This document shows, one piece after another, positions 1 through 64,000 of a stretch of 64,000 bases of DNA; within the stretch, counting starts at the first letter, position 1, and the number at the start of each line of letters is the position of its first letter. Where the stretch lies: contig JAVWHL010000001.1 of assembly GCA_036640095.1 (NCBI GenBank), positions 4,504 through 68,503 of the forward strand. The letters run 5' to 3'. A program made the position numbers and the translations under genes. Under the pieces are notes generated by a model, which worked only from the letters and a program-made list of their open reading frames with translations, searched no databases and was not told the origin of the DNA. The stretch comes from Erysipelotrichales bacterium. Its GTDB lineage: Bacteria > Bacillota_I > Bacilli_A > JAJDGJ01.

Positions 1-9344: not shown

Positions 9345-10589
9345 TTATAGATTTAAAGTGTCTACCACAAATTTCCTTACTTGACTTATAAAATAAAGTG
9401 ACCCAGTTATTACAAACATATCATTTTTATCCATACTATTAACCTTATTTTTTATATACTCTTGATAATCTAATGCAATTTCATAGTTAAAATTCTTATT
9501 GATATCCTCAGCTTTCTTAGTACGATAAAAATCAAATTCACTAATAATCATTTCATCTGCACTACTAGCAAGCATTGAAACCATTTCATCTGTTTGTTTA
9601 TCTTCTAAAGCAGCAAACATTATACTTTTATGGTAATCTTTAAATTTATCGATACTCTTACATAATTGTTGAACTCCTTCTACATTATGGGCTCCATCAA
9701 TAATAATAAGAGGATCAAAACTTAATAGTTCAAAGCGACCAAGCCATGATTTAGTTTTTAAAATATCATAGATTGTACTTTCCTTAACTTCTATTCCATA
9801 ATAATCATTTAAGATATCTAATGCATCTAAAACTAAAGAAACATTCATAATTTGATAATCAGCTAGTGCTTTTAATTGAATATCTTTATATTGTTTATAA
9901 TCAAATATAATGGGAAGATGTGATTTTATACTTGGTTCTCCTACTTCAAAGACCATGGCATTCTTATCTAGAGCCACACTCTTAATAACTTCCTTAATTT
10001 TAGTATCTTTTTCACCAATTAATACTAGTGAATTTTCTTTTATTATACCTGCCTTTGTTAGAGCAATATCCTTTTTAGTATCCCCTAGATATTTAGTATG
10101 ATCTAATCCAACATTAGTTATAATACTAAGTAATGGATCAATGATATTAGTTCCATCATATTCACCACCCATACCAACTTCCATAATCGCTATATCAACT
10201 TTATTTTTAATGAAATAATCTAATGCCATAACAACATCTATTTCAAACATAGTCAACTTAGTTTCTTCAATTAAATCATAGTATTCGTTAATAAAATCAA
10301 CAATATTCTTATCACTAATAAATTCTCCATTTATTCTAATACGATCATTATGAGATATAATGCTAGGACTAGAGAACATACCAACTTTATAATCAGATGC
10401 ACTTAAGCATTCACTTATATAAAAAGCAGTACTTCCTTTTCCATTTGTTCCACCAATATGAATATACTTTAAGCTTTCATAATCTATTTCTGCTTTTTCT
10501 AAAAAAACATTTACTCTAATAAGTCCTAATTCAAAATTAGTTCTTGTTTCAATATATGCTAGTACTTCTCTTAAATCATTAAATTTCAT
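9345..10589 (-). CDS. folC: Folylpolyglutamate synthase / dihydrofolate synthase
   Basis: HIGGTNGKGST P-loop and Mur-ligase-like middle and C-terminal domains. I moved the start to the ATG at 10589, which overlaps the ung stop (ATGA). Confidence 0.85.
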   Translation of the reverse strand: MKFNDLREVLAYIETRTNFELGLIRVNVFLEKAEIDYESLKYIHIGGTNGKGSTAFYISECLSASDYKVGMFSSPSIISHNDRIRINGEFISDKNIVDFINEYYDLIEETKLTMFEIDVVMALDYFIKNKVDIAIMEVGMGGEYDGTNIIDPLLSIITNVGLDHTKYLGDTKKDIALTKAGIIKENSLVLIGEKDTKIKEVIKSVALDKNAMVFEVGEPSIKSHLPIIFDYKQYKDIQLKALADYQIMNVSLVLDALDILNDYYGIEVKESTIYDILKTKSWLGRFELLSFDPLIIIDGAHNVEGVQQLCKSIDKFKDYHKSIMFAALEDKQTDEMVSMLASSADEMIISEFDFYRTKKAEDINKNFNYEIALDYQEYIKNKVNSMDKNDMFVITGSLYFISQVRKFVVDTLNL

Positions 10590-11269
10590 TGTGTTCTCCA
10601 ATCTATTTCTTCTAATCCTTTTTTTCTTAATAAAGCATTTACTTTATTAAAATAATCATGTCCAAAAAATAAACGTGCTGATAATGGTGAGGGATGTGCC
10701 CCCTTAATAATTTGTGCATTAACTAAATACTTTTCATAGCTTTTTGCATCATTCCCCCATAAAATAAATATTACCTCTTTATTAGAATCTATATATTTTA
10801 TTAAATCAATCACAAATTCTTGCCATCCTATTTTAGAGTGTGATTTAGCTTCACCCTGTTCAACACTTAATACTGTATTTAGTAATAAGATTCCTTGTAT
10901 TGCCCATCCTTCTAAATTAGGAGAACTATTTTTAATACCAGTTGTTGCTTCTATTTCCTTAAAAACATTACGTAAACTAGGTGGAACCTTTTCTTGTTTT
11001 GAGCTAAAAGCTAGTCCATCAGCAACCCCAGGTGTATGATATGGATCTTGTCCAATAATCACCACTTTAGTATTACTTAAGCTTGTTAAATTAAGAGCTC
11101 TAAGTAAATCATTACTTTTTGGAAATATTTCCTTCTTCTTATATTCAATTTCTAATCTCTTTATTAATTGTAATATTTCTTCTTTTTCAAGTTCTTTATC
11201 AATAAAAGGTAGCCAATCATCTGCAACATTTTTAAAGGCATCTTTTATTTCTAAATTATTATCTTTCAT
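10586..11269 (-). CDS. ung: Uracil-DNA glycosylase
   Basis: GQDPYH, GVLLLN-type (GILLLNT) and HPSPLS motifs. Confidence 0.95.
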   Translation of the reverse strand: MKDNNLEIKDAFKNVADDWLPFIDKELEKEEILQLIKRLEIEYKKKEIFPKSNDLLRALNLTSLSNTKVVIIGQDPYHTPGVADGLAFSSKQEKVPPSLRNVFKEIEATTGIKNSSPNLEGWAIQGILLLNTVLSVEQGEAKSHSKIGWQEFVIDLIKYIDSNKEVIFILWGNDAKSYEKYLVNAQIIKGAHPSPLSARLFFGHDYFNKVNALLRKKGLEEIDWRTQ

Positions 11270-11397
11270 TTACTCACATCCTATAGTATAAATCTACTTA
11301 ACCATTATACCCTTTTACTATAAATATTACTAACAAATAAAACTTGCCTTAGCTTATTATAATTGTATAATATAGACAAAGAGAGGATGTGTATTGT

Positions 11398-11898
11398 ATG
11401 TTTGAAACTAAAAGATTAAAAGTATTAAAAGCTAGTCCAGAAGATATTGAAAAAATAAGAGATATAGAAAAAATTCCAGAATATTCTTTATTTATTTTCT
11501 TAGAATCATATGAGGAACATCTTGCCCAAATAAATGATCCTAACATTGAATTATGCACTATCATTGAAAAAGAAACTAACGAGTTAATAGGATTCTATCT
11601 ATCTTGCTTATACCCTAATGATTTAACTTATGAACTAAGAAGAATTGCGATTACTAAACCAAGAAAAGGATATGCTACTGAAATATTTGAAGGATTATTT
11701 GATTATACATTTAATACTTTGAACTATAATAGATTTTGGTTAGATGTCTTTAGCGATAATACTAAAGGTATTGCTTTATATGAAAGTTTAGGAATGTATC
11801 GCGAAGGTATCCTAAGAGAGAATCATAGAATGCCACGTGGTTTAATGGATCAAATTATTTATTCAACATTAAAATCAGAATATGAACAAAGAAAATGA
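11398..11898 (+). CDS. GNAT-family N-acetyltransferase
   Basis: RimJ/RimL-like layout (ETKRL.L...). I moved the start to the ATG at 11398, 10 nt after GAGAGGA. Confidence 0.7.
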   Translation: MFETKRLKVLKASPEDIEKIRDIEKIPEYSLFIFLESYEEHLAQINDPNIELCTIIEKETNELIGFYLSCLYPNDLTYELRRIAITKPRKGYATEIFEGLFDYTFNTLNYNRFWLDVFSDNTKGIALYESLGMYREGILRENHRMPRGLMDQIIYSTLKSEYEQRK

Positions 11899-11919
11899 GC
11901 TAAATAAGCTCATTTTTTT
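11895..11919 (+). terminator. Intrinsic terminator between the convergent GNAT and GDPD genes
   Basis: ATGAGCT-AAATA-AGCTCAT followed by T7. Confidence 0.65.
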
Positions 11920-13696
11920 AGTCTGGCATAACAGAAATATAATAAATAATACGATCTGCATACTTAGGATTTTTATGGAAGGTCTCAAGTTCGTCTTGCA
12001 ACATTGAAACTTCATCACTAATAATACCATCTACATTCATAAACATAACTTTATCCATGGCATTAGATGTATTAACAGTCCATGCATATACTTCTTTTCC
12101 AAGTAATAGTGATTTAATTACAAAGCTATCATTTAAAGTAGTCTCTTCCATTGTATACATATCAGCATTAGTATTTGGATATACTAAGTTATAAGGCATA
12201 ATATAAGAAACTGGAATGCGGGGTTCTAGTTTTTTTACTTTTGTGATTACATCAAAATCTAATGATTGTATTTGATGCTTGTTACTAATTAAATTATCTT
12301 TGTACTGTTTAATAAAATTATCCATAAATTTATCTGAATCACGTTTTGTTGTTTTAATTTCAATCAATAATTTTTGGTTTAGGTTGTTTGCTGTTTTTAA
12401 ATAATCATCAAAACTTGCTAGAGGAGCTTCCATATCATTTTCACTAACTTTCATTTTCTTTAATTGTGCTAATGTATAGTCTTGAGGTGTTCCACTAACT
12501 CCTGCTAGATTATCTAAATGATTATCATGCATCATAACAAACTGATTATCTTTTGTTTCTTGTACATCTATCTCAATATAATCTGGTTTTAATTTAGATG
12601 TTTTTATTAGTGATGGAATTGTATTTTGTACTCCATTTGGATTACTCAAACTATCAACACCTCTATGAGATATAACTTTGGGATTAGAATCTAGTAAACC
12701 ATTTAAAAATAAGATATTAAACAAAAATAAAGAGAATGCCATGACTCCTAATACTAAAATATTAAATTTATGAAGTAATGGTCTTGCTTTATACTCCATG
12801 AAATATTCCTCACTATCAAATTCTTCAACTATTCCTGCCTCTTTAATCAAGAAACTTAATAAAAGCAATGCAGTCCATGCTCCTCCAATAAATATAATAA
12901 CTTGAACTAGTGACAAATTAATAATACCACCAATAAGAGGAATAGGGTTTCCCATTCCATCAAGTCCTAGTTGAATAAAATAGAAGATAAATAATAATAA
13001 ATACTTAACTCCAAAACAAACTATAGCTAAGAATAAAATTCTAATAAAATAATGAATAAATTTTTTATCAGTCATTGTCAAACTTTTTCTACGAGCTTCT
13101 TTTAAAGGCATTTCCTTTAGTATTACAAGTGGTAATATGAATTGTAGTCGAATAGCTATATAACTTAGTAACCAAGCCCCTACAAGTAATAAAACTGCAT
13201 ATATTACATTTTCACCAAGAAAGTCCATTATAAAAGTTGGGACTACTACCTTATCTAGCAATCTTGAACTAAATACTTCCTGACTAAAAGGAAGTATTTA
13301 AATAAAATAAAAGATAAAGAAAGGAAATGATTTTAAAGCATGATATCTTAAACTTAAAAAAGCTTCTTTAAATACAAACCACATATTAAATTGTCTTTGA
13401 TAAATTCTTTTGATTCCAATTAATAAATAAGCAAATTGAAAATAAATAGCATATATCAATAACAACAATAATATTATCAAGGATATTAAAACAACTGGCT
13501 TTTCTATTAATACTTCAAGATTAGTATACGAAAGAAATGGTACTCCTTGTTTTAAAAGAACAGTTGAAATCACTATATCAAAAAAAGTAACAACAATTGA
13601 AAGCATTACATTAATACTAAAGAATAATATTAAATAACTAGTCCATTGTGAAAGAAACTCTTTGGTACTATATTTAAGATATTTAATCATTGTCAT
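11918..13696 (-). pseudogene. Membrane-anchored glycerophosphodiester phosphodiesterase interrupted by one in-frame TAA (132-aa and 447-aa pieces)
   Basis: - ORFs 13298..13696 and 11918..13261 are in the same frame.
- They are separated only by a TAA (13298..13300) plus 12 sense codons (ILPFSQEVFSSR).
- Both pieces are multi-TM.
- The C-terminal part has GDPD motifs (ISHRGV, IEIDVQETKD, MHD). Confidence 0.75.
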
Positions 13697-13776
13697 AACT
13701 TTTTCTCCTTTATAATATTTAACTTTAAGTATATTTACTAAATTTTATCATAATTTATTATGAGAGTAAATTTAAT

Positions 13777-13801
13777 CAAAAAACGAACCATTTAAAGGTT
13801 C
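13777..13801 (-). terminator. Weak intrinsic terminator after the EcsC-like gene
   Basis: Minus strand reads GAACC-TTTAAAT-GGTTC followed by GTTTTTTG. Confidence 0.45.
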
Positions 13802-13827
13802 ATTTCTATTATTTATTTAAACGATAA

Positions 13828-14823
13828 TTATTTACTCATTATTTTTTCTTTTAACTGTTTAAATTCTTCTTCATCTATGATACCTGAATCTAATAACTTG
13901 TGAGCTCTCTCAATTTCATCAAATAAGTTAGATTTGTTATTGTCTTTTTTAGGTATTTTTTTAATTAGTTTATCTTTAATTGATTCATTATCTTTCGATT
14001 CTATATTCTCTTCTGCATCAACATTCTCAATAATAATAATGTCCTTTTCATAATCCTCTTCATTGTATTCTAAACCTTTACCTAATTCATCTTTAAGTTT
14101 ATTGGCCATCGGCTTCATTGAAGCATAATTCAATCCCCCAGAAACAACACCGCCTACAACTGGAATTACTTTTGATACACCTTTCGAAAATGTTGTCTTA
14201 GTTAATTTTGTCCCAAATAGACCAAGAACTTTTTTAAGTACTGGATAGTAAAATGTTTTCGTTAATGCTTTTTGAGGGATTTTCTTCATAGCCTGTACAG
14301 ATAACTTGCTAGACATGACTCTTATCATTGAACCAGCCGAAGAAACCCCTAACATTATTCCCAAATATAGTAATAAGGTGTTTTTAGCTTGATCATCCAA
14401 TTCATCCTGATTATTCCAAATATCTTCATGACCATAAATATATGATATTTCTTGAGCAAGTTTAATTGAATAGGCATAAAACTGTGCAATATCTGCTGGT
14501 ATAGTAGCTGCCATTGCAAGCCCACCTGGAACACCAGTAGCGAAAGAAACAGCACTTGATTGATTAACTACCGCATTAATTCTATTTTGCGCAGTTTTAT
14601 CTAAGTCCTCTTTTGTAAAAAAATTGACTGGACCTTTCAAAACTAATTCATCAAGATTTTCTACATTTTTACCAAATACTTTTACTAAAAATTCATTTCT
14701 ATTCACTTTCACTAATGGTAATTTTAATGACTCATTTAACACTTTTAAAGCTAAGCTTTCCTCTTCAGCTAAGTTACCTATTAAAACTTCATTTTGTTGT
14801 ACATCTTCATTGTTTATATCCAT
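13828..14823 (-). CDS. EcsC-family protein with a C-terminal SHOCT-like tail
   Basis: The core GVPGGLAMAATIPADIAQFYAYSIKLAQEISYIYG resembles the EcsC family. The last ~30 aa (LFDEIERAHKLLDSGIIDEEEFKQLKEKIM) look like a SHOCT domain. Confidence 0.6.
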   Translation of the reverse strand: MDINNEDVQQNEVLIGNLAEEESLALKVLNESLKLPLVKVNRNEFLVKVFGKNVENLDELVLKGPVNFFTKEDLDKTAQNRINAVVNQSSAVSFATGVPGGLAMAATIPADIAQFYAYSIKLAQEISYIYGHEDIWNNQDELDDQAKNTLLLYLGIMLGVSSAGSMIRVMSSKLSVQAMKKIPQKALTKTFYYPVLKKVLGLFGTKLTKTTFSKGVSKVIPVVGGVVSGGLNYASMKPMANKLKDELGKGLEYNEEDYEKDIIIIENVDAEENIESKDNESIKDKLIKKIPKKDNNKSNLFDEIERAHKLLDSGIIDEEEFKQLKEKIMSK

Positions 14824-14916
14824 ATTTTTCTCCTATCAACAATATATAATCTAATTTTACAAATATATAAGTATAATATCAATAACTTTCTTTAAAAATG
14901 GTTTGAAGTTTATTTT

Positions 14917-15939
14917 TTACGATATTATTTTACATATATTTTCTAAATCTATTAAATCTATATCGCTTTGAGCAAGTCCAATTAAAGTTTTAAATTCCAC
15001 ATTTTTATTAAGAGAATTACACAATGAATTTTTATCAACATCTTCTATATCAATATCAAATAATAGATTTCCTAAGTAAATATATAACTCTTCTTTCTTC
15101 TCTTCTATAGAAATGTTATTTACCTTTGATGGTTCTACAAAGTCAGCTCTTACTATTTTCGGTTGTAAATCTTTAATTGGTTCAATTAATAACTTTGTTG
15201 CTGAATCCATTATCTCCAAATAAGTCATTAATTGAAGTTTTTGTCTTTCTGACAATTCACAATATTGATTTTCATAACCTTCTAGTTCTTTTTTAGCATC
15301 TTCTAATATTATATTTTCACTATCAATTCTTATTATTCTTTCACTTAGTTCAACAATAGATAATTTAAATGATTCAATATTTCTATCAACAATTGATGTA
15401 AATACGTTCTCTACTCCTTTTTTATCTTTAATACCTTTAAAGATAGTTGAACTACTTTCTAAAATAAAAGTCGCTAGTGTTGACCAACCTACTGGACCAG
15501 TTAAAAGTAGTAATAAATCTCCGATTGACATTTCAATTTCATCAGCTTTAATATTATCTGTTTCTAACCATTCTATTGTGGCTCTATTAGTTGCTACACC
15601 AAAGACTGTAGCTGCACCTAAGGCAGTTGTTGATTCAAAAGAAACATAAGCTAGATCAGATTTTGAACTTGATGCTTTCTTTTCTATTTCTTCAAATTCA
15701 TCTTCAATTATTTGTGCTTGTTGAATCCACTTTATTCTTTTATTTCTTAAGATATCTAACTTTGTATTTATATCACTTGGAAAGTCATCTATCTTATCTA
15801 GTACTAATTGCAGGCTAATAAGGTTTTCAGCTAAATCTCCTGCTTTTTGTCCAAGTATTTCTATTTTTTCATTTGTTAGCTTAGCCATTTCTTTTACTTT
15901 AACTTTTCTTACTTCAAATATATTTTCTTTCTTTAACAT
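14917..15939 (-). CDS. Hypothetical protein (coiled-coil flanks, central hydrophobic segment)
   Basis: Uninterrupted 340-aa ORF with the codon bias of its neighbours. I recognise no family. Confidence 0.6.
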   Translation of the reverse strand: MLKKENIFEVRKVKVKEMAKLTNEKIEILGQKAGDLAENLISLQLVLDKIDDFPSDINTKLDILRNKRIKWIQQAQIIEDEFEEIEKKASSSKSDLAYVSFESTTALGAATVFGVATNRATIEWLETDNIKADEIEMSIGDLLLLLTGPVGWSTLATFILESSSTIFKGIKDKKGVENVFTSIVDRNIESFKLSIVELSERIIRIDSENIILEDAKKELEGYENQYCELSERQKLQLMTYLEIMDSATKLLIEPIKDLQPKIVRADFVEPSKVNNISIEEKKEELYIYLGNLLFDIDIEDVDKNSLCNSLNKNVEFKTLIGLAQSDIDLIDLENICKIIS

Positions 15940-16071
15940 AATTTCACCTTTAAAGAACCTTTCTTACTTATATTTTAATAATTGCTTTTATTTAAATCAT
16001 AGACCGTAAATTACTTATTGTAAATATTATAACAAACAAACGTTTTTATATACAATTAGTAATATAATATA

Positions 16072-16104
16072 AGTAAATAAAACCATATCACTTATGATAT
16101 GGTT
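16072..16104 (-). terminator. Intrinsic terminator after rlmH
   Basis: Minus strand reads AACCATATCA-TAAG-TGATATGGTT followed by TTATTT. The stem includes the stop codon. Confidence 0.65.
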
Positions 16105-16567
16105 CATTATTCATTATCTTATACCCACGATATATTTGTTCTAAAAGTAATAGTCTTATCATTTGATGAGTAAAAACTAAACTAGAGAAAGACCATTTAA
16201 AATTAGCTCTTTCAAGTACAGCTTTGCTTATTCCATGAGATCCACCTATTACAAAGACAAAAGATGAGTACCCATTAAGCATAGCTTTTTCAACAACTCT
16301 TACATATTCATGGTTGTTGATGTTTTTTCCTGCTACATCTAATGCGATTACAAAGTCTTGTTTTTTTATATGAGATAAAAGTTTTTCACCTTCATCATTA
16401 ACTACATTTTCTATGTCTGCTTCACTTGGGTTATCATTTATTCTAGTTTCTACAACTTCTTCAATACTTAGTTTGCAGTATGGTTTTAATCTTTTAATAA
16501 ATTCTTCAATACCATCAACTAGATATTTTTCTTTTATTCTTCCTACACATACTATATTTACCTTCAT
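16088..16567 (-). CDS. rlmH: 23S rRNA (pseudouridine1915-N3)-methyltransferase
   Basis: 159 aa. SPOUT RlmH pattern (I..VGK.K, IGG..G, S.S..T..H...R..L.EQ.YR). Confidence 0.9.
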   Translation of the reverse strand: MKVNIVCVGRIKEKYLVDGIEEFIKRLKPYCKLSIEEVVETRINDNPSEADIENVVNDEGEKLLSHIKKQDFVIALDVAGKNINNHEYVRVVEKAMLNGYSSFVFVIGGSHGISKAVLERANFKWSFSSLVFTHQMIRLLLLEQIYRGYKIMNNEPYHK

Positions 16568-17278
16568 TTAAATATTGCCACCTTCTGTTATTTTTCTAAA
16601 TCCAGTATATTTTATATCGAATGTTATATCTTTTTCATAATCATTAAATACTTTTTCAATTACTTCTTGTATACATCTTACATCATTAGCTTGATCACTA
16701 ATATGTGCTACGTAAAGTTCTTTTAAGTTATCACATGTATTAACTAATACTAAAGCAGCATCTACATTATTTAAATGGCCTTTATCTGATAAGATACGGC
16801 GTTTAACATATGGTGGTCGATTAGTATTATTAAGCATTGATACATCGTGATTAAATTCTAAATATAAATAATCAGACTCACTTATAATTGGTAGATATTC
16901 TGATTTAACATAACCAGTATCACTTATTAATGTGAATTTTTGATTATTATATTCAATTTGAAAGCCTAGACACTCTTCATCATGGCTTAATGGGAATGGT
17001 AGTACATTTACATCATTGAATGTTGTAACTTCTTTATATGCAAGGTTTTCAAAGCTATATGATGGTGTCCCATTAAAACACTTAGAAGCAGCACAATGAT
17101 CTGTATGAAAATGTGTATATAATACAATATCAATATCTTCTACACTTAAATCTAAACTAGCAAGTGATTCTTTTATATATTTCATAGTTCCACCAGCATC
17201 AATAACAATATTAAAATCACCACATCTTACTAGTGTTACATTTGCTTTAGAGCCACTACTTAAATTGTATATTTTCAT
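16568..17278 (-). CDS. MBL-fold metallo-hydrolase (YycJ/WalJ-like)
   Basis: HFHTDH metal motif. It lies between the replicative helicase and rlmH. Confidence 0.8.
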   Translation of the reverse strand: MKIYNLSSGSKANVTLVRCGDFNIVIDAGGTMKYIKESLASLDLSVEDIDIVLYTHFHTDHCAASKCFNGTPSYSFENLAYKEVTTFNDVNVLPFPLSHDEECLGFQIEYNNQKFTLISDTGYVKSEYLPIISESDYLYLEFNHDVSMLNNTNRPPYVKRRILSDKGHLNNVDAALVLVNTCDNLKELYVAHISDQANDVRCIQEVIEKVFNDYEKDITFDIKYTGFRKITEGGNI

Positions 17279-18606
17279 TATTCAAAATCCCTATGTTCAA
17301 TATTATTGAATTTACTGATTTCTTTTTCGAATGATAATTTAATAGTACCAGTTGCACCATTACGATGTTTACCAAAGATAAGTTCAACTAATCCTGTTTG
17401 ATCACTTTCTTCATTTTCATAATAATCTTCACGATATAAGAAAGTAACAATATCGGCATCTTGCTCGATTGCTCCAGACTCACGTAAATCTGACATCATT
17501 GGTCTTTTATCATTTCTTTGTTCAACACTACGAGATAATTGTGAAAGTGCAATAACAGGTACTTTTAATTCACGCGCTAATCCTTTAAGTGATCTTGATA
17601 TTTCAGATACAGCAACTTGTCTACTCTCATTTGAGCGATCACTACCTTGAATTAATTGAAGATAATCTATTACGATAAGACCTAGACCTTGTTCACGTTC
17701 TAATTTACGGCATTTAGAAGCAATTTCCATTACTTTAATACTTGGTGTATCATCAATATAAATTGGATCATTAGAAAGGATAGTTGAAGCACGCGAGTAT
17801 TTTAACCAGTCTTCTTCACTTAACTGTCCATTTCTAAGTTTGCTTGATTCTATTCTACCAGTAGCACTTATCATCCTTTTTATTAGTTGGTCTGCACCCA
17901 TCTCTAAAGAGAATACAGCAACAGGTTTTTGTGAAAGGTGAGCAGCATTTTGTGCTAAGTTTAAAGCAAATGCTGTCTTACCAACTGCAGGACGTGCTGC
18001 TAAGATTATTAAATCCCCTTTTTGTAATCCATTTGTTAAGTGGTCTAATTCTTCAAAACCTGTTGGCACACCAGTTAATCCATCTTTTCTATTTTGTAGT
18101 TCTACTAAGTTTTCATGTACTTCTTTTAAAACGTCCTTAGACATTTTAAAGTCTTCAGTTCTTCTATTTCTAGTTACTTCTAATATTTCTTTTTCTGCAT
18201 CTTGTATTAAATCAGCAATTGATTCAACGCCTTCATATCCTTTAGAAGCAATTTTTTCACTAACATTTATTAATCTTCGTGCTAATGCATTTTCTTGAAC
18301 GATGTTTAAATAATAAGATATACTTGCACTACTAAAAACTGATTGACTTATATTAGTTAAGTATTCTACTCCACCAGCTAGTTCTAATTTGTTTTCTTCA
18401 ACTAGATAAGCTGTAAGACTAGAGATATCAACTTGCATTCTATTATCGATTAGATTTTCAATAGCTTCAAATGTAATGCGATGTTGTTCAACATAGAAAT
18501 CATTCATACTTAAAATAGTAAGTGCTTCATCAATAGCATTCTTACTTAGTATCATAGCTCCTATTACACTTTGTTCTGCTTCAACATTATGTGGTAATGT
18601 TCTCAT
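17278..18606 (-). CDS. dnaB: Replicative DNA helicase (DnaB family; DnaC in B. subtilis naming)
   Basis: PHN.EAE.SV.G N-terminus, Walker A ARPAVGKT, and LSQLSR and RESG.IEQDAD motifs. Confidence 0.95.
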   Translation of the reverse strand: MRTLPHNVEAEQSVIGAMILSKNAIDEALTILSMNDFYVEQHRITFEAIENLIDNRMQVDISSLTAYLVEENKLELAGGVEYLTNISQSVFSSASISYYLNIVQENALARRLINVSEKIASKGYEGVESIADLIQDAEKEILEVTRNRRTEDFKMSKDVLKEVHENLVELQNRKDGLTGVPTGFEELDHLTNGLQKGDLIILAARPAVGKTAFALNLAQNAAHLSQKPVAVFSLEMGADQLIKRMISATGRIESSKLRNGQLSEEDWLKYSRASTILSNDPIYIDDTPSIKVMEIASKCRKLEREQGLGLIVIDYLQLIQGSDRSNESRQVAVSEISRSLKGLARELKVPVIALSQLSRSVEQRNDKRPMMSDLRESGAIEQDADIVTFLYREDYYENEESDQTGLVELIFGKHRNGATGTIKLSFEKEISKFNNIEHRDFE

Positions 18607-19049
18607 TATTGTTCTTTTACTACAACTTTAATAGTTGCAATAACTCCTTTGAATAATTCTATATCAATATTAGTAGTTCCTAAAGCAGAGATACTTTCTT
18701 TAGTTTTAACCATTTTCTTATCAATTTTAATATCGAAATCAGCTAAGATTTTATCGATAATTTGTTTTTGTGAAATACTTTTAAAGACTTTCCCACCTGC
18801 ACCTACTTTTAAAGTAAATGTTAATGGTTTTCTTTCAAGTGTTGCTTTATTTTTAATTGCTTCTTCTTTTTTAATTTCATTTTCTTTGGCTTTAGCTTCT
18901 TTTTGTTTATCTAAAACTTTAACGCCACCTTTAGATGCTTCAATAGCTTTCTTTTCTCTTATTAAATGCATTCCAAATCCACCATTTACTTCAATGATTT
19001 CATCTTTTTTCCCTCTACCTTTTACATCTTCTAATAATATAACTTTCAT
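18606..19049 (-). CDS. rplI: 50S ribosomal protein L9
   Basis: MKVILLEDVKGRGKKDEIIEV.. N-terminus. I trimmed the start to the ATG at 19049 after GGAGGATGA. Confidence 0.9.
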   Translation of the reverse strand: MKVILLEDVKGRGKKDEIIEVNGGFGMHLIREKKAIEASKGGVKVLDKQKEAKAKENEIKKEEAIKNKATLERKPLTFTLKVGAGGKVFKSISQKQIIDKILADFDIKIDKKMVKTKESISALGTTNIDIELFKGVIATIKVVVKEQ

Positions 19050-19050
19050 C

Positions 19051-20988
19051 TTAGTCATCCTCCTTATATACTTCTTCATATACTTCTTCAATATATGCGA
19101 CTATATCTTTTTCAACTTCGTTTATATTTCCATTTATTTGTGTAGCAGCCATTGAGAAATGACCACCACCTCCATAATGTTCTACTATTCTTTGCACATT
19201 GAAATCTCCATTACTTCGTGCTGATAATCCAATACTTCCATCTTCTAAGTAGCCCATAACAAATGTAGCTACTGTATCTTTAACATCCAGTAATTCTACT
19301 GCCGCTTGTGCTAATAGAGTTCTTGATACTGGTTCATCTGTATATTTTGAGATAGCGATATTATCTTTAATAAACTGTGCATCTGAAACAATAGCAAGTT
19401 TCTTTTGATAAGTATCTCTACTTACTTGTAATATCTCTTTTGCTTGTAGTGGACTAGCTCCATTATCTTTTAAAATTGTTGCAGCTTCAAATGTTCTAAC
19501 TCCTGTTCTTACTGTAAAGAATGATGTATCGACCATCATACCAGCAAGCATCAATGTAGCAACATCACAATCTAGTTTAAACGATTTATTTTGGAATCTA
19601 AGTAATTCTGTTACAAGTTCTACTGTTGAACTAGCATATGGTTCAATGTAAACCAATAATGGATTTTTAATAAAATCTTTTGATTTACGATGATGATCAA
19701 TAACGACCCTTTTTTCAACTGATTCATATACTTCTTGTGATTCAAATATTTCTATATTTGATGTATCTAATACTATTAATAATGTTTCATCATCAATCAT
19801 ATCTAAGATATCATTTGATGGTGCTAACAAGTTAAATTTATTTAATTCTAAAAGTCGATATGCATCAGCAGTACCTTTTTCCATTCGCTCTAAAGTAGAA
19901 CAAATAAAGACTTCTTTATTATTAAGTGAGGCAAACTTTGCCATTCCAAGACATGCACCTATCGCATCATAATCAGCTTCTTGATGAGGCATTAATATAA
20001 CTTTACTAGAATCTTGAATTAATGTCTGTAATGTATTAGCCATCATTCTAACTTTAACTCTATTTCTTTTTTCCATTGCCTCAGAACTGTTTCCATAAAA
20101 TTTGTAGTCTTTATTAATTTGACGTTGTACTAATTGGTCACCGCCACGAGCAAGAGCCATATCTAATGCTTTACCTGCTTCATGTTCCATTTCTACTAAT
20201 GAATCAAATCCATCGGCTGTACCAATTGATAATGTAATTAGGTTTTCATCATCTTTTCCGACATCTTTTACTTTATCTAATAGTTCTATTAATGATTTTA
20301 GTAATTCATTGTAATCTCTATTTTTTACGATTACTATATATGAGTCATTTTTATATCTTCTTAAAATGCAATCATATTGATTAATTGTATCAGTAATTAG
20401 TTGTCTAACTGATTGTACTAAGGGTTGAAAGACACCTTCAGAAAGAGAGGCACTTATATCATCAATACTATCTATTCTAATGAACAAGAAACAATCTTTT
20501 TCCTCATTATATTTTTTCATTGTTGTTACATATTCAGTTACATTTTTAAATAGAAACGTCTCTTCATTTTCTACTATTGTATAGTATTGGTCTCCATAGT
20601 ATAAATATTCATCTCTTAAATCATCAACTAAAAAGCCATCAAAGACATCATTTATTCTACGATTTACATAGCTACCAAAATTATCTGTGAAAAATTCATT
20701 TTCCCAAATAACTTTGTGAGATTCTTTATCGTACATTAAGATACAATACTCATCCATATTAACTGCTTGATTAACTGAATTTGGAAGGAGATTTCTACTT
20801 TTTTTAATTTCTCCTTGAAGTGTTCTACTTTGTTTAATTATATAAGATAGTGAAAGTCCATTTATAATTACTAACATAACTATGAAGATAAAATTAGACA
20901 ATCCAAAAAATAATAGGATGCCTAAAATAACATTTATTATCAAGATTGCTATTAGTGTACTCTCTAAATCTTTAATCTTTTGAAACAT
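19051..20988 (-). CDS. gdpP: Cyclic-di-AMP phosphodiesterase GdpP (membrane-anchored, degenerate GGDEF, DHH/DHHA1)
   Basis: Two N-terminal TMs, DHH motif (VIDHHR), DHHA1 motif GGGH, and conserved gdpP-rplI-dnaB synteny. Confidence 0.85.
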   Translation of the reverse strand: MFQKIKDLESTLIAILIINVILGILLFFGLSNFIFIVMLVIINGLSLSYIIKQSRTLQGEIKKSRNLLPNSVNQAVNMDEYCILMYDKESHKVIWENEFFTDNFGSYVNRRINDVFDGFLVDDLRDEYLYYGDQYYTIVENEETFLFKNVTEYVTTMKKYNEEKDCFLFIRIDSIDDISASLSEGVFQPLVQSVRQLITDTINQYDCILRRYKNDSYIVIVKNRDYNELLKSLIELLDKVKDVGKDDENLITLSIGTADGFDSLVEMEHEAGKALDMALARGGDQLVQRQINKDYKFYGNSSEAMEKRNRVKVRMMANTLQTLIQDSSKVILMPHQEADYDAIGACLGMAKFASLNNKEVFICSTLERMEKGTADAYRLLELNKFNLLAPSNDILDMIDDETLLIVLDTSNIEIFESQEVYESVEKRVVIDHHRKSKDFIKNPLLVYIEPYASSTVELVTELLRFQNKSFKLDCDVATLMLAGMMVDTSFFTVRTGVRTFEAATILKDNGASPLQAKEILQVSRDTYQKKLAIVSDAQFIKDNIAISKYTDEPVSRTLLAQAAVELLDVKDTVATFVMGYLEDGSIGLSARSNGDFNVQRIVEHYGGGGHFSMAATQINGNINEVEKDIVAYIEEVYEEVYKEDD

Positions 20989-21040
20989 ATTATCACCTCA
21001 TTTAATTATAGTATAAATTGAAGGAAAATTAAAGTGTAAT

Positions 21041-21067
21041 AAAAAAAGACTTTCAATTGAAAGTCTT
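21041..21067 (-). terminator. Intrinsic terminator after rpsR
   Basis: Minus strand reads AAGACTTTC-AATT-GAAAGTCTT followed by T7. Confidence 0.75.
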
Positions 21068-21072
21068 AGATA

Positions 21073-21300
21073 TTATTCACTTACATATGGTAATAAAGCC
21101 ATTTGGCGTGATCTTTTAATTGCAGTTGCAAGTTGTCTTTGATACTTAGCACAAGTACCAGTAACACGTCTTGGTAAAATTTTACCTCTTTCAGAGATAA
21201 ATCTTTTTAAAAGTTCAGTGTCTTTATAATCGATATGTTGAATGTTATTTTTTGTAAAGTAACATACTTTTCTTCTTCCACCACGTCTTTTATAGTTCAT
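21073..21300 (-). CDS. rpsR: 30S ribosomal protein S18
   Basis: 75 aa. C.F.....IDYKD...L..FI...GKILPRR.TG motif. Confidence 0.95.
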
Positions 21301-21320
21301 ATTAATACACTCCTTTCACT

Positions 21321-21803
21321 CTAGAATGGTAATTCATCATCAGATATATCTAAACCACTTAGTATATTGTCAGATGAAGTATTTTGGTTAAAATCAGCAA
21401 AGAAATCATCGCTTGCTGGTTTATTTTGATTATTGTTGCTTGGTTGTTGTGGTTGACTATAGTTTTGTTGAGTAGCATTACTTGCACCTTTTGATTCAAG
21501 GAATTGAACATTCTCAGCAAATACTTCAGTCACATATACACGACGTCCATTAGCATCTTCGTAGTTTCGTGTTTGAATACGTCCATCAACACCTACTAAA
21601 GAGCCTTTACCAACATATGTTGCCATATTATCAGCAGTTCTCCCCCATGCTACACAGTTAATGAAGTCAGCTTCACGTTCACCATTAGCATTAGTAAAAG
21701 TACGGTTGATAGCGATTGTAAAGTTCACAACACTACTACCACTATTTGTTTTTTTCAATTCAGGATCCTTTGTTAGTCTTCCAACTAATATTGCTTTATT
21801 CAT
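21321..21803 (-). CDS. ssb: Single-stranded DNA-binding protein
   Basis: OB-fold N-terminus (MNKAILVGRLTKDPEL), Q/N-rich tail and an acidic DDELPF C-terminus. Confidence 0.95.
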   Translation of the reverse strand: MNKAILVGRLTKDPELKKTNSGSSVVNFTIAINRTFTNANGEREADFINCVAWGRTADNMATYVGKGSLVGVDGRIQTRNYEDANGRRVYVTEVFAENVQFLESKGASNATQQNYSQPQQPSNNNQNKPASDDFFADFNQNTSSDNILSGLDISDDELPF

Positions 21804-21821
21804 ATTATAAAACCTCCTAAA

Positions 21822-22109
21822 TTATACTTCTTCTGCAACTACCATGTGTCTGATAATATTACCATCAATTAATGAAAGTCTTTCAAATTCAGCAATTGCA
21901 TCATTGTTTGCTTCAACTTGTAAAATCATATAGTGACCTTTGTTCACTTTATTAATTTCATAAGCTAAGTCTCTTAAACCCCAGTCTTTTGTTTCAAGAA
22001 CTTTAGATCCGTTGTCAGTTAAAATTTTATTATATTTATCAACAACTTCTCCTCTGTTTGAATCATCTAGACTAGGATGAATGATATACATAATCTCATA
22101 TTTACGCAT
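21822..22109 (-). CDS. rpsF: 30S ribosomal protein S6
   Basis: MRKYEIMYIIHP.. N-terminus. I moved the start to the ATG at 22109 after GGAGGTG, because the GTG used by the ORF track lies inside the RBS. Confidence 0.9.
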   Translation of the reverse strand: MRKYEIMYIIHPSLDDSNRGEVVDKYNKILTDNGSKVLETKDWGLRDLAYEINKVNKGHYMILQVEANNDAIAEFERLSLIDGNIIRHMVVAEEV

Positions 22110-22219
22110 CCTAGGCACCTCCTTCTTGGTCTAATGGCCCAATTATTTTTCAAATCGAGCGAAGGCGAAATATATTCGCTTGTTCATTATATCATAACCA
22201 CACTTAAAAGTCACATGTT

Positions 22220-23128
22220 TTATTGTCTTTTTGAACTCTCTCCAACAAGGACAAATTCTTGTGCTAAAACTCTTATTCTTTCAACAATACGCTTAGCTTT
22301 AGTTGGCTCAGATAACTTAGATGTTTCTTTGTAATGTTCTTCCAACTCACTAATAAGATAATTAGAAGTAAAATGAGTTAACTTATTATTTTTCATACGA
22401 TAATCTAATAATGGAAATAATATCTCATCTCTATTTATTGTATCAACTCTTTCAGAACCAATATCATCAATAATTAAAATATCAACATTTTTTAAACGAT
22501 TCATAATACGATTGAATGTTTGTTTATCATCTTTATCATTACTAAAGTAATTATTTCTAAGCTCATTAAACAAGTCATTTAATAAAATGTATGCAACACG
22601 ATAGCCCTTATCTAAATAAGAATTTAATAAGGTTTCTATTACAAATGTTTTTCCAACACCAGGTGCTCCACTTAAAAATAAACCTTTATCACATTCTCCA
22701 TCCAGAAGTTGTCCAAGATGTTTTATCATCTCGACTCTATCTTGTGAAATAGTAATTTGATCAATTGTTGGTAGTGCTTTTGAAAAATTAAATGTAGAAT
22801 ATACTAAATTAGAAAACTTAGCTTCAACTTCTTCTTTTTTTTGTAGATATTCACATTTTCTTTGAACATAGTCAAAATCACTAAACCATAAATAATGACC
22901 TCTGACCTTTTGTTTACAATATGAAAGACCATAGCATCCTTCACACTTACGTTTTGATTCAACTACATCTAGAACAGGAATTAAATCTATTTTCTTATTC
23001 TCTTCTTTTAATTCTTGGTATGTTTTTATAAAGAATTTATCATTACGGTATTTATCTAAAATTGATTTTGTGATTTTATCTAAATCAATATTAGTATCAA
23101 GTTCAACATTAACTCTTTTCATCTTCAT
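22220..23128 (-). CDS. dnaI: Primosomal helicase loader DnaI (AAA+)
   Basis: N-terminal Cys-rich region (C.GC.....C), Walker A GAPGVGKT and Walker B LIIDDIG. Confidence 0.85.
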   Translation of the reverse strand: MKMKRVNVELDTNIDLDKITKSILDKYRNDKFFIKTYQELKEENKKIDLIPVLDVVESKRKCEGCYGLSYCKQKVRGHYLWFSDFDYVQRKCEYLQKKEEVEAKFSNLVYSTFNFSKALPTIDQITISQDRVEMIKHLGQLLDGECDKGLFLSGAPGVGKTFVIETLLNSYLDKGYRVAYILLNDLFNELRNNYFSNDKDDKQTFNRIMNRLKNVDILIIDDIGSERVDTINRDEILFPLLDYRMKNNKLTHFTSNYLISELEEHYKETSKLSEPTKAKRIVERIRVLAQEFVLVGESSKRQ

Positions 23129-23132
23129 TCAC

Positions 23133-24365
23133 CTACGTTCTTTTTAAAATTTCTCTTAATTCTAATGCTACCTCTTCATCTACAGGTTCTTCTTTTTCTT
23201 GATACCAAGTATCTGTAGTACCAATTGTAGTTTTATTATTATATTGTTTTTTCTTTGGTTTAGTACTACTACTTTGTATTGCTTTGACTTTAGCTTGGGC
23301 TTGTTCAACAGTATTAATATTTTCTTGTTGCCACGATTTAGCAATTGCCTTTACATAATTAATATTTATATTACCATTTTGTTTTATCACAAAATCTAAT
23401 AAAACATTACATACTCCATAATGCATTTCATAGTCTTTCATAATTTTTTCAATATTCAACAAATCACTATGGTCAATTTTTAAAGCCTTAAACTTATCCT
23501 TTAAGAATTGTGCTACGCTATTTTTTTCAAATATATTAGCTGCATCATTATTTCTAAGATGAACTAATTCTAAGCTTGATTTATATGTATCAATTCTTGT
23601 TTTTAAATCTATATTAGTTATCATTTGATCGACATTTAATTGTTGCCCATCATATGATTCTACAATTAAATCAACTAAATCTAAAGTTGTGATATTATAA
23701 GTCATCATTATCATTTCAATACTATCTTTAATCTTTCTATTGGCTAGTAAATGAGCTAGATTTACATCTCTTAATGCTTCTTTCAATAAAGAGAAATCAT
23801 AATCTCCTTCAATTTTAGCATAGTCATATTGTTTATATTGTTCTTTCGTATTTATACAATTTGGATCATGTTGTAATGAAAAAACATCACTATATTTGTT
23901 TGAAATATTCTCATAACCATCTAAATCTTTTTCAATGTATTGGAACAACAATTTTGTTTTAATATAGTCATCCTTACCTAATGCTTGTTTTAGTTTTGAG
24001 ACAAGTAAAGGATTCTTAAAGAAATATTTAGGTTTATCTGGAGAATAGATAATAAATTGAAAAGATGTCTGGTTATCACTTCTTTTACTAAAACTATTAA
24101 TTAATCCTAAAGCTTCTAATAAAGCAAATGAGTCTTCTATTGATTTTAAGTCCATCTGCATTATTTTTGATAATCTATTTATATAAGAAGGACTTGAATA
24201 TATTCGATCAATTTCAACTTCAGACCAAAGTGTAAAATAAAGAGCCATTGCTTGATGTCCTACTATTGGTTGATATAAAGCTGAAAGTATTTTACGATCA
24301 AAAGAGTGCAATTGACTTCTTGCACTTACAATATATATATCATTTGAATCTAACTTTTTATTCAC
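23133..24365 (-). CDS. Replication initiation / membrane attachment protein (B. subtilis DnaB-type, DnaD-like domains)
   Basis: 410 aa, immediately upstream of dnaI as in Bacillota. The C-terminal region YVKAIAKSWQQENINTVEQA is typical of the DnaB_2/DnaD domain. Confidence 0.7.
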   Translation of the reverse strand: MNKKLDSNDIYIVSARSQLHSFDRKILSALYQPIVGHQAMALYFTLWSEVEIDRIYSSPSYINRLSKIMQMDLKSIEDSFALLEALGLINSFSKRSDNQTSFQFIIYSPDKPKYFFKNPLLVSKLKQALGKDDYIKTKLLFQYIEKDLDGYENISNKYSDVFSLQHDPNCINTKEQYKQYDYAKIEGDYDFSLLKEALRDVNLAHLLANRKIKDSIEMIMMTYNITTLDLVDLIVESYDGQQLNVDQMITNIDLKTRIDTYKSSLELVHLRNNDAANIFEKNSVAQFLKDKFKALKIDHSDLLNIEKIMKDYEMHYGVCNVLLDFVIKQNGNININYVKAIAKSWQQENINTVEQAQAKVKAIQSSSTKPKKKQYNNKTTIGTTDTWYQEKEEPVDEEVALELREILKRT

Positions 24366-24376
24366 AATAACTCCCC

Positions 24377-25045
24377 TTATTTAATCTTAACAAGCTCAAA
24401 ATCCATTCCAAATATTACACTAAAATCATAATCTAATATTTGTTTTTTATCTTTAAAATGTAAAGTTCTAATAACTGGATAAGCACGAAGTTCATATTTT
24501 CCAGCTTTTTTAACATTTAAATCTTTATGTTGTAAAGCAGTAGCATCTTTAATTTTGTCTAATTCTTTAATTATAATATTATCAACAACATCATTTGTTT
24601 TTTTCTTTTTGAATTCATTAAAGTTTTTACCAGATATTTCTTTTAAGATATCTATCTTTTCATTATCTTTTAAATCATATGTATTTAATACACTATAACT
24701 TTCTTTGTCAATAAAATCAGCATATTCTAAGGCATATGCACTATTATTATTTCCATATCCTTCTAATAGTTTAAAACCTTTATAGTTTTTTTCATAAGAT
24801 ATTGATGCTGGATCTTTTATCCCTAATTCGTTTGCGATTGTATTATTATTTTCACTTGTTATCATTTCAATATTTTCTTTTGTTTGAATATTACCTATAT
24901 CTTTTATTGAAGTGAATATAACATTACCATTTTTTGTTTTTTCTATATCTACTTTATTATTAGTTCCAAATGGCATAGTCATACATGCATTTAATACTAA
25001 GACTAATAATAATATTAAACTTATTCTTTTTTTCATCTTATTCAC
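24377..25045 (-). CDS. Hypothetical lipoprotein
   Basis: Signal peptide with a lipobox-like LVLNAC. No recognised domain. Confidence 0.6.
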   Translation of the reverse strand: MNKMKKRISLILLLVLVLNACMTMPFGTNNKVDIEKTKNGNVIFTSIKDIGNIQTKENIEMITSENNNTIANELGIKDPASISYEKNYKGFKLLEGYGNNNSAYALEYADFIDKESYSVLNTYDLKDNEKIDILKEISGKNFNEFKKKKTNDVVDNIIIKELDKIKDATALQHKDLNVKKAGKYELRAYPVIRTLHFKDKKQILDYDFSVIFGMDFELVKIK

Positions 25046-25694
25046 CCACTCTTACATATCTAAAAGATAAATCATCAAAAACATAATATGTTTTTATTTT
25101 TCTATCTTGTTCAACATCATTTTTAACTAAGTTTAAATCTAATACTAATTGATAGTTGCCTTTAGGTATTGTTTTATCTAATAAGACAATATCTTGATTC
25201 TCTTGTACTAATTGTTCTTGTTCACCTTTAAGTAATTTAGTATTCTTATCTTTTAGATAGAACTTAAGGCTTTCAATTAGTTTTTTATCTAATGGACTTT
25301 TTTCTTTTTTATCTTCTAAAATTTCTAAAACTGTTTTATAAGATAATTGATAAGAACTATTATTTCTTTTTCCATCATGTTTAATATTATAATCACTTAA
25401 TACTAAGTAGTTATTTATATTAACTGATTCCATTTTTACACAATTACTTTTTTCAAATTGATTTGTATCTTTTTTTGTTTTAACAAGTTTTTTTACATCA
25501 ATTTCTTTATCATAAATTAATGATTTGTCTGGTTCACTCACTTTAGAGCGTGATGTACAATCCATCTTATATGCTGGCTTGTAAAGTCCCATAGACCCAT
25601 CTGGTTGTGTAAAGTAGGTATATGCATAATAACTTCCACCTAAAACTAATAATATAATTATATATTTAGAATATTTTTTTATTTTTTCTTTCAA
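25038..25694 (-). CDS. Hypothetical membrane-anchored/secreted protein
   Basis: N-terminal TM (YIIILLVLGGSYYAY). Its C-terminus loosely resembles that of 24377..25045 (KGNYQL / AGKYEL). It overlaps the next gene by 8 nt. Confidence 0.55.
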   Translation of the reverse strand: MKEKIKKYSKYIIILLVLGGSYYAYTYFTQPDGSMGLYKPAYKMDCTSRSKVSEPDKSLIYDKEIDVKKLVKTKKDTNQFEKSNCVKMESVNINNYLVLSDYNIKHDGKRNNSSYQLSYKTVLEILEDKKEKSPLDKKLIESLKFYLKDKNTKLLKGEQEQLVQENQDIVLLDKTIPKGNYQLVLDLNLVKNDVEQDRKIKTYYVFDDLSFRYVRVGE

Positions 25695-25810
25695 AATTAA
25701 TCATTCCTTCTATTTGTCATTTCTAAAATTATATCATAACTAAAGTTTATTTAATATATCTAACTAGTGAATAACGCTAAATAAAAAGAGAAAAAACTAA
25801 AGAATATTCT

Positions 25811-26443
25811 TTAGTTTAAAACATAATATATTTGTTTGTAAATAGGTACATTAGTATTAGTCCATATACTTTCAAATTCTTTTATTGGATATTTATTATT
25901 ATATTTACCACTTGTTTGATTCATTAATGAATCAGCAAGGAATATATTTTTATCACTATAGCCTATTACATTTACATAATGTAGTCCAACTTTAGGATCA
26001 TTTATTAAGACAATGACTGGTTTATTTTTTGCAACATGCATTTTTAATTGTTCAATACTACCTTTATACATTGTTATATTATAATTATTATCTTTAAAAT
26101 ATTTTACGATTGCTTGAGGCATTACATATCCACTTGTAAATTTATAATTTAAATCATTATATACTTCATCACCTTTTATTTTATGACCATTCATTCTTAA
26201 AAGGTAAGCAGAAGAATATCCTGCGCATTGATTTAAGCCTTGTTTATCAAATGTTGTATTATTCTTAACTAGAAATTTTTGTGGGTATTTATCATTTATT
26301 TTATCTTTTTTAGGTAATCTTTGTGCATATAAATCAAATATAGTTAATCCATAGTTCTTATAACTTAAGTACGCTTGTCCTGCAATATTTAGAACCACAA
26401 ATATTATTAACAATGAAAAAATGACTTTTTTTAGCTTTTTCAT
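25811..26443 (-). CDS. Secreted papain-fold cysteine peptidase, C39-like (Peptidase_C39_2-type)
   Basis: Signal/TM segment, then NQCAGYSSAY (Gln-Cys nucleophile context) and LHYVNVIGYSD (His) followed by ADS. Confidence 0.55.
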   Translation of the reverse strand: MKKLKKVIFSLLIIFVVLNIAGQAYLSYKNYGLTIFDLYAQRLPKKDKINDKYPQKFLVKNNTTFDKQGLNQCAGYSSAYLLRMNGHKIKGDEVYNDLNYKFTSGYVMPQAIVKYFKDNNYNITMYKGSIEQLKMHVAKNKPVIVLINDPKVGLHYVNVIGYSDKNIFLADSLMNQTSGKYNNKYPIKEFESIWTNTNVPIYKQIYYVLN

Positions 26444-26444
26444 A

Positions 26445-27086
26445 TTATATACCTAGTACTGTATACATAATAGCTTGTACATACATATTTATTTCATCTT
26501 GGCATATTTTCGATATTTGTTTGTATTGCATTACCATATCTCTAGCTAGTGTATATGTCTGATAGTTTAGTGTTGGGGAATACTTAATATCGTATTCTAA
26601 TAGCTGTGCTACTTTTTTCATTGTTGTTGGCTTAATAAAAACCTCGGCTTTAGGATTAAAGAAAGATAAAAAGAAAGTAATAATTGGCCATTTAGCAACG
26701 TTTGTTTTTGAATCAGCTTTCTTTAATGAAAGAACTCTAACAAAATTATTAAATGAATCTTCATTAAGTTCATTTAACATTTCATAAAGAGAAGTTAGAA
26801 AATCTTCTTGAAGCTTTTTATCTGCAATATAATTTTTAAATGCTACTTTTTCAAAGACTGATACCATCGAGCAAGACGTTAGTAATTTTGTTATAAATTG
26901 GATATTATCAGCGACCGTTGGTGGATATTGTTCCATCAATCTTTCGATATCAAATGCCTCAACTTTTTTTAAGATTCGATTATTAACTTTATGTCTTTTA
27001 GATGCTTCTATAAAAGATATATCTTGTAATCCATCTGGATATAATTTTAAGAACATTTCATCTATTAAATATATATTATTATTCAT
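26445..27086 (-). CDS. Hypothetical protein
   Basis: 213-aa ORF, 15 nt downstream of thrC-thrB on the same strand. No family recognised. Confidence 0.55.
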   Translation of the reverse strand: MNNNIYLIDEMFLKLYPDGLQDISFIEASKRHKVNNRILKKVEAFDIERLMEQYPPTVADNIQFITKLLTSCSMVSVFEKVAFKNYIADKKLQEDFLTSLYEMLNELNEDSFNNFVRVLSLKKADSKTNVAKWPIITFFLSFFNPKAEVFIKPTTMKKVAQLLEYDIKYSPTLNYQTYTLARDMVMQYKQISKICQDEINMYVQAIMYTVLGI

Positions 27087-27101
27087 AAGTTCACCTCATT
27101 A

Positions 27102-29423
27102 TTAATAATATTCTACCATAACTCCACTATAATCAACACTCAATTTTCTAAAGTCTAGTCCCTCAAATGATTTTATATACTCATTTATTTGAGTTTCTTT
27201 ATTTGCTTCTGCAAGAAACATCATTGTTGTCCCTGCACCACTTACCCAATGTGTTACAAATTTATTACTTGCAATAATATTTCTTATTTGATTAATATTA
27301 CAAATTAAATTCATTCGATACTCTTGGTGTATTTGATCTTGTGAGACAATTGGTAAATAGTTAATTATACCCTTTTCAAAGGCATTTAAACATATACTAG
27401 CACGAGCTATATTATGGATAGCTTGAGCGTATGTTAATTCAGTTGGTAAAGCTGCACGAGCTTTTGATGTTGATAGTTCTTCTAGACCAATTAAAGCATA
27501 GAAAGATAGGCTTGGTGCAACTTCAATACGGTGATAGTAAATATCATTATCATCTAATACAGCTGAAACCATTCCGCCAAGTGCTGCAGGTGCAGTATTG
27601 TCTGGATGCCCTTCTACTAAGCATGCTTCATATGCAATTTGTTGGGGGCTTAAATTAAGTTGTCCATATATATTAGCTGCAACAATTCCTGCTAGAATAC
27701 ATGTTGAACTTGAACCTAGACCTCTTGCAATAGGGATATTAGTTTCTATTTTAAGATTAAATGGTCCATCTACTTCTTTATTATACTTTTTCATAACTCT
27801 TAGATATGATTGGTAAACCATATTATCTTTATTATCATATTTTTCATTACCTGAATCGATAGAAAACCCATCTTCAAAACTAAAAGTAAAGTAATTATAT
27901 AAATCTAGTGCAATTCCAGTTACATCAAATCCTGATCCGATATTTGCAGTTGTTGCTGGCACCCTAACTCTAAATGATCTATGAACTTCACCATCTAATT
28001 TAGATAGTAAGTAAGGTGCTACATCATTTACATTTAATACTGTTTTAAATCTAATTGGTAATTCTTTTAATTCTTTTAATTTATTAGGTATATCTTCATT
28101 CATTACTTTAGAGATATCTTTAAAATTACTACTTTCTAAATTTAAGGCATGCATAATTGTATCACTAAACTTAAATGGTGATGCAGTAGCAACGACTAAT
28201 GAATAATTTGAAGTTTTATTTAACCCTTTATATGCTAAAGCAGTATGTGGGTCTATTACATAGTTATTATTATCATATTCTTCTTTAATAATCTTATAAA
28301 CATCCTCATCATTTCCATATTCACATACAAATTCTTTTTGTAATTCTTCTAATTGTTGTTTATTTAATTTAAACACTTTTTCATTTGTTAGATTATTCAT
28401 CATTTCTTGATTAAATTGAGGACCAAATTTCATAGCGATTAATCTTTCTAGATTCGAAGAAATTAAGATATCCATTGATGGTGCAACACTCTTATTTAGT
28501 TCTCTATTATTAATATTATAAACACCTGTATTTAGAAAGTCGTGTAGAACATTATTTGCATTGCTACAACAAACTAATTTATCAACTTTAACTCCCATTA
28601 ATTTTGCAATATAAGCAGCTAAAATATTTCCGAAATTTCCTGTAGGTACAGCGATATCTATCAGCTCATTTTCTTTGATTTTCTTGTTATTTATTAGTTG
28701 TAAATATGCATAGATATAGTAAATTACTTGGGGTAATAATCGGGCAATATTTATTGAATTTGCACTCATTAAATGATAACCTAATTTTTCAAATGTAGCT
28801 AAATTTTCTTTATCATTTAAAAGTTTTTTTACATAAGTTTGGGCATCATCAAAGTTACCATTAATCGCAATGACTTCTACATTATTTCCTTGTTGTTTTA
28901 CCATCTGCTCATACTGTATTTGGCTTACTCCATTATTTGGATATAAGACTGCTATTTTTATTCCTTCTAAGTCTTTTAAGGCCTCTAATGCTGCTTTTCC
29001 AGTATCTCCAGATGTAGCACTAATAATATATACATCTTCTTCAATACCTTCCTTTTTAGCGGCTAATTCCACTAAATAAGGATATAAAGCTAATGCCATA
29101 TCTTTAAAAGCAGCACTTTGTCCATGAAATAATTCTAAATAACCATAATTATCAAACAACTTTAAATCTAAAATCTTTTTTTCAAAGTTTTCATTACTAT
29201 ATGCTTTGTAAACAGCATCTTTTAAATTATCTTCACCTAATTCTTTAAAGTATATTTTCAATACCTCAAAAGCTACTTCTTGATAAGAATAATCTTTCAT
29301 ACTTATTATATCAATTGGTTTTATTTCACTAGGAATATATAATCCTTTTAAACTATCAAAAGGATTTAATATAGCCTGTGAAGCTGATACTTCTTTATTA
29401 TCTCTACTACCTAAATAAACCAT
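27102..29423 (-). CDS. Fused threonine synthase (E. coli-type, N-terminal ~480 aa) / homoserine kinase (C-terminal ~290 aa)
   Basis: - N-terminal part has ThrC motifs (HGQSAAFKDMAL PLP-lysine context, SATSGDTGKAA).
- C-terminal part starts at FRVRVPATTANIGSGFD (GHMP kinase/ThrB motif) and has GLGSSS.
- It is one uninterrupted frame.
- I moved the start to the ATG at 29423 after AAGGAG. Confidence 0.85.
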   Translation of the reverse strand: MVYLGSRDNKEVSASQAILNPFDSLKGLYIPSEIKPIDIISMKDYSYQEVAFEVLKIYFKELGEDNLKDAVYKAYSNENFEKKILDLKLFDNYGYLELFHGQSAAFKDMALALYPYLVELAAKKEGIEEDVYIISATSGDTGKAALEALKDLEGIKIAVLYPNNGVSQIQYEQMVKQQGNNVEVIAINGNFDDAQTYVKKLLNDKENLATFEKLGYHLMSANSINIARLLPQVIYYIYAYLQLINNKKIKENELIDIAVPTGNFGNILAAYIAKLMGVKVDKLVCCSNANNVLHDFLNTGVYNINNRELNKSVAPSMDILISSNLERLIAMKFGPQFNQEMMNNLTNEKVFKLNKQQLEELQKEFVCEYGNDEDVYKIIKEEYDNNNYVIDPHTALAYKGLNKTSNYSLVVATASPFKFSDTIMHALNLESSNFKDISKVMNEDIPNKLKELKELPIRFKTVLNVNDVAPYLLSKLDGEVHRSFRVRVPATTANIGSGFDVTGIALDLYNYFTFSFEDGFSIDSGNEKYDNKDNMVYQSYLRVMKKYNKEVDGPFNLKIETNIPIARGLGSSSTCILAGIVAANIYGQLNLSPQQIAYEACLVEGHPDNTAPAALGGMVSAVLDDNDIYYHRIEVAPSLSFYALIGLEELSTSKARAALPTELTYAQAIHNIARASICLNAFEKGIINYLPIVSQDQIHQEYRMNLICNINQIRNIIASNKFVTHWVSGAGTTMMFLAEANKETQINEYIKSFEGLDFRKLSVDYSGVMVEYY

Positions 29424-29435
29424 ACCTCTCACTCC

Positions 29436-30419
29436 TTAAATTATATTATCAATTAAATGCAATGCTATTTGAACACTATTTCCTGCTGCACCTTTTCTAA
29501 GATTATCTGCTACACAATAGAAATGAAGAATTTTATCATTAAATAAATCTTTTCTAATACGACCTACATAAACTAAATCATTACCTTTAGCTTCACTTGC
29601 TATTGGATAGATATTATCTTGTGTATCATCTCTTAAAGCTATACTCAAATCATTTTTAAAAGCCAACTTTAATTTATTAACATCTAAATCATTTTCAACT
29701 TCAACACTTATACTTACACCATGTCCTACTTCTATTGGCACTCTAATACATGTTGCTGCCACTTCTAAATCAGTGAGACTTAAAATTTTCTTAGTCTCAT
29801 TAATCATTTTATGCTCCTCTTTACTAAAACCATCACTCACATAATCATCAATTAATGGAATTAAATTCTCTTTTATTGGATATGGATATAAATTTATAGT
29901 TTCATTTACTAAATCATTTACACCCTCAATCCCAGATCCAGAAACAGCTTGATAAGTTGAATATGTAACTCTTTTTAATTTAAATAAATCATCAACAACT
30001 CCTAATGGAACACATGATTGAATCGTTGTACAATTAGGATTTGCTATAAGATAAGTATCTCTATTCAACTTACTTAAATTTACTTCAGGAACAATTAAAG
30101 GCACACCATCAACCATTCTAAAGACACTTGAATTATCAATTACATATGTCTTATTAGAGATAAACAACTCATTATATTCCCTTGAAATATCTCCACCAGC
30201 ACACATAAAGACAATATCTAAGTCCTTATCTATACTATCTTTACTTAATTCAATTATTTTATATTCATCACCATTAAATTCAACATCCTTACCAGCAGAT
30301 CTTTTTGATCCATATAAAACTAAATTTCCTATAACAACTTTATATTCACTTAGTGCCTTTAATATATTCTTTCCTACCAATCCATTAGCACCAACAACTC
30401 CTATATTTACTACTATCAT
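29436..30419 (-). CDS. asd: Aspartate-semialdehyde dehydrogenase
   Basis: GVVGANGLVG NAD motif, active-site NPNCTT, and the C-terminal DNLRKGAAGN motif. I trimmed the start to the ATG at 30419 after GGGGTGA. Confidence 0.9.
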   Translation of the reverse strand: MIVVNIGVVGANGLVGKNILKALSEYKVVIGNLVLYGSKRSAGKDVEFNGDEYKIIELSKDSIDKDLDIVFMCAGGDISREYNELFISNKTYVIDNSSVFRMVDGVPLIVPEVNLSKLNRDTYLIANPNCTTIQSCVPLGVVDDLFKLKRVTYSTYQAVSGSGIEGVNDLVNETINLYPYPIKENLIPLIDDYVSDGFSKEEHKMINETKKILSLTDLEVAATCIRVPIEVGHGVSISVEVENDLDVNKLKLAFKNDLSIALRDDTQDNIYPIASEAKGNDLVYVGRIRKDLFNDKILHFYCVADNLRKGAAGNSVQIALHLIDNII

Positions 30420-30429
30420 TTTATCACCC

Positions 30430-30888
30430 CTAAATATTAAATGATTCACTTAAAATACTGACTGTTTCTTTTGATTTATCTCTATCTATCAACATCGATA
30501 AAGATAAATTACTAATTATTGATTGATCAATATAAATCTCTTTATTATTTAATTCACGATATATATCGATACTTAATTGTGGTGAGGATACAAAACCTAG
30601 ACCAACTAAAGTTATACAATCAAAATCATTTCTAATAACATATTCAAATAAATAATCTTTTTTTAATAATTCCAATTCTTTTTTTATTTGTGCTACATCA
30701 ATATCATTTACCACAAAACTTATCTTATCTTGTTTACATTGCATAAACATTCCAAATTTTATATTATGAAAACCTAATATATCTAAAAGTGCATCAAATA
30801 GATTGTGATAATTTTTTATATTTGATACCTCTATTTTATTAACCTTATCATCAATACTTAACCCAGTTATATCTTTTTTTTCCATCAT
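30430..30888 (-). CDS. Aspartokinase regulatory (ACT-domain) polypeptide, separately encoded
   Basis: 152 aa. ITGLSIDDKVNKIEVSNI... resembles the V.G...D.N.AKITV start of the aspartokinase ACT region. It has its own AAGGAG RBS, 9 nt before the ATG. Confidence 0.7.
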   Translation of the reverse strand: MMEKKDITGLSIDDKVNKIEVSNIKNYHNLFDALLDILGFHNIKFGMFMQCKQDKISFVVNDIDVAQIKKELELLKKDYLFEYVIRNDFDCITLVGLGFVSSPQLSIDIYRELNNKEIYIDQSIISNLSLSMLIDRDKSKETVSILSESFNI

Positions 30889-30893
30889 CTAAA

Positions 30894-31613
30894 TCAACTC
30901 CTTATCCAAGTTCCACTAATATTACTAGTTAATTGTCCTACATAGATAGGAACGCTATAGCGAAGTGCTAATTCAACTGAACGTGGTTCTAAAACACCAC
31001 TACCACTTAAAGCAAGTTCAAGCATTTCTTCATAACAAATGCTATCTAATTTATGAGCACCCTCTACTTTACGGGGATCAGCACTAAATACACCTTCAAC
31101 ATCTGTATATATTTCACAACTACAATCTAATTTAGCCGCCAAAGCTACTGCAGTTGTATCAGATCCACCTCTTCCTAAAGTCATAAAATCATTTTCTTTA
31201 TTAACACCTTGAAATCCAGCAACTACAATAAAATCATATTTATCTAGATATTGCTTTACAACATCTATTTCAATATCCTTTATAACTGCTTTTTGATGAA
31301 CCCCTTCAACCTGAATTTGTGCTTGAAAACCAGTTAGAGCCAAAGCCTTCTTATTTAGCTTTTGTAAGGCCATACTCATTAAAGTAGCACTTACTTGTTC
31401 ACCAGTAGCAAGCAGCATATCAAATTCACGTGCACAGCCTTCATCATTTACTTGACAACCAAGTTCCAATAATTTATCAGTAGTATTCCCCATTGCAGAT
31501 ACAACTAAAACAATTTTCTCTTTAGCCTCTACTAACTTTCTTGCTATATCCTCTATTTTCTCAATTGTGGCTAAACTACTTCCTCCCACTTTAATAACTC
31601 TAACATTCTCCAT
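30894..31613 (-). CDS. Aspartokinase catalytic (amino-acid kinase) domain only
   Basis: V.K.GGSS, VVSAMG..TD.L and GRGGSDTTA motifs. It ends at ..GTWIRS-TGA, 5 nt and one frame away from the ACT ORF. Confidence 0.85.
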   Translation of the reverse strand: MENVRVIKVGGSSLATIEKIEDIARKLVEAKEKIVLVVSAMGNTTDKLLELGCQVNDEGCAREFDMLLATGEQVSATLMSMALQKLNKKALALTGFQAQIQVEGVHQKAVIKDIEIDVVKQYLDKYDFIVVAGFQGVNKENDFMTLGRGGSDTTAVALAAKLDCSCEIYTDVEGVFSADPRKVEGAHKLDSICYEEMLELALSGSGVLEPRSVELALRYSVPIYVGQLTSNISGTWIRS

Positions 31614-31627
31614 TTCCTACACCTCCA

Positions 31628-31671
31628 TAAAATAAAAAACCCTATATGTGTAATCTCACATACAGGGTTTG
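31628..31671 (-). terminator. Leader (attenuator) terminator in front of the aspartokinase gene
   Basis: Minus strand reads AAACCCTGTATGTG-AGATTA-CACATATAGGGTTT followed by TTTTTATTTT. It ends about 15 nt before the aspartokinase RBS. Confidence 0.8.
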
Positions 31672-31733
31672 TAAATGAAGACTACAAGCAATTAACTTAA
31701 AATAGACTCCATTTAATATATTAGTAATATATC

Positions 31734-31805
31734 TTAAATGAGTCTTTTGTTAGTTGATGTAGTTGTGCCTAAATTAAAATTGATGATACTGATTATCTTT
31801 TCCAT
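31734..31805 (-). CDS. Candidate 23-codon Thr/Ile-rich leader peptide (MEKIISIINFNLGTTTSTNKRLI)
   Basis: My translation. The ATG lies 8 nt after GAAGGAGG. The ORF sits between a promoter and the leader terminator, upstream of threonine-pathway genes. Confidence 0.55.
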   Translation of the reverse strand: MEKIISIINFNLGTTTSTNKRLI

Positions 31806-31848
31806 AATTTAAGCCTCCTTCATATCTTTCTTTTTTTAAATTGTCCTA

Positions 31849-31877
31849 ATTATAACTAAATAAAATATTAAATGCAA
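31849..31877 (-). promoter_or_regulatory. Sigma-A promoter of the thr-pathway leader (TTGCAT-17 nt-TATAAT)
   Basis: Hexamers on the minus strand at 31872..31877 and 31849..31854. Confidence 0.65.
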
Positions 31878-31884
31878 GTTTTTT

Positions 31885-33447
31885 TTAATATTTATGCTCT
31901 AATTCACCAACTGCTTTAATTTTTATACGAACTGCATCCTCAGGATGATATGCAATTGGAAACTCTTCTACTTCAATTATTTCTACACTATTAGGAGCAG
32001 CTCCAGCTTTAATTGCATTTGTAATTGCTATCTCCTTAGAATTTGCGATTGCCTCTTCACGTGGTGTTTTTGCAAAACTAATTATTCCCTCAAAGTTACC
32101 ACTTACTTTTGCAATACTAGCACCAATAGCATTAGCTACTTCAAAGTTGTCTGGAACTAAGACATTTGTTATATTAGAATATTCTTTTGGAACAATTGAT
32201 GATCCACCACCAACCACAATTAGATTTTCATTAACTCTAGAAGTACTTACTAAATCAATTGAATCTTCAATCATACTCTTTACTTTTCCCATTACTTTTT
32301 GAGCGAACAATTCATCTAGATCTTTTAACTTTGTTTCATCTCCAAACTTAGCCATTCCTAGTTTAATCGCAATATCACTAAGAGTAATTGTTTTTCCACC
32401 AAAAATCAATGCTTCTTGACTAAGTGAATATCCAACACTATCTGGTCCAATTGTAATATTACCAAGTTCATCTTCACGTACAATTGTTCCACCCCCAATA
32501 GAGATACTTACAATATCAGGCATCCTAAAGTTTGTTGTAACACCACCAACACTCGATTCTATTGAAGTCTCACGAGGAAATCCATTAACAACCACTCCAA
32601 TATCACTTGTTGTAACACCTACATCTAGAATAATTCCAGTATCTTCTTTTGATAAATAGATACCCCCTCTAATAGAGTTGGTTGGTCCTGATGCAATCGT
32701 TAAAACTGGGAATTTCAAGGCATACTCTACATCCATTAGCGTACCATCATTTTGACATAAATATATACTTGCTCCATTTATTTTTTCTTTTTTCAAAGCC
32801 TCTTTAAAACCACTCACTACATTTTTAATAACATTTACTAATGCAGCATTCAAAATCGTTGCATTTTCTCTTTCTAATAAACTTAAACTACCTATTTCAG
32901 AAGAAATCGAAACATTTGCATTTGGATCAATATTTTTAATTATATTTCTTACTTCCTCTTCTTGTGAACCACTAATAGGAGCAAATACACATGAAATTGC
33001 ATAATTATGACAATTACCAATATTCACTTTTACAATATTTTCAATTTCTTCTTTATCAATATTTTTTATAGGAGTCCCATCATACTCAAATCCACCCTCA
33101 GCAATATAATATTCTTGATTAATAAGTTCTTTTATATCACTGGGCCAATTTGCATATGGATGAACTGCTCTTGTTGCTGGTCCTGCAAGTCTAATGCTAA
33201 CTACTTTTTCTAGTTTCTTTCTTTCGACAATTGCATTTGTACATTGTGTAGTACCTAGCATTGCATGAGTAATATTTTTAACATCAATAACACTTTGCTT
33301 AATAACTTCTTTTAATGCATCATTAATTCCACTAAAAATATCTTTCGTAGTAAATGTTTTATATTTACTTACTACCATATTATTTTCATCAATTATAATA
33401 GCATCTGTATTTGTTCCCCCAACATCTATTCCTACACGATACTTCAT
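31885..33447 (-). CDS. Hydantoinase/oxoprolinase-family protein (HyuA-like, ATP-dependent ASKHA fold)
   Basis: The MKYRVGIDVGGTNTD N-terminus and a second GGG..V.. phosphate motif are typical of the Hydant_A_N / Hydantoinase_A families. Confidence 0.75.
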   Translation of the reverse strand: MKYRVGIDVGGTNTDAIIIDENNMVVSKYKTFTTKDIFSGINDALKEVIKQSVIDVKNITHAMLGTTQCTNAIVERKKLEKVVSIRLAGPATRAVHPYANWPSDIKELINQEYYIAEGGFEYDGTPIKNIDKEEIENIVKVNIGNCHNYAISCVFAPISGSQEEEVRNIIKNIDPNANVSISSEIGSLSLLERENATILNAALVNVIKNVVSGFKEALKKEKINGASIYLCQNDGTLMDVEYALKFPVLTIASGPTNSIRGGIYLSKEDTGIILDVGVTTSDIGVVVNGFPRETSIESSVGGVTTNFRMPDIVSISIGGGTIVREDELGNITIGPDSVGYSLSQEALIFGGKTITLSDIAIKLGMAKFGDETKLKDLDELFAQKVMGKVKSMIEDSIDLVSTSRVNENLIVVGGGSSIVPKEYSNITNVLVPDNFEVANAIGASIAKVSGNFEGIISFAKTPREEAIANSKEIAITNAIKAGAAPNSVEIIEVEEFPIAYHPEDAVRIKIKAVGELEHKY

Positions 33448-34526
33448 TACTTATTCCCCCTTTGTAATACTTCAATTGGTACATATTGATAATCATAACC
33501 AAAGACACGTGGTCCTACTAATTCAATACCCTTTTCTAAGCGCCATTTTTCATCACATGGAAAAGCAATACAAGTTATTCTTTGTCCAAACTTTAATGTC
33601 TCAGTCGTAATAGGCATTTTTGTTTGGTAATCTAAAATACAAATTAAGTCTGGCACCATTGCTATTAAATTATTGTTTTTAAATGCTACTAAATTCTCAT
33701 TCTGCAGAAATATTTGATATTCATTATTATTATCAAACGAATCCATAACTACTTTCCCCTTATTAAAACCACCTTCATAAGTTCGATAGACATCACTAAT
33801 TTTACCATCAAACAAATGAAACGCTCCAAGACTATTAACCATATCCTCTACAGGTGTTTCACTCTCATTAATAATCTTTCCTATTTCATATGATTTAGTA
33901 ACAATACCTTTAACACCAAAAATATTTAATGTTTCTTTATTATAGTAGCTTTCAGACATCATTGCTGAGCCACCAAAATCCATTGTTAAAGAACGACAAT
34001 ACTTTTCCATATCTTTAGGATTATTAACTTTCATTACCATATAATCTAATTTTTCATTCCCTAGTACAATTGTAGAATTATCAATATCAAAAATAGATTG
34101 AGTAATCATTTGTAGTTCAGGAAAAGCTCTCCCCATACAATCAACATCTAATAATGGAAGTCTCATATTAGCTGCAGCTACAATAGGTATCATTGAGTTT
34201 AATCCACCAGCTTCAATAGGATAAAGTGCTGATAATTCAACATCCATAACTTTAGACATTCCTGCTATAACAGTCGGAAACTCATCACCATTAGGAATCT
34301 TTTCAAGACTAACACTAGGTGCACCCATCATAGAAACACATCCAGCCATCTCATCATCTTTTAGATCATCAACTTGTAATAATGGAATTGGTCCATTCTT
34401 TTCAATAGCTTGTAAAGCCATTAAATAACCTATTTTAGGATCGCCACCTCCACCAGTTCCAAGTACAGTAGCTCCTACTACTGCATGTTTTAAAAATTCT
34501 TTATCAATCATTATATTTTTAGACAT
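33447..34526 (-). CDS. DUF917-family protein
   Basis: 359 aa. GA..LGTGGGGDP near the N-terminus and overall length and pattern match my memory of DUF917. Its stop overlaps the downstream gene's start codon. Confidence 0.6.
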   Translation of the reverse strand: MSKNIMIDKEFLKHAVVGATVLGTGGGGDPKIGYLMALQAIEKNGPIPLLQVDDLKDDEMAGCVSMMGAPSVSLEKIPNGDEFPTVIAGMSKVMDVELSALYPIEAGGLNSMIPIVAAANMRLPLLDVDCMGRAFPELQMITQSIFDIDNSTIVLGNEKLDYMVMKVNNPKDMEKYCRSLTMDFGGSAMMSESYYNKETLNIFGVKGIVTKSYEIGKIINESETPVEDMVNSLGAFHLFDGKISDVYRTYEGGFNKGKVVMDSFDNNNEYQIFLQNENLVAFKNNNLIAMVPDLICILDYQTKMPITTETLKFGQRITCIAFPCDEKWRLEKGIELVGPRVFGYDYQYVPIEVLQRGNK

Positions 34527-34537
34527 ATAAACTCCCC

Positions 34538-35851
34538 CTATCTTTTAATTTTCATTATAAATATATACAGTATAAATGGCACAATAATGCTTAATATTGG
34601 TAGAGCATTTGCAAGAGTAGGAATGTTTGCAATAAAATCTGGTTTAAATGTTGAAATAATTCCTAATACTGCACCAACTAGATATGATGCAATTGCTTTT
34701 CCTTGATTTGGTTCTTTTTCCATATACCCTTCTACTTTACCTTTATGTAAAACCCAATAGTCAGCTATCATAACACCTGCAATTGGGATAATTAAATTAG
34801 TTAATAATGTTAAGAATAATTGGAAATGAGTAGATATACCTATTACCGCTAAAACAGTACCTATCACTCCTGTAACAGCAGTCATTTTGGCTCTATCACT
34901 ATCTTTTAAGTTTAATCCATTAACAACTGCAATTCCTGCAGAATATGCATTTGCTACATTAGTTTTCCATGTTGCTACTAACAATACCAAAGAAGATATA
35001 ATTGGAAATGGAATATTCTGATTAATTACAGTTACAATATCAGGATTATTTACTCCATTATTAATAGATACAATTGTTAGGAATACTCCTATAAAAAGCA
35101 ATAACATTCCAACCGGTACTATTCCTATGAAAGCAGCTTTAATTGTATCTTTACGATTTTTGTTAAACCTTGTATAATCTCCAGCAATTACTGCTCCTAA
35201 AACAAAACTACCAATAACAATAACAACTCCATCTATAAAACTCATTGTTTCACTAGGCTGATAACTTACAACCGCATTCAAATCAGCTCCTTGTAAAGCA
35301 TTAAAGAAAGCCCATAAAAAAACTATAATCAATAATGGCACTGTATACTTACTAATATTTTCAAGTACTTTGAATCCATAAAGAGCACTTATTAACACTA
35401 CAACCCCCATAATAATTGATGCTAATTTTAATGGTATACTTACATTGAATATTTCAAATAGTTGTTGGAGCGCTGAAGCAGCAACACCAGTTTGCACACC
35501 AAACCAGCCTATTAATGCAATCGCAATTACAAATGAGAATAGTATATTTGCTAGACCACTTCCAAATGATTTACGTGCTAAAACAACAGCTGGTCTTCCT
35601 AAATCAGAAGACTGGCTACCTTGTAAAGCTGTGATTAAAATAATAACTAAATACCCAACTAATCCTGATAAGATTGCAAGCCCAAAACCAAGCCCACTAA
35701 CCAAAGATTGACCTAAAAGGATTGATGGTAAACAAACCATTGTACCCATCCAAATAAACATTACTGAAATCCATGATTGTCGATCTTCTTGTGGTACTTC
35801 ACTCGTAACAAACTTATCAAAGTCAATTGCCGATTTCTTTTTATCAGACAT
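34538..35851 (-). CDS. NCS1-family permease (cytosine/purine/hydantoin/allantoin type)
   Basis: 437 aa, about 12 TMs. The N-terminus (...EVPQEDRQSWISVMFIWMG) is typical of CodB-like transporters. Confidence 0.75.
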   Translation of the reverse strand: MSDKKKSAIDFDKFVTSEVPQEDRQSWISVMFIWMGTMVCLPSILLGQSLVSGLGFGLAILSGLVGYLVIILITALQGSQSSDLGRPAVVLARKSFGSGLANILFSFVIAIALIGWFGVQTGVAASALQQLFEIFNVSIPLKLASIIMGVVVLISALYGFKVLENISKYTVPLLIIVFLWAFFNALQGADLNAVVSYQPSETMSFIDGVVIVIGSFVLGAVIAGDYTRFNKNRKDTIKAAFIGIVPVGMLLLFIGVFLTIVSINNGVNNPDIVTVINQNIPFPIISSLVLLVATWKTNVANAYSAGIAVVNGLNLKDSDRAKMTAVTGVIGTVLAVIGISTHFQLFLTLLTNLIIPIAGVMIADYWVLHKGKVEGYMEKEPNQGKAIASYLVGAVLGIISTFKPDFIANIPTLANALPILSIIVPFILYIFIMKIKR

Positions 35852-35880
35852 CTTAATTCCCCCTTTTCTTTCCCCAATAA

Positions 35881-35915
35881 ATACAAAAAGCCAAATGGAA
35901 TTCCATCTGGCTTTT
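35881..35915 (-). terminator. Terminator-like hairpin inside the 5' leader of the permease operon (possible attenuator)
   Basis: Minus strand reads AAGCCAGATGGAA-TTCCATTTGGCTT followed by TTTTGTATTT. It lies about 30 nt upstream of the permease ATG and downstream of the promoter at 36073..36102. Confidence 0.6.
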
Positions 35916-35942
35916 AAATAATATACTTATGTATAATTAAAA

Positions 35943-36038
35943 TTAATTAGAATGGAACAATCTAGGCAATAAAGTAAAAAAATATTTATTTACAATAAAT
36001 CGTATATTTATGTATTTTATAATAGAAACATTACCCAT
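35943..36038 (-). CDS. Possible 31-codon leader ORF (MGNVSIIKYINIRFIVNKYFFTLLPRLFHSN)
   Basis: My translation. The ATG follows AAGGAGAG by 8 nt. The ORF lies between the promoter and the leader hairpin. No conservation evidence is available. Confidence 0.3.
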   Translation of the reverse strand: MGNVSIIKYINIRFIVNKYFFTLLPRLFHSN

Positions 36039-36072
36039 TCTTTACACTCTCCTTATGTATTTATTGCGTTAA

Positions 36073-36102
36073 AGTATATCATTTTAATTTTTAGAAAGTC
36101 AA
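36073..36102 (-). promoter_or_regulatory. Candidate sigma-A promoter for the permease/DUF917/hydantoinase operon (TTGACT-18 nt-TATACT)
   Basis: Hexamers on the minus strand at 36097..36102 and 36073..36078. Confidence 0.5.
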
Positions 36103-36121
36103 TATTTATTTCATAAATATG

Positions 36122-36143
36122 AAAAAAGACTACTATGAGTCTT
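36122..36143 (-). terminator. Intrinsic terminator after the amidohydrolase gene
   Basis: Minus strand reads AAGACT-CATAGT-AGTCTT followed by T6. Confidence 0.65.
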
Positions 36144-37758
36144 ATTTCGAGTATATTAATTTTCCATCTAACATTGTTTTTAGTACTTCAGTATCATTAA
36201 TATTTTCAAAATCAATATTAAAGATATCTTGATTTAATACAATTAGATCTGCTTGCTTACCAACTTCTAAACTTCCCTTGATGTTCTCTTCAAATGATTG
36301 ATATGCCCCTTCATATGTATAAGCGTAAACGGCCTGTTGCACACTTAAACATTCTTTTTCGTTCCAGCTATGAATCATATTACCACTTAAATCTTTACGA
36401 GCTACTGCACAATAAATATTGTGAAAAGGTGATGTAGATTCTACTGGACTATCAGTACCTAGCGATAAAGAAACTCCTTCTTCAATCAATGTTTTAAATG
36501 CATAAGAAGTTCTTGCTTTCTCTACTCCAACTCTATCTTCTACCATATGAATATCATAATGCAAGAATATTGGTTGAGCATACACTACTGCATTAATATC
36601 TCTTATTCTTTTGAGTGCTACTGCTTCTGTAATCTGACAATGAACAATACCATGTCTTAAATCTTCTTTTGGATTTTCTTTTTCTAGTTTTTCATATAAA
36701 TCTAATATTTGATTTATAGCACCATCACCTATTCCATGAATGGCCATTTGTATATTATTATTTTGGGCAATATTTCCTAAGCTAAATAACTCTTCATCAT
36801 TATATATGCTAATGCCATTTATATCTTCATCATGATAATTTCCTTCTAATACGGCTGTTCTAGCTCCCAGAGAACCATCTAATAATAGCTTTAATGGACC
36901 TATTCTATAATTATTAAAACCTTCACTAATATGATATGACTTATTAATAAAATCCTGTAATAAATCAACTTTAGGAAGTAAACATTGTTGGTATACTTTT
37001 AAATTTAATTTACCTTCTGTATCTAATTCTTGATATGCTTTCATAATAGTTTCATATTGAACTCCTGGTAATGCAGTAAAATCATCACTTTGAACTGAAG
37101 TAATTCCTTGTGCATTGACATGATCAGCAAATCTAACAATCAGATCTTTAATATCATCAACTTCCAAAATAGGTAAATTACTATAGACATACCCTAGTGC
37201 ACCTTCACTAAATAGACCATTTAAATCTCCATTATCATCTATATATATTTTACCATCATCTAATTGTGGTAAGTTATTTTTATCTAAATTTATTATTTCT
37301 AAGGCTTTACTATTTACAACACAAATATGAATACAAGCTCTTATAAGACATATTGGAGTTTCAGTAGATATTTTATCTAGGTCATCCTTTGTTGGAAATT
37401 CTTTAACATCAAAATAATCTTGATTCCAACCTCTTCCAATAACCCAATCTCCTTGCTTTAAATCATCTGGCCAGTTATTTTGCGTAATATTAATTAAATC
37501 GGTTGTTGATCTTGCATTACATAAATCTATTTGTTGCATTTTTTGAGCAGTTAGTAAAGCATGTAAATGACTATCATTTAAACCAGGAATTACTACATGT
37601 CCTTCTAAGTCTATTATTTCATCTTTATTACTAACATATTCCATTATATTATTTGTAGTACCAACCATACTAATTTTATCATTATCGATTAATATAGCTT
37701 CAACAATCTCATCACTATTCATTGTATGTATTTTTCCATTTATAAGAGCTATAGACAT
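36142..37758 (-). CDS. Metal-dependent amidohydrolase (Amidohydro_3 / YtcJ-like)
   Basis: PGLNDSHLH metal motif, later HGIGDGA and HCQ motifs, and a C-terminal GSLEVGKQADL motif. I trimmed the start to the ATG at 37758 (MSIALINGKIHT). Confidence 0.8.
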   Translation of the reverse strand: MSIALINGKIHTMNSDEIVEAILIDNDKISMVGTTNNIMEYVSNKDEIIDLEGHVVIPGLNDSHLHALLTAQKMQQIDLCNARSTTDLINITQNNWPDDLKQGDWVIGRGWNQDYFDVKEFPTKDDLDKISTETPICLIRACIHICVVNSKALEIINLDKNNLPQLDDGKIYIDDNGDLNGLFSEGALGYVYSNLPILEVDDIKDLIVRFADHVNAQGITSVQSDDFTALPGVQYETIMKAYQELDTEGKLNLKVYQQCLLPKVDLLQDFINKSYHISEGFNNYRIGPLKLLLDGSLGARTAVLEGNYHDEDINGISIYNDEELFSLGNIAQNNNIQMAIHGIGDGAINQILDLYEKLEKENPKEDLRHGIVHCQITEAVALKRIRDINAVVYAQPIFLHYDIHMVEDRVGVEKARTSYAFKTLIEEGVSLSLGTDSPVESTSPFHNIYCAVARKDLSGNMIHSWNEKECLSVQQAVYAYTYEGAYQSFEENIKGSLEVGKQADLIVLNQDIFNIDFENINDTEVLKTMLDGKLIYSK

Positions 37759-37936
37759 TATAAATTCCTCATTTCTTTTATATCTCATTAACAATTCCAT
37801 AATAACAAACCTCATTGCTTTTATCAATCTAATATCTAAACTATGTTATAATTGTATTATGACTAATTAATGTTTATATTTGTTTTTAATATAGACTTAG
37901 CGTAGTATTTAATATTAATATGAAAGGGTTGATAAT

Positions 37937-39439
37937 ATGGCATTTTACTATGATGAACATTCACGAACATTCAATGAATACTTATTAGTACCAGGTTACT
38001 CATCTATTGAGTGTACAACTGATAATGTTTCATTGAAAACACCAATTACAAAATATAAAAAAGGTGAAACTCCAGAAATTGAGATGAATATTCCATTAGT
38101 CTCTGCGATAATGCAATCAGTATCAGGGGAAGATATGGGTATTGGTTTAGCAAAAGAGGGAGGAATCGCTTTTATTTTTGGATCACAAAGTAGCGAAAAT
38201 CAAGCTAGTATGATTAAACGTGTTAAAGCACATAAAGCAGGTTTTGTTAAAAGTGATGCTAATGTGAGTCCAGAACATACATTACAAGATATTCTAGATT
38301 TAAAAGAAAAAACAAATCATACAACTGTTGCGGTTACTATAGATGGCAGCCTAAATGGAGATTTTGTAGGAATTGTTACTAGTAGGGATTATCGTATTTC
38401 TAGAATGGATAAAGCTACTAAGGTTAAAGAGTTTATGACACCTTTAGAAGATATTGTTTATGCTCAAAATGGAATTACTCTTAAAGAAGCTAACAATATT
38501 ATTTGGGATAATAAATTAAATACTTTACCTATTTTAGAAAACAATAAATTAATTGCGTTTGTTTTTAGAAAAGACTATGACTTACATAAAGATAATCCTC
38601 TTGCATTATTAGATGATCATAAAAGATATATTGTTGGGGCTGGTATTAATACAAAAGATTACAAGGAAAGAGTTCCTGCATTAATTGATGCTGGTGCTGA
38701 TCTACTTTGTATTGATTCATCTGAAGGATATACAGAATGGCAAGAAATAACAATCAAATATATTAAGGAAAACTTTGGGGAACATATTAAAGTAGGAGCT
38801 GGAAATGTTGTTGATGAAGAAGGATTTAGATTTCTAGCTGAAGCTGGTGCTGATTTTATTAAAATTGGTATTGGTGGAGGTTCAATTTGTATAACTAGAG
38901 AAACAAAAGGAATTGGACGTGGTCAAGCAACTGCTGTAATTGAAGTAGCAAAAGCTCGTGATAAATATTTTGAAGAAACTGGTATTTATATTCCAATTTG
39001 TTCTGATGGTGGTATTGTCCATGATTATCATATGACACTTGCTCTAGCAATGGGCGCTGATTTTTGTATGTTAGGTCGTTACTTCTCTCGTTTTGATGAA
39101 AGCCCTACTTTAAAATTAGTAATCAATGGTAGCTATGTAAAAGAATATTGGGGAGAAGGTTCTGCTCGTGCTAGAAACTGGCAACGTTATGATATGGGTG
39201 GTGCTTCTAAATTAACATTTGAAGAAGGTGTTGATTCTTATGTGCCATATGCTGGTAGTTTACATGATGGTGTAGCGGAAACTTTAAATAAAGTTAAATC
39301 AGCAATGTGTAATTGTGGTGCTTTATCAATTAAAGAACTACAAGATAAGGCTAAGCTTACAGTTGTATCTTCTACTAGTATTATTGAAGGCGGAGCTCAT
39401 GATGTTATATTAAAAGATAATAATTTCAATAATAGATAA
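37937..39439 (+). CDS. guaB: IMP dehydrogenase (with CBS pair)
   Basis: 500 aa. Catalytic loop [12 protein letters not shown], and the C.D.S.G and GG..H.Y motifs. Confidence 0.85.
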
Positions 39440-39445
39440 ATTTAA

Positions 39446-39471
39446 AGGAGTGGTAAGACACTTCTTTTTTT
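39446..39471 (+). terminator. Intrinsic terminator after guaB
   Basis: AGGAGTG-GTAAGA-CACTTCT followed by T6. Confidence 0.65.
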
Positions 39472-39543
39472 ACTTTGAAATATGGATAATGTAAGTAGTA
39501 TTACTTAATTAAAATTACTACTATTAGATTTTTAAGTTTGCAT

Positions 39544-39566
39544 AAAAAAAGGAAGTTTAAACTTCC
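39544..39566 (-). terminator. Intrinsic terminator after the antiporter gene
   Basis: GGAAGTTT/AAACTTCC palindrome flanked by A7 and T5. The stem includes the stop codon. Confidence 0.65.
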
Positions 39567-41593
39567 TTTTTGTTTTCTCTTGGACTAAAGTTATTTAAGA
39601 AATAATATGCCAAGTTATTATTTGTATCATTCATATAATACTCTTCCATTAAGTTTACATCTGTTTTTAAATCTAAACTTTGATCGTAATCGATACATCC
39701 ACATTCATACATTTCTTGAATAATATTTCTTTCGAATTGAAATGCTTTTTCCATCTCTTTAGTATAATGAGGATTTAAATTAACATCATTAATACTTAAT
39801 AGTTTGTTATTTTTAATCATATGAATTAATAATTGTTCTTCATTAATTTTCATTTTTAAATACGATTCATTGCGATCATCTATTTCACTCTCAATCATTT
39901 CTATTACTAAATAATGGTTATGAATAAATACTTCTTTAATATCTTTCATTGCACCTTTTGGTATCTGACGTCTTTGTTTATGATGATGAGGAAAAAAGCG
40001 ACGGTAAATAATTCCACCAATTAATAATCTTAGTGAAAACACCCTATTGGAACGTTGTGAGAAAGATCTAAGCATTCTAGTATATGCTAAGTAGACTTTA
40101 TTATCAATGCGATCTTCATCTAATAATTTATCTAGTTGTTTTCTTTCAATAGCAAGTGTGTTTTTAAGTATCTTCTTATCTAATTTGCGTTGTTCTCTAA
40201 AGTTTAAATCGCTAATACTAATTTCCATCTTCTTCAATCTAGAATAATATATTTTAATTACTGCTTCAATTTCTTCTCTATTTTCTGGAGTTATTTCTTG
40301 TTTTAATAACTCAACGGTTTTTTGAGCAATACGCAATTCTAATTCTTCTTTATTGTCTTCAGTTTTATCTTCTAAAATCCAAGGAAGAATAGTGATTGCT
40401 GCTATAATAGAACAAATAATAATTCCTGCAGAAATAAAGACAATAAGTGATCTTTGCGCAAATACTTCATTATTACCTAAAACAAAAGGTAATGAAGTAA
40501 TAGTAGCAAGTGTAACCGTTCCTTTTACACCAGCTAATGTCATAATCATTTGATCTTTCCAAGTAATGTTTTTCCAGCCACTTTTAAAGCCTTTAAATAT
40601 AACAAATAATATAAATCTAATTGCAAATAATGCAAGGGTTGCTACTAAAATAACTAGTATATAATACCAAATAGCGCCATGTGACCCTAAATTTACTTCT
40701 TCAATTATTACTGGAAGTTGGACACCTAAATAAATAAAGACAATAGCATTTAAGATTGTTGTTAATACATCCCAAGTTGATGATGAAAGAGCATTTAACT
40801 TTGCATCAAATAATGTATTTCTTTTAATTGCTGTTGCATCAAGAAAACCTATTGTAACTACTGCTAGAACTCCTGAAAAACCAAAGTGTTCTGCTAAAAC
40901 ATATGCTACAAAGGGAGTTAATATATCAAAGATAATAAAAAACTTAGTATCTTCAATACCTGATTTTCGTATTGTTTTTAATAGTTTAGCTTTTGCTATT
41001 TGAAATATAATTCCTACAGCAAGTCCACCAATTGAAATAACTAGTAGTGTCTTAAATGAACCTAGTACTGAAAATTGACCACTAACTAGTGCTAATACTG
41101 CGATTTGAAACGTTGTAATCCCACTAGCATCATTAATTAATCCTTCACCTTCTAAAATAATTAAATTTCTTTCCGGTATTTCCATACGTTTAGCTAAAGA
41201 TGAAACAGTAACTAAATCTGTTGGAGATAGTGCAGCTGCAAGTGCAAAGCAGGCTGCAAAAGGGATTGCTGGTAACATATTATCAAATAATATCCCTAGA
41301 ATTACTACTGTTATTATTACTACTGGGAATGCTACAAATAATATGTCTTTCGAATTTTTATAAAGATTGGTTGTATCTGATTCTTTTGCTTCATTATACA
41401 GTAAGGGTCCTATTATCATCACCATTATTAATTCTGGTTCAAATTTAATCAAATGTCCTATATCACTTAATCCAATAACAAAACCAATAATTATCTGAAT
41501 TAAGGGTAAAGTTAATTTGGGGAAGAAATGATTTAAAAACACAGAAAATAGAATACTACTTAAAAATATAATAAAGATTAATATAATTTCCAT
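39557..41593 (-). CDS. Na+/H+ antiporter (CPA1/NhaP type) with a long cytoplasmic C-terminal domain
   Basis: 678 aa with multiple TMs. ALSPTDLV and EGEGLINDASGIT motifs. Confidence 0.8.
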   Translation of the reverse strand: MEIILIFIIFLSSILFSVFLNHFFPKLTLPLIQIIIGFVIGLSDIGHLIKFEPELIMVMIIGPLLYNEAKESDTTNLYKNSKDILFVAFPVVIITVVILGILFDNMLPAIPFAACFALAAALSPTDLVTVSSLAKRMEIPERNLIILEGEGLINDASGITTFQIAVLALVSGQFSVLGSFKTLLVISIGGLAVGIIFQIAKAKLLKTIRKSGIEDTKFFIIFDILTPFVAYVLAEHFGFSGVLAVVTIGFLDATAIKRNTLFDAKLNALSSSTWDVLTTILNAIVFIYLGVQLPVIIEEVNLGSHGAIWYYILVILVATLALFAIRFILFVIFKGFKSGWKNITWKDQMIMTLAGVKGTVTLATITSLPFVLGNNEVFAQRSLIVFISAGIIICSIIAAITILPWILEDKTEDNKEELELRIAQKTVELLKQEITPENREEIEAVIKIYYSRLKKMEISISDLNFREQRKLDKKILKNTLAIERKQLDKLLDEDRIDNKVYLAYTRMLRSFSQRSNRVFSLRLLIGGIIYRRFFPHHHKQRRQIPKGAMKDIKEVFIHNHYLVIEMIESEIDDRNESYLKMKINEEQLLIHMIKNNKLLSINDVNLNPHYTKEMEKAFQFERNIIQEMYECGCIDYDQSLDLKTDVNLMEEYYMNDTNNNLAYYFLNNFSPRENKKEV

Positions 41594-41661
41594 GTTATCA
41601 CCTATCGTACATTATACCAAAGATATTAAGCAAATTCTACCATATACAAGATATAGATACT

Positions 41662-41685
41662 AAAAAGACTATCATACGATAGTCT
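41662..41685 (-). terminator. Intrinsic terminator closing the nitrogenase-like operon
   Basis: Minus strand reads AGACTATC-GTAT-GATAGTCT followed by TTTTT. The stem includes the TAG stop. Confidence 0.65.
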
Positions 41686-42973
41686 AAAACATTAAGCCAT
41701 TTAATACTTGTTCAATTAGGTATTTAGCACCTGTATTTCCAAGATGTGTTTTCTTAACAATATCTATGTAACCTAGACTTGGTAAACATATTTCTATTCC
41801 ACTAAAATCTTTATTTAATAACTTCATCTTAGCAATACTATTACCATTACCAAAGAATAAGTCACTATTATTATCAAAGATATTTATATTATATGCATCA
41901 CTTCTATTATATAGAAATAATAATTCATCTAGTAATTTCTTTGAATATTTATTATCTTCATTTAGTATATTTATTCTTTCTATTATCATACCAAGGTATC
42001 CACTTAAAAATGATACATAACTATATACTTCACTATAACTTCCCTCAATTGAATAAGGCACTGACTTTGGCAAACCAGTTAGTGAATTAACTCTTGATAT
42101 ATAAGGATAGACATTTGCTCTAGCTTTTTCACTATCAATTATAAATTCTTCTATATCACACTCTAATATATCACTAACTTCACTAAATAGCTTTGCAGTT
42201 GACTTAAACCCAATAGGTAATCCTTCACAAACATAATAAGGCATATCAAGTTCATCTTTTAAATACTCTGCACTCTTTATTCCATACTCTGGATGTAAAA
42301 CTATATTTAATTGAGCAGTGGTTATATTCTTTATTTCTTCTAAACTACATTTTGCCCCTAAAAAAGTATTAACTTCTATTCCACACAGATTAAATAATCT
42401 TTCTAGCTCTTCTATATCGCCTAGATGATGTTTATGATATATTGATAATCCTAAAATATTAACTGTTTTCTTTTTAACACCCCTCTTTTTAATTCCTAAT
42501 TGTTTGAACAATTGAACAAACGCATAATCAAAGCCATCACTAATATCTAGAGAATAACCTGGACTTTCTATAATAACAAAATCTCTATTACTAACACTAA
42601 CAACAATCTTTTCCAAATCATCACCAATTAATGATGCACCATGGGAGTTAACTAAACATAATAAATCATGAGTTACATTTTCACTTAGATAACTTATTGC
42701 TTCTTCTAACTTATCTTGTGAACCATATACATAATCTTTAGTATCAAGATAAGTACAGGGAACACGAGGTTGACCAAAATACCATTTTTCAGGAAAATTA
42801 AGTGGATCAAATTCAGATTGTTTTATAGTTTGATAATCTGCAGTAGCACTATGATAAAACTTACATCCAGAAGGACCATTAACTAATGTTATTACATTAT
42901 CAATTCCCTCATATGCAAATATTTCACCACTAAAACTATCTGGAGTAATACTTTTTAAATAATCGTTCATCAT
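41684..42973 (-). CDS. Nitrogenase component-1-like oxidoreductase, NifK/NifN/BchB-like partner subunit
   Basis: LVNGPSGCKFYHS (compare NifK HGSQGC.AY) and SLIGDDLEKI (compare ..VIGDDL). I moved the start to the ATG at 42973 after GGGGAG, which overlaps the upstream gene by 38 nt. Confidence 0.7.
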   Translation of the reverse strand: MMNDYLKSITPDSFSGEIFAYEGIDNVITLVNGPSGCKFYHSATADYQTIKQSEFDPLNFPEKWYFGQPRVPCTYLDTKDYVYGSQDKLEEAISYLSENVTHDLLCLVNSHGASLIGDDLEKIVVSVSNRDFVIIESPGYSLDISDGFDYAFVQLFKQLGIKKRGVKKKTVNILGLSIYHKHHLGDIEELERLFNLCGIEVNTFLGAKCSLEEIKNITTAQLNIVLHPEYGIKSAEYLKDELDMPYYVCEGLPIGFKSTAKLFSEVSDILECDIEEFIIDSEKARANVYPYISRVNSLTGLPKSVPYSIEGSYSEVYSYVSFLSGYLGMIIERINILNEDNKYSKKLLDELLFLYNRSDAYNINIFDNNSDLFFGNGNSIAKMKLLNKDFSGIEICLPSLGYIDIVKKTHLGNTGAKYLIEQVLNGLMF

Positions 42974-45119
42974 CTTTCCACTCCCCTTCCACACTTAAAT
43001 TAAACAGATTAGCCCATCTAATTGCCATATTAAGACCAGATAAAAAACCAACATCTGGACACATTGGAATCGTATCTGCTACTTTTACATTCTTACCATC
43101 CGAATTAGCATAATTAGTTAAAAGAATATCTGGTTGATACATTGCTACATCACCATCACTTGATTCGCCACTATAATCCTCTTCAACATTAAATGGATAA
43201 TCTATTCTCGTTCTAAAACCAGTATCTTGAGAAAAATTAAGAATACATATTTTAACAATTTCTATTTCTAAATCTAAAGCTGTTTTAAGTATCCAATCTA
43301 ATTCATGATTATAAGTAATTATCATTAACTTTTTACCTCTAAGTATCGGTTTCATTCTCTCTATCTCTTTATAATACATAACTTCATTATACTTAATTAT
43401 TTCTAAAGCTTTATCTTTCTTATTAAAGAATTCTCCTACTTCTAATAACCATTCTTTTGTTTCAAAAAAACCAACTGGAAAAGCCCTATCTAGAAATGCA
43501 CAATTATAATTTTCGATAAAGAAGCCTTTTAGAATCATACCAGTATAATCACTATGAGCTAATAGATTTAATGGTGCACTACAAAAGTTCTCTAGTTTAT
43601 CTACAGTTGTTTCCGATAAAAAGCGACAATTTACTTTAACACCCATTTGATTTAAAAATGATTGTACTATCTCAAAATTACTATTTGTATTTTTAGCAAC
43701 TACTTTTTCAAAAACTATATTAACAGTATTATCAATTATAGGAACATCTTTTTTTATAAATGATTGAGCAAGAGTAGTATACGTCATTAACATTCCCTGA
43801 AGATAATCACCAGCAAGATTACCATCACTCTTTATTGTATAGATTGCTGTATCCTTAGTCTGTTTACTTATAACCTTATCAATATCATCTCCAATAATAC
43901 CAGCTGGACATGAACTTACAATAACAATTGCCTTTGGCTTTTTAAGTAGTACCTCATCTACTTTAGCTTCTAAAGATTCCATTCCTCCAAAGATAATATC
44001 TGCTTCATCCATATCAGTTGCTTCAAAATTAGGAGCAATACTAACTGGTAAGAGAGCACCTCTTTCAAATAAACCTCTTCTACCTGCACTACTAACACTC
44101 TGATATGAAAGATTAGCACACGACTTTGGAGAATGAGCTATGATATATGCATCTTGAAGATGTACTGCCATTGAAATTGCACCATTAAAAGCACAACCAT
44201 GCAACGGTTCATCATGTACAATATTTTTAGATAACATTTTAAAGTCAATTTTTGAATTTTCACTATTACTATTTTCTTCTATCTCTTTTTTTTGAATGAC
44301 TTCTTTTTTTACTTGAACCTTATTGAATATTAATTCTTCTAGTTCCTCATCACTAACAGGACAAGCAGGATGACATTCAATACTATTATTTATACGAGAA
44401 CTTAAATCACTAAAGATTCCACCTAAATCCTCATCTAAACCTAATTCAACTACACTCTTATTAATTCGATCAGCTTGTGCAAACAAATCAGAACGAGGAA
44501 TAGTTGCAACAACGGGAAGATTTACAGCACTAGAAAACTTTTCTATTCTTTCATCTTCATCTTCTATATCCCTTTTATTATATATAATACCTGCAACTCT
44601 AGGTTTATCTTCACTATCATAATTCTTAATTCCTCTAAGAATATTATTTGCAGCATATAATGCCATGTACTCTCCTGAAGTAACAACAAATACAACATCT
44701 GCATACTCACTTCTTATTGGTACAGCAAAACCTCCACATACTACATCACCTAGAACATCATACAAGATAGAATCAAACTTCTTTTTAATATTGAATTGTT
44801 CCAAAAGTTCAAACGTAGATATGATTCCACGACCAGCACAACCAACTCCAGGCTTTGGCCCCCCTGCTTCAACACAACCTATATTATTAAAACCATAAAC
44901 TAAAATATCTTCGATACGATAATCAACAGCTTTAGTAACTTTGATATAATCTAAAGCAGTAGTCAATTCTTGATCATTTAATAATAATCTAGTTGAATCA
45001 TGCTTTGGATCACAACCAATTTGTAATACTTTATTCCCTTGCAATGATAAAGCAGCAGATATATTGGCAGCCATTGTTGACTTTCCAATTCCACCTTTAC
45101 CATATATAGCAATTTCCAT
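42936..45119 (-). CDS. Fusion protein: NifH/BchL-type Fe-protein ATPase (aa 1 to ~270) + NifD/NifE/BchN-like component-1 domain (aa ~300 to 727)
   Basis: - H part: P-loop YGKGGIGKST, switch I CDPKHDSTRLL, cluster cysteines in GCAGRGI and in YDVLGDVVCGGFAVPIR.
- Linker: K/E-rich.
- D part: LHGCAFNGA, HSPKSCANL, ATDMDEADIIFGG and SSCPAGIIGDDI.
- There is no stop or frameshift between the two parts. Confidence 0.85.
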   Translation of the reverse strand: MEIAIYGKGGIGKSTMAANISAALSLQGNKVLQIGCDPKHDSTRLLLNDQELTTALDYIKVTKAVDYRIEDILVYGFNNIGCVEAGGPKPGVGCAGRGIISTFELLEQFNIKKKFDSILYDVLGDVVCGGFAVPIRSEYADVVFVVTSGEYMALYAANNILRGIKNYDSEDKPRVAGIIYNKRDIEDEDERIEKFSSAVNLPVVATIPRSDLFAQADRINKSVVELGLDEDLGGIFSDLSSRINNSIECHPACPVSDEELEELIFNKVQVKKEVIQKKEIEENSNSENSKIDFKMLSKNIVHDEPLHGCAFNGAISMAVHLQDAYIIAHSPKSCANLSYQSVSSAGRRGLFERGALLPVSIAPNFEATDMDEADIIFGGMESLEAKVDEVLLKKPKAIVIVSSCPAGIIGDDIDKVISKQTKDTAIYTIKSDGNLAGDYLQGMLMTYTTLAQSFIKKDVPIIDNTVNIVFEKVVAKNTNSNFEIVQSFLNQMGVKVNCRFLSETTVDKLENFCSAPLNLLAHSDYTGMILKGFFIENYNCAFLDRAFPVGFFETKEWLLEVGEFFNKKDKALEIIKYNEVMYYKEIERMKPILRGKKLMIITYNHELDWILKTALDLEIEIVKICILNFSQDTGFRTRIDYPFNVEEDYSGESSDGDVAMYQPDILLTNYANSDGKNVKVADTIPMCPDVGFLSGLNMAIRWANLFNLSVEGEWKDDERLFKKYYSR

Positions 45120-45171
45120 AAGATAACCCCTTTCTTCAGCTTATATAATAACACTCTTTTCATACATTATT

Positions 45172-45200
45172 ATTTTAACACTAGCTCTACTTTCATTCAA
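45172..45200 (-). promoter_or_regulatory. Candidate sigma-A promoter of the nitrogenase-like operon (TTGAAT-17 nt-TAAAAT)
   Basis: Hexamers on the minus strand at 45195..45200 and 45172..45177, downstream of the nox terminator. Confidence 0.5.
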
Positions 45201-45212
45201 ATATACACACAA

Positions 45213-45253
45213 TAAAAAACACCAAGTAACTATTTTAAATAATCACTTGATGT
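45213..45253 (-). terminator. Intrinsic terminator after nox
   Basis: Minus strand reads ACATCAAGTGA...TTACTTGGTGT (with G-U pairs) followed by T6. Confidence 0.55.
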
Positions 45254-45264
45254 TAATGTATAAA

Positions 45265-46608
45265 TTATTTTCCTAAAGCTAATAAACCTGCTTTTGTAAT
45301 AAAGTTAGCTGGTTGATTAAAGTGAGGAAGGAAGAATAAATCAGTTAATGCTAATTTATCAATAGAATATTGTTCTTGAATTGCTAGTGAGAACATATGT
45401 AATGCTAAAGTAATATCTTCTTTAGACATCATTTGTGCTCCAAGAATTCTTCTTGATTCACGATCCCAAACAACTTTTAATGTTACATCATTATTATCTG
45501 GCATGAATGCAGGTCTTATTGTATCAGTAACAGTTACAGTTCCTACATCAAAACCTTGACGTCTTGCTACTTCTTCAGTAATACCAGTAGAACACATTGT
45601 TAAATCATAAATATGAATTGCATTACTTCCTTGAACTCCTTGCATTTCAATACCAGTTCCAGCTGCATTATGTCCAGCTACAATTCCAGTACGAACAGCA
45701 TTAGTTGCTAAAGCAATATATGCATCATCATTCATTGCATTACTATAAATCGTTGCACAATCACCAATTGCATAAACATCTTTAATACTTGTTTCTTGAC
45801 GTTTATTAACAATGATAGCACCATTTTTAGCCATATCTAATGAACTATCTTTAAACATTTCAGTATTTGGATGGAATCCAACAGACATTAATACCATATC
45901 AACTTCATATTCATTTTTATCAGTTTTAATTCCACTTACTTTACCATCTTTACCTTTAATTTCAGTAACCATTTCTCCTAGTGCAAGTTCTACACCATTA
46001 TCAACTAAATTTTGTTTCATTGCATCTTGGAATTCTGGATCGTAATAATTATTTAATACATTTTGATCATTGATTAAAACGATTTCTTTACCATGAGCTT
46101 TAAATGCTTCAACAAGTTCTACACCAATATAACCTGCTCCAACAACAGCAACTTTTTTAATAGCTGGATTTGCTAAACGATTCATAACATCTTGAGCATT
46201 TTGGAATATTTTAGCATATACAACATTTTCTAAATCCATTCCTGGAAGATTTGGTAAGATTGGCCAAGAACCAACACCTAAAATTAATTTATCATAATTA
46301 TCTTCTTTAACTTCACCTGATTTTAAATCTTTAACTAAGATTTTTTTATTATCAAAATCAACTGATTGAAGTTCATGATTCATAAAGATATTAGCTCCTT
46401 TTTCAGCTAAACCTTCTGGTGTTGCATAGAATAGACCATCAGAACTATTAATAACATTTCCAATCCATAGAGCCATACCACAACCTAAGAATGAAATATT
46501 ATCATTACGATCATAAGCTGTTACCTCTACATCTTTATAATTATCAGCAAGTGTTTGAATTGCATAAGTACCTGCATGATTTGCACCAATTACGATTACT
46601 TTTTCCAT
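45265..46608 (-). CDS. nox: NADH oxidase (FAD pyridine nucleotide-disulfide oxidoreductase with a single redox Cys)
   Basis: VIGANHAG FAD motif, the SFLGCGMAL redox cysteine context and a second GAGYIGVE dinucleotide motif. Confidence 0.85.
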   Translation of the reverse strand: MEKVIVIGANHAGTYAIQTLADNYKDVEVTAYDRNDNISFLGCGMALWIGNVINSSDGLFYATPEGLAEKGANIFMNHELQSVDFDNKKILVKDLKSGEVKEDNYDKLILGVGSWPILPNLPGMDLENVVYAKIFQNAQDVMNRLANPAIKKVAVVGAGYIGVELVEAFKAHGKEIVLINDQNVLNNYYDPEFQDAMKQNLVDNGVELALGEMVTEIKGKDGKVSGIKTDKNEYEVDMVLMSVGFHPNTEMFKDSSLDMAKNGAIIVNKRQETSIKDVYAIGDCATIYSNAMNDDAYIALATNAVRTGIVAGHNAAGTGIEMQGVQGSNAIHIYDLTMCSTGITEEVARRQGFDVGTVTVTDTIRPAFMPDNNDVTLKVVWDRESRRILGAQMMSKEDITLALHMFSLAIQEQYSIDKLALTDLFFLPHFNQPANFITKAGLLALGK

Positions 46609-46921
46609 AATTTGTTCCTCCTATATTTATTTATCTTGTTTTATTACATACTTACTATAACACTATATTTAAACATAGTATAAATAAATGAAAGTGTAAT
46701 TTTTCACAAAAAGACTTATTGTGTATTGAATGTAACCTTTTGTGTTCTTTACACGCTTACATTGTGTACAATAAGCAACATTATAAGCACAAACAGAATA
46801 GAAAAGCACACCCTTACAGTATACAATTACAGTAATTAACATATTGTGAAGCAACAAAGAAGTAAGTAAGAGATTTTAATGCACTGTTAAAATATATAGT
46901 GTAAATTATTCCGTTATAAAC

Positions 46922-46945
46922 AAAAAAGCAGGATAAATCTGCTTT
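46922..46945 (-). terminator. Intrinsic terminator after the LRR protein gene
   Basis: Minus strand reads AAAGCAG-ATTTATC-CTGCTTT followed by T6. Confidence 0.7.
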
Positions 46946-46951
46946 AAAATA

Positions 46952-48634
46952 TTAAACTCTTCTTATAATTTTTTTGAAACTAATAAGTAATACTAAGACG
47001 ATTGCTATACTTGAAAGAATCATGAAATCAGCACCAGCTTTAGCAATGTTTCCTTTACTTTCTTTTCTTTCTTTAATTACAACTTTTAAAGTTTTTGAAG
47101 TACCATTCTTAGTTGTATATGTAATTGTAGTTTCACCTTTTTTAAGAGCTCTAAATTTATTATTTTGTTGATAAACAGCACTTAAATATTTAGTGTCATA
47201 AGACCAACCTTTATTATCTTTTTGATCATCTATACTTGGAGTTAATTTAAATTCATCACCAATAAATACTTCTTTAGGTAGACCTGTGATATTTAAAGTT
47301 TCATTAACAATATCTTTATCTTTTACTTCAACATTAACAACTACTTCTTTACTTTGATTATATTCATCTTTAGCTACAAAAGTAATTGTTGTTTTACCAA
47401 TTTTTAGACCTTTAATAACTCCATCAGTATATTCAATGATTGTATCATCACCAATTACATGTGAAAGAGTACTTCCTTGAGTTGCACTAGCACTAAAATC
47501 ACTAATTTCTTCACCAGGCTTTAAAGTTAAGTTTAAACTAGAAGCACTAGCTTTTGGAAACTCATGGTTAATTTTTACTAATTTAGTTGAATATGAAGAA
47601 TTTCCCCAGTAACGCATAGAATTACTTTGAGAAGCTAAATCAATATTATATGCTCCATATTCTTTGAATAAATCACTATTAAAATCAATTTCACTAGCAT
47701 CATTAGCAGCTACTTCAGTAGGCATACCACCACTAGGTTTTTTAATTTGCCATGCTAATACATTAGCAAGACTACCTTTATCATCTTTTAATTGTCTTGC
47801 AATATCTGGCATTAGAATTTTTGTATCAATATTACTATCAGTATATAAATATAAGTCATCATATCTTACTACTTGTGTATGATTTAAAAGACCCCACTTA
47901 TCTACTTGACCTTCTTTTAATACAATTGTTGGAACTTTATCTACAATCATATTAGTATTAACATCTAATTCAGTTAACTCACTCAAATTATTTAATCCTA
48001 ATGAAATGTTTTCTAATTTATTATTTCCTAAGTCTAATGATTCTAAATCTTTAGAAGCTAATAATGCTTCAGGAAATCTTTTCAATTGGTTATTAGACAA
48101 TTTAATTTTTTTAGCTTGAGGAAATTTAGCATTCATCTCACTAATTTTATTTTGAGATAAATCAACATCTTTTATTGGTAAGTGAGATAAATCAACATTA
48201 AATGCATTCAATTCATTCATTGCAAGATCAAGTCGTTCTAATGAAACTAAATCTTCTAATTCAGCAGGTGCTTGTTTAATTGGACTAGCATTAATATCAA
48301 TATTTTTTAATTTAGTTAAATTTTTAATTTCTGAGGGAATTTCATTAATACTTGTTCCATGCAAAATTAAAGTCTCTACATTTCTTAAACGACCAATACC
48401 CTCAATTGTATCAATACTTGTTGTACCAGCAACTTTTATTACAGCCCTAACCCCATCAAGCTCTGCTTGTGTTACTACATCAGAAGGCTGTTTTTTTAAA
48501 CTATCTGCAATAGTTTGAGCAAACCTCTCATTAGGGAAGATATCTGAAATCTTCTCTGGATTACTTGCCCCAGCATTTAGCGGTAATGCTAACATAGCTA
48601 AAGCAAAGACAAATGCAATTATTCTTTTTTTCAC
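46952..48634 (-). CDS. Internalin-like leucine-rich-repeat surface protein with Ig-like (Big_2-type) C-terminal domains and a sorting-signal-like tail
   Basis: - Signal peptide.
- About 7 LRRs (L..L..L.L..N.I pattern).
- Two ITGLKIGKTTITF / LKKGETTITYT Big_2-like segments.
- C-terminus IAKAG + hydrophobic stretch + KKIIRRV.
- I moved the start to the GTG at 48634 after AAAGGAGA. Confidence 0.75.
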   Translation of the reverse strand: MKKRIIAFVFALAMLALPLNAGASNPEKISDIFPNERFAQTIADSLKKQPSDVVTQAELDGVRAVIKVAGTTSIDTIEGIGRLRNVETLILHGTSINEIPSEIKNLTKLKNIDINASPIKQAPAELEDLVSLERLDLAMNELNAFNVDLSHLPIKDVDLSQNKISEMNAKFPQAKKIKLSNNQLKRFPEALLASKDLESLDLGNNKLENISLGLNNLSELTELDVNTNMIVDKVPTIVLKEGQVDKWGLLNHTQVVRYDDLYLYTDSNIDTKILMPDIARQLKDDKGSLANVLAWQIKKPSGGMPTEVAANDASEIDFNSDLFKEYGAYNIDLASQSNSMRYWGNSSYSTKLVKINHEFPKASASSLNLTLKPGEEISDFSASATQGSTLSHVIGDDTIIEYTDGVIKGLKIGKTTITFVAKDEYNQSKEVVVNVEVKDKDIVNETLNITGLPKEVFIGDEFKLTPSIDDQKDNKGWSYDTKYLSAVYQQNNKFRALKKGETTITYTTKNGTSKTLKVVIKERKESKGNIAKAGADFMILSSIAIVLVLLISFKKIIRRV

Positions 48635-48779
48635 TATTATATTCTCCTTTATTATATTCGTTATAATTAACATATTTTAATTATAATCTATATAAATAGG
48701 AAAGTAAACCTATTTAGTAAATATCTTTTTATAATTGCTCTAAATAAAAAAGATAGCTATTAAAAGCTATCTTTTATGA

Positions 48780-51700
48780 CTATTGTTTTCTAAAATCTTT
48801 AGCTACATACATTACTCCACCTGCTAGTAATAATAAACTTATAACAATAAATGTATCTTGCCCTGTCTTAGGAATCTTTTTCTTATCTTTATCTTTGTCT
48901 TTATCTTTGTCTTTATCTTTCACCACTACTACACTAGCAGCATTTGGTTCAACAACTTGAGTACTATTAGTAGCAATCGCAAAAGAGTTCACTGCTTTTA
49001 TTTTAGCTGCTTCTTTCTCATTAATGATATTGCTTGGTAAATTGTTAAGTGTAGGTGCAACCAATTGATAATTAACTACCATACCTTTATTTTGTACCCA
49101 ATCAATACCATCTTTAGCTTCTATCTTAAAGGAATTAATCTTAGACCAATCACTAACTTTGCTTGCAGTTAACCAAGTAGCATCCTCAGCTCCATCAGCA
49201 TTAGTAAGGTGTTGAGCACCATTAGGATACTTAGTATATTTATCTAAAATACCCGCTACTTTAGGATTTGCTGTTGTACTATATTTTATCTCAACTTTAT
49301 CTTGCCAAGCACTAGGAATACTAATTGCCTTAGTAAGTTTCATTCTAAATTGAGAACCACGATCTTCATTAGTAGTTAATGTTTTATCACCAACATTTGG
49401 TAAAGTGTTTATTAGTGTTAATCTAGACACTTTATCATTTGAAGTATTTAAAATTTCCATTTGATAGTCTACTTTACTACCTGCTATTGTCTTAGCATCT
49501 AAAGAATAATTCTTATCAGCACTACCTCTAGCTTTTAAAGATACATCTAAGATATCTTTATTATTTGCTATATAACGAGAACCAGTACTAATTACATACT
49601 CTTCTTTATCACCATTACCATTTAAATCTAAAGTATCTTTAGTTCTGTATGAATCTGTTATTAGTGGAGTGCCTGTAATCTTTGGAACACTGAAATCTTG
49701 TGTATTTAGGAATAATGATAAGTTTAGTTCAATATCAGAAGGAATTGTTTCAGCAACATTAACATTAATTCCAGCTTTTAAATACTCTTCAGGTACAAGT
49801 TGAGCTTTCTTCCATGATACTTTTACTAATTCGCGATTAGTATTATTGAAGTTTTTATTTACTGATGTAATAGTGTAATTATCATTTAGTGCTTCAGTAT
49901 TTTCTAAAGTAACTCCTAAAGGTAATAGAGTATATCCCTCTATTGGACCTTCTATATTACGTAAAGAAGCAGGATCATTTTGTATTTGCACCATTACCTT
50001 ATTAGAACCAGGAGCAACTACATTACCATTTTTCTCATCGAATTGAACAATACCAATTCCAACTTTAGTTTCACCTTCAGGTACTGGAACTATATTAGCA
50101 GAATGAGGTCCCCAAAACTTCTTCCAATCTGGATCCCATGGATTACCATCTGGACCACCTTTTTTAAAAACTACATTACCATTAAAACGAACACCATCAC
50201 CAATAATTACATCTTTTAGACTATTTTCAACACGACCAACATAACCTGGTTCAACATTGAAATAAAAATTTAGATTTCTACCAAACATTCCAGCTGGTAC
50301 GCCCTTTTGATCCCAAAAAGTATCTGCATTTGCTTGGAATACTAGTTTAATCTCACTAATATGCTTATCACTTTTGATATTCTGAATCCATTTTTGATGA
50401 GTCACATCTTTATACAATAATGAATACTCACTATCTTGATTAGCTTTTGTACCATATTTAACATAAATATCATATATCACTGGAGTTTGTAATGGCACAG
50501 TATCAGTTGGGAATTTAGAATTTGGAGAATACGAGAATGAACCAGTATAAATTCTATCTAAGTTTAAGTGATCATCAATACTATAAATCATTTCATAACT
50601 AGTAGGACCATATTCAGGATGATCAAACATAGCTACTGATGGAGTAACCCCAAAAGCAAACTGTCCATTTTCATAACTTGTAATATCTAAATTTGATGAA
50701 AGACCTGTTCCACCTTTATTATCTTTTGGCCCTCTTGTACTTATTGCCCAAGCAGTTCCATCAGAACTAACCTCAGTTGGTTTAAATACTGTAACAGTTA
50801 CTTTACCATCTAGATTATTAGTTGTAAGGTTCGATTCATCAAAGAAAGTCATATTAGATTCAACTGTATTTACTAATCCAGTATAATCGGGAGTACCAAC
50901 TTTAACTTTGACTTTTATTTGAAATTTTTCTTCAAAGAAGTTCTTATTTGCTTTTTCTTGTTGCTCATAAGTAGGAGCATTAATTTCCCATACAAGAGTT
51001 GTACTACCATCAGCATTGGCAACTACTTCTTTTGGAGTAGGTGTATTACCAATTACTTCTTCGTACGTTTGGTGTTTATCTAATTTATAATTAATTTTAA
51101 TTTTAGTACCTTCTTTTATAAATTTAGAACCTGAATCTAATCTAGGAACCGATACTGAAAAATCCCATATTGAAGAATCACCAGCTTTAGGCACAATAAA
51201 TTCGTTATTATGAACTTTTAAAAACTTGTTTGTTAGAGCTACTTTATTATTTGATTTAATAGTAGAGTAAGCTTCTTGTTCAACATTGCTTTTAACTCCA
51301 TTAGAATCAACAAGATTATCAGCACTAAATATGGCTTTAACTTTTACTATTGAATTATCAGGTGTTAAACCATTCTTAGTATTAAGCTTTAATATAACCT
51401 TATTAGCATGACCTGCATCTAATTTTTTAAAAGACCAAGTTAATTTAGTTTTATCAGCGTTTAATTGTGGCTTAATATTAGCGATTGCTAGCTCACTTAA
51501 ATCTTGATCAAAACTTAAATAATCAGCTTTAGGTAAATCAACAACAATCTTTGCATTATCTAAAATTGTCTTACTACCTGTAACTTTTAAATGAATATTA
51601 AAGTTTGCTACATGACCTGCTTCATAACTAGACTTTTGAGCTTCAAGGCTAAAATCACCTTTTTTATTTCCACTTGGAAATGCTTTAGTGTCTATTGTTT

Positions 51701-51836
51701 TACTTTTCTTTGTTTCAATTTTATTTTCTTTTTTATCTAATTCTTGTGCTGAAATATTTGCCATAGCAACACTAAAAATAAACACTCCTAATATAATAGA
51801 TAATAAAGTAAATAACTTACAATTCTTCTTTATCAT
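48780..51836 (-). CDS. Large (~1018 aa) wall-anchored surface protein with a (KD)n spacer and an IPKTG sorting signal
   Basis: Signal peptide (MIKKNCKLFTLLSIILGVFIFSVAMA), a long beta-rich body, and C-terminus VVKDKDKDKDKDKDKKKIPKTGQD + TM + KDFRKQ. I trimmed the start to the ATG at 51836. Confidence 0.75.
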   Translation of the reverse strand: MIKKNCKLFTLLSIILGVFIFSVAMANISAQELDKKENKIETKKSKTIDTKAFPSGNKKGDFSLEAQKSSYEAGHVANFNIHLKVTGSKTILDNAKIVVDLPKADYLSFDQDLSELAIANIKPQLNADKTKLTWSFKKLDAGHANKVILKLNTKNGLTPDNSIVKVKAIFSADNLVDSNGVKSNVEQEAYSTIKSNNKVALTNKFLKVHNNEFIVPKAGDSSIWDFSVSVPRLDSGSKFIKEGTKIKINYKLDKHQTYEEVIGNTPTPKEVVANADGSTTLVWEINAPTYEQQEKANKNFFEEKFQIKVKVKVGTPDYTGLVNTVESNMTFFDESNLTTNNLDGKVTVTVFKPTEVSSDGTAWAISTRGPKDNKGGTGLSSNLDITSYENGQFAFGVTPSVAMFDHPEYGPTSYEMIYSIDDHLNLDRIYTGSFSYSPNSKFPTDTVPLQTPVIYDIYVKYGTKANQDSEYSLLYKDVTHQKWIQNIKSDKHISEIKLVFQANADTFWDQKGVPAGMFGRNLNFYFNVEPGYVGRVENSLKDVIIGDGVRFNGNVVFKKGGPDGNPWDPDWKKFWGPHSANIVPVPEGETKVGIGIVQFDEKNGNVVAPGSNKVMVQIQNDPASLRNIEGPIEGYTLLPLGVTLENTEALNDNYTITSVNKNFNNTNRELVKVSWKKAQLVPEEYLKAGINVNVAETIPSDIELNLSLFLNTQDFSVPKITGTPLITDSYRTKDTLDLNGNGDKEEYVISTGSRYIANNKDILDVSLKARGSADKNYSLDAKTIAGSKVDYQMEILNTSNDKVSRLTLINTLPNVGDKTLTTNEDRGSQFRMKLTKAISIPSAWQDKVEIKYSTTANPKVAGILDKYTKYPNGAQHLTNADGAEDATWLTASKVSDWSKINSFKIEAKDGIDWVQNKGMVVNYQLVAPTLNNLPSNIINEKEAAKIKAVNSFAIATNSTQVVEPNAASVVVVKDKDKDKDKDKDKKKIPKTGQDTFIVISLLLLAGGVMYVAKDFRKQ
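48882..48920 (-). repeat. Hexanucleotide tandem repeat (AAAGAY)6 encoding (KD)6
   Basis: Plus strand reads ...ttatctttatctttgtctttatctttgtctttatcttt..., directly upstream of the IPKTG codons (48861..48875). Confidence 0.85.
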
Positions 51837-52096
51837 TTGAAGACCCCTCTCAATAATTTTTGCTCTACTTTTCATTACAATTATAACACAATTTAACCAT
51901 AAACGGTACATTTTATTCACAATCATAGTGTTTTTATTTATTTCTTACAAAAATGTAAGATATTCTTAATATAAAATGAAGGTTATTTTTTATTGAAAAG
52001 CTTATACTTATTACAGAAGTTAAAAATAATATATTTTTTCTTCAGTTGTAATCACCTAAAGTAGATTATTTTCTCACAATTATACATCTATTTAAT

Positions 52097-52135
52097 AAAA
52101 GAACACTCTTTTTGAAGGGTGTTCTTTTATTTTAT
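52097..52135. terminator. Orphan terminator-like hairpin in a divergent intergenic region
   Basis: AAAAGAACAC-(12 nt)-GTGTTCTTTT followed by ATTTTAT, with an A-rich run before it. There is no annotated gene for it to terminate. Confidence 0.4.
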
Positions 52136-52251
52136 GAACTATTTGATACTTTACATATGATTTTCAGTACTATTTTAGTATACTAAATTAAAATATCCTT
52201 AAAAATATGATATAGTATATTAGTAAAATATAATGTATAGGTGGATATAAT

Positions 52252-53748
52252 ATGGAACAAAAATCTCAAGACTTTTCTTCAAAGAAGATAGTCTTAATAA
52301 TTACAACAACAGTTTTTTCATTTTCAAGCTCAACAACAGCTTTCTTTTCAATGGGGTTATCATCATTATTCTGGTTAGCTTTAGCAGCATTATTCTACTT
52401 CATTCCGTTTGCTTTAATTAATTCGGAATTTACTAGTGCTTATCCTAAATCAAAAGGAAGCTTATATCAATGGATATCAGAGAACTTATCTCAAAGAATT
52501 GCATTCATTACAACATTCATTTGGTATTCAAGTTACTTTATTTGGATGATGTCACTCTTTACAAAACTTTGGATTCCATTTGGGATTATGTTATTTGGAA
52601 AAGATATTTCTAAGTTAGACTTTATTTATGGTATTCCAACAAAATGGATACTTACCCTTTTATGTATTGTAGGGGTTATTATTTTAACAACAATTATAAA
52701 AAGAGGATTTGTTAAAATAGCCCGTTGGTTAGTAATCGGTGGTATTTGTATGAGTATCTTAGTATTTATTACTATAACTAGTAATTTAATTATTTCATTT
52801 ATTCATCCCGATCAAATTATCCCTAATATTAAATCTAGTATAGATAGTCCGACTTTCTTTGAAACAGATAAGTTAACTGGATTTGCAGCTCAATTACCAT
52901 TCTTTATATTTGCTATAACAGCATTTGGAGGCCTTGATACTATTTCAAGTTTAATTGATAAAGTTGGTAATAAGAAAAATAAATTTTCAAAGGCAATATT
53001 AATTGGTGGTGTCCTAGTCTTCATTGTTTATTTCCTAGATATTCTAACTTGGAGTATGGGAAGTAACTTTGTTGAAGTGCACTCACAAGTAGATCAGCAT
53101 TTAGGTAATTTAATGTATGGGTTAATGGATGTCCTTTCAAAGGAATTAGCCTCTAGTTTACACTTCTCTAGTGGTGCTACTTACTTTATTAATCAATTAT
53201 TTATAAGATTTACAGCACTAACATTATTTGTTAGTTATATAGGTCTTTTAGCAACTATAGGTTATGCACCATTAAAAGTTCTTATTCAAGGTGGCGATAG
53301 TTCTTTATTTCCTAAGTTCTTACTAAAAGAAAATAAGAATGGAATACTTGTAAATGCTGTTCATACACAAGCACTAATCATTGCTGTATTTGTTGTTCTA
53401 CTTTCTTTAGGAAGTGCTTTAGTTAGTAGTTTATATAACCAATTAACTTTAATGACTAATTTATCAAGAAGTTTGCCTTATCTACTAATCGCATTATCAT
53501 ATCCTTTCTTTAAAGCTAAGTTTAAGGGCGAATACATGCAATTAATCAAACATAAGTGGCAAATATACTTTCTAACAAGTTCTGTTTTCCTATGCGTCTT
53601 TTTAGCAGTAAGTTTTGAAGTATATTCAACATTCATAAACGACGGCTTTACAAGTGCCTTATTCTTAATTATAGGACCACTTCTTGCAGGAACTGCAGCT
53701 AATATTATCTATAAAAGAAATCAAAAGAGAAAACTACAAGTACAATAA
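52252..53748 (+). CDS. APC-superfamily amino acid permease
   Basis: 498 aa, about 12 TMs, no soluble domains, with a glutamate/GABA-antiporter-like layout. Confidence 0.7.
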   Translation: MEQKSQDFSSKKIVLIITTTVFSFSSSTTAFFSMGLSSLFWLALAALFYFIPFALINSEFTSAYPKSKGSLYQWISENLSQRIAFITTFIWYSSYFIWMMSLFTKLWIPFGIMLFGKDISKLDFIYGIPTKWILTLLCIVGVIILTTIIKRGFVKIARWLVIGGICMSILVFITITSNLIISFIHPDQIIPNIKSSIDSPTFFETDKLTGFAAQLPFFIFAITAFGGLDTISSLIDKVGNKKNKFSKAILIGGVLVFIVYFLDILTWSMGSNFVEVHSQVDQHLGNLMYGLMDVLSKELASSLHFSSGATYFINQLFIRFTALTLFVSYIGLLATIGYAPLKVLIQGGDSSLFPKFLLKENKNGILVNAVHTQALIIAVFVVLLSLGSALVSSLYNQLTLMTNLSRSLPYLLIALSYPFFKAKFKGEYMQLIKHKWQIYFLTSSVFLCVFLAVSFEVYSTFINDGFTSALFLIIGPLLAGTAANIIYKRNQKRKLQVQ

Positions 53749-53776
53749 AACAGACTTAATATAGTCTGTTTTTTTC
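53749..53776 (+). terminator. Intrinsic terminator after the permease
   Basis: AACAGACT-TAATAT-AGTCTGTT followed by T6. Confidence 0.75.
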
Positions 53777-53861
53777 TAGATTAGAATGCAATAATTTTTT
53801 AGAAGAGATGGTGGTAATTGATTGTGTCCCTATCAAGTAAATATTTAAGTAAAAAAGAATA

Positions 53862-54059
53862 TTAAGAATTTTGATTCATATATTGTATAAGGCTCATTTT
53901 TAATCTAAGCTGTATTCTTTCTTCATTATAGTATTTTATATATTCATCCAAATTCTCGAACAGTTCTTTCTTTGATTGTGGATTGTAGAACGTATAAAAA
54001 TCATCTTTTAAATAACCAAAAAAGTAGACAAGATATTTTATATCTTTGTCTACTTTCAT
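53862..54059 (-). pseudogene. IS3-family transposase remnant (C-terminal ~65 aa only)
   Basis: ...ELFENLDEYIKYYNEERIQLRLKMSLIQYMNQ matches the conserved C-terminal tail of IS3/IS150 OrfB. No catalytic core, OrfA or inverted repeats are present. Confidence 0.65.
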
Positions 54060-54080
54060 ATTACTACTTGTTTAAGAGAA

Positions 54081-56687
54081 TTATTTTCTTATATATATAT
54101 AAGCTAATGAAGCACTTCCCATAACAAATAAAGTAACCAATAACAATTGATTTTCTTGACCTGTTTTAGAAATATTTTTAACCTTTTTCTTTGGTTCTTT
54201 AACATCAGGCTTAACTGGATCTACAGCCTTATTAGTATATTTACCATATAAAGTCGTATGTTTATCAATAGCCGTATTTAAATCTGCTTTGTTTGTTAAT
54301 TGTTTATCTGTATACCATACAATATTTATAAATTCTTTACCATTCTCACTAGTGTTTAAATCTTCTATAATTGTATGTAAAACAGTATTTCTTTCTACTT
54401 TAGAACTTGGTACTTTAATATCTTTGTTATTTACTACTTCAAAATCAACATTAACTGACCATTTAGCAAATAATGTAATATCTTCACTTACCTTATCATT
54501 ATCGAAATCCCATTTTTTTGATAAGTTACCTTTATTATCTTTTAAATACCAACCATCAAAATTTGCTGTTTCATGCCATACAGGCGAACCTGGATTTGAT
54601 GCTAGTTCATTTTTTACAACAGCTTGTGATAAGTTTATTGTACTATTATCACTAATACTTGCTCCATTTAAATCGAATGTTACATTATGCTTAATAATTT
54701 TTTCATATTTTGCATATAGTGTTAAGTATACATCAGTTTGAAGTCCTGTACTAAAATCAAATTTAGTTCCGTCTTCTTCATACCATCCTAAAAATTTATA
54801 TTTAGTTGTATCAGGGTTTATTGGAGTTAATGCTCCTGTTCCCTTATATGATTTATGAGATAATTCACTTCCATCAATTGGATAATTTGTAATATCTAAA
54901 TCAGTAATTGCACCATCTTTGTTACCATTATAATAAGTAAACGCATCATAACCGACATATACATCATCACCATTATATGCATTGTTGTAATTACCATCAA
55001 TATAGCTAACAGTTGCTTTACTATATGTTGTATCTTTAACATTAGCTTTATGGATTTTAGAAATTTTAGCATCTTGTGATTCGTTATAGCTCCAAATAAT
55101 TGGATCTTGTGATTTATTATTTTCAAATGAAACTTTATCTAATAATAATGCATTTGGATAGTCTTCTAAGATTGATGCTTCAATTGCGCCACCTTGTCCA
55201 CCTTTGTTAAATCCAGGACCAAAATCTTTACCAGTTATTAAATTATTCTTTAGTTGTGAATTTTTTATTACATATTGATGATCAATTCTATTAGGCGATT
55301 GCAAGTTATAATGAATCGCTCCACCTATATGATCACCTTTATTATTATTAAGTGTACTATCTTGAATGATAAAGTTAGTATAACCACTATAATCATTATA
55401 TATATTAATAGCTCCACCTGTTTGTGCAAAATTATTATTTAATTCTGAATTTTTTATAATAAATTTAGAGTTAGCTTTAAACTGTTCAACCCCTATTGCA
55501 CCACCATTACTAGGGTCTCCTGTTACATTATTATTTTCTTTATCATATTCCATTTGATTTGCTTTATTCTCATTCATTTTTACATTATCTAATGTAGTTG
55601 TTGAATTTCCTTCTTCTGTAAGATCAAGAGCAACATGTCCTCGATATGCATAGTTATTTATAAAATCTGTATTTGAAATATTTGTCGTAGATGCATCACG
55701 ATGTCTTATTCTTAAAGCAGCACCCGTACCATTTTTGTTTTCATTTTCAATAAACTTAGAACCAATGATATTCAATGTAGAATCATTTCTAGCATCATAA
55801 TTCATTGCAGCTGCCCCACTCATAATATTTTTACTAAACGTAATATTTTTTAAAGTTACAGTTCCACCTTCATTATAAAGACCTAATGCTCCTCCACTTG
55901 GATTTTCAACATTGTTAGAAACGAATTCAACATTTTCTAATAATATATCACTATTCTTAGCATCAAGAAACATCATTGCAGAGCTACTAGCTCCTCTAAT
56001 ACTACTATTGTTAATAACTTTAGTATTTTTGATTACCAAACTACTATTATTTGAATTAGCAAACTTAATTACTCCATCTTCCCACTCGATAAGATGATTA
56101 TCCTGTACTACTAATCCATCTATTTCATTACCCTCAGCTTTTGATTCTAGAGAAAGTCCACCTTTTTTAAGTGTTGTTGAACCATGTAATTCAACATTTT
56201 CAAAATTTAATTTAATCGCTTTATCACCAGTAACTACTATATGTTTCTTACCATTAGCATTCCTTAATATTACCGGTTGATTATCACTTGAAACAAGCTT
56301 AAGACTAGTAATTGCATTATTATTAATAGCGATTTCTTTTGTTAAATCAATTGTCTTACCACACTCAAACGCTAGTACAACATCACCAGTTGCACCACTT
56401 AGAGCAGCATCTATATCAGTTTCACTACTTATTAAACTAGTATTGGCTTTAGTTATTACATTCGCTTTTTTTAATTGATTAGAATTCTTACTTTCAACTT
56501 CACCAGTTTCTTTTTCTTTAACATCTACTTTATTAGTATCTGTATTTTCTTCTTTTATAATTTCCTCAGTTTTAGTATCTTCTTGTTCTATATTTATTTC
56601 TTGAGCACTAGCACTAAATGAATTATATCCCGCTAAGCTAACAACAAATAATAATAAAACAAGAATTATTCTTAATTTTTTATTCAA
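54081..56687 (-). CDS. Wall-anchored beta-helix adhesin-like protein (Pmp-type GGA[ILV]/FxxN repeats + Listeria-Bacteroides Flg_new repeats + ISKTG sorting signal)
   Basis: - Repeated GGALGLYN, GGAIGVEQ, GGAINIYN, GGAIHYNL and GGAIEASI, interleaved with F..N motifs.
- Three Flg_new-like units (F.GWY..D....FDF......D..LYAKY).
- C-terminus ISKTGQ (54159..54173) + TM + IRK.
- Probable TTG start at 56687 after AGAGAGGTG. Confidence 0.7.
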   Translation of the reverse strand: MNKKLRIILVLLLFVVSLAGYNSFSASAQEINIEQEDTKTEEIIKEENTDTNKVDVKEKETGEVESKNSNQLKKANVITKANTSLISSETDIDAALSGATGDVVLAFECGKTIDLTKEIAINNNAITSLKLVSSDNQPVILRNANGKKHIVVTGDKAIKLNFENVELHGSTTLKKGGLSLESKAEGNEIDGLVVQDNHLIEWEDGVIKFANSNNSSLVIKNTKVINNSSIRGASSSAMMFLDAKNSDILLENVEFVSNNVENPSGGALGLYNEGGTVTLKNITFSKNIMSGAAAMNYDARNDSTLNIIGSKFIENENKNGTGAALRIRHRDASTTNISNTDFINNYAYRGHVALDLTEEGNSTTTLDNVKMNENKANQMEYDKENNNVTGDPSNGGAIGVEQFKANSKFIIKNSELNNNFAQTGGAINIYNDYSGYTNFIIQDSTLNNNKGDHIGGAIHYNLQSPNRIDHQYVIKNSQLKNNLITGKDFGPGFNKGGQGGAIEASILEDYPNALLLDKVSFENNKSQDPIIWSYNESQDAKISKIHKANVKDTTYSKATVSYIDGNYNNAYNGDDVYVGYDAFTYYNGNKDGAITDLDITNYPIDGSELSHKSYKGTGALTPINPDTTKYKFLGWYEEDGTKFDFSTGLQTDVYLTLYAKYEKIIKHNVTFDLNGASISDNSTINLSQAVVKNELASNPGSPVWHETANFDGWYLKDNKGNLSKKWDFDNDKVSEDITLFAKWSVNVDFEVVNNKDIKVPSSKVERNTVLHTIIEDLNTSENGKEFINIVWYTDKQLTNKADLNTAIDKHTTLYGKYTNKAVDPVKPDVKEPKKKVKNISKTGQENQLLLVTLFVMGSASLAYIYIRK

Positions 56688-56813
56688 AATCCCACACCTC
56701 TCTATTTTACATGACATAATTCTACCATTTTTAACACTTATATTCAACACATTATATATTTTGTGTTCCCTAGAATTTAAAAAAACACTGTAAATTCAGC
56801 GTTTAATTTCATA

Positions 56814-57662
56814 TTAATCTTTATGATGAACTAATGGAGTTCCTTCACTGATAGCTTCAAACACATATCCCTTGCTCTGATAGAAATCTATTACATCTTG
56901 TACAGCTTTTGCAGTATTTTTATGACCTACCCCATCATGCATTAATAAATTGATACTATTTAAGTTTATACATTGTGAACTGTTTTTCACAATGTTTTTT
57001 ACAGATATCTTTGATCCTGATGCATCAGTACTATCACAATTCCAATCATAGTATTCTAGCCCAGCATCTCTTGTAGAACGTTTTATTTCATTAAATACTT
57101 TATTGCTTACAATTGTATTACTACTACCTCCCGGAAATCTAAATATATCAGATTTTACTCCAGTAAGCTTGTATACTTTATTTCTTAACTTATTAATGTC
57201 TTTCATAAATGCTTTATTGTTTTTATAAATTTTTTCATAATCATGTGAATATGAATGTAAACCAATTTTATGTCCTTGCGCAACTATATCCTTATATATT
57301 TGATCTTCTGGTGTGTTAATAACAAAGAATGTAGCTTTTACATTATTTTTCTTTAGCGTTGCTAGAACTTCAAGTGTATTTTCAGAAGGACCATCATCAA
57401 ATGTTAGGTTGATTATTTTCTTTTTCTTATTGTCATTTCTAATCATTCTTTTTTTTTCTATTTCTTTATACTTTTTATCTAAATCGATATATTTCTTATC
57501 TAAGTCTTTATATTGTTTTTCGATTGTAGAATATTTCTGTTCTAGTTCATTACGATGTGATCTTCCTATAGCTATAACCGTAAAACATATAATAATAATT
57601 ATAATTAAGAAGGTACTTACAACCATGAGTAGTCTTTTATACATTAATTCTTTATTCCTCAA
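56814..57662 (-). CDS. Polysaccharide (peptidoglycan GlcNAc-type) deacetylase, NodB homology domain, membrane-anchored
   Basis: N-terminal TM, K-rich coiled region, NodB motifs TFDDGP, H.YSH and R.PGG. Confidence 0.85.
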   Translation of the reverse strand: MRNKELMYKRLLMVVSTFLIIIIIICFTVIAIGRSHRNELEQKYSTIEKQYKDLDKKYIDLDKKYKEIEKKRMIRNDNKKKKIINLTFDDGPSENTLEVLATLKKNNVKATFFVINTPEDQIYKDIVAQGHKIGLHSYSHDYEKIYKNNKAFMKDINKLRNKVYKLTGVKSDIFRFPGGSSNTIVSNKVFNEIKRSTRDAGLEYYDWNCDSTDASGSKISVKNIVKNSSQCINLNSINLLMHDGVGHKNTAKAVQDVIDFYQSKGYVFEAISEGTPLVHHKD

Positions 57663-57895
57663 TTAGTTCACCTCTCTTACTTTTAATTAGCACGAATATA
57701 CTTTAAGTATATCATAGAATAAATAATATAAATAAGACAAATATGTATATATTGATGTATATTTATTGTCCATAAAATTTATATACAGTGACTATCATTT
57801 ATTAAATTAATATAATAATAAATAATAATTACAAATAAAAAATACATTTAATTCATTTCATAGTGTATAATTATATGGTGGAGGTTGAGAGGATA

Positions 57896-58519
57896 ATGCC
57901 AATAATAGATTTTATTATTCATATAGATGAATATTTAGTTCAAATAGTAGATAGTTTTGGACCATTTACTTATGTAATACTGTTCTTAATTATATTTTGT
58001 GAAACTGGTTTAGTTGTAACACCATTTTTACCAGGTGATTCACTTTTATTTATGACAGGTGCTCTTTGTGCAGTAGGTAGTCTTAACATTGTGATTGCGT
58101 GGATTATTTTATTTAGTGCAGCAATTATAGGTGATGCAACCAATTATACAATTGGAAAGTATCTTGGTCATAAACTCATTAAAAAAGGGTGGGTAAAGCA
58201 AGCCAATATAGATAAAACGCAAGCATTCTTTACAAGACATGGTGCAAAAACAATTGTACTTGCACGTTTTGTGCCAATTGTTAGAACATTAGCACCTTTC
58301 TTAGCAGGATCAGGTGATATGACATATCGTCGATTCTTTCATTACAATGTGATTGGTGGATTTCTTTGGGTAACTATCTTTGTTCTAGGTGGATACTTCT
58401 TTGGTAATATTCCAATTGTAAAAGATAATTTAACTTTATTAGTAATTGGAATAATTGTAATCTCAGTCTTACCAATGGTAATCGCAAAGATTATATCAAT
58501 GAGAAAGAAATCATCTTAA
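57896..58519 (+). CDS. DedA-family membrane protein
   Basis: FLPGDSLLF and ARF.P..R motifs. I trimmed the start to the ATG at 57896 after GGTGGAGG..GAGAGGA. Confidence 0.85.
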   Translation: MPIIDFIIHIDEYLVQIVDSFGPFTYVILFLIIFCETGLVVTPFLPGDSLLFMTGALCAVGSLNIVIAWIILFSAAIIGDATNYTIGKYLGHKLIKKGWVKQANIDKTQAFFTRHGAKTIVLARFVPIVRTLAPFLAGSGDMTYRRFFHYNVIGGFLWVTIFVLGGYFFGNIPIVKDNLTLLVIGIIVISVLPMVIAKIISMRKKSS

Positions 58520-58545
58520 AACTACTTTTTAGTAGTTTTTTTATT
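58517..58545 (+). terminator. Intrinsic terminator after dedA
   Basis: AAAACTACT-TTTT-AGTAGTTTT followed by a T-run. Confidence 0.65.
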
Positions 58546-59052
58546 TCTAAAAAAATATTTATTATTGATTTATATTCTAATATTTTTTGATTTTACTCTA
58601 AGCAATAGTGATACTATAATTAATTAATATATATTTACCTATAAATATATGATAAAAACATTAATATAAACCATTATTAGATTGTAAGCAATCTAAAGCT
58701 AAAAATTTGATATTATTTTTATTTATAGCTTGATTTGTTAATGAGTTAAAAAGCATTAAAAAAAGCATTTAAGGGCATTTACTAGATGACCTAAGTATGT
58801 TAACATACAAGTAAGGAAGGTATACTATTTCATCAAAATGTATACAGATATTCCATATACTTTTGAATTAATAATTAATAGGTTACAACTAATTATATAA
58901 ATTAATATTATAATTAGAAATATTGAGGGTTATCAATGAATAGAGAAGGAATTAAAGTATTAGAAAGTATAGCTTTAAAAAACATATTATATATGTAAAA
59001 ATTTAGAGAAAGTATTTATAATAACTATTATAAATATCAGGAGGTAAAAGGA

Positions 59053-59841
59053 ATGAAAAAATTACTTAGTTTAATTCTACCATTATTTTTGATTGTAGCA
59101 TGTGGAAGTGGAAAGTATAATGCTAACAAGCTTATGAATTACACTGATATTAATGAAATGTTTAATACTCCTAAAAAGTATAACGGAAAATCATTACAAA
59201 TTTCAGGTAAAATATTTGAAGAGCCTAAAGTAGATAAAGATCAAGTTACTCTTAAAGTATGGCGCGACTTTGAAGGTGCTAACCAATTATTCATCGTAAA
59301 GGGAACAACAAAAGATGTTCTTGCTAAAGATGATTATATTAAGCTAGAAGGTGTTGTTTCAGGAGAATTAAAGGATAAAAATAAAGTTGGAGGTGAAATA
59401 CTACTTCCTCAAATAGATGCTGTTAAAATTGAAAAAGCAACGTATATTGATGCTGTAGCACCTACAATTAAAGAATATGAAGTTAATAAGACAATTACAC
59501 AACATAAGATAAGTCAAACTATAGAAAAAATTGAGTTTGCTGAAAAAGAAACAAGAGTATATTTTAAAATAGTTAATAACTCTAAAGAAAAATTTAATTT
59601 CTATACTTACCATACTAAAGCAATAATTGATGGTAAACCATATGGTGTTGTGGATAATATCTATAATGAATATGAAAAAATCAATTCTGAATTATTACCT
59701 AATGCAACTACAACTGGAGTTGTTGTTCTAAATCCAATTCAAGATTATGATGGTAAAAATATTAGAATAACTACTGAAGGTTATTCATATGATTACAACC
59801 TTCACTTTAAAGCTAACACATTTAACATTATCCTGAAGTAA
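59053..59841 (+). CDS. Hypothetical lipoprotein (C-terminal DUF4352-like beta-sandwich suspected)
   Basis: Signal peptide with lipobox LIVAC, and GGAGG 7 nt before the ATG. The C-terminal TRVYFKIVNNSKEKF...TTTGVVVLNP pattern resembles DUF4352. Confidence 0.6.
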   Translation: MKKLLSLILPLFLIVACGSGKYNANKLMNYTDINEMFNTPKKYNGKSLQISGKIFEEPKVDKDQVTLKVWRDFEGANQLFIVKGTTKDVLAKDDYIKLEGVVSGELKDKNKVGGEILLPQIDAVKIEKATYIDAVAPTIKEYEVNKTITQHKISQTIEKIEFAEKETRVYFKIVNNSKEKFNFYTYHTKAIIDGKPYGVVDNIYNEYEKINSELLPNATTTGVVVLNPIQDYDGKNIRITTEGYSYDYNLHFKANTFNIILK

Positions 59842-59847
59842 AAATAA

Positions 59848-59880
59848 AATCCCTTACTCAATGAGTAAAGGATTTTTTAT
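59848..59880. terminator. Bidirectional terminator between convergent genes
   Basis: AAATCCCTTACTCA/TGAGTAAAGGATTT inverted repeat, flanked by an A-run and a T-run. Confidence 0.65.
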
Positions 59881-59886
59881 TTAGTT

Positions 59887-60231
59887 TTATACAAGCATTA
59901 ACTTATTTAAGTTATTTTCTCTAGTTCTTTTTTGAATACTAAACCAATCAATAATAGTTAAGACTCCACATAATCCAAAAGTTAAAAGTTTTAATATACC
60001 CATACCAATATCACCAAGCATAAATCTATCTACACCTAATGATCCAACTAAAACTGAAATAACTAACATCATAGTAGGGTCCTTAAAATCAATTGAAGCA
60101 GCAAGCATGAACTGATCTTCATTCATACCCATTAATTTTTCTTTAATATAAGGTATTTTTGCTTGTTCAAAATATTTTGCATTATTAATTAAATATAACT
60201 TTACATCTTCTTCTCTTCTATTTTCATTCAT
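59887..60231 (-). CDS. TM2-domain membrane protein
   Basis: GSLGVDRFMLGD.GMGILKLLT.G..G....IDW matches the TM2 domain signature. Confidence 0.75.
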   Translation of the reverse strand: MNENRREEDVKLYLINNAKYFEQAKIPYIKEKLMGMNEDQFMLAASIDFKDPTMMLVISVLVGSLGVDRFMLGDIGMGILKLLTFGLCGVLTIIDWFSIQKRTRENNLNKLMLV

Positions 60232-60265
60232 ATTAATCTCTCCTTTAATAAATATATTATATCAT

Positions 60266-60619
60266 TTAAGGAATATAAAATAAACCCAATCTAAACAAAT
60301 AGACTATAAAGTAGGCAATAGTTAATAAAAATAAAAGAATAAAATGTCTTTTATGATTTATATAGTCAACTAATAGATATAAATAGAATGGAAATATTAT
60401 AAACAGTGGATGGTAATAAAATGCTTGACTAATATCAAGATTTAGTAGTGAATACATTGCTCTAGACATTCCACAAAATGGATCTGGTATTCCTGTTATA
60501 TAGCGAAATGGACACCCTATATTTATTATATTAAGAAATAATGCGATAAGTCCAAAAACAACAATTAGAAAAATATTTTTTAATATACTATTTAATGTGA
60601 TATTTCTAGTTTTTAACAC
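60266..60619 (-). CDS. DUF2752-family membrane protein
   Basis: The motif CPFRYITGIPDPFCGMSRA is the hallmark of DUF2752. Confidence 0.7.
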   Translation of the reverse strand: MLKTRNITLNSILKNIFLIVVFGLIALFLNIINIGCPFRYITGIPDPFCGMSRAMYSLLNLDISQAFYYHPLFIIFPFYLYLLVDYINHKRHFILLFLLTIAYFIVYLFRLGLFYIP

Positions 60620-60835
60620 TTATTTCACTTCTTTCTTATTACATTTAAATTGATTTATTGAAAACTTTTTAAATAGTTGTTCCAATTAATAAAACAATGT
60701 TTAATACTATAAATACTGTAGTTAAGATATGAAGTAATGTACACTCCACATTAAACATTGTGCCTACTACTAGACCAGATAACATGAATGCTATAATACT
60801 ACCCCAGACATTTCCTCAATTTTTTTCATTTTTTA

Positions 60836-62242
60836 TTATTCCTCATTTTCCAATTGTTCAAACATTGCTTTCATTGTTGGATTATTCTTAGTCAACTTTT
60901 TAACGCTCAATCGTTCAGCTTTATCATTTGCTAATCGATAATTTCGATCAGATGATACAAGTGATTCTTTTGTTTTTTCTAATTGTTTTATTGTTTTATC
61001 AATGCCATCAATAGCTTCACTAAATTTTCTGTGAGCCAACTCATAGTTTTTGCCAAAGTTTTTTTGAAACTCCGAAAGATCTTCTTCAAAGTTTGTTATA
61101 TCAATAGATTGTTGTTTCATTAATTCTATTTCATTTTTGTATGTTAGACTTTTCATTGCAGCATTTCTTAGTAAAGTGATAATAGGAATAAAGAATTGCG
61201 GTCTAATGACATACATCTTGTCATATTCATAAGATACATCTACAATACCATTATTATAAAACTCATTATCTTGCTCCAAAAGTGAAACTAAAACAGCGTA
61301 TTCACATTCCTTTTTATTTCTATCACTATCTAATTTCTTAAAGAAACTTTGATTAGTTTTTTTGTTTTCAGATTCATCACTTTCATTTTTCATTTCAAAC
61401 ATTATAGAAATAATTTCAATTCCATTTTGATCATATTCTCTATAGATATAATCACCTTTAGTACCTGAAGAAGCATCATTATCCTTACCAAATGTTGCAT
61501 TTGGAAAGGCGCTCATTCTAATAGAATTAAAAGAGTTTTCGCAATGTTGTTCAAGACTTTCTCCTAGTAATTTAATATTTTGTTTTGCTTTAAGTTCTTT
61601 ATATCTATTAATCTCTTCATCTTTCCTTGCTATTGCAAATTTATGATTGTCCTCAAGCGATTTTAATTCAAGTTCTTTTTCTTTTGCCTCTAATTCAATC
61701 TTGCTTTTAACATTACTTATTTCCTTGTCTTTATTGAATAGTTGTTCACTTAGCTTAGATTCAATACTTTTTATTGCTAATTCTTTTTCATTACTAAAAG
61801 CATTAATTTTATTATTTAAGTTTTGAATTTCCGCATCCTTATTACTCAATGCGTTTTCCATTTCTAAAGACTTTTGTTTTACCAATGATTTATTCATTGA
61901 ATCTAGTTCACTTATTTTACTTGAAAGAGCAATAATTTCTTCTTTCATATCACGTTCTACTTTATTAATTTCTAATTCTTTGTTTTTATCCGATGAAGAA
62001 ATCTTATGATTTAGTTCGTTAATCTCATTTTCTTTTAATACAATTTTTTTATTATATTCACTTTCTAATTGTACTTTAAATAATTCTTGTTCTGATTTTT
62101 GTTGCGCTATTATATTATCTATTCTATTTTGAAGCTCTACATCAAATTCTTTAGTTTTTACTTGTGATAAGATATCAGCATACTGATCTTCATCAATAGT
62201 AAATTTTGTATGACAATTTGGACATTTTATTTGATTCATCAT
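60836..62242 (-). CDS. DUF2130-like protein: N-terminal zinc ribbon, ~200-aa coiled coil, C-terminal PD-(D/E)xK-like module
   Basis: [14 protein letters not shown] at the N-terminus, a heptad-rich K/E/L region, then GTKGDYIY...[11 protein letters not shown] (D...E.K pattern). Confidence 0.6.
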
Positions 62243-62398
62243 TACACTCCTTTATCTTAATTACTTGCATTTATTATATCATAATAGCTATAACATATTC
62301 CTATAAATATACAAAAAGCTCAATTTGCTTGAGCCTTCATCTTATCTATAATTTTTATAAACTTATCTAATATTCCTAATATTTAAATTTCCCTATTA

Positions 62399-63223
62399 TT
62401 AATTTTGATTTATAAAATTATTCAATAACCAATCATCTTCAGGTTTATTTACTAGTCGTGCGCAATTATAAGCCATACCAACTGACAATATTGTATTACC
62501 TCTGTACTGATTATTAATTTTTTCTAATGCTATAACTATAGTTTTTGATTCGAAAACCTTAACTGGAATTAAAAACATTATTTTATTATTGTAAAATTGT
62601 GGAACTGGTATTCTATTATTTCTTTGTATCTTTTTCTTAGTATGTCTTAGAAAACCTTCAAACACATAACCTGCTACTTCAGCCTCCATTATTTGAAATT
62701 CCATCGGCAATCGTTGAAAATTATCTTTATATATATGGTTAAAATCTATTACTATCTCGCATGCCGGATCAAAATACAACTCATTGTAATTAGAAAAGTA
62801 TGTTGCGATTTCTGGTTTTTTACTGCACTCATTCATAAATATCTTACCCGATTCTATTAAAAATTCTTTGAAATACCAATAATTGCTAGAATTATCTTTT
62901 TCATTATAATATTTATTTCTTTCAAATTTTCCTAATATTTCATCACCCTTGGCAGTCATCAAACCAGTATTAAAGAAAGAACAAGATCCATCTTTACTGA
63001 TAAACAGTTTATCTTGATCATAACATCTTTCAAAAGTATGAACTATATAATAAAATATAGTAGAATTTTCTTTACCAGTATGAATATCAGTTTGATTCCA
63101 TCTTTCTTCTTCAGCTAAGTTAATTAAATAATTCAGTTTTTTATCAAATTGTACTTGTCCTCCCAAATTAGCATACCTTTTAATTTTAGGTAACTCTTCT
63201 TTTTTATTTAAGTATTTATTCAT
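62399..63223 (-). CDS. Hypothetical protein, DUF3825-like
   Basis: FFNTGLMT, NYWYFKEF, VPQFYNNKIMFLIPV and MAYNCARLVNKPEDDWL resemble conserved blocks I recall for DUF3825. This is from memory only. Confidence 0.45.
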   Translation of the reverse strand: MNKYLNKKEELPKIKRYANLGGQVQFDKKLNYLINLAEEERWNQTDIHTGKENSTIFYYIVHTFERCYDQDKLFISKDGSCSFFNTGLMTAKGDEILGKFERNKYYNEKDNSSNYWYFKEFLIESGKIFMNECSKKPEIATYFSNYNELYFDPACEIVIDFNHIYKDNFQRLPMEFQIMEAEVAGYVFEGFLRHTKKKIQRNNRIPVPQFYNNKIMFLIPVKVFESKTIVIALEKINNQYRGNTILSVGMAYNCARLVNKPEDDWLLNNFINQN

Positions 63224-63422
63224 TTTAATTCCCCCCTATTTTAGATTATAGTAGGCAATAATATTTAATGCAATCATGTCTTTTATGATTTGTAATATAA
63301 CATCTCATTAAACTTACTTAAAAATTATCTATCTGTATTTTAATATAGCTAGAATATATTATTTGTAACATTAAATAAAAATTGTATCTTAACGATACAA
63401 TTCTTATTATTAATATATGTAT

Positions 63423-64000
63423 TTATTTATTATTTTTATATTCTTGATAATATTCTCTTAAAGTTGCTATTATCTGTTTCCCAATCAAATTATAGTCCTC
63501 ACTAGGAAGGTTAGCTTGTGATACCCTTAAATTACCATTGGCAGAACCAAAGCCTACACCATCCATTAAGACTACACCATTACGGTCAGCTAAATTAAGT
63601 AAGAAATCAACTTGATCAAAGTTTTCTTCAAGATAATCTCTAAAATCTTTACCATATCTATTTTGTGCAATAGTAAAGATATTTAACAATGAATAATACT
63701 TAGCATTCTCTTCACTATTATCTACATCTATTTTCATTGCTTTATGTAAATCTTTATATCTGGTATCTACTATACTTTTACTAGCCTTAAAATATAAATC
63801 TTCACTATCTCTATATATTAAATGAGTTAATGAGAATAACACTTCCATTATCTGCTGTGGAGTTGATAACCCCGAAGTATGATATAAACCAACTGATCTA
63901 CTATCTGCAACTATTCTATCCATAAAAGTAAGTTGTTTAGGATTATGAGTTACAATATTATATCTAGTATCAAGCTCTTTCTTATCATCATTACTAAGTT
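63423..64000 (-). CDS. PLP-dependent aminotransferase-fold protein, aspartate 4-decarboxylase-like, C-terminal part (5' end beyond the window)
   Basis: The frame stays open to position 64000 (..LSNDDKKELDTRYNIVTHNPKQLTFMDRIVADSRSV..). YHTSGLSTPQQ and GVVLMDGVGFG...LRVSQANL..EDY..IG resemble AsdA/AspD C-termini. Confidence 0.5.
   Translation of the reverse strand, partial: LSNDDKKELDTRYNIVTHNPKQLTFMDRIVADSRSVGLYHTSGLSTPQQIMEVLFSLTHLIYRDSEDLYFKASKSIVDTRYKDLHKAMKIDVDNSEENAKYYSLLNIFTIAQNRYGKDFRDYLEENFDQVDFLLNLADRNGVVLMDGVGFGSANGNLRVSQANLPSEDYNLIGKQIIATLREYYQEYKNNK

What the first reader, a model, noticed from the sequence alone, without database searches (positions are those of the whole stretch)
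31628..31877. Thr/Ile-rich leader peptide plus terminator upstream of the threonine-pathway operon (ribosome-mediated attenuation candidate)
**Elements on the mRNA strand, in order**
- A near-consensus promoter (TTGCAT-17-TATAAT).
- GAAGGAGG, then 8 nt later a 23-codon ORF MEKIISIINFNLGTTTSTNKRLI (31734..31805).
  - Four of its first eight codons are Ile.
  - Codons 14-18 read Thr-Thr-Thr-Ser-Thr.
- A long imperfect hairpin (AGACTCATTTAAGATATATTA / TAATATATTAAATGGAGTCT) whose 5' arm covers the last codons and the stop of the ORF.
- A possible alternative pairing of AAUGGAGUCUAU with GUAGUCUUCAUU.
- A strong intrinsic terminator (14-bp stem plus U-run, 31628..31671), about 15 nt before the aspartokinase RBS.

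**Why it matters**
- The genes behind it are aspartokinase, asd and thrC-thrB, which are threonine-pathway genes (aspartokinase and asd are shared with other aspartate-family pathways).
- This is the logic of E. coli thrL, whose leader is also rich in Thr and Ile.
- Bacillota usually control such operons with T-boxes, riboswitches (the L-box for lysC) or protein regulators.
- A translated attenuator here would therefore be unusual.
- I could not identify a convincing antiterminator that directly competes with the terminator stem by eye.
Basis: partly seen in the sequence, partly recalled or inferred. Interest (0 to 1): 0.75.

Follow-up and report, generated by a model that had tools for sequence, protein, structure and literature searches.

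The report
Threonine-sensing leader peptide attenuator
A short, translated "leader" in front of a threonine-pathway operon of an uncultured gut-type Bacillota bacterium most likely senses threonine, isoleucine and methionine supply through ribosome stalling, the same trick E. coli uses but built from unrelated sequence.

Summary
On the minus strand, 31877..31614 carries in order:
- a promoter (TTGCAT-17-TATAAT);
- a Shine-Dalgarno (SD) ribosome-binding site;
- a 23-codon ORF (31805..31734) with a Thr-Thr-Thr-Ser-Thr run;
- two alternative hairpins;
- a 14-bp terminator just before a split aspartokinase-asd-thrC/thrB operon.

No Rfam family matches. The window comes from an Erysipelotrichales MAG.

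Five relatives (aspartokinase 62-76% identical) were found through the protein, not the leader. All five keep an ATG-started 18-24-codon ORF, with an SD wherever the upstream DNA is present (four of five). The peptide is otherwise unconserved, but it always ends in a frame-specific Thr/Ile/Met run next to the same hairpin.

All six leaders share a relay of mutually exclusive helices:
- codon run:3a (P0, covaries);
- B:C (P1);
- C:D3;
- the terminator itself.

A ribosome at the stop codon covers B, which allows C:D3 and then the terminator. A ribosome stalled on the early Thr codons leaves P1 intact and D3 free to block the terminator.

The antiterminator is the weakest link (-2 to -11 kcal/mol). 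Nothing has been tested experimentally. This is a new member of a known kind.

The parts
31849..31877 (-). Promoter: -35 TTGCAT (31877..31872), 17-nt spacer, -10 TATAAT (31854..31849)
   Evidence: Read directly from the sequence. The -35 matches the consensus at 3 of 6 positions, so the scan did not list it. TTGNNT-17-TATAAT is found at the same position in L006, L007 and L008.
31814..31821 (-). Shine-Dalgarno (SD) site of the leader ORF (GAAGGAGG), 8 nt before the ATG
   Evidence: A GGAGG or AGGAG lies 7-9 nt before the ATG in the four relatives whose upstream DNA is present.
31734..31805 (-). Leader ORF, 23 codons plus stop: MEKIISIINFNLGTTTSTNKRLI
   Evidence: An equivalent ORF is present in all five relatives. 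It is not annotated in the GenBank record (gene list).
31752..31766 (-). Regulatory codon run ACA ACU ACA UCA ACU (Thr-Thr-Thr-Ser-Thr, codons 14-18). It is also most of the 5' arm of helix P0 (region A, about 31763..31749).
   Evidence: The Thr enrichment is frame-specific, with P about 8e-4 for 4 Thr in 6 codons. P0 pairing is shown. Cognate arms beat 717 of 720 permutations.
31736..31745 (-). Block B (AGACUCAUUU), core of the 5' arm of hairpin P1. It overlaps the last codons and the stop codon. The full 5' arm runs to about 31725.
   Evidence: 96.7% of cells paired across six sequences, with 2 compensatory pairs. A ribosome at the stop codon covers 10 of 10 of these bases.
31702..31714 (-). 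Block C (AAAUGGAGUCUAU). It is the 3' arm of P1 and alternatively the 5' arm of the C:D3 helix (anti-antiterminator).
   Evidence: RNAalifold picks C:D3 plus the terminator as the consensus when region A is left out.
31686..31701 (-). Region 3a (UUUAAGUUAAUUGCUU, continuing into GUAGUC). It is the 3' arm of the long-range helix P0 that pairs with the codon run, and the loop of the C:D3 hairpin.
31669..31685 (-). Block D3 (GUAGUCUUCAUUUACAA). It pairs either with C, or with the distal terminator 5' arm plus loop (the proposed antiterminator).
31651..31684 (-). Proposed antiterminator hairpin: D3 (UAGUCUUCAUUUACA) with UGUAUGUG plus the terminator loop AGAUUA. ACCC forms its loop.
   Evidence: It folds at -8.4 kcal/mol and is the minimum-free-energy (MFE) structure of the transcript before the 3' arm is made. 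Across six sequences 88.1% of cells pair in register, with 2 compensatory pairs in L005. UGUAUGU never varies, while its terminator partner varies by wobble.
31627..31670 (-). Intrinsic terminator: stem 31670..31637 (14 bp), loop 31656..31651, T-rich run to 31627
   Evidence: -19.2 kcal/mol; 98.9% of cells paired with 3 compensatory pairs.
27102..31626 (-). Regulated operon:
- aspartokinase ribosome-binding site (31626..31622);
- AA_kinase subunit (31613..30894);
- ACT subunit (30888..30430);
- asd (30449..29436);
- thrC-thrB fusion (29432..27102).
   Evidence: Pfam. The same gene order is seen in relatives.

Best explanation
This is a classical ribosome-mediated (leader-peptide) transcription attenuator of the aspartokinase-asd-thrC/thrB operon. 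It senses charged tRNA-Thr, and in the family as a whole also tRNA-Ile and tRNA-Met.

**Steps of the proposed mechanism**
1. Transcription starts about 40 nt before the leader ATG.
2. The nascent RNA first folds into a long hairpin. It has two parts: P0 (codon run paired with region 3a) enclosing P1 (B:C). By analogy with the trp 1:2 hairpin, this may pause the polymerase until a ribosome arrives. This step is inferred.
3. If Thr, Ile and Met are plentiful, the ribosome runs to the stop codon.
   - The stop lies inside block B or 5-6 nt before it.
   - The ribosome's footprint therefore covers 7-10 of the 10 core bases of B.
   - Block C is freed and pairs with block D3 (the anti-antiterminator).
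   - The terminator 5' arm stays free, the 14-bp terminator forms, and transcription stops about 10 nt before the aspartokinase ribosome-binding site.
4. If the ribosome stalls on the early codons of the Thr/Ile/Met run, B stays free and P1 persists.
   - D3 is then unpaired and folds onto the distal terminator 5' arm plus the terminator loop (UCUUCAUUUACAA with UUGUAUGUG-AAGA).
   - This occupies the nucleation site of the terminator hairpin while the polymerase crosses the U-run, so the operon is read through.

**Shown here**
- The elements exist and are conserved.
- The codon bias is frame-specific.
- All five helices are compatible with, or covary in, six sequences.
- The footprint geometry fits.

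**Inferred**
- The pausing.
- The kinetic competition.
- The actual response to tRNA charging.
For: **ORF**
- It is conserved in 6 of 6 sequences, although the relatives were found through the protein.
- The N-terminal halves are unrelated and the lengths are 18-24 codons. An SD and ATG are present wherever the DNA is available.
- Thr/Ile/Met runs are frame-specific. In-frame there are 2-4 Thr in the last 12 codons; other frames have 0-1 and carry stop codons in five of six sequences.
- Per-sequence P for the Thr or Thr/Ile/Met clustering is down to about 1e-3.

**Shared fold**
- The same P0 + P1 + terminator fold is the MFE in all six sequences.
- The P0 arms differ in sequence but stay complementary. 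Only 3 of 720 arm permutations do as well as the cognate pairing. Shuffled arms do as well in at most 2% of trials for five of six sequences.

**Pair counts on the six-sequence alignment A5**

| Helix | Cells paired | Compensatory pairs |
|---|---|---|
| P1 | 96.7% | 2 |
| C:D3 | 97.4% | 0 |
| Antiterminator | 88.1% | 2 |
| Terminator | 98.9% | 3 |

Slid controls gave 25-71% in all four cases.

**Asymmetric conservation**
- B, C, D3 and the distal terminator 5' arm (UGUAUGU) are nearly invariant. Each has two alternative partners.
- The terminator 3' arm and the P0 arms have one partner each and vary freely.

**Ribosome masks**
- With a ribosome at the stop codon, C:D3 forms in win, L004, L005 and L008. 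The distal terminator arm is fully free in win; in L004, L005 and L008 only a short residual hairpin remains on it.
- With a stall at early Thr codons, P1 plus the antiterminator is the MFE in win, L005, L006 and L008.

**Geometry and controls**
- Stalls on the first codons of the run leave B uncovered. The stop-codon ribosome covers 7-10 of 10 B bases.
- RNAalifold independently returns C:D3 plus the terminator.
- No Rfam family matches.
- The upstream neighbours differ between relatives, while the leader always travels with the aspartokinase gene.
Against: - **Weak antiterminator.** It folds at -8.4, -5.6, -5.3, -10.7, -1.9 and -6.1 kcal/mol, against -16 to -23 for the terminator. It is not better than shuffles in L004, L005 and L007.
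- **Terminator always favoured at equilibrium.** At full length it wins by 12-23 kcal/mol in every ribosome state. The decision would have to be kinetic.
- **L007.** C:D3 (-15.0) beats P1 (-7.3), so masks make no difference there.
- **L006.** The antiterminator wins thermodynamically even with the ribosome at the stop codon.
- **Late codons of the run.** Stalls on them would cover part of B.
- **Few, related sequences.** Only six are available. Alignment A5 was made by hand to fit these helices, so the pair counts lean towards them.
- **No expression data.** There is no transcript-end, ribosome-profiling or reporter evidence.
Confidence: 0.7

Rival explanations
1. This is a factor-dependent attenuator that does not sense through translation. 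The conserved blocks (AAAUGGAGUCUAUUU, GUCUUCAUUUACAA, UGUAUGU) would be the binding site of an RNA-binding protein or a small ligand, as in an unknown riboswitch. That factor would shift the P1 / C:D3 / antiterminator / terminator balance. The small ORF would be incidental or only auxiliary.
For: - Sequence conservation of several 10-15-nt blocks is unusually strict for a leader-peptide attenuator.
- The antiterminator is too weak to win unaided.
- Orthologous lysC genes of Clostridia are riboswitch-controlled.
Against: - Every conserved block is accounted for by having two alternative pairing partners.
- No Rfam family matches.
- The rival does not explain a conserved SD + ATG + open frame that ends at a fixed place relative to hairpin P1. 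It also does not explain the frame-specific Thr/Ile/Met run kept through complete turnover of the rest of the peptide.
- There is no multi-helix junction or large conserved loop typical of an aptamer.
Confidence: 0.12
2. This is translation-licensed termination without amino-acid sensing. Any ribosome that translates the leader melts P0/P1 and triggers C:D3 plus the terminator. The untranslated leader defaults to read-through. Regulation would act on initiation of leader translation, for example through pairing of the pyrimidine block D3 with the leader SD, or on global translation capacity. It would not act on Thr-tRNA charging.
For: - Without a ribosome, the transcript up to the terminator loop folds as P0 + P1 + antiterminator in five of six sequences.
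- In the window and in L005, the MFE of the untranslated leader pairs the leader SD region with D3.
Against: - It gives no reason for the Thr/Ile/Met run, or for its placement 12-21 nt before block B.
- SD:D3 pairing is seen in only two of the five leaders with the SD present.
Confidence: 0.1
3. The parts are unrelated. The hairpin plus T-run would simply be the terminator of the upstream permease / S-Me-THD / hydantoinase operon. The small ORF and hairpins would be chance features of an AT-rich spacer.
For: - The hydantoinase gene ends at 31885, only 8 nt before the -35 element.
- No other terminator follows it.
Against: - The terminator lies 215 nt after that stop codon and 10 nt before the aspartokinase ribosome-binding site. 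That leaves no room for a promoter.
- The whole leader, terminator included, is conserved in front of aspartokinase in five relatives whose upstream genes differ: DUF6506/WxL in L008 and an unrelated ORF in L005.
- Fold z = -4.2.
Confidence: 0.03

Closest known systems
E. coli / enterobacterial thr operon leader (thrL, Rfam Thr_leader RF00506)
   Same: - The regulatory logic and the pathway are the same. A short leader peptide rich in Thr and Ile precedes an intrinsic terminator in front of aspartokinase and thrB/thrC genes.
- The regulatory codons lie in the first helix.
- In Pasteurellales the thrA leader was predicted to carry Met codons as well (Vitreschak et al. 2004, recalled from my own knowledge). 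This family shows the same feature.
   Different: - There is no detectable sequence or structure homology. No Rfam match appears even at E <= 10.
- The phylum is different (Erysipelotrichales, Bacillota).
- The operon is different: split aspartokinase, asd and a thrC-thrB fusion, with no hom.
- The run is shorter: 2-4 Thr, against 8 Thr and 4 Ile in thrL (the thrL numbers are from my own knowledge).
Salmonella / E. coli his operon attenuator (six-segment relay A:B, B:C, C:D, D:E, E:F)
   Same: - The topology of the relay is the same. A stalled ribosome allows B:C and D:E (antiterminator). A ribosome that runs on allows C:D and E:F (terminator).
- Here the segments B, C, D3, T5 and T3 play those roles.
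- The description of the his leader is from my own knowledge.
   Different: - The amino acids sensed are different and there is no sequence similarity.
- Here the codon run pairs with a distant segment (3a) that encloses B:C, rather than with B.
- The untranslated state may therefore default differently.
Leu-rich leader peptide attenuator of the Staphylococcus aureus ilv-leu operon, and predicted ones in Lactococcus and Streptococcus
   Same: It is a translated attenuator in Bacillota with a terminator before the first biosynthetic gene. Genetic support exists in S. aureus (PMC5794164).
   Different: It belongs to the branched-chain amino-acid pathway with Leu (and Ile) codons. It is an unrelated sequence.
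Lysine riboswitch (L-box, RF00168) in front of lysC
   Same: It controls the orthologous enzyme. The closest full-length aspartokinases (54-56% identity, Clostridia) sit behind a lysine riboswitch scoring 98-99 bits.
   Different: It is a metabolite-binding aptamer with no ORF and it responds to lysine. It is absent here. In this lineage the aspartokinase is split and embedded in a threonine operon.

Membership tests
Classical ribosome-mediated (leader-peptide) transcription attenuator | Short ORF with its own SD and start codon between the promoter and the first structural gene | tested here: met
   GAAGGAGG-8 nt-ATG, 23 codons. The same arrangement is present in all relatives with enough upstream DNA.
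Classical ribosome-mediated (leader-peptide) transcription attenuator | Cluster of codons for the end product(s) of the regulated pathway inside the ORF | tested here: met
   There are 4 Thr in 5 consecutive codons. Thr/Ile/Met runs occur in all six sequences, are frame-specific, and have P down to about 1e-3 per sequence.
Classical ribosome-mediated (leader-peptide) transcription attenuator | Intrinsic terminator between the ORF and the first structural gene | tested here: met
   14-bp stem plus T-run at 31670..31627. It is conserved, with 3 compensatory pairs.
Classical ribosome-mediated (leader-peptide) transcription attenuator | Antiterminator that overlaps the terminator 5' arm and is mutually exclusive with it | tested here: inconclusive
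   The candidate is D3 with the terminator 5' arm plus loop.
- For: 88% of cells pair, 2 compensatory pairs, and the 5' arm is invariant. It is the MFE before the 3' arm exists in five of six sequences.
- Against: it is weak (-1.9 to -10.7 kcal/mol) and not better than shuffles in three of six sequences.
Classical ribosome-mediated (leader-peptide) transcription attenuator | Ribosome position (stalled on the run versus at the stop codon) selects between the alternative folds | tested here: inconclusive
   The footprint geometry fits. Masked folds behave as predicted in four of six sequences. At equilibrium the terminator always wins, so the selection would be kinetic and was not simulated.
Classical ribosome-mediated (leader-peptide) transcription attenuator | Read-through depends on translation of the leader and on charging of the cognate tRNA | not testable with these tools
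   This needs Term-seq, reporters or in vitro transcription-translation.
Rfam Thr_leader (RF00506) | Match to the covariance model at or above the gathering score | tested here: not met
   No hit at the gathering score in the window. No Thr_leader hit even at E <= 10 in 31400..32100.
T-box leader (RF00230) | Match to the covariance model (specifier loop, T-box sequence) | tested here: not met
   Searches gave no hit in the window or in the five relatives.
Lysine riboswitch (RF00168) | Match to the aptamer covariance model | tested here: not met
   No hit here or in the five relatives. There are clear hits upstream of the nearest full-length lysC genes, L013 and L014.

The most novel reading that the evidence does not exclude
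In this reading, a lineage of Erysipelotrichales-like bacteria did three things. It split its aspartokinase into a catalytic and an ACT subunit. It moved the gene into a threonine operon. It replaced the ancestral lysine riboswitch by a multi-input leader peptide that reads Thr, Ile and Met (and perhaps Lys) codons.

The attenuator would also work with inverted default logic. Termination would need a ribosome to reach the stop codon and melt P1. The untranslated leader would read through, the opposite of the superattenuation seen in trp and thr of E. coli.
Probability: 0.25. Interest if true: 0.6.

Novelty: new member of a known kind. Interest (0 to 1): 0.5.

Why it matters
- **Reach of the mechanism.** Leader-peptide attenuation of amino-acid operons is textbook for Proteobacteria. 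In Bacillota it is considered marginal, because T-boxes, riboswitches and proteins dominate there.
- **What is new.** This is a conserved Thr/Ile/Met leader in front of an aspartokinase-threonine operon that no Rfam model and no genome annotation captures. It adds a further case of the mechanism for a further pathway in that phylum.
- **Regulatory replacement.** A regulatory device can be swapped when a gene changes operon context. The nearest orthologues carry a lysine riboswitch.
- **A test object.** The leader offers a compact five-segment relay that could be tested in vitro.
- **Annotation.** The roughly 270-nt 'empty' spacer should be annotated as a leader ORF plus attenuator. Expression of this operon in metatranscriptomes should be read accordingly.
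- **Limits.** The family is rare (six sequences found) and the principle is not new, so the general impact is moderate.

Tried and rejected
1. **Known RNA families.** I ran Rfam over the whole window at gathering scores and over the leader at E <= 10. The only hits were sub-threshold matches that align only the terminator (trpB motif, 23 bits against a gathering score of 59) or are eukaryotic families.
2. **More homologues.**
   - An exact-pattern scan (AATGRAGYCTAYYT-N12-40-TACAA-N2-7-YTGTATGT) of the JGI metagenomes returned only the contig already known as L005.
   - The same scan of 185,579 GTDB species genomes returned one hit inside a Cytophagaceae coding region. I judged it to be chance.
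   - A protein search with the ACT subunit gave one more relative, but its contig starts at the aspartokinase start codon.
3. **Other antiterminators.** I scanned every 18-nt window upstream of the terminator for pairing with its 5' arm. No region pairs consistently across the six sequences. The codon-run region pairs well only in L004 and L005, and a stalled ribosome would cover it anyway.
4. **Automatic alignments.** MAFFT (A2, A3, A4) misaligned L006 and L007 around the variable spacers. I replaced them with a hand alignment padded with N (A5). That alignment is fitted to the helices it was used to test.
5. **Literature.** Searches for a threonine leader peptide in Gram-positive bacteria or Bacillota found none. 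They found only the branched-chain amino-acid examples and the Actinobacteria survey.
6. **hom.** I looked for homoserine dehydrogenase among ten further large ORFs of the window and did not find it.
Full report
**1. What is there**

The window is a contig of an uncultured Erysipelotrichales bacterium (GCA_036637615.1). On the minus strand, the 271 nt between the hydantoinase stop codon (31885) and the aspartokinase start codon (31613) carry these elements:

| Element | Coordinates | Note |
|---|---|---|
| -35 TTGCAT | 31877..31872 | 3 of 6 matches to TTGACA, so not listed by the scan |
| -10 TATAAT | 31854..31849 | perfect; 17-nt spacer |
| SD GAAGGAGG | 31821..31814 | 8 nt before the ATG |
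| Leader ORF MEKIISIINFNLGTTTSTNKRLI | 31805..31734 | 23 codons |
| Hairpin P1 | 31745..31703 | AGACUCAUUU.../...AAAUGGAGUCU |
| Block D3 GUAGUCUUCAUUUACAA | 31685..31669 | |
| Terminator | 31670..31637 plus T-run | 14 bp |
| Aspartokinase GGAGG | 31626..31622 | |

The leader folds far better than shuffles, with z = -4.2.

The genes behind it are:
- an AA_kinase-only protein of 239 aa;
- a separate ACT protein of 152 aa;
- asd;
- a ThrC-ThrB fusion of 776 aa.

No Rfam family reaches its gathering score anywhere in the 64 kb. Nothing credible appears at E <= 10 in the leader.

**2. Relatives**

A protein search with the 239-aa kinase found five proteins of 239-251 aa at 62-76% identity. The next hits are ordinary 401-aa aspartokinases of Clostridia at no more than 56% identity.

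The contigs of the five (L004-L008) all contain DNA upstream of the gene. Because they were found through the protein, they are an unbiased test of the leader.

All five carry an ATG-started small ORF. An SD is visible 7-9 nt before the ATG in the four whose upstream DNA is present. The L004 contig is cut just before that position.

| Sequence | Leader peptide |
|---|---|
| window | MEKIISIINFNLGTTTSTNKRLI |
| L004 | MLDLHIFDCTTIMMTKRLI |
| L005 | MLENKYDLINFDNMTSTTTMKRLI |
| L006 | MNENNLNNLYYNIGMTIKT |
| L007 | MNVYFKREFFISTTSIIL |
| L008 | MFNKFIENIVIGMTITIT |

- The N-terminal halves are unrelated. The only shared features are a Thr/Ile/Met-rich run and the place where the ORF ends. That place is inside block B of hairpin P1 (window, L004, L005) or 5-6 nt before it (L006-L008).
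- The in-frame last 12 codons hold 2-4 Thr and 5-8 Thr+Ile+Met. The other two frames hold 0-1 Thr, and in five of six sequences contain stop codons.
- Against the amino-acid composition of the window's proteins (Thr 5.0%, Ile 9.2%, Met 2.4%), the clustering has per-sequence probabilities between about 1e-3 and 0.14.
- The upstream genes differ between relatives, so the leader belongs to the aspartokinase operon.
- The promoter layout TTGNNT-17-TATAAT recurs in L006-L008.

**3. RNA architecture**

All six leaders have the same MFE fold. It has three parts: a long-range helix P0 between the codon run (region A) and region 3a, the hairpin P1 (B:C) enclosed by P0, and the terminator.

The P0 arms have quite different sequences in the six leaders, yet each pairs with its own partner:
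- Only 3 of 720 permutations of partners reach the cognate total energy.
- Shuffled arms do as well in at most 2% of trials in five of six sequences.

Block C has a second partner, block D3. It folds at -9.6 to -15.0 kcal/mol as a hairpin, with z from -3.2 to -4.9.

**4. The missing antiterminator**

D3 itself has a second partner: the distal half of the terminator 5' arm plus the terminator loop.
- In L006, UCUUCAUUUACAA pairs with UUGUAUGUGAAGA, giving 12 pairs and one U-U mismatch.
- In the window, UAGUCUUCAUUUACA pairs with UGUAUGUGAGAUUA.

This hairpin is the MFE of the transcript up to the end of the terminator loop in five of six sequences.

It also explains a striking asymmetry:
- UGUAUGU in the 5' arm and CAUUUACAA in D3 never vary.
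- The 3' arm opposite UGUAUGU reads ACAUAUA, ACAUGCA, GCAUGCA or ACAUACA. These are wobble-compatible one-sided changes.
- The base of the terminator covaries freely.
- The purine-rich terminator loop (AAGA-like) is complementary to UCUU of D3.

**5. Pair counts**

MAFFT misplaced L006 and L007. I therefore made a hand alignment padded with N, which the aligner kept gapless (A5). This alignment is fitted to the helices, so the counts lean towards them.

| Helix | Cells paired | Pairs with compensatory change |
|---|---|---|
| P1 | 96.7% | 2 |
| C:D3 | 97.4% | 0 (6 extra pair types by one-sided change) |
| Antiterminator | 88.1% | 2, both in L005 (C-G to U-A and U-A to C-G) |
| Terminator | 98.9% | 3 |

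Sliding the partners by 1-3 columns gives 25-71% paired. RNAalifold on A5, which lacks region A, independently returns C:D3 plus the terminator.

**6. Coupling to the ribosome**

I assumed a footprint from 15 nt before to 12 nt after the first base of the A-site codon.
- A ribosome at the stop codon covers 7-10 of the 10 core bases of B in all six leaders.
- A ribosome stalled on the first codons of the run leaves B free.

Masked folds of the transcript before the terminator 3' arm exists gave these results:
- With the ribosome at the stop codon, C:D3 forms in the window, L004, L005 and L008. The distal terminator arm is fully unpaired in the window. In L004, L005 and L008 a short residual hairpin remains on part of it.
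- With a stall at the early Thr codons, P1 plus the antiterminator forms in the window, L005, L006 and L008.

The relay is therefore B:C, C:D3, D3:T5, T5:T3. A stall gives B:C plus D3:T5, hence read-through. Running to the stop codon gives C:D3 plus T5:T3, hence termination.

This is the topology of the his attenuator (from my own knowledge). The direction makes physiological sense: low Thr, Ile or Met turns on aspartokinase, asd and thrC-thrB.

P0 may act as the pause and synchronisation hairpin, like trp 1:2. This is inference only.

**7. Weak points**

- The antiterminator is weak, at -1.9 to -10.7 kcal/mol. It is no better than shuffles in L004, L005 and L007.
- At full length the terminator is favoured by 12-23 kcal/mol in every state. 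The choice must therefore be kinetic, as in trp. My argument that occupying the loop-proximal nucleation site is enough is an inference.
- L007 has a weak P1 and a strong C:D3. L006 prefers the antiterminator even with the ribosome at the stop codon.
- Without any ribosome, the antiterminator also forms before the 3' arm is made. The untranslated default may therefore be read-through, unlike E. coli trp and thr.
- Only six related sequences exist. Pattern scans of JGI metagenomes and GTDB species genomes added none.

**8. Comparison with what is known**

- **E. coli thrL.** Functionally this is the logic of thrL, a Thr/Ile leader before aspartokinase-thrB-thrC. It is not a member of Rfam Thr_leader.
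- **Bacillota precedents.** Translated attenuators are documented for the S. aureus ilv-leu operon and predicted in Lactococcus and Streptococcus (PMC5794164). A 2005 survey lists threonine attenuators only for the groups studied earlier, citing work on proteobacteria (PMC1262725).
- **Literature searches.** My searches found no threonine or aspartokinase leader peptide in Bacillota.
- **Nearest full-length aspartokinases.** These Clostridia genes are monocistronic lysC genes behind a lysine riboswitch scoring 98-99 bits. This lineage therefore has both a different gene organisation and a different regulator.

**9. Verdict**

It is a new, unannotated and rare family of a well-known kind of regulator. 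The interest is moderate.

Noticed in passing
window 30430..31613 (-); also L005 342..1558, L008 1505..2680, L011 1..1187: The aspartokinase is split into two ORFs, a catalytic AA_kinase-only ORF (239 aa) and a separate ACT-only ORF (152 aa). They are 5 nt apart or overlapping. The split is conserved in all relatives with enough sequence, so it is not a frameshift artefact. All other close homologues are fused 401-aa proteins.
   Followed up: partly
window 27102..29432 (-): Threonine synthase and homoserine kinase are fused into one 776-aa protein: Thr_synth_N/PALP/THR4_C followed by GHMP_kinases_N. The operon contains no homoserine dehydrogenase. None was found among ten other large ORFs of the window.
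   Followed up: partly
window 31814..31821 and 31622..31626 versus 31669..31685 (-): The pyrimidine block D3 (GUCUUCAUUU) is complementary to block C. It is also complementary to the leader's own SD region (AUGAAGGAGG) and to the aspartokinase SD region (AUGGAGG). In the MFE of the untranslated leader, the SD region pairs with D3 in the window and in L005. This could be a layer of translational control or a coincidence of SD-like sequences.
   Followed up: partly
L013 3710..3877 and L014 3489..3679: The closest full-length aspartokinase genes (Clostridia) are monocistronic. Each is preceded by a lysine riboswitch scoring 98-99 bits. They also share divergent Na+/H+ antiporter genes upstream.
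   Followed up: yes
L005 342..1097: The called start of P0003 (251 aa) lies inside the terminator 3' arm (ATGCAGGGG). The real start is probably the ATG 33 nt downstream, behind GGGAGG. That would give about 240 aa, like the other relatives.
   Followed up: no
window 1..64000: No Rfam family at gathering score and no tRNA gene occurs in the whole 64 kb. This is despite a cysteinyl-tRNA synthetase gene at 5410..6792, a gene type often preceded by a T-box in Bacillota.
   Followed up: no
L010 1056..1105 (-): The only GTDB-genome match to the 27-base leader pattern lies inside a 341-aa ORF of a Cytophagaceae MAG. It has none of the other leader features, so I treated it as a chance match. The source MAG itself was not hit in the scan of GTDB species-representative genomes.
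   Followed up: yes
window 31885..35915 (-): The upstream operon encodes a cytosine/purine-type permease, an S-Me-THD-like protein and a hydantoinase/oxoprolinase. It ends 8 nt before the leader's -35 element with no terminator of its own. Read-through from it would also be subject to the attenuator. A 13-bp terminator-like hairpin at 35915..35886 precedes that operon.
   Followed up: no
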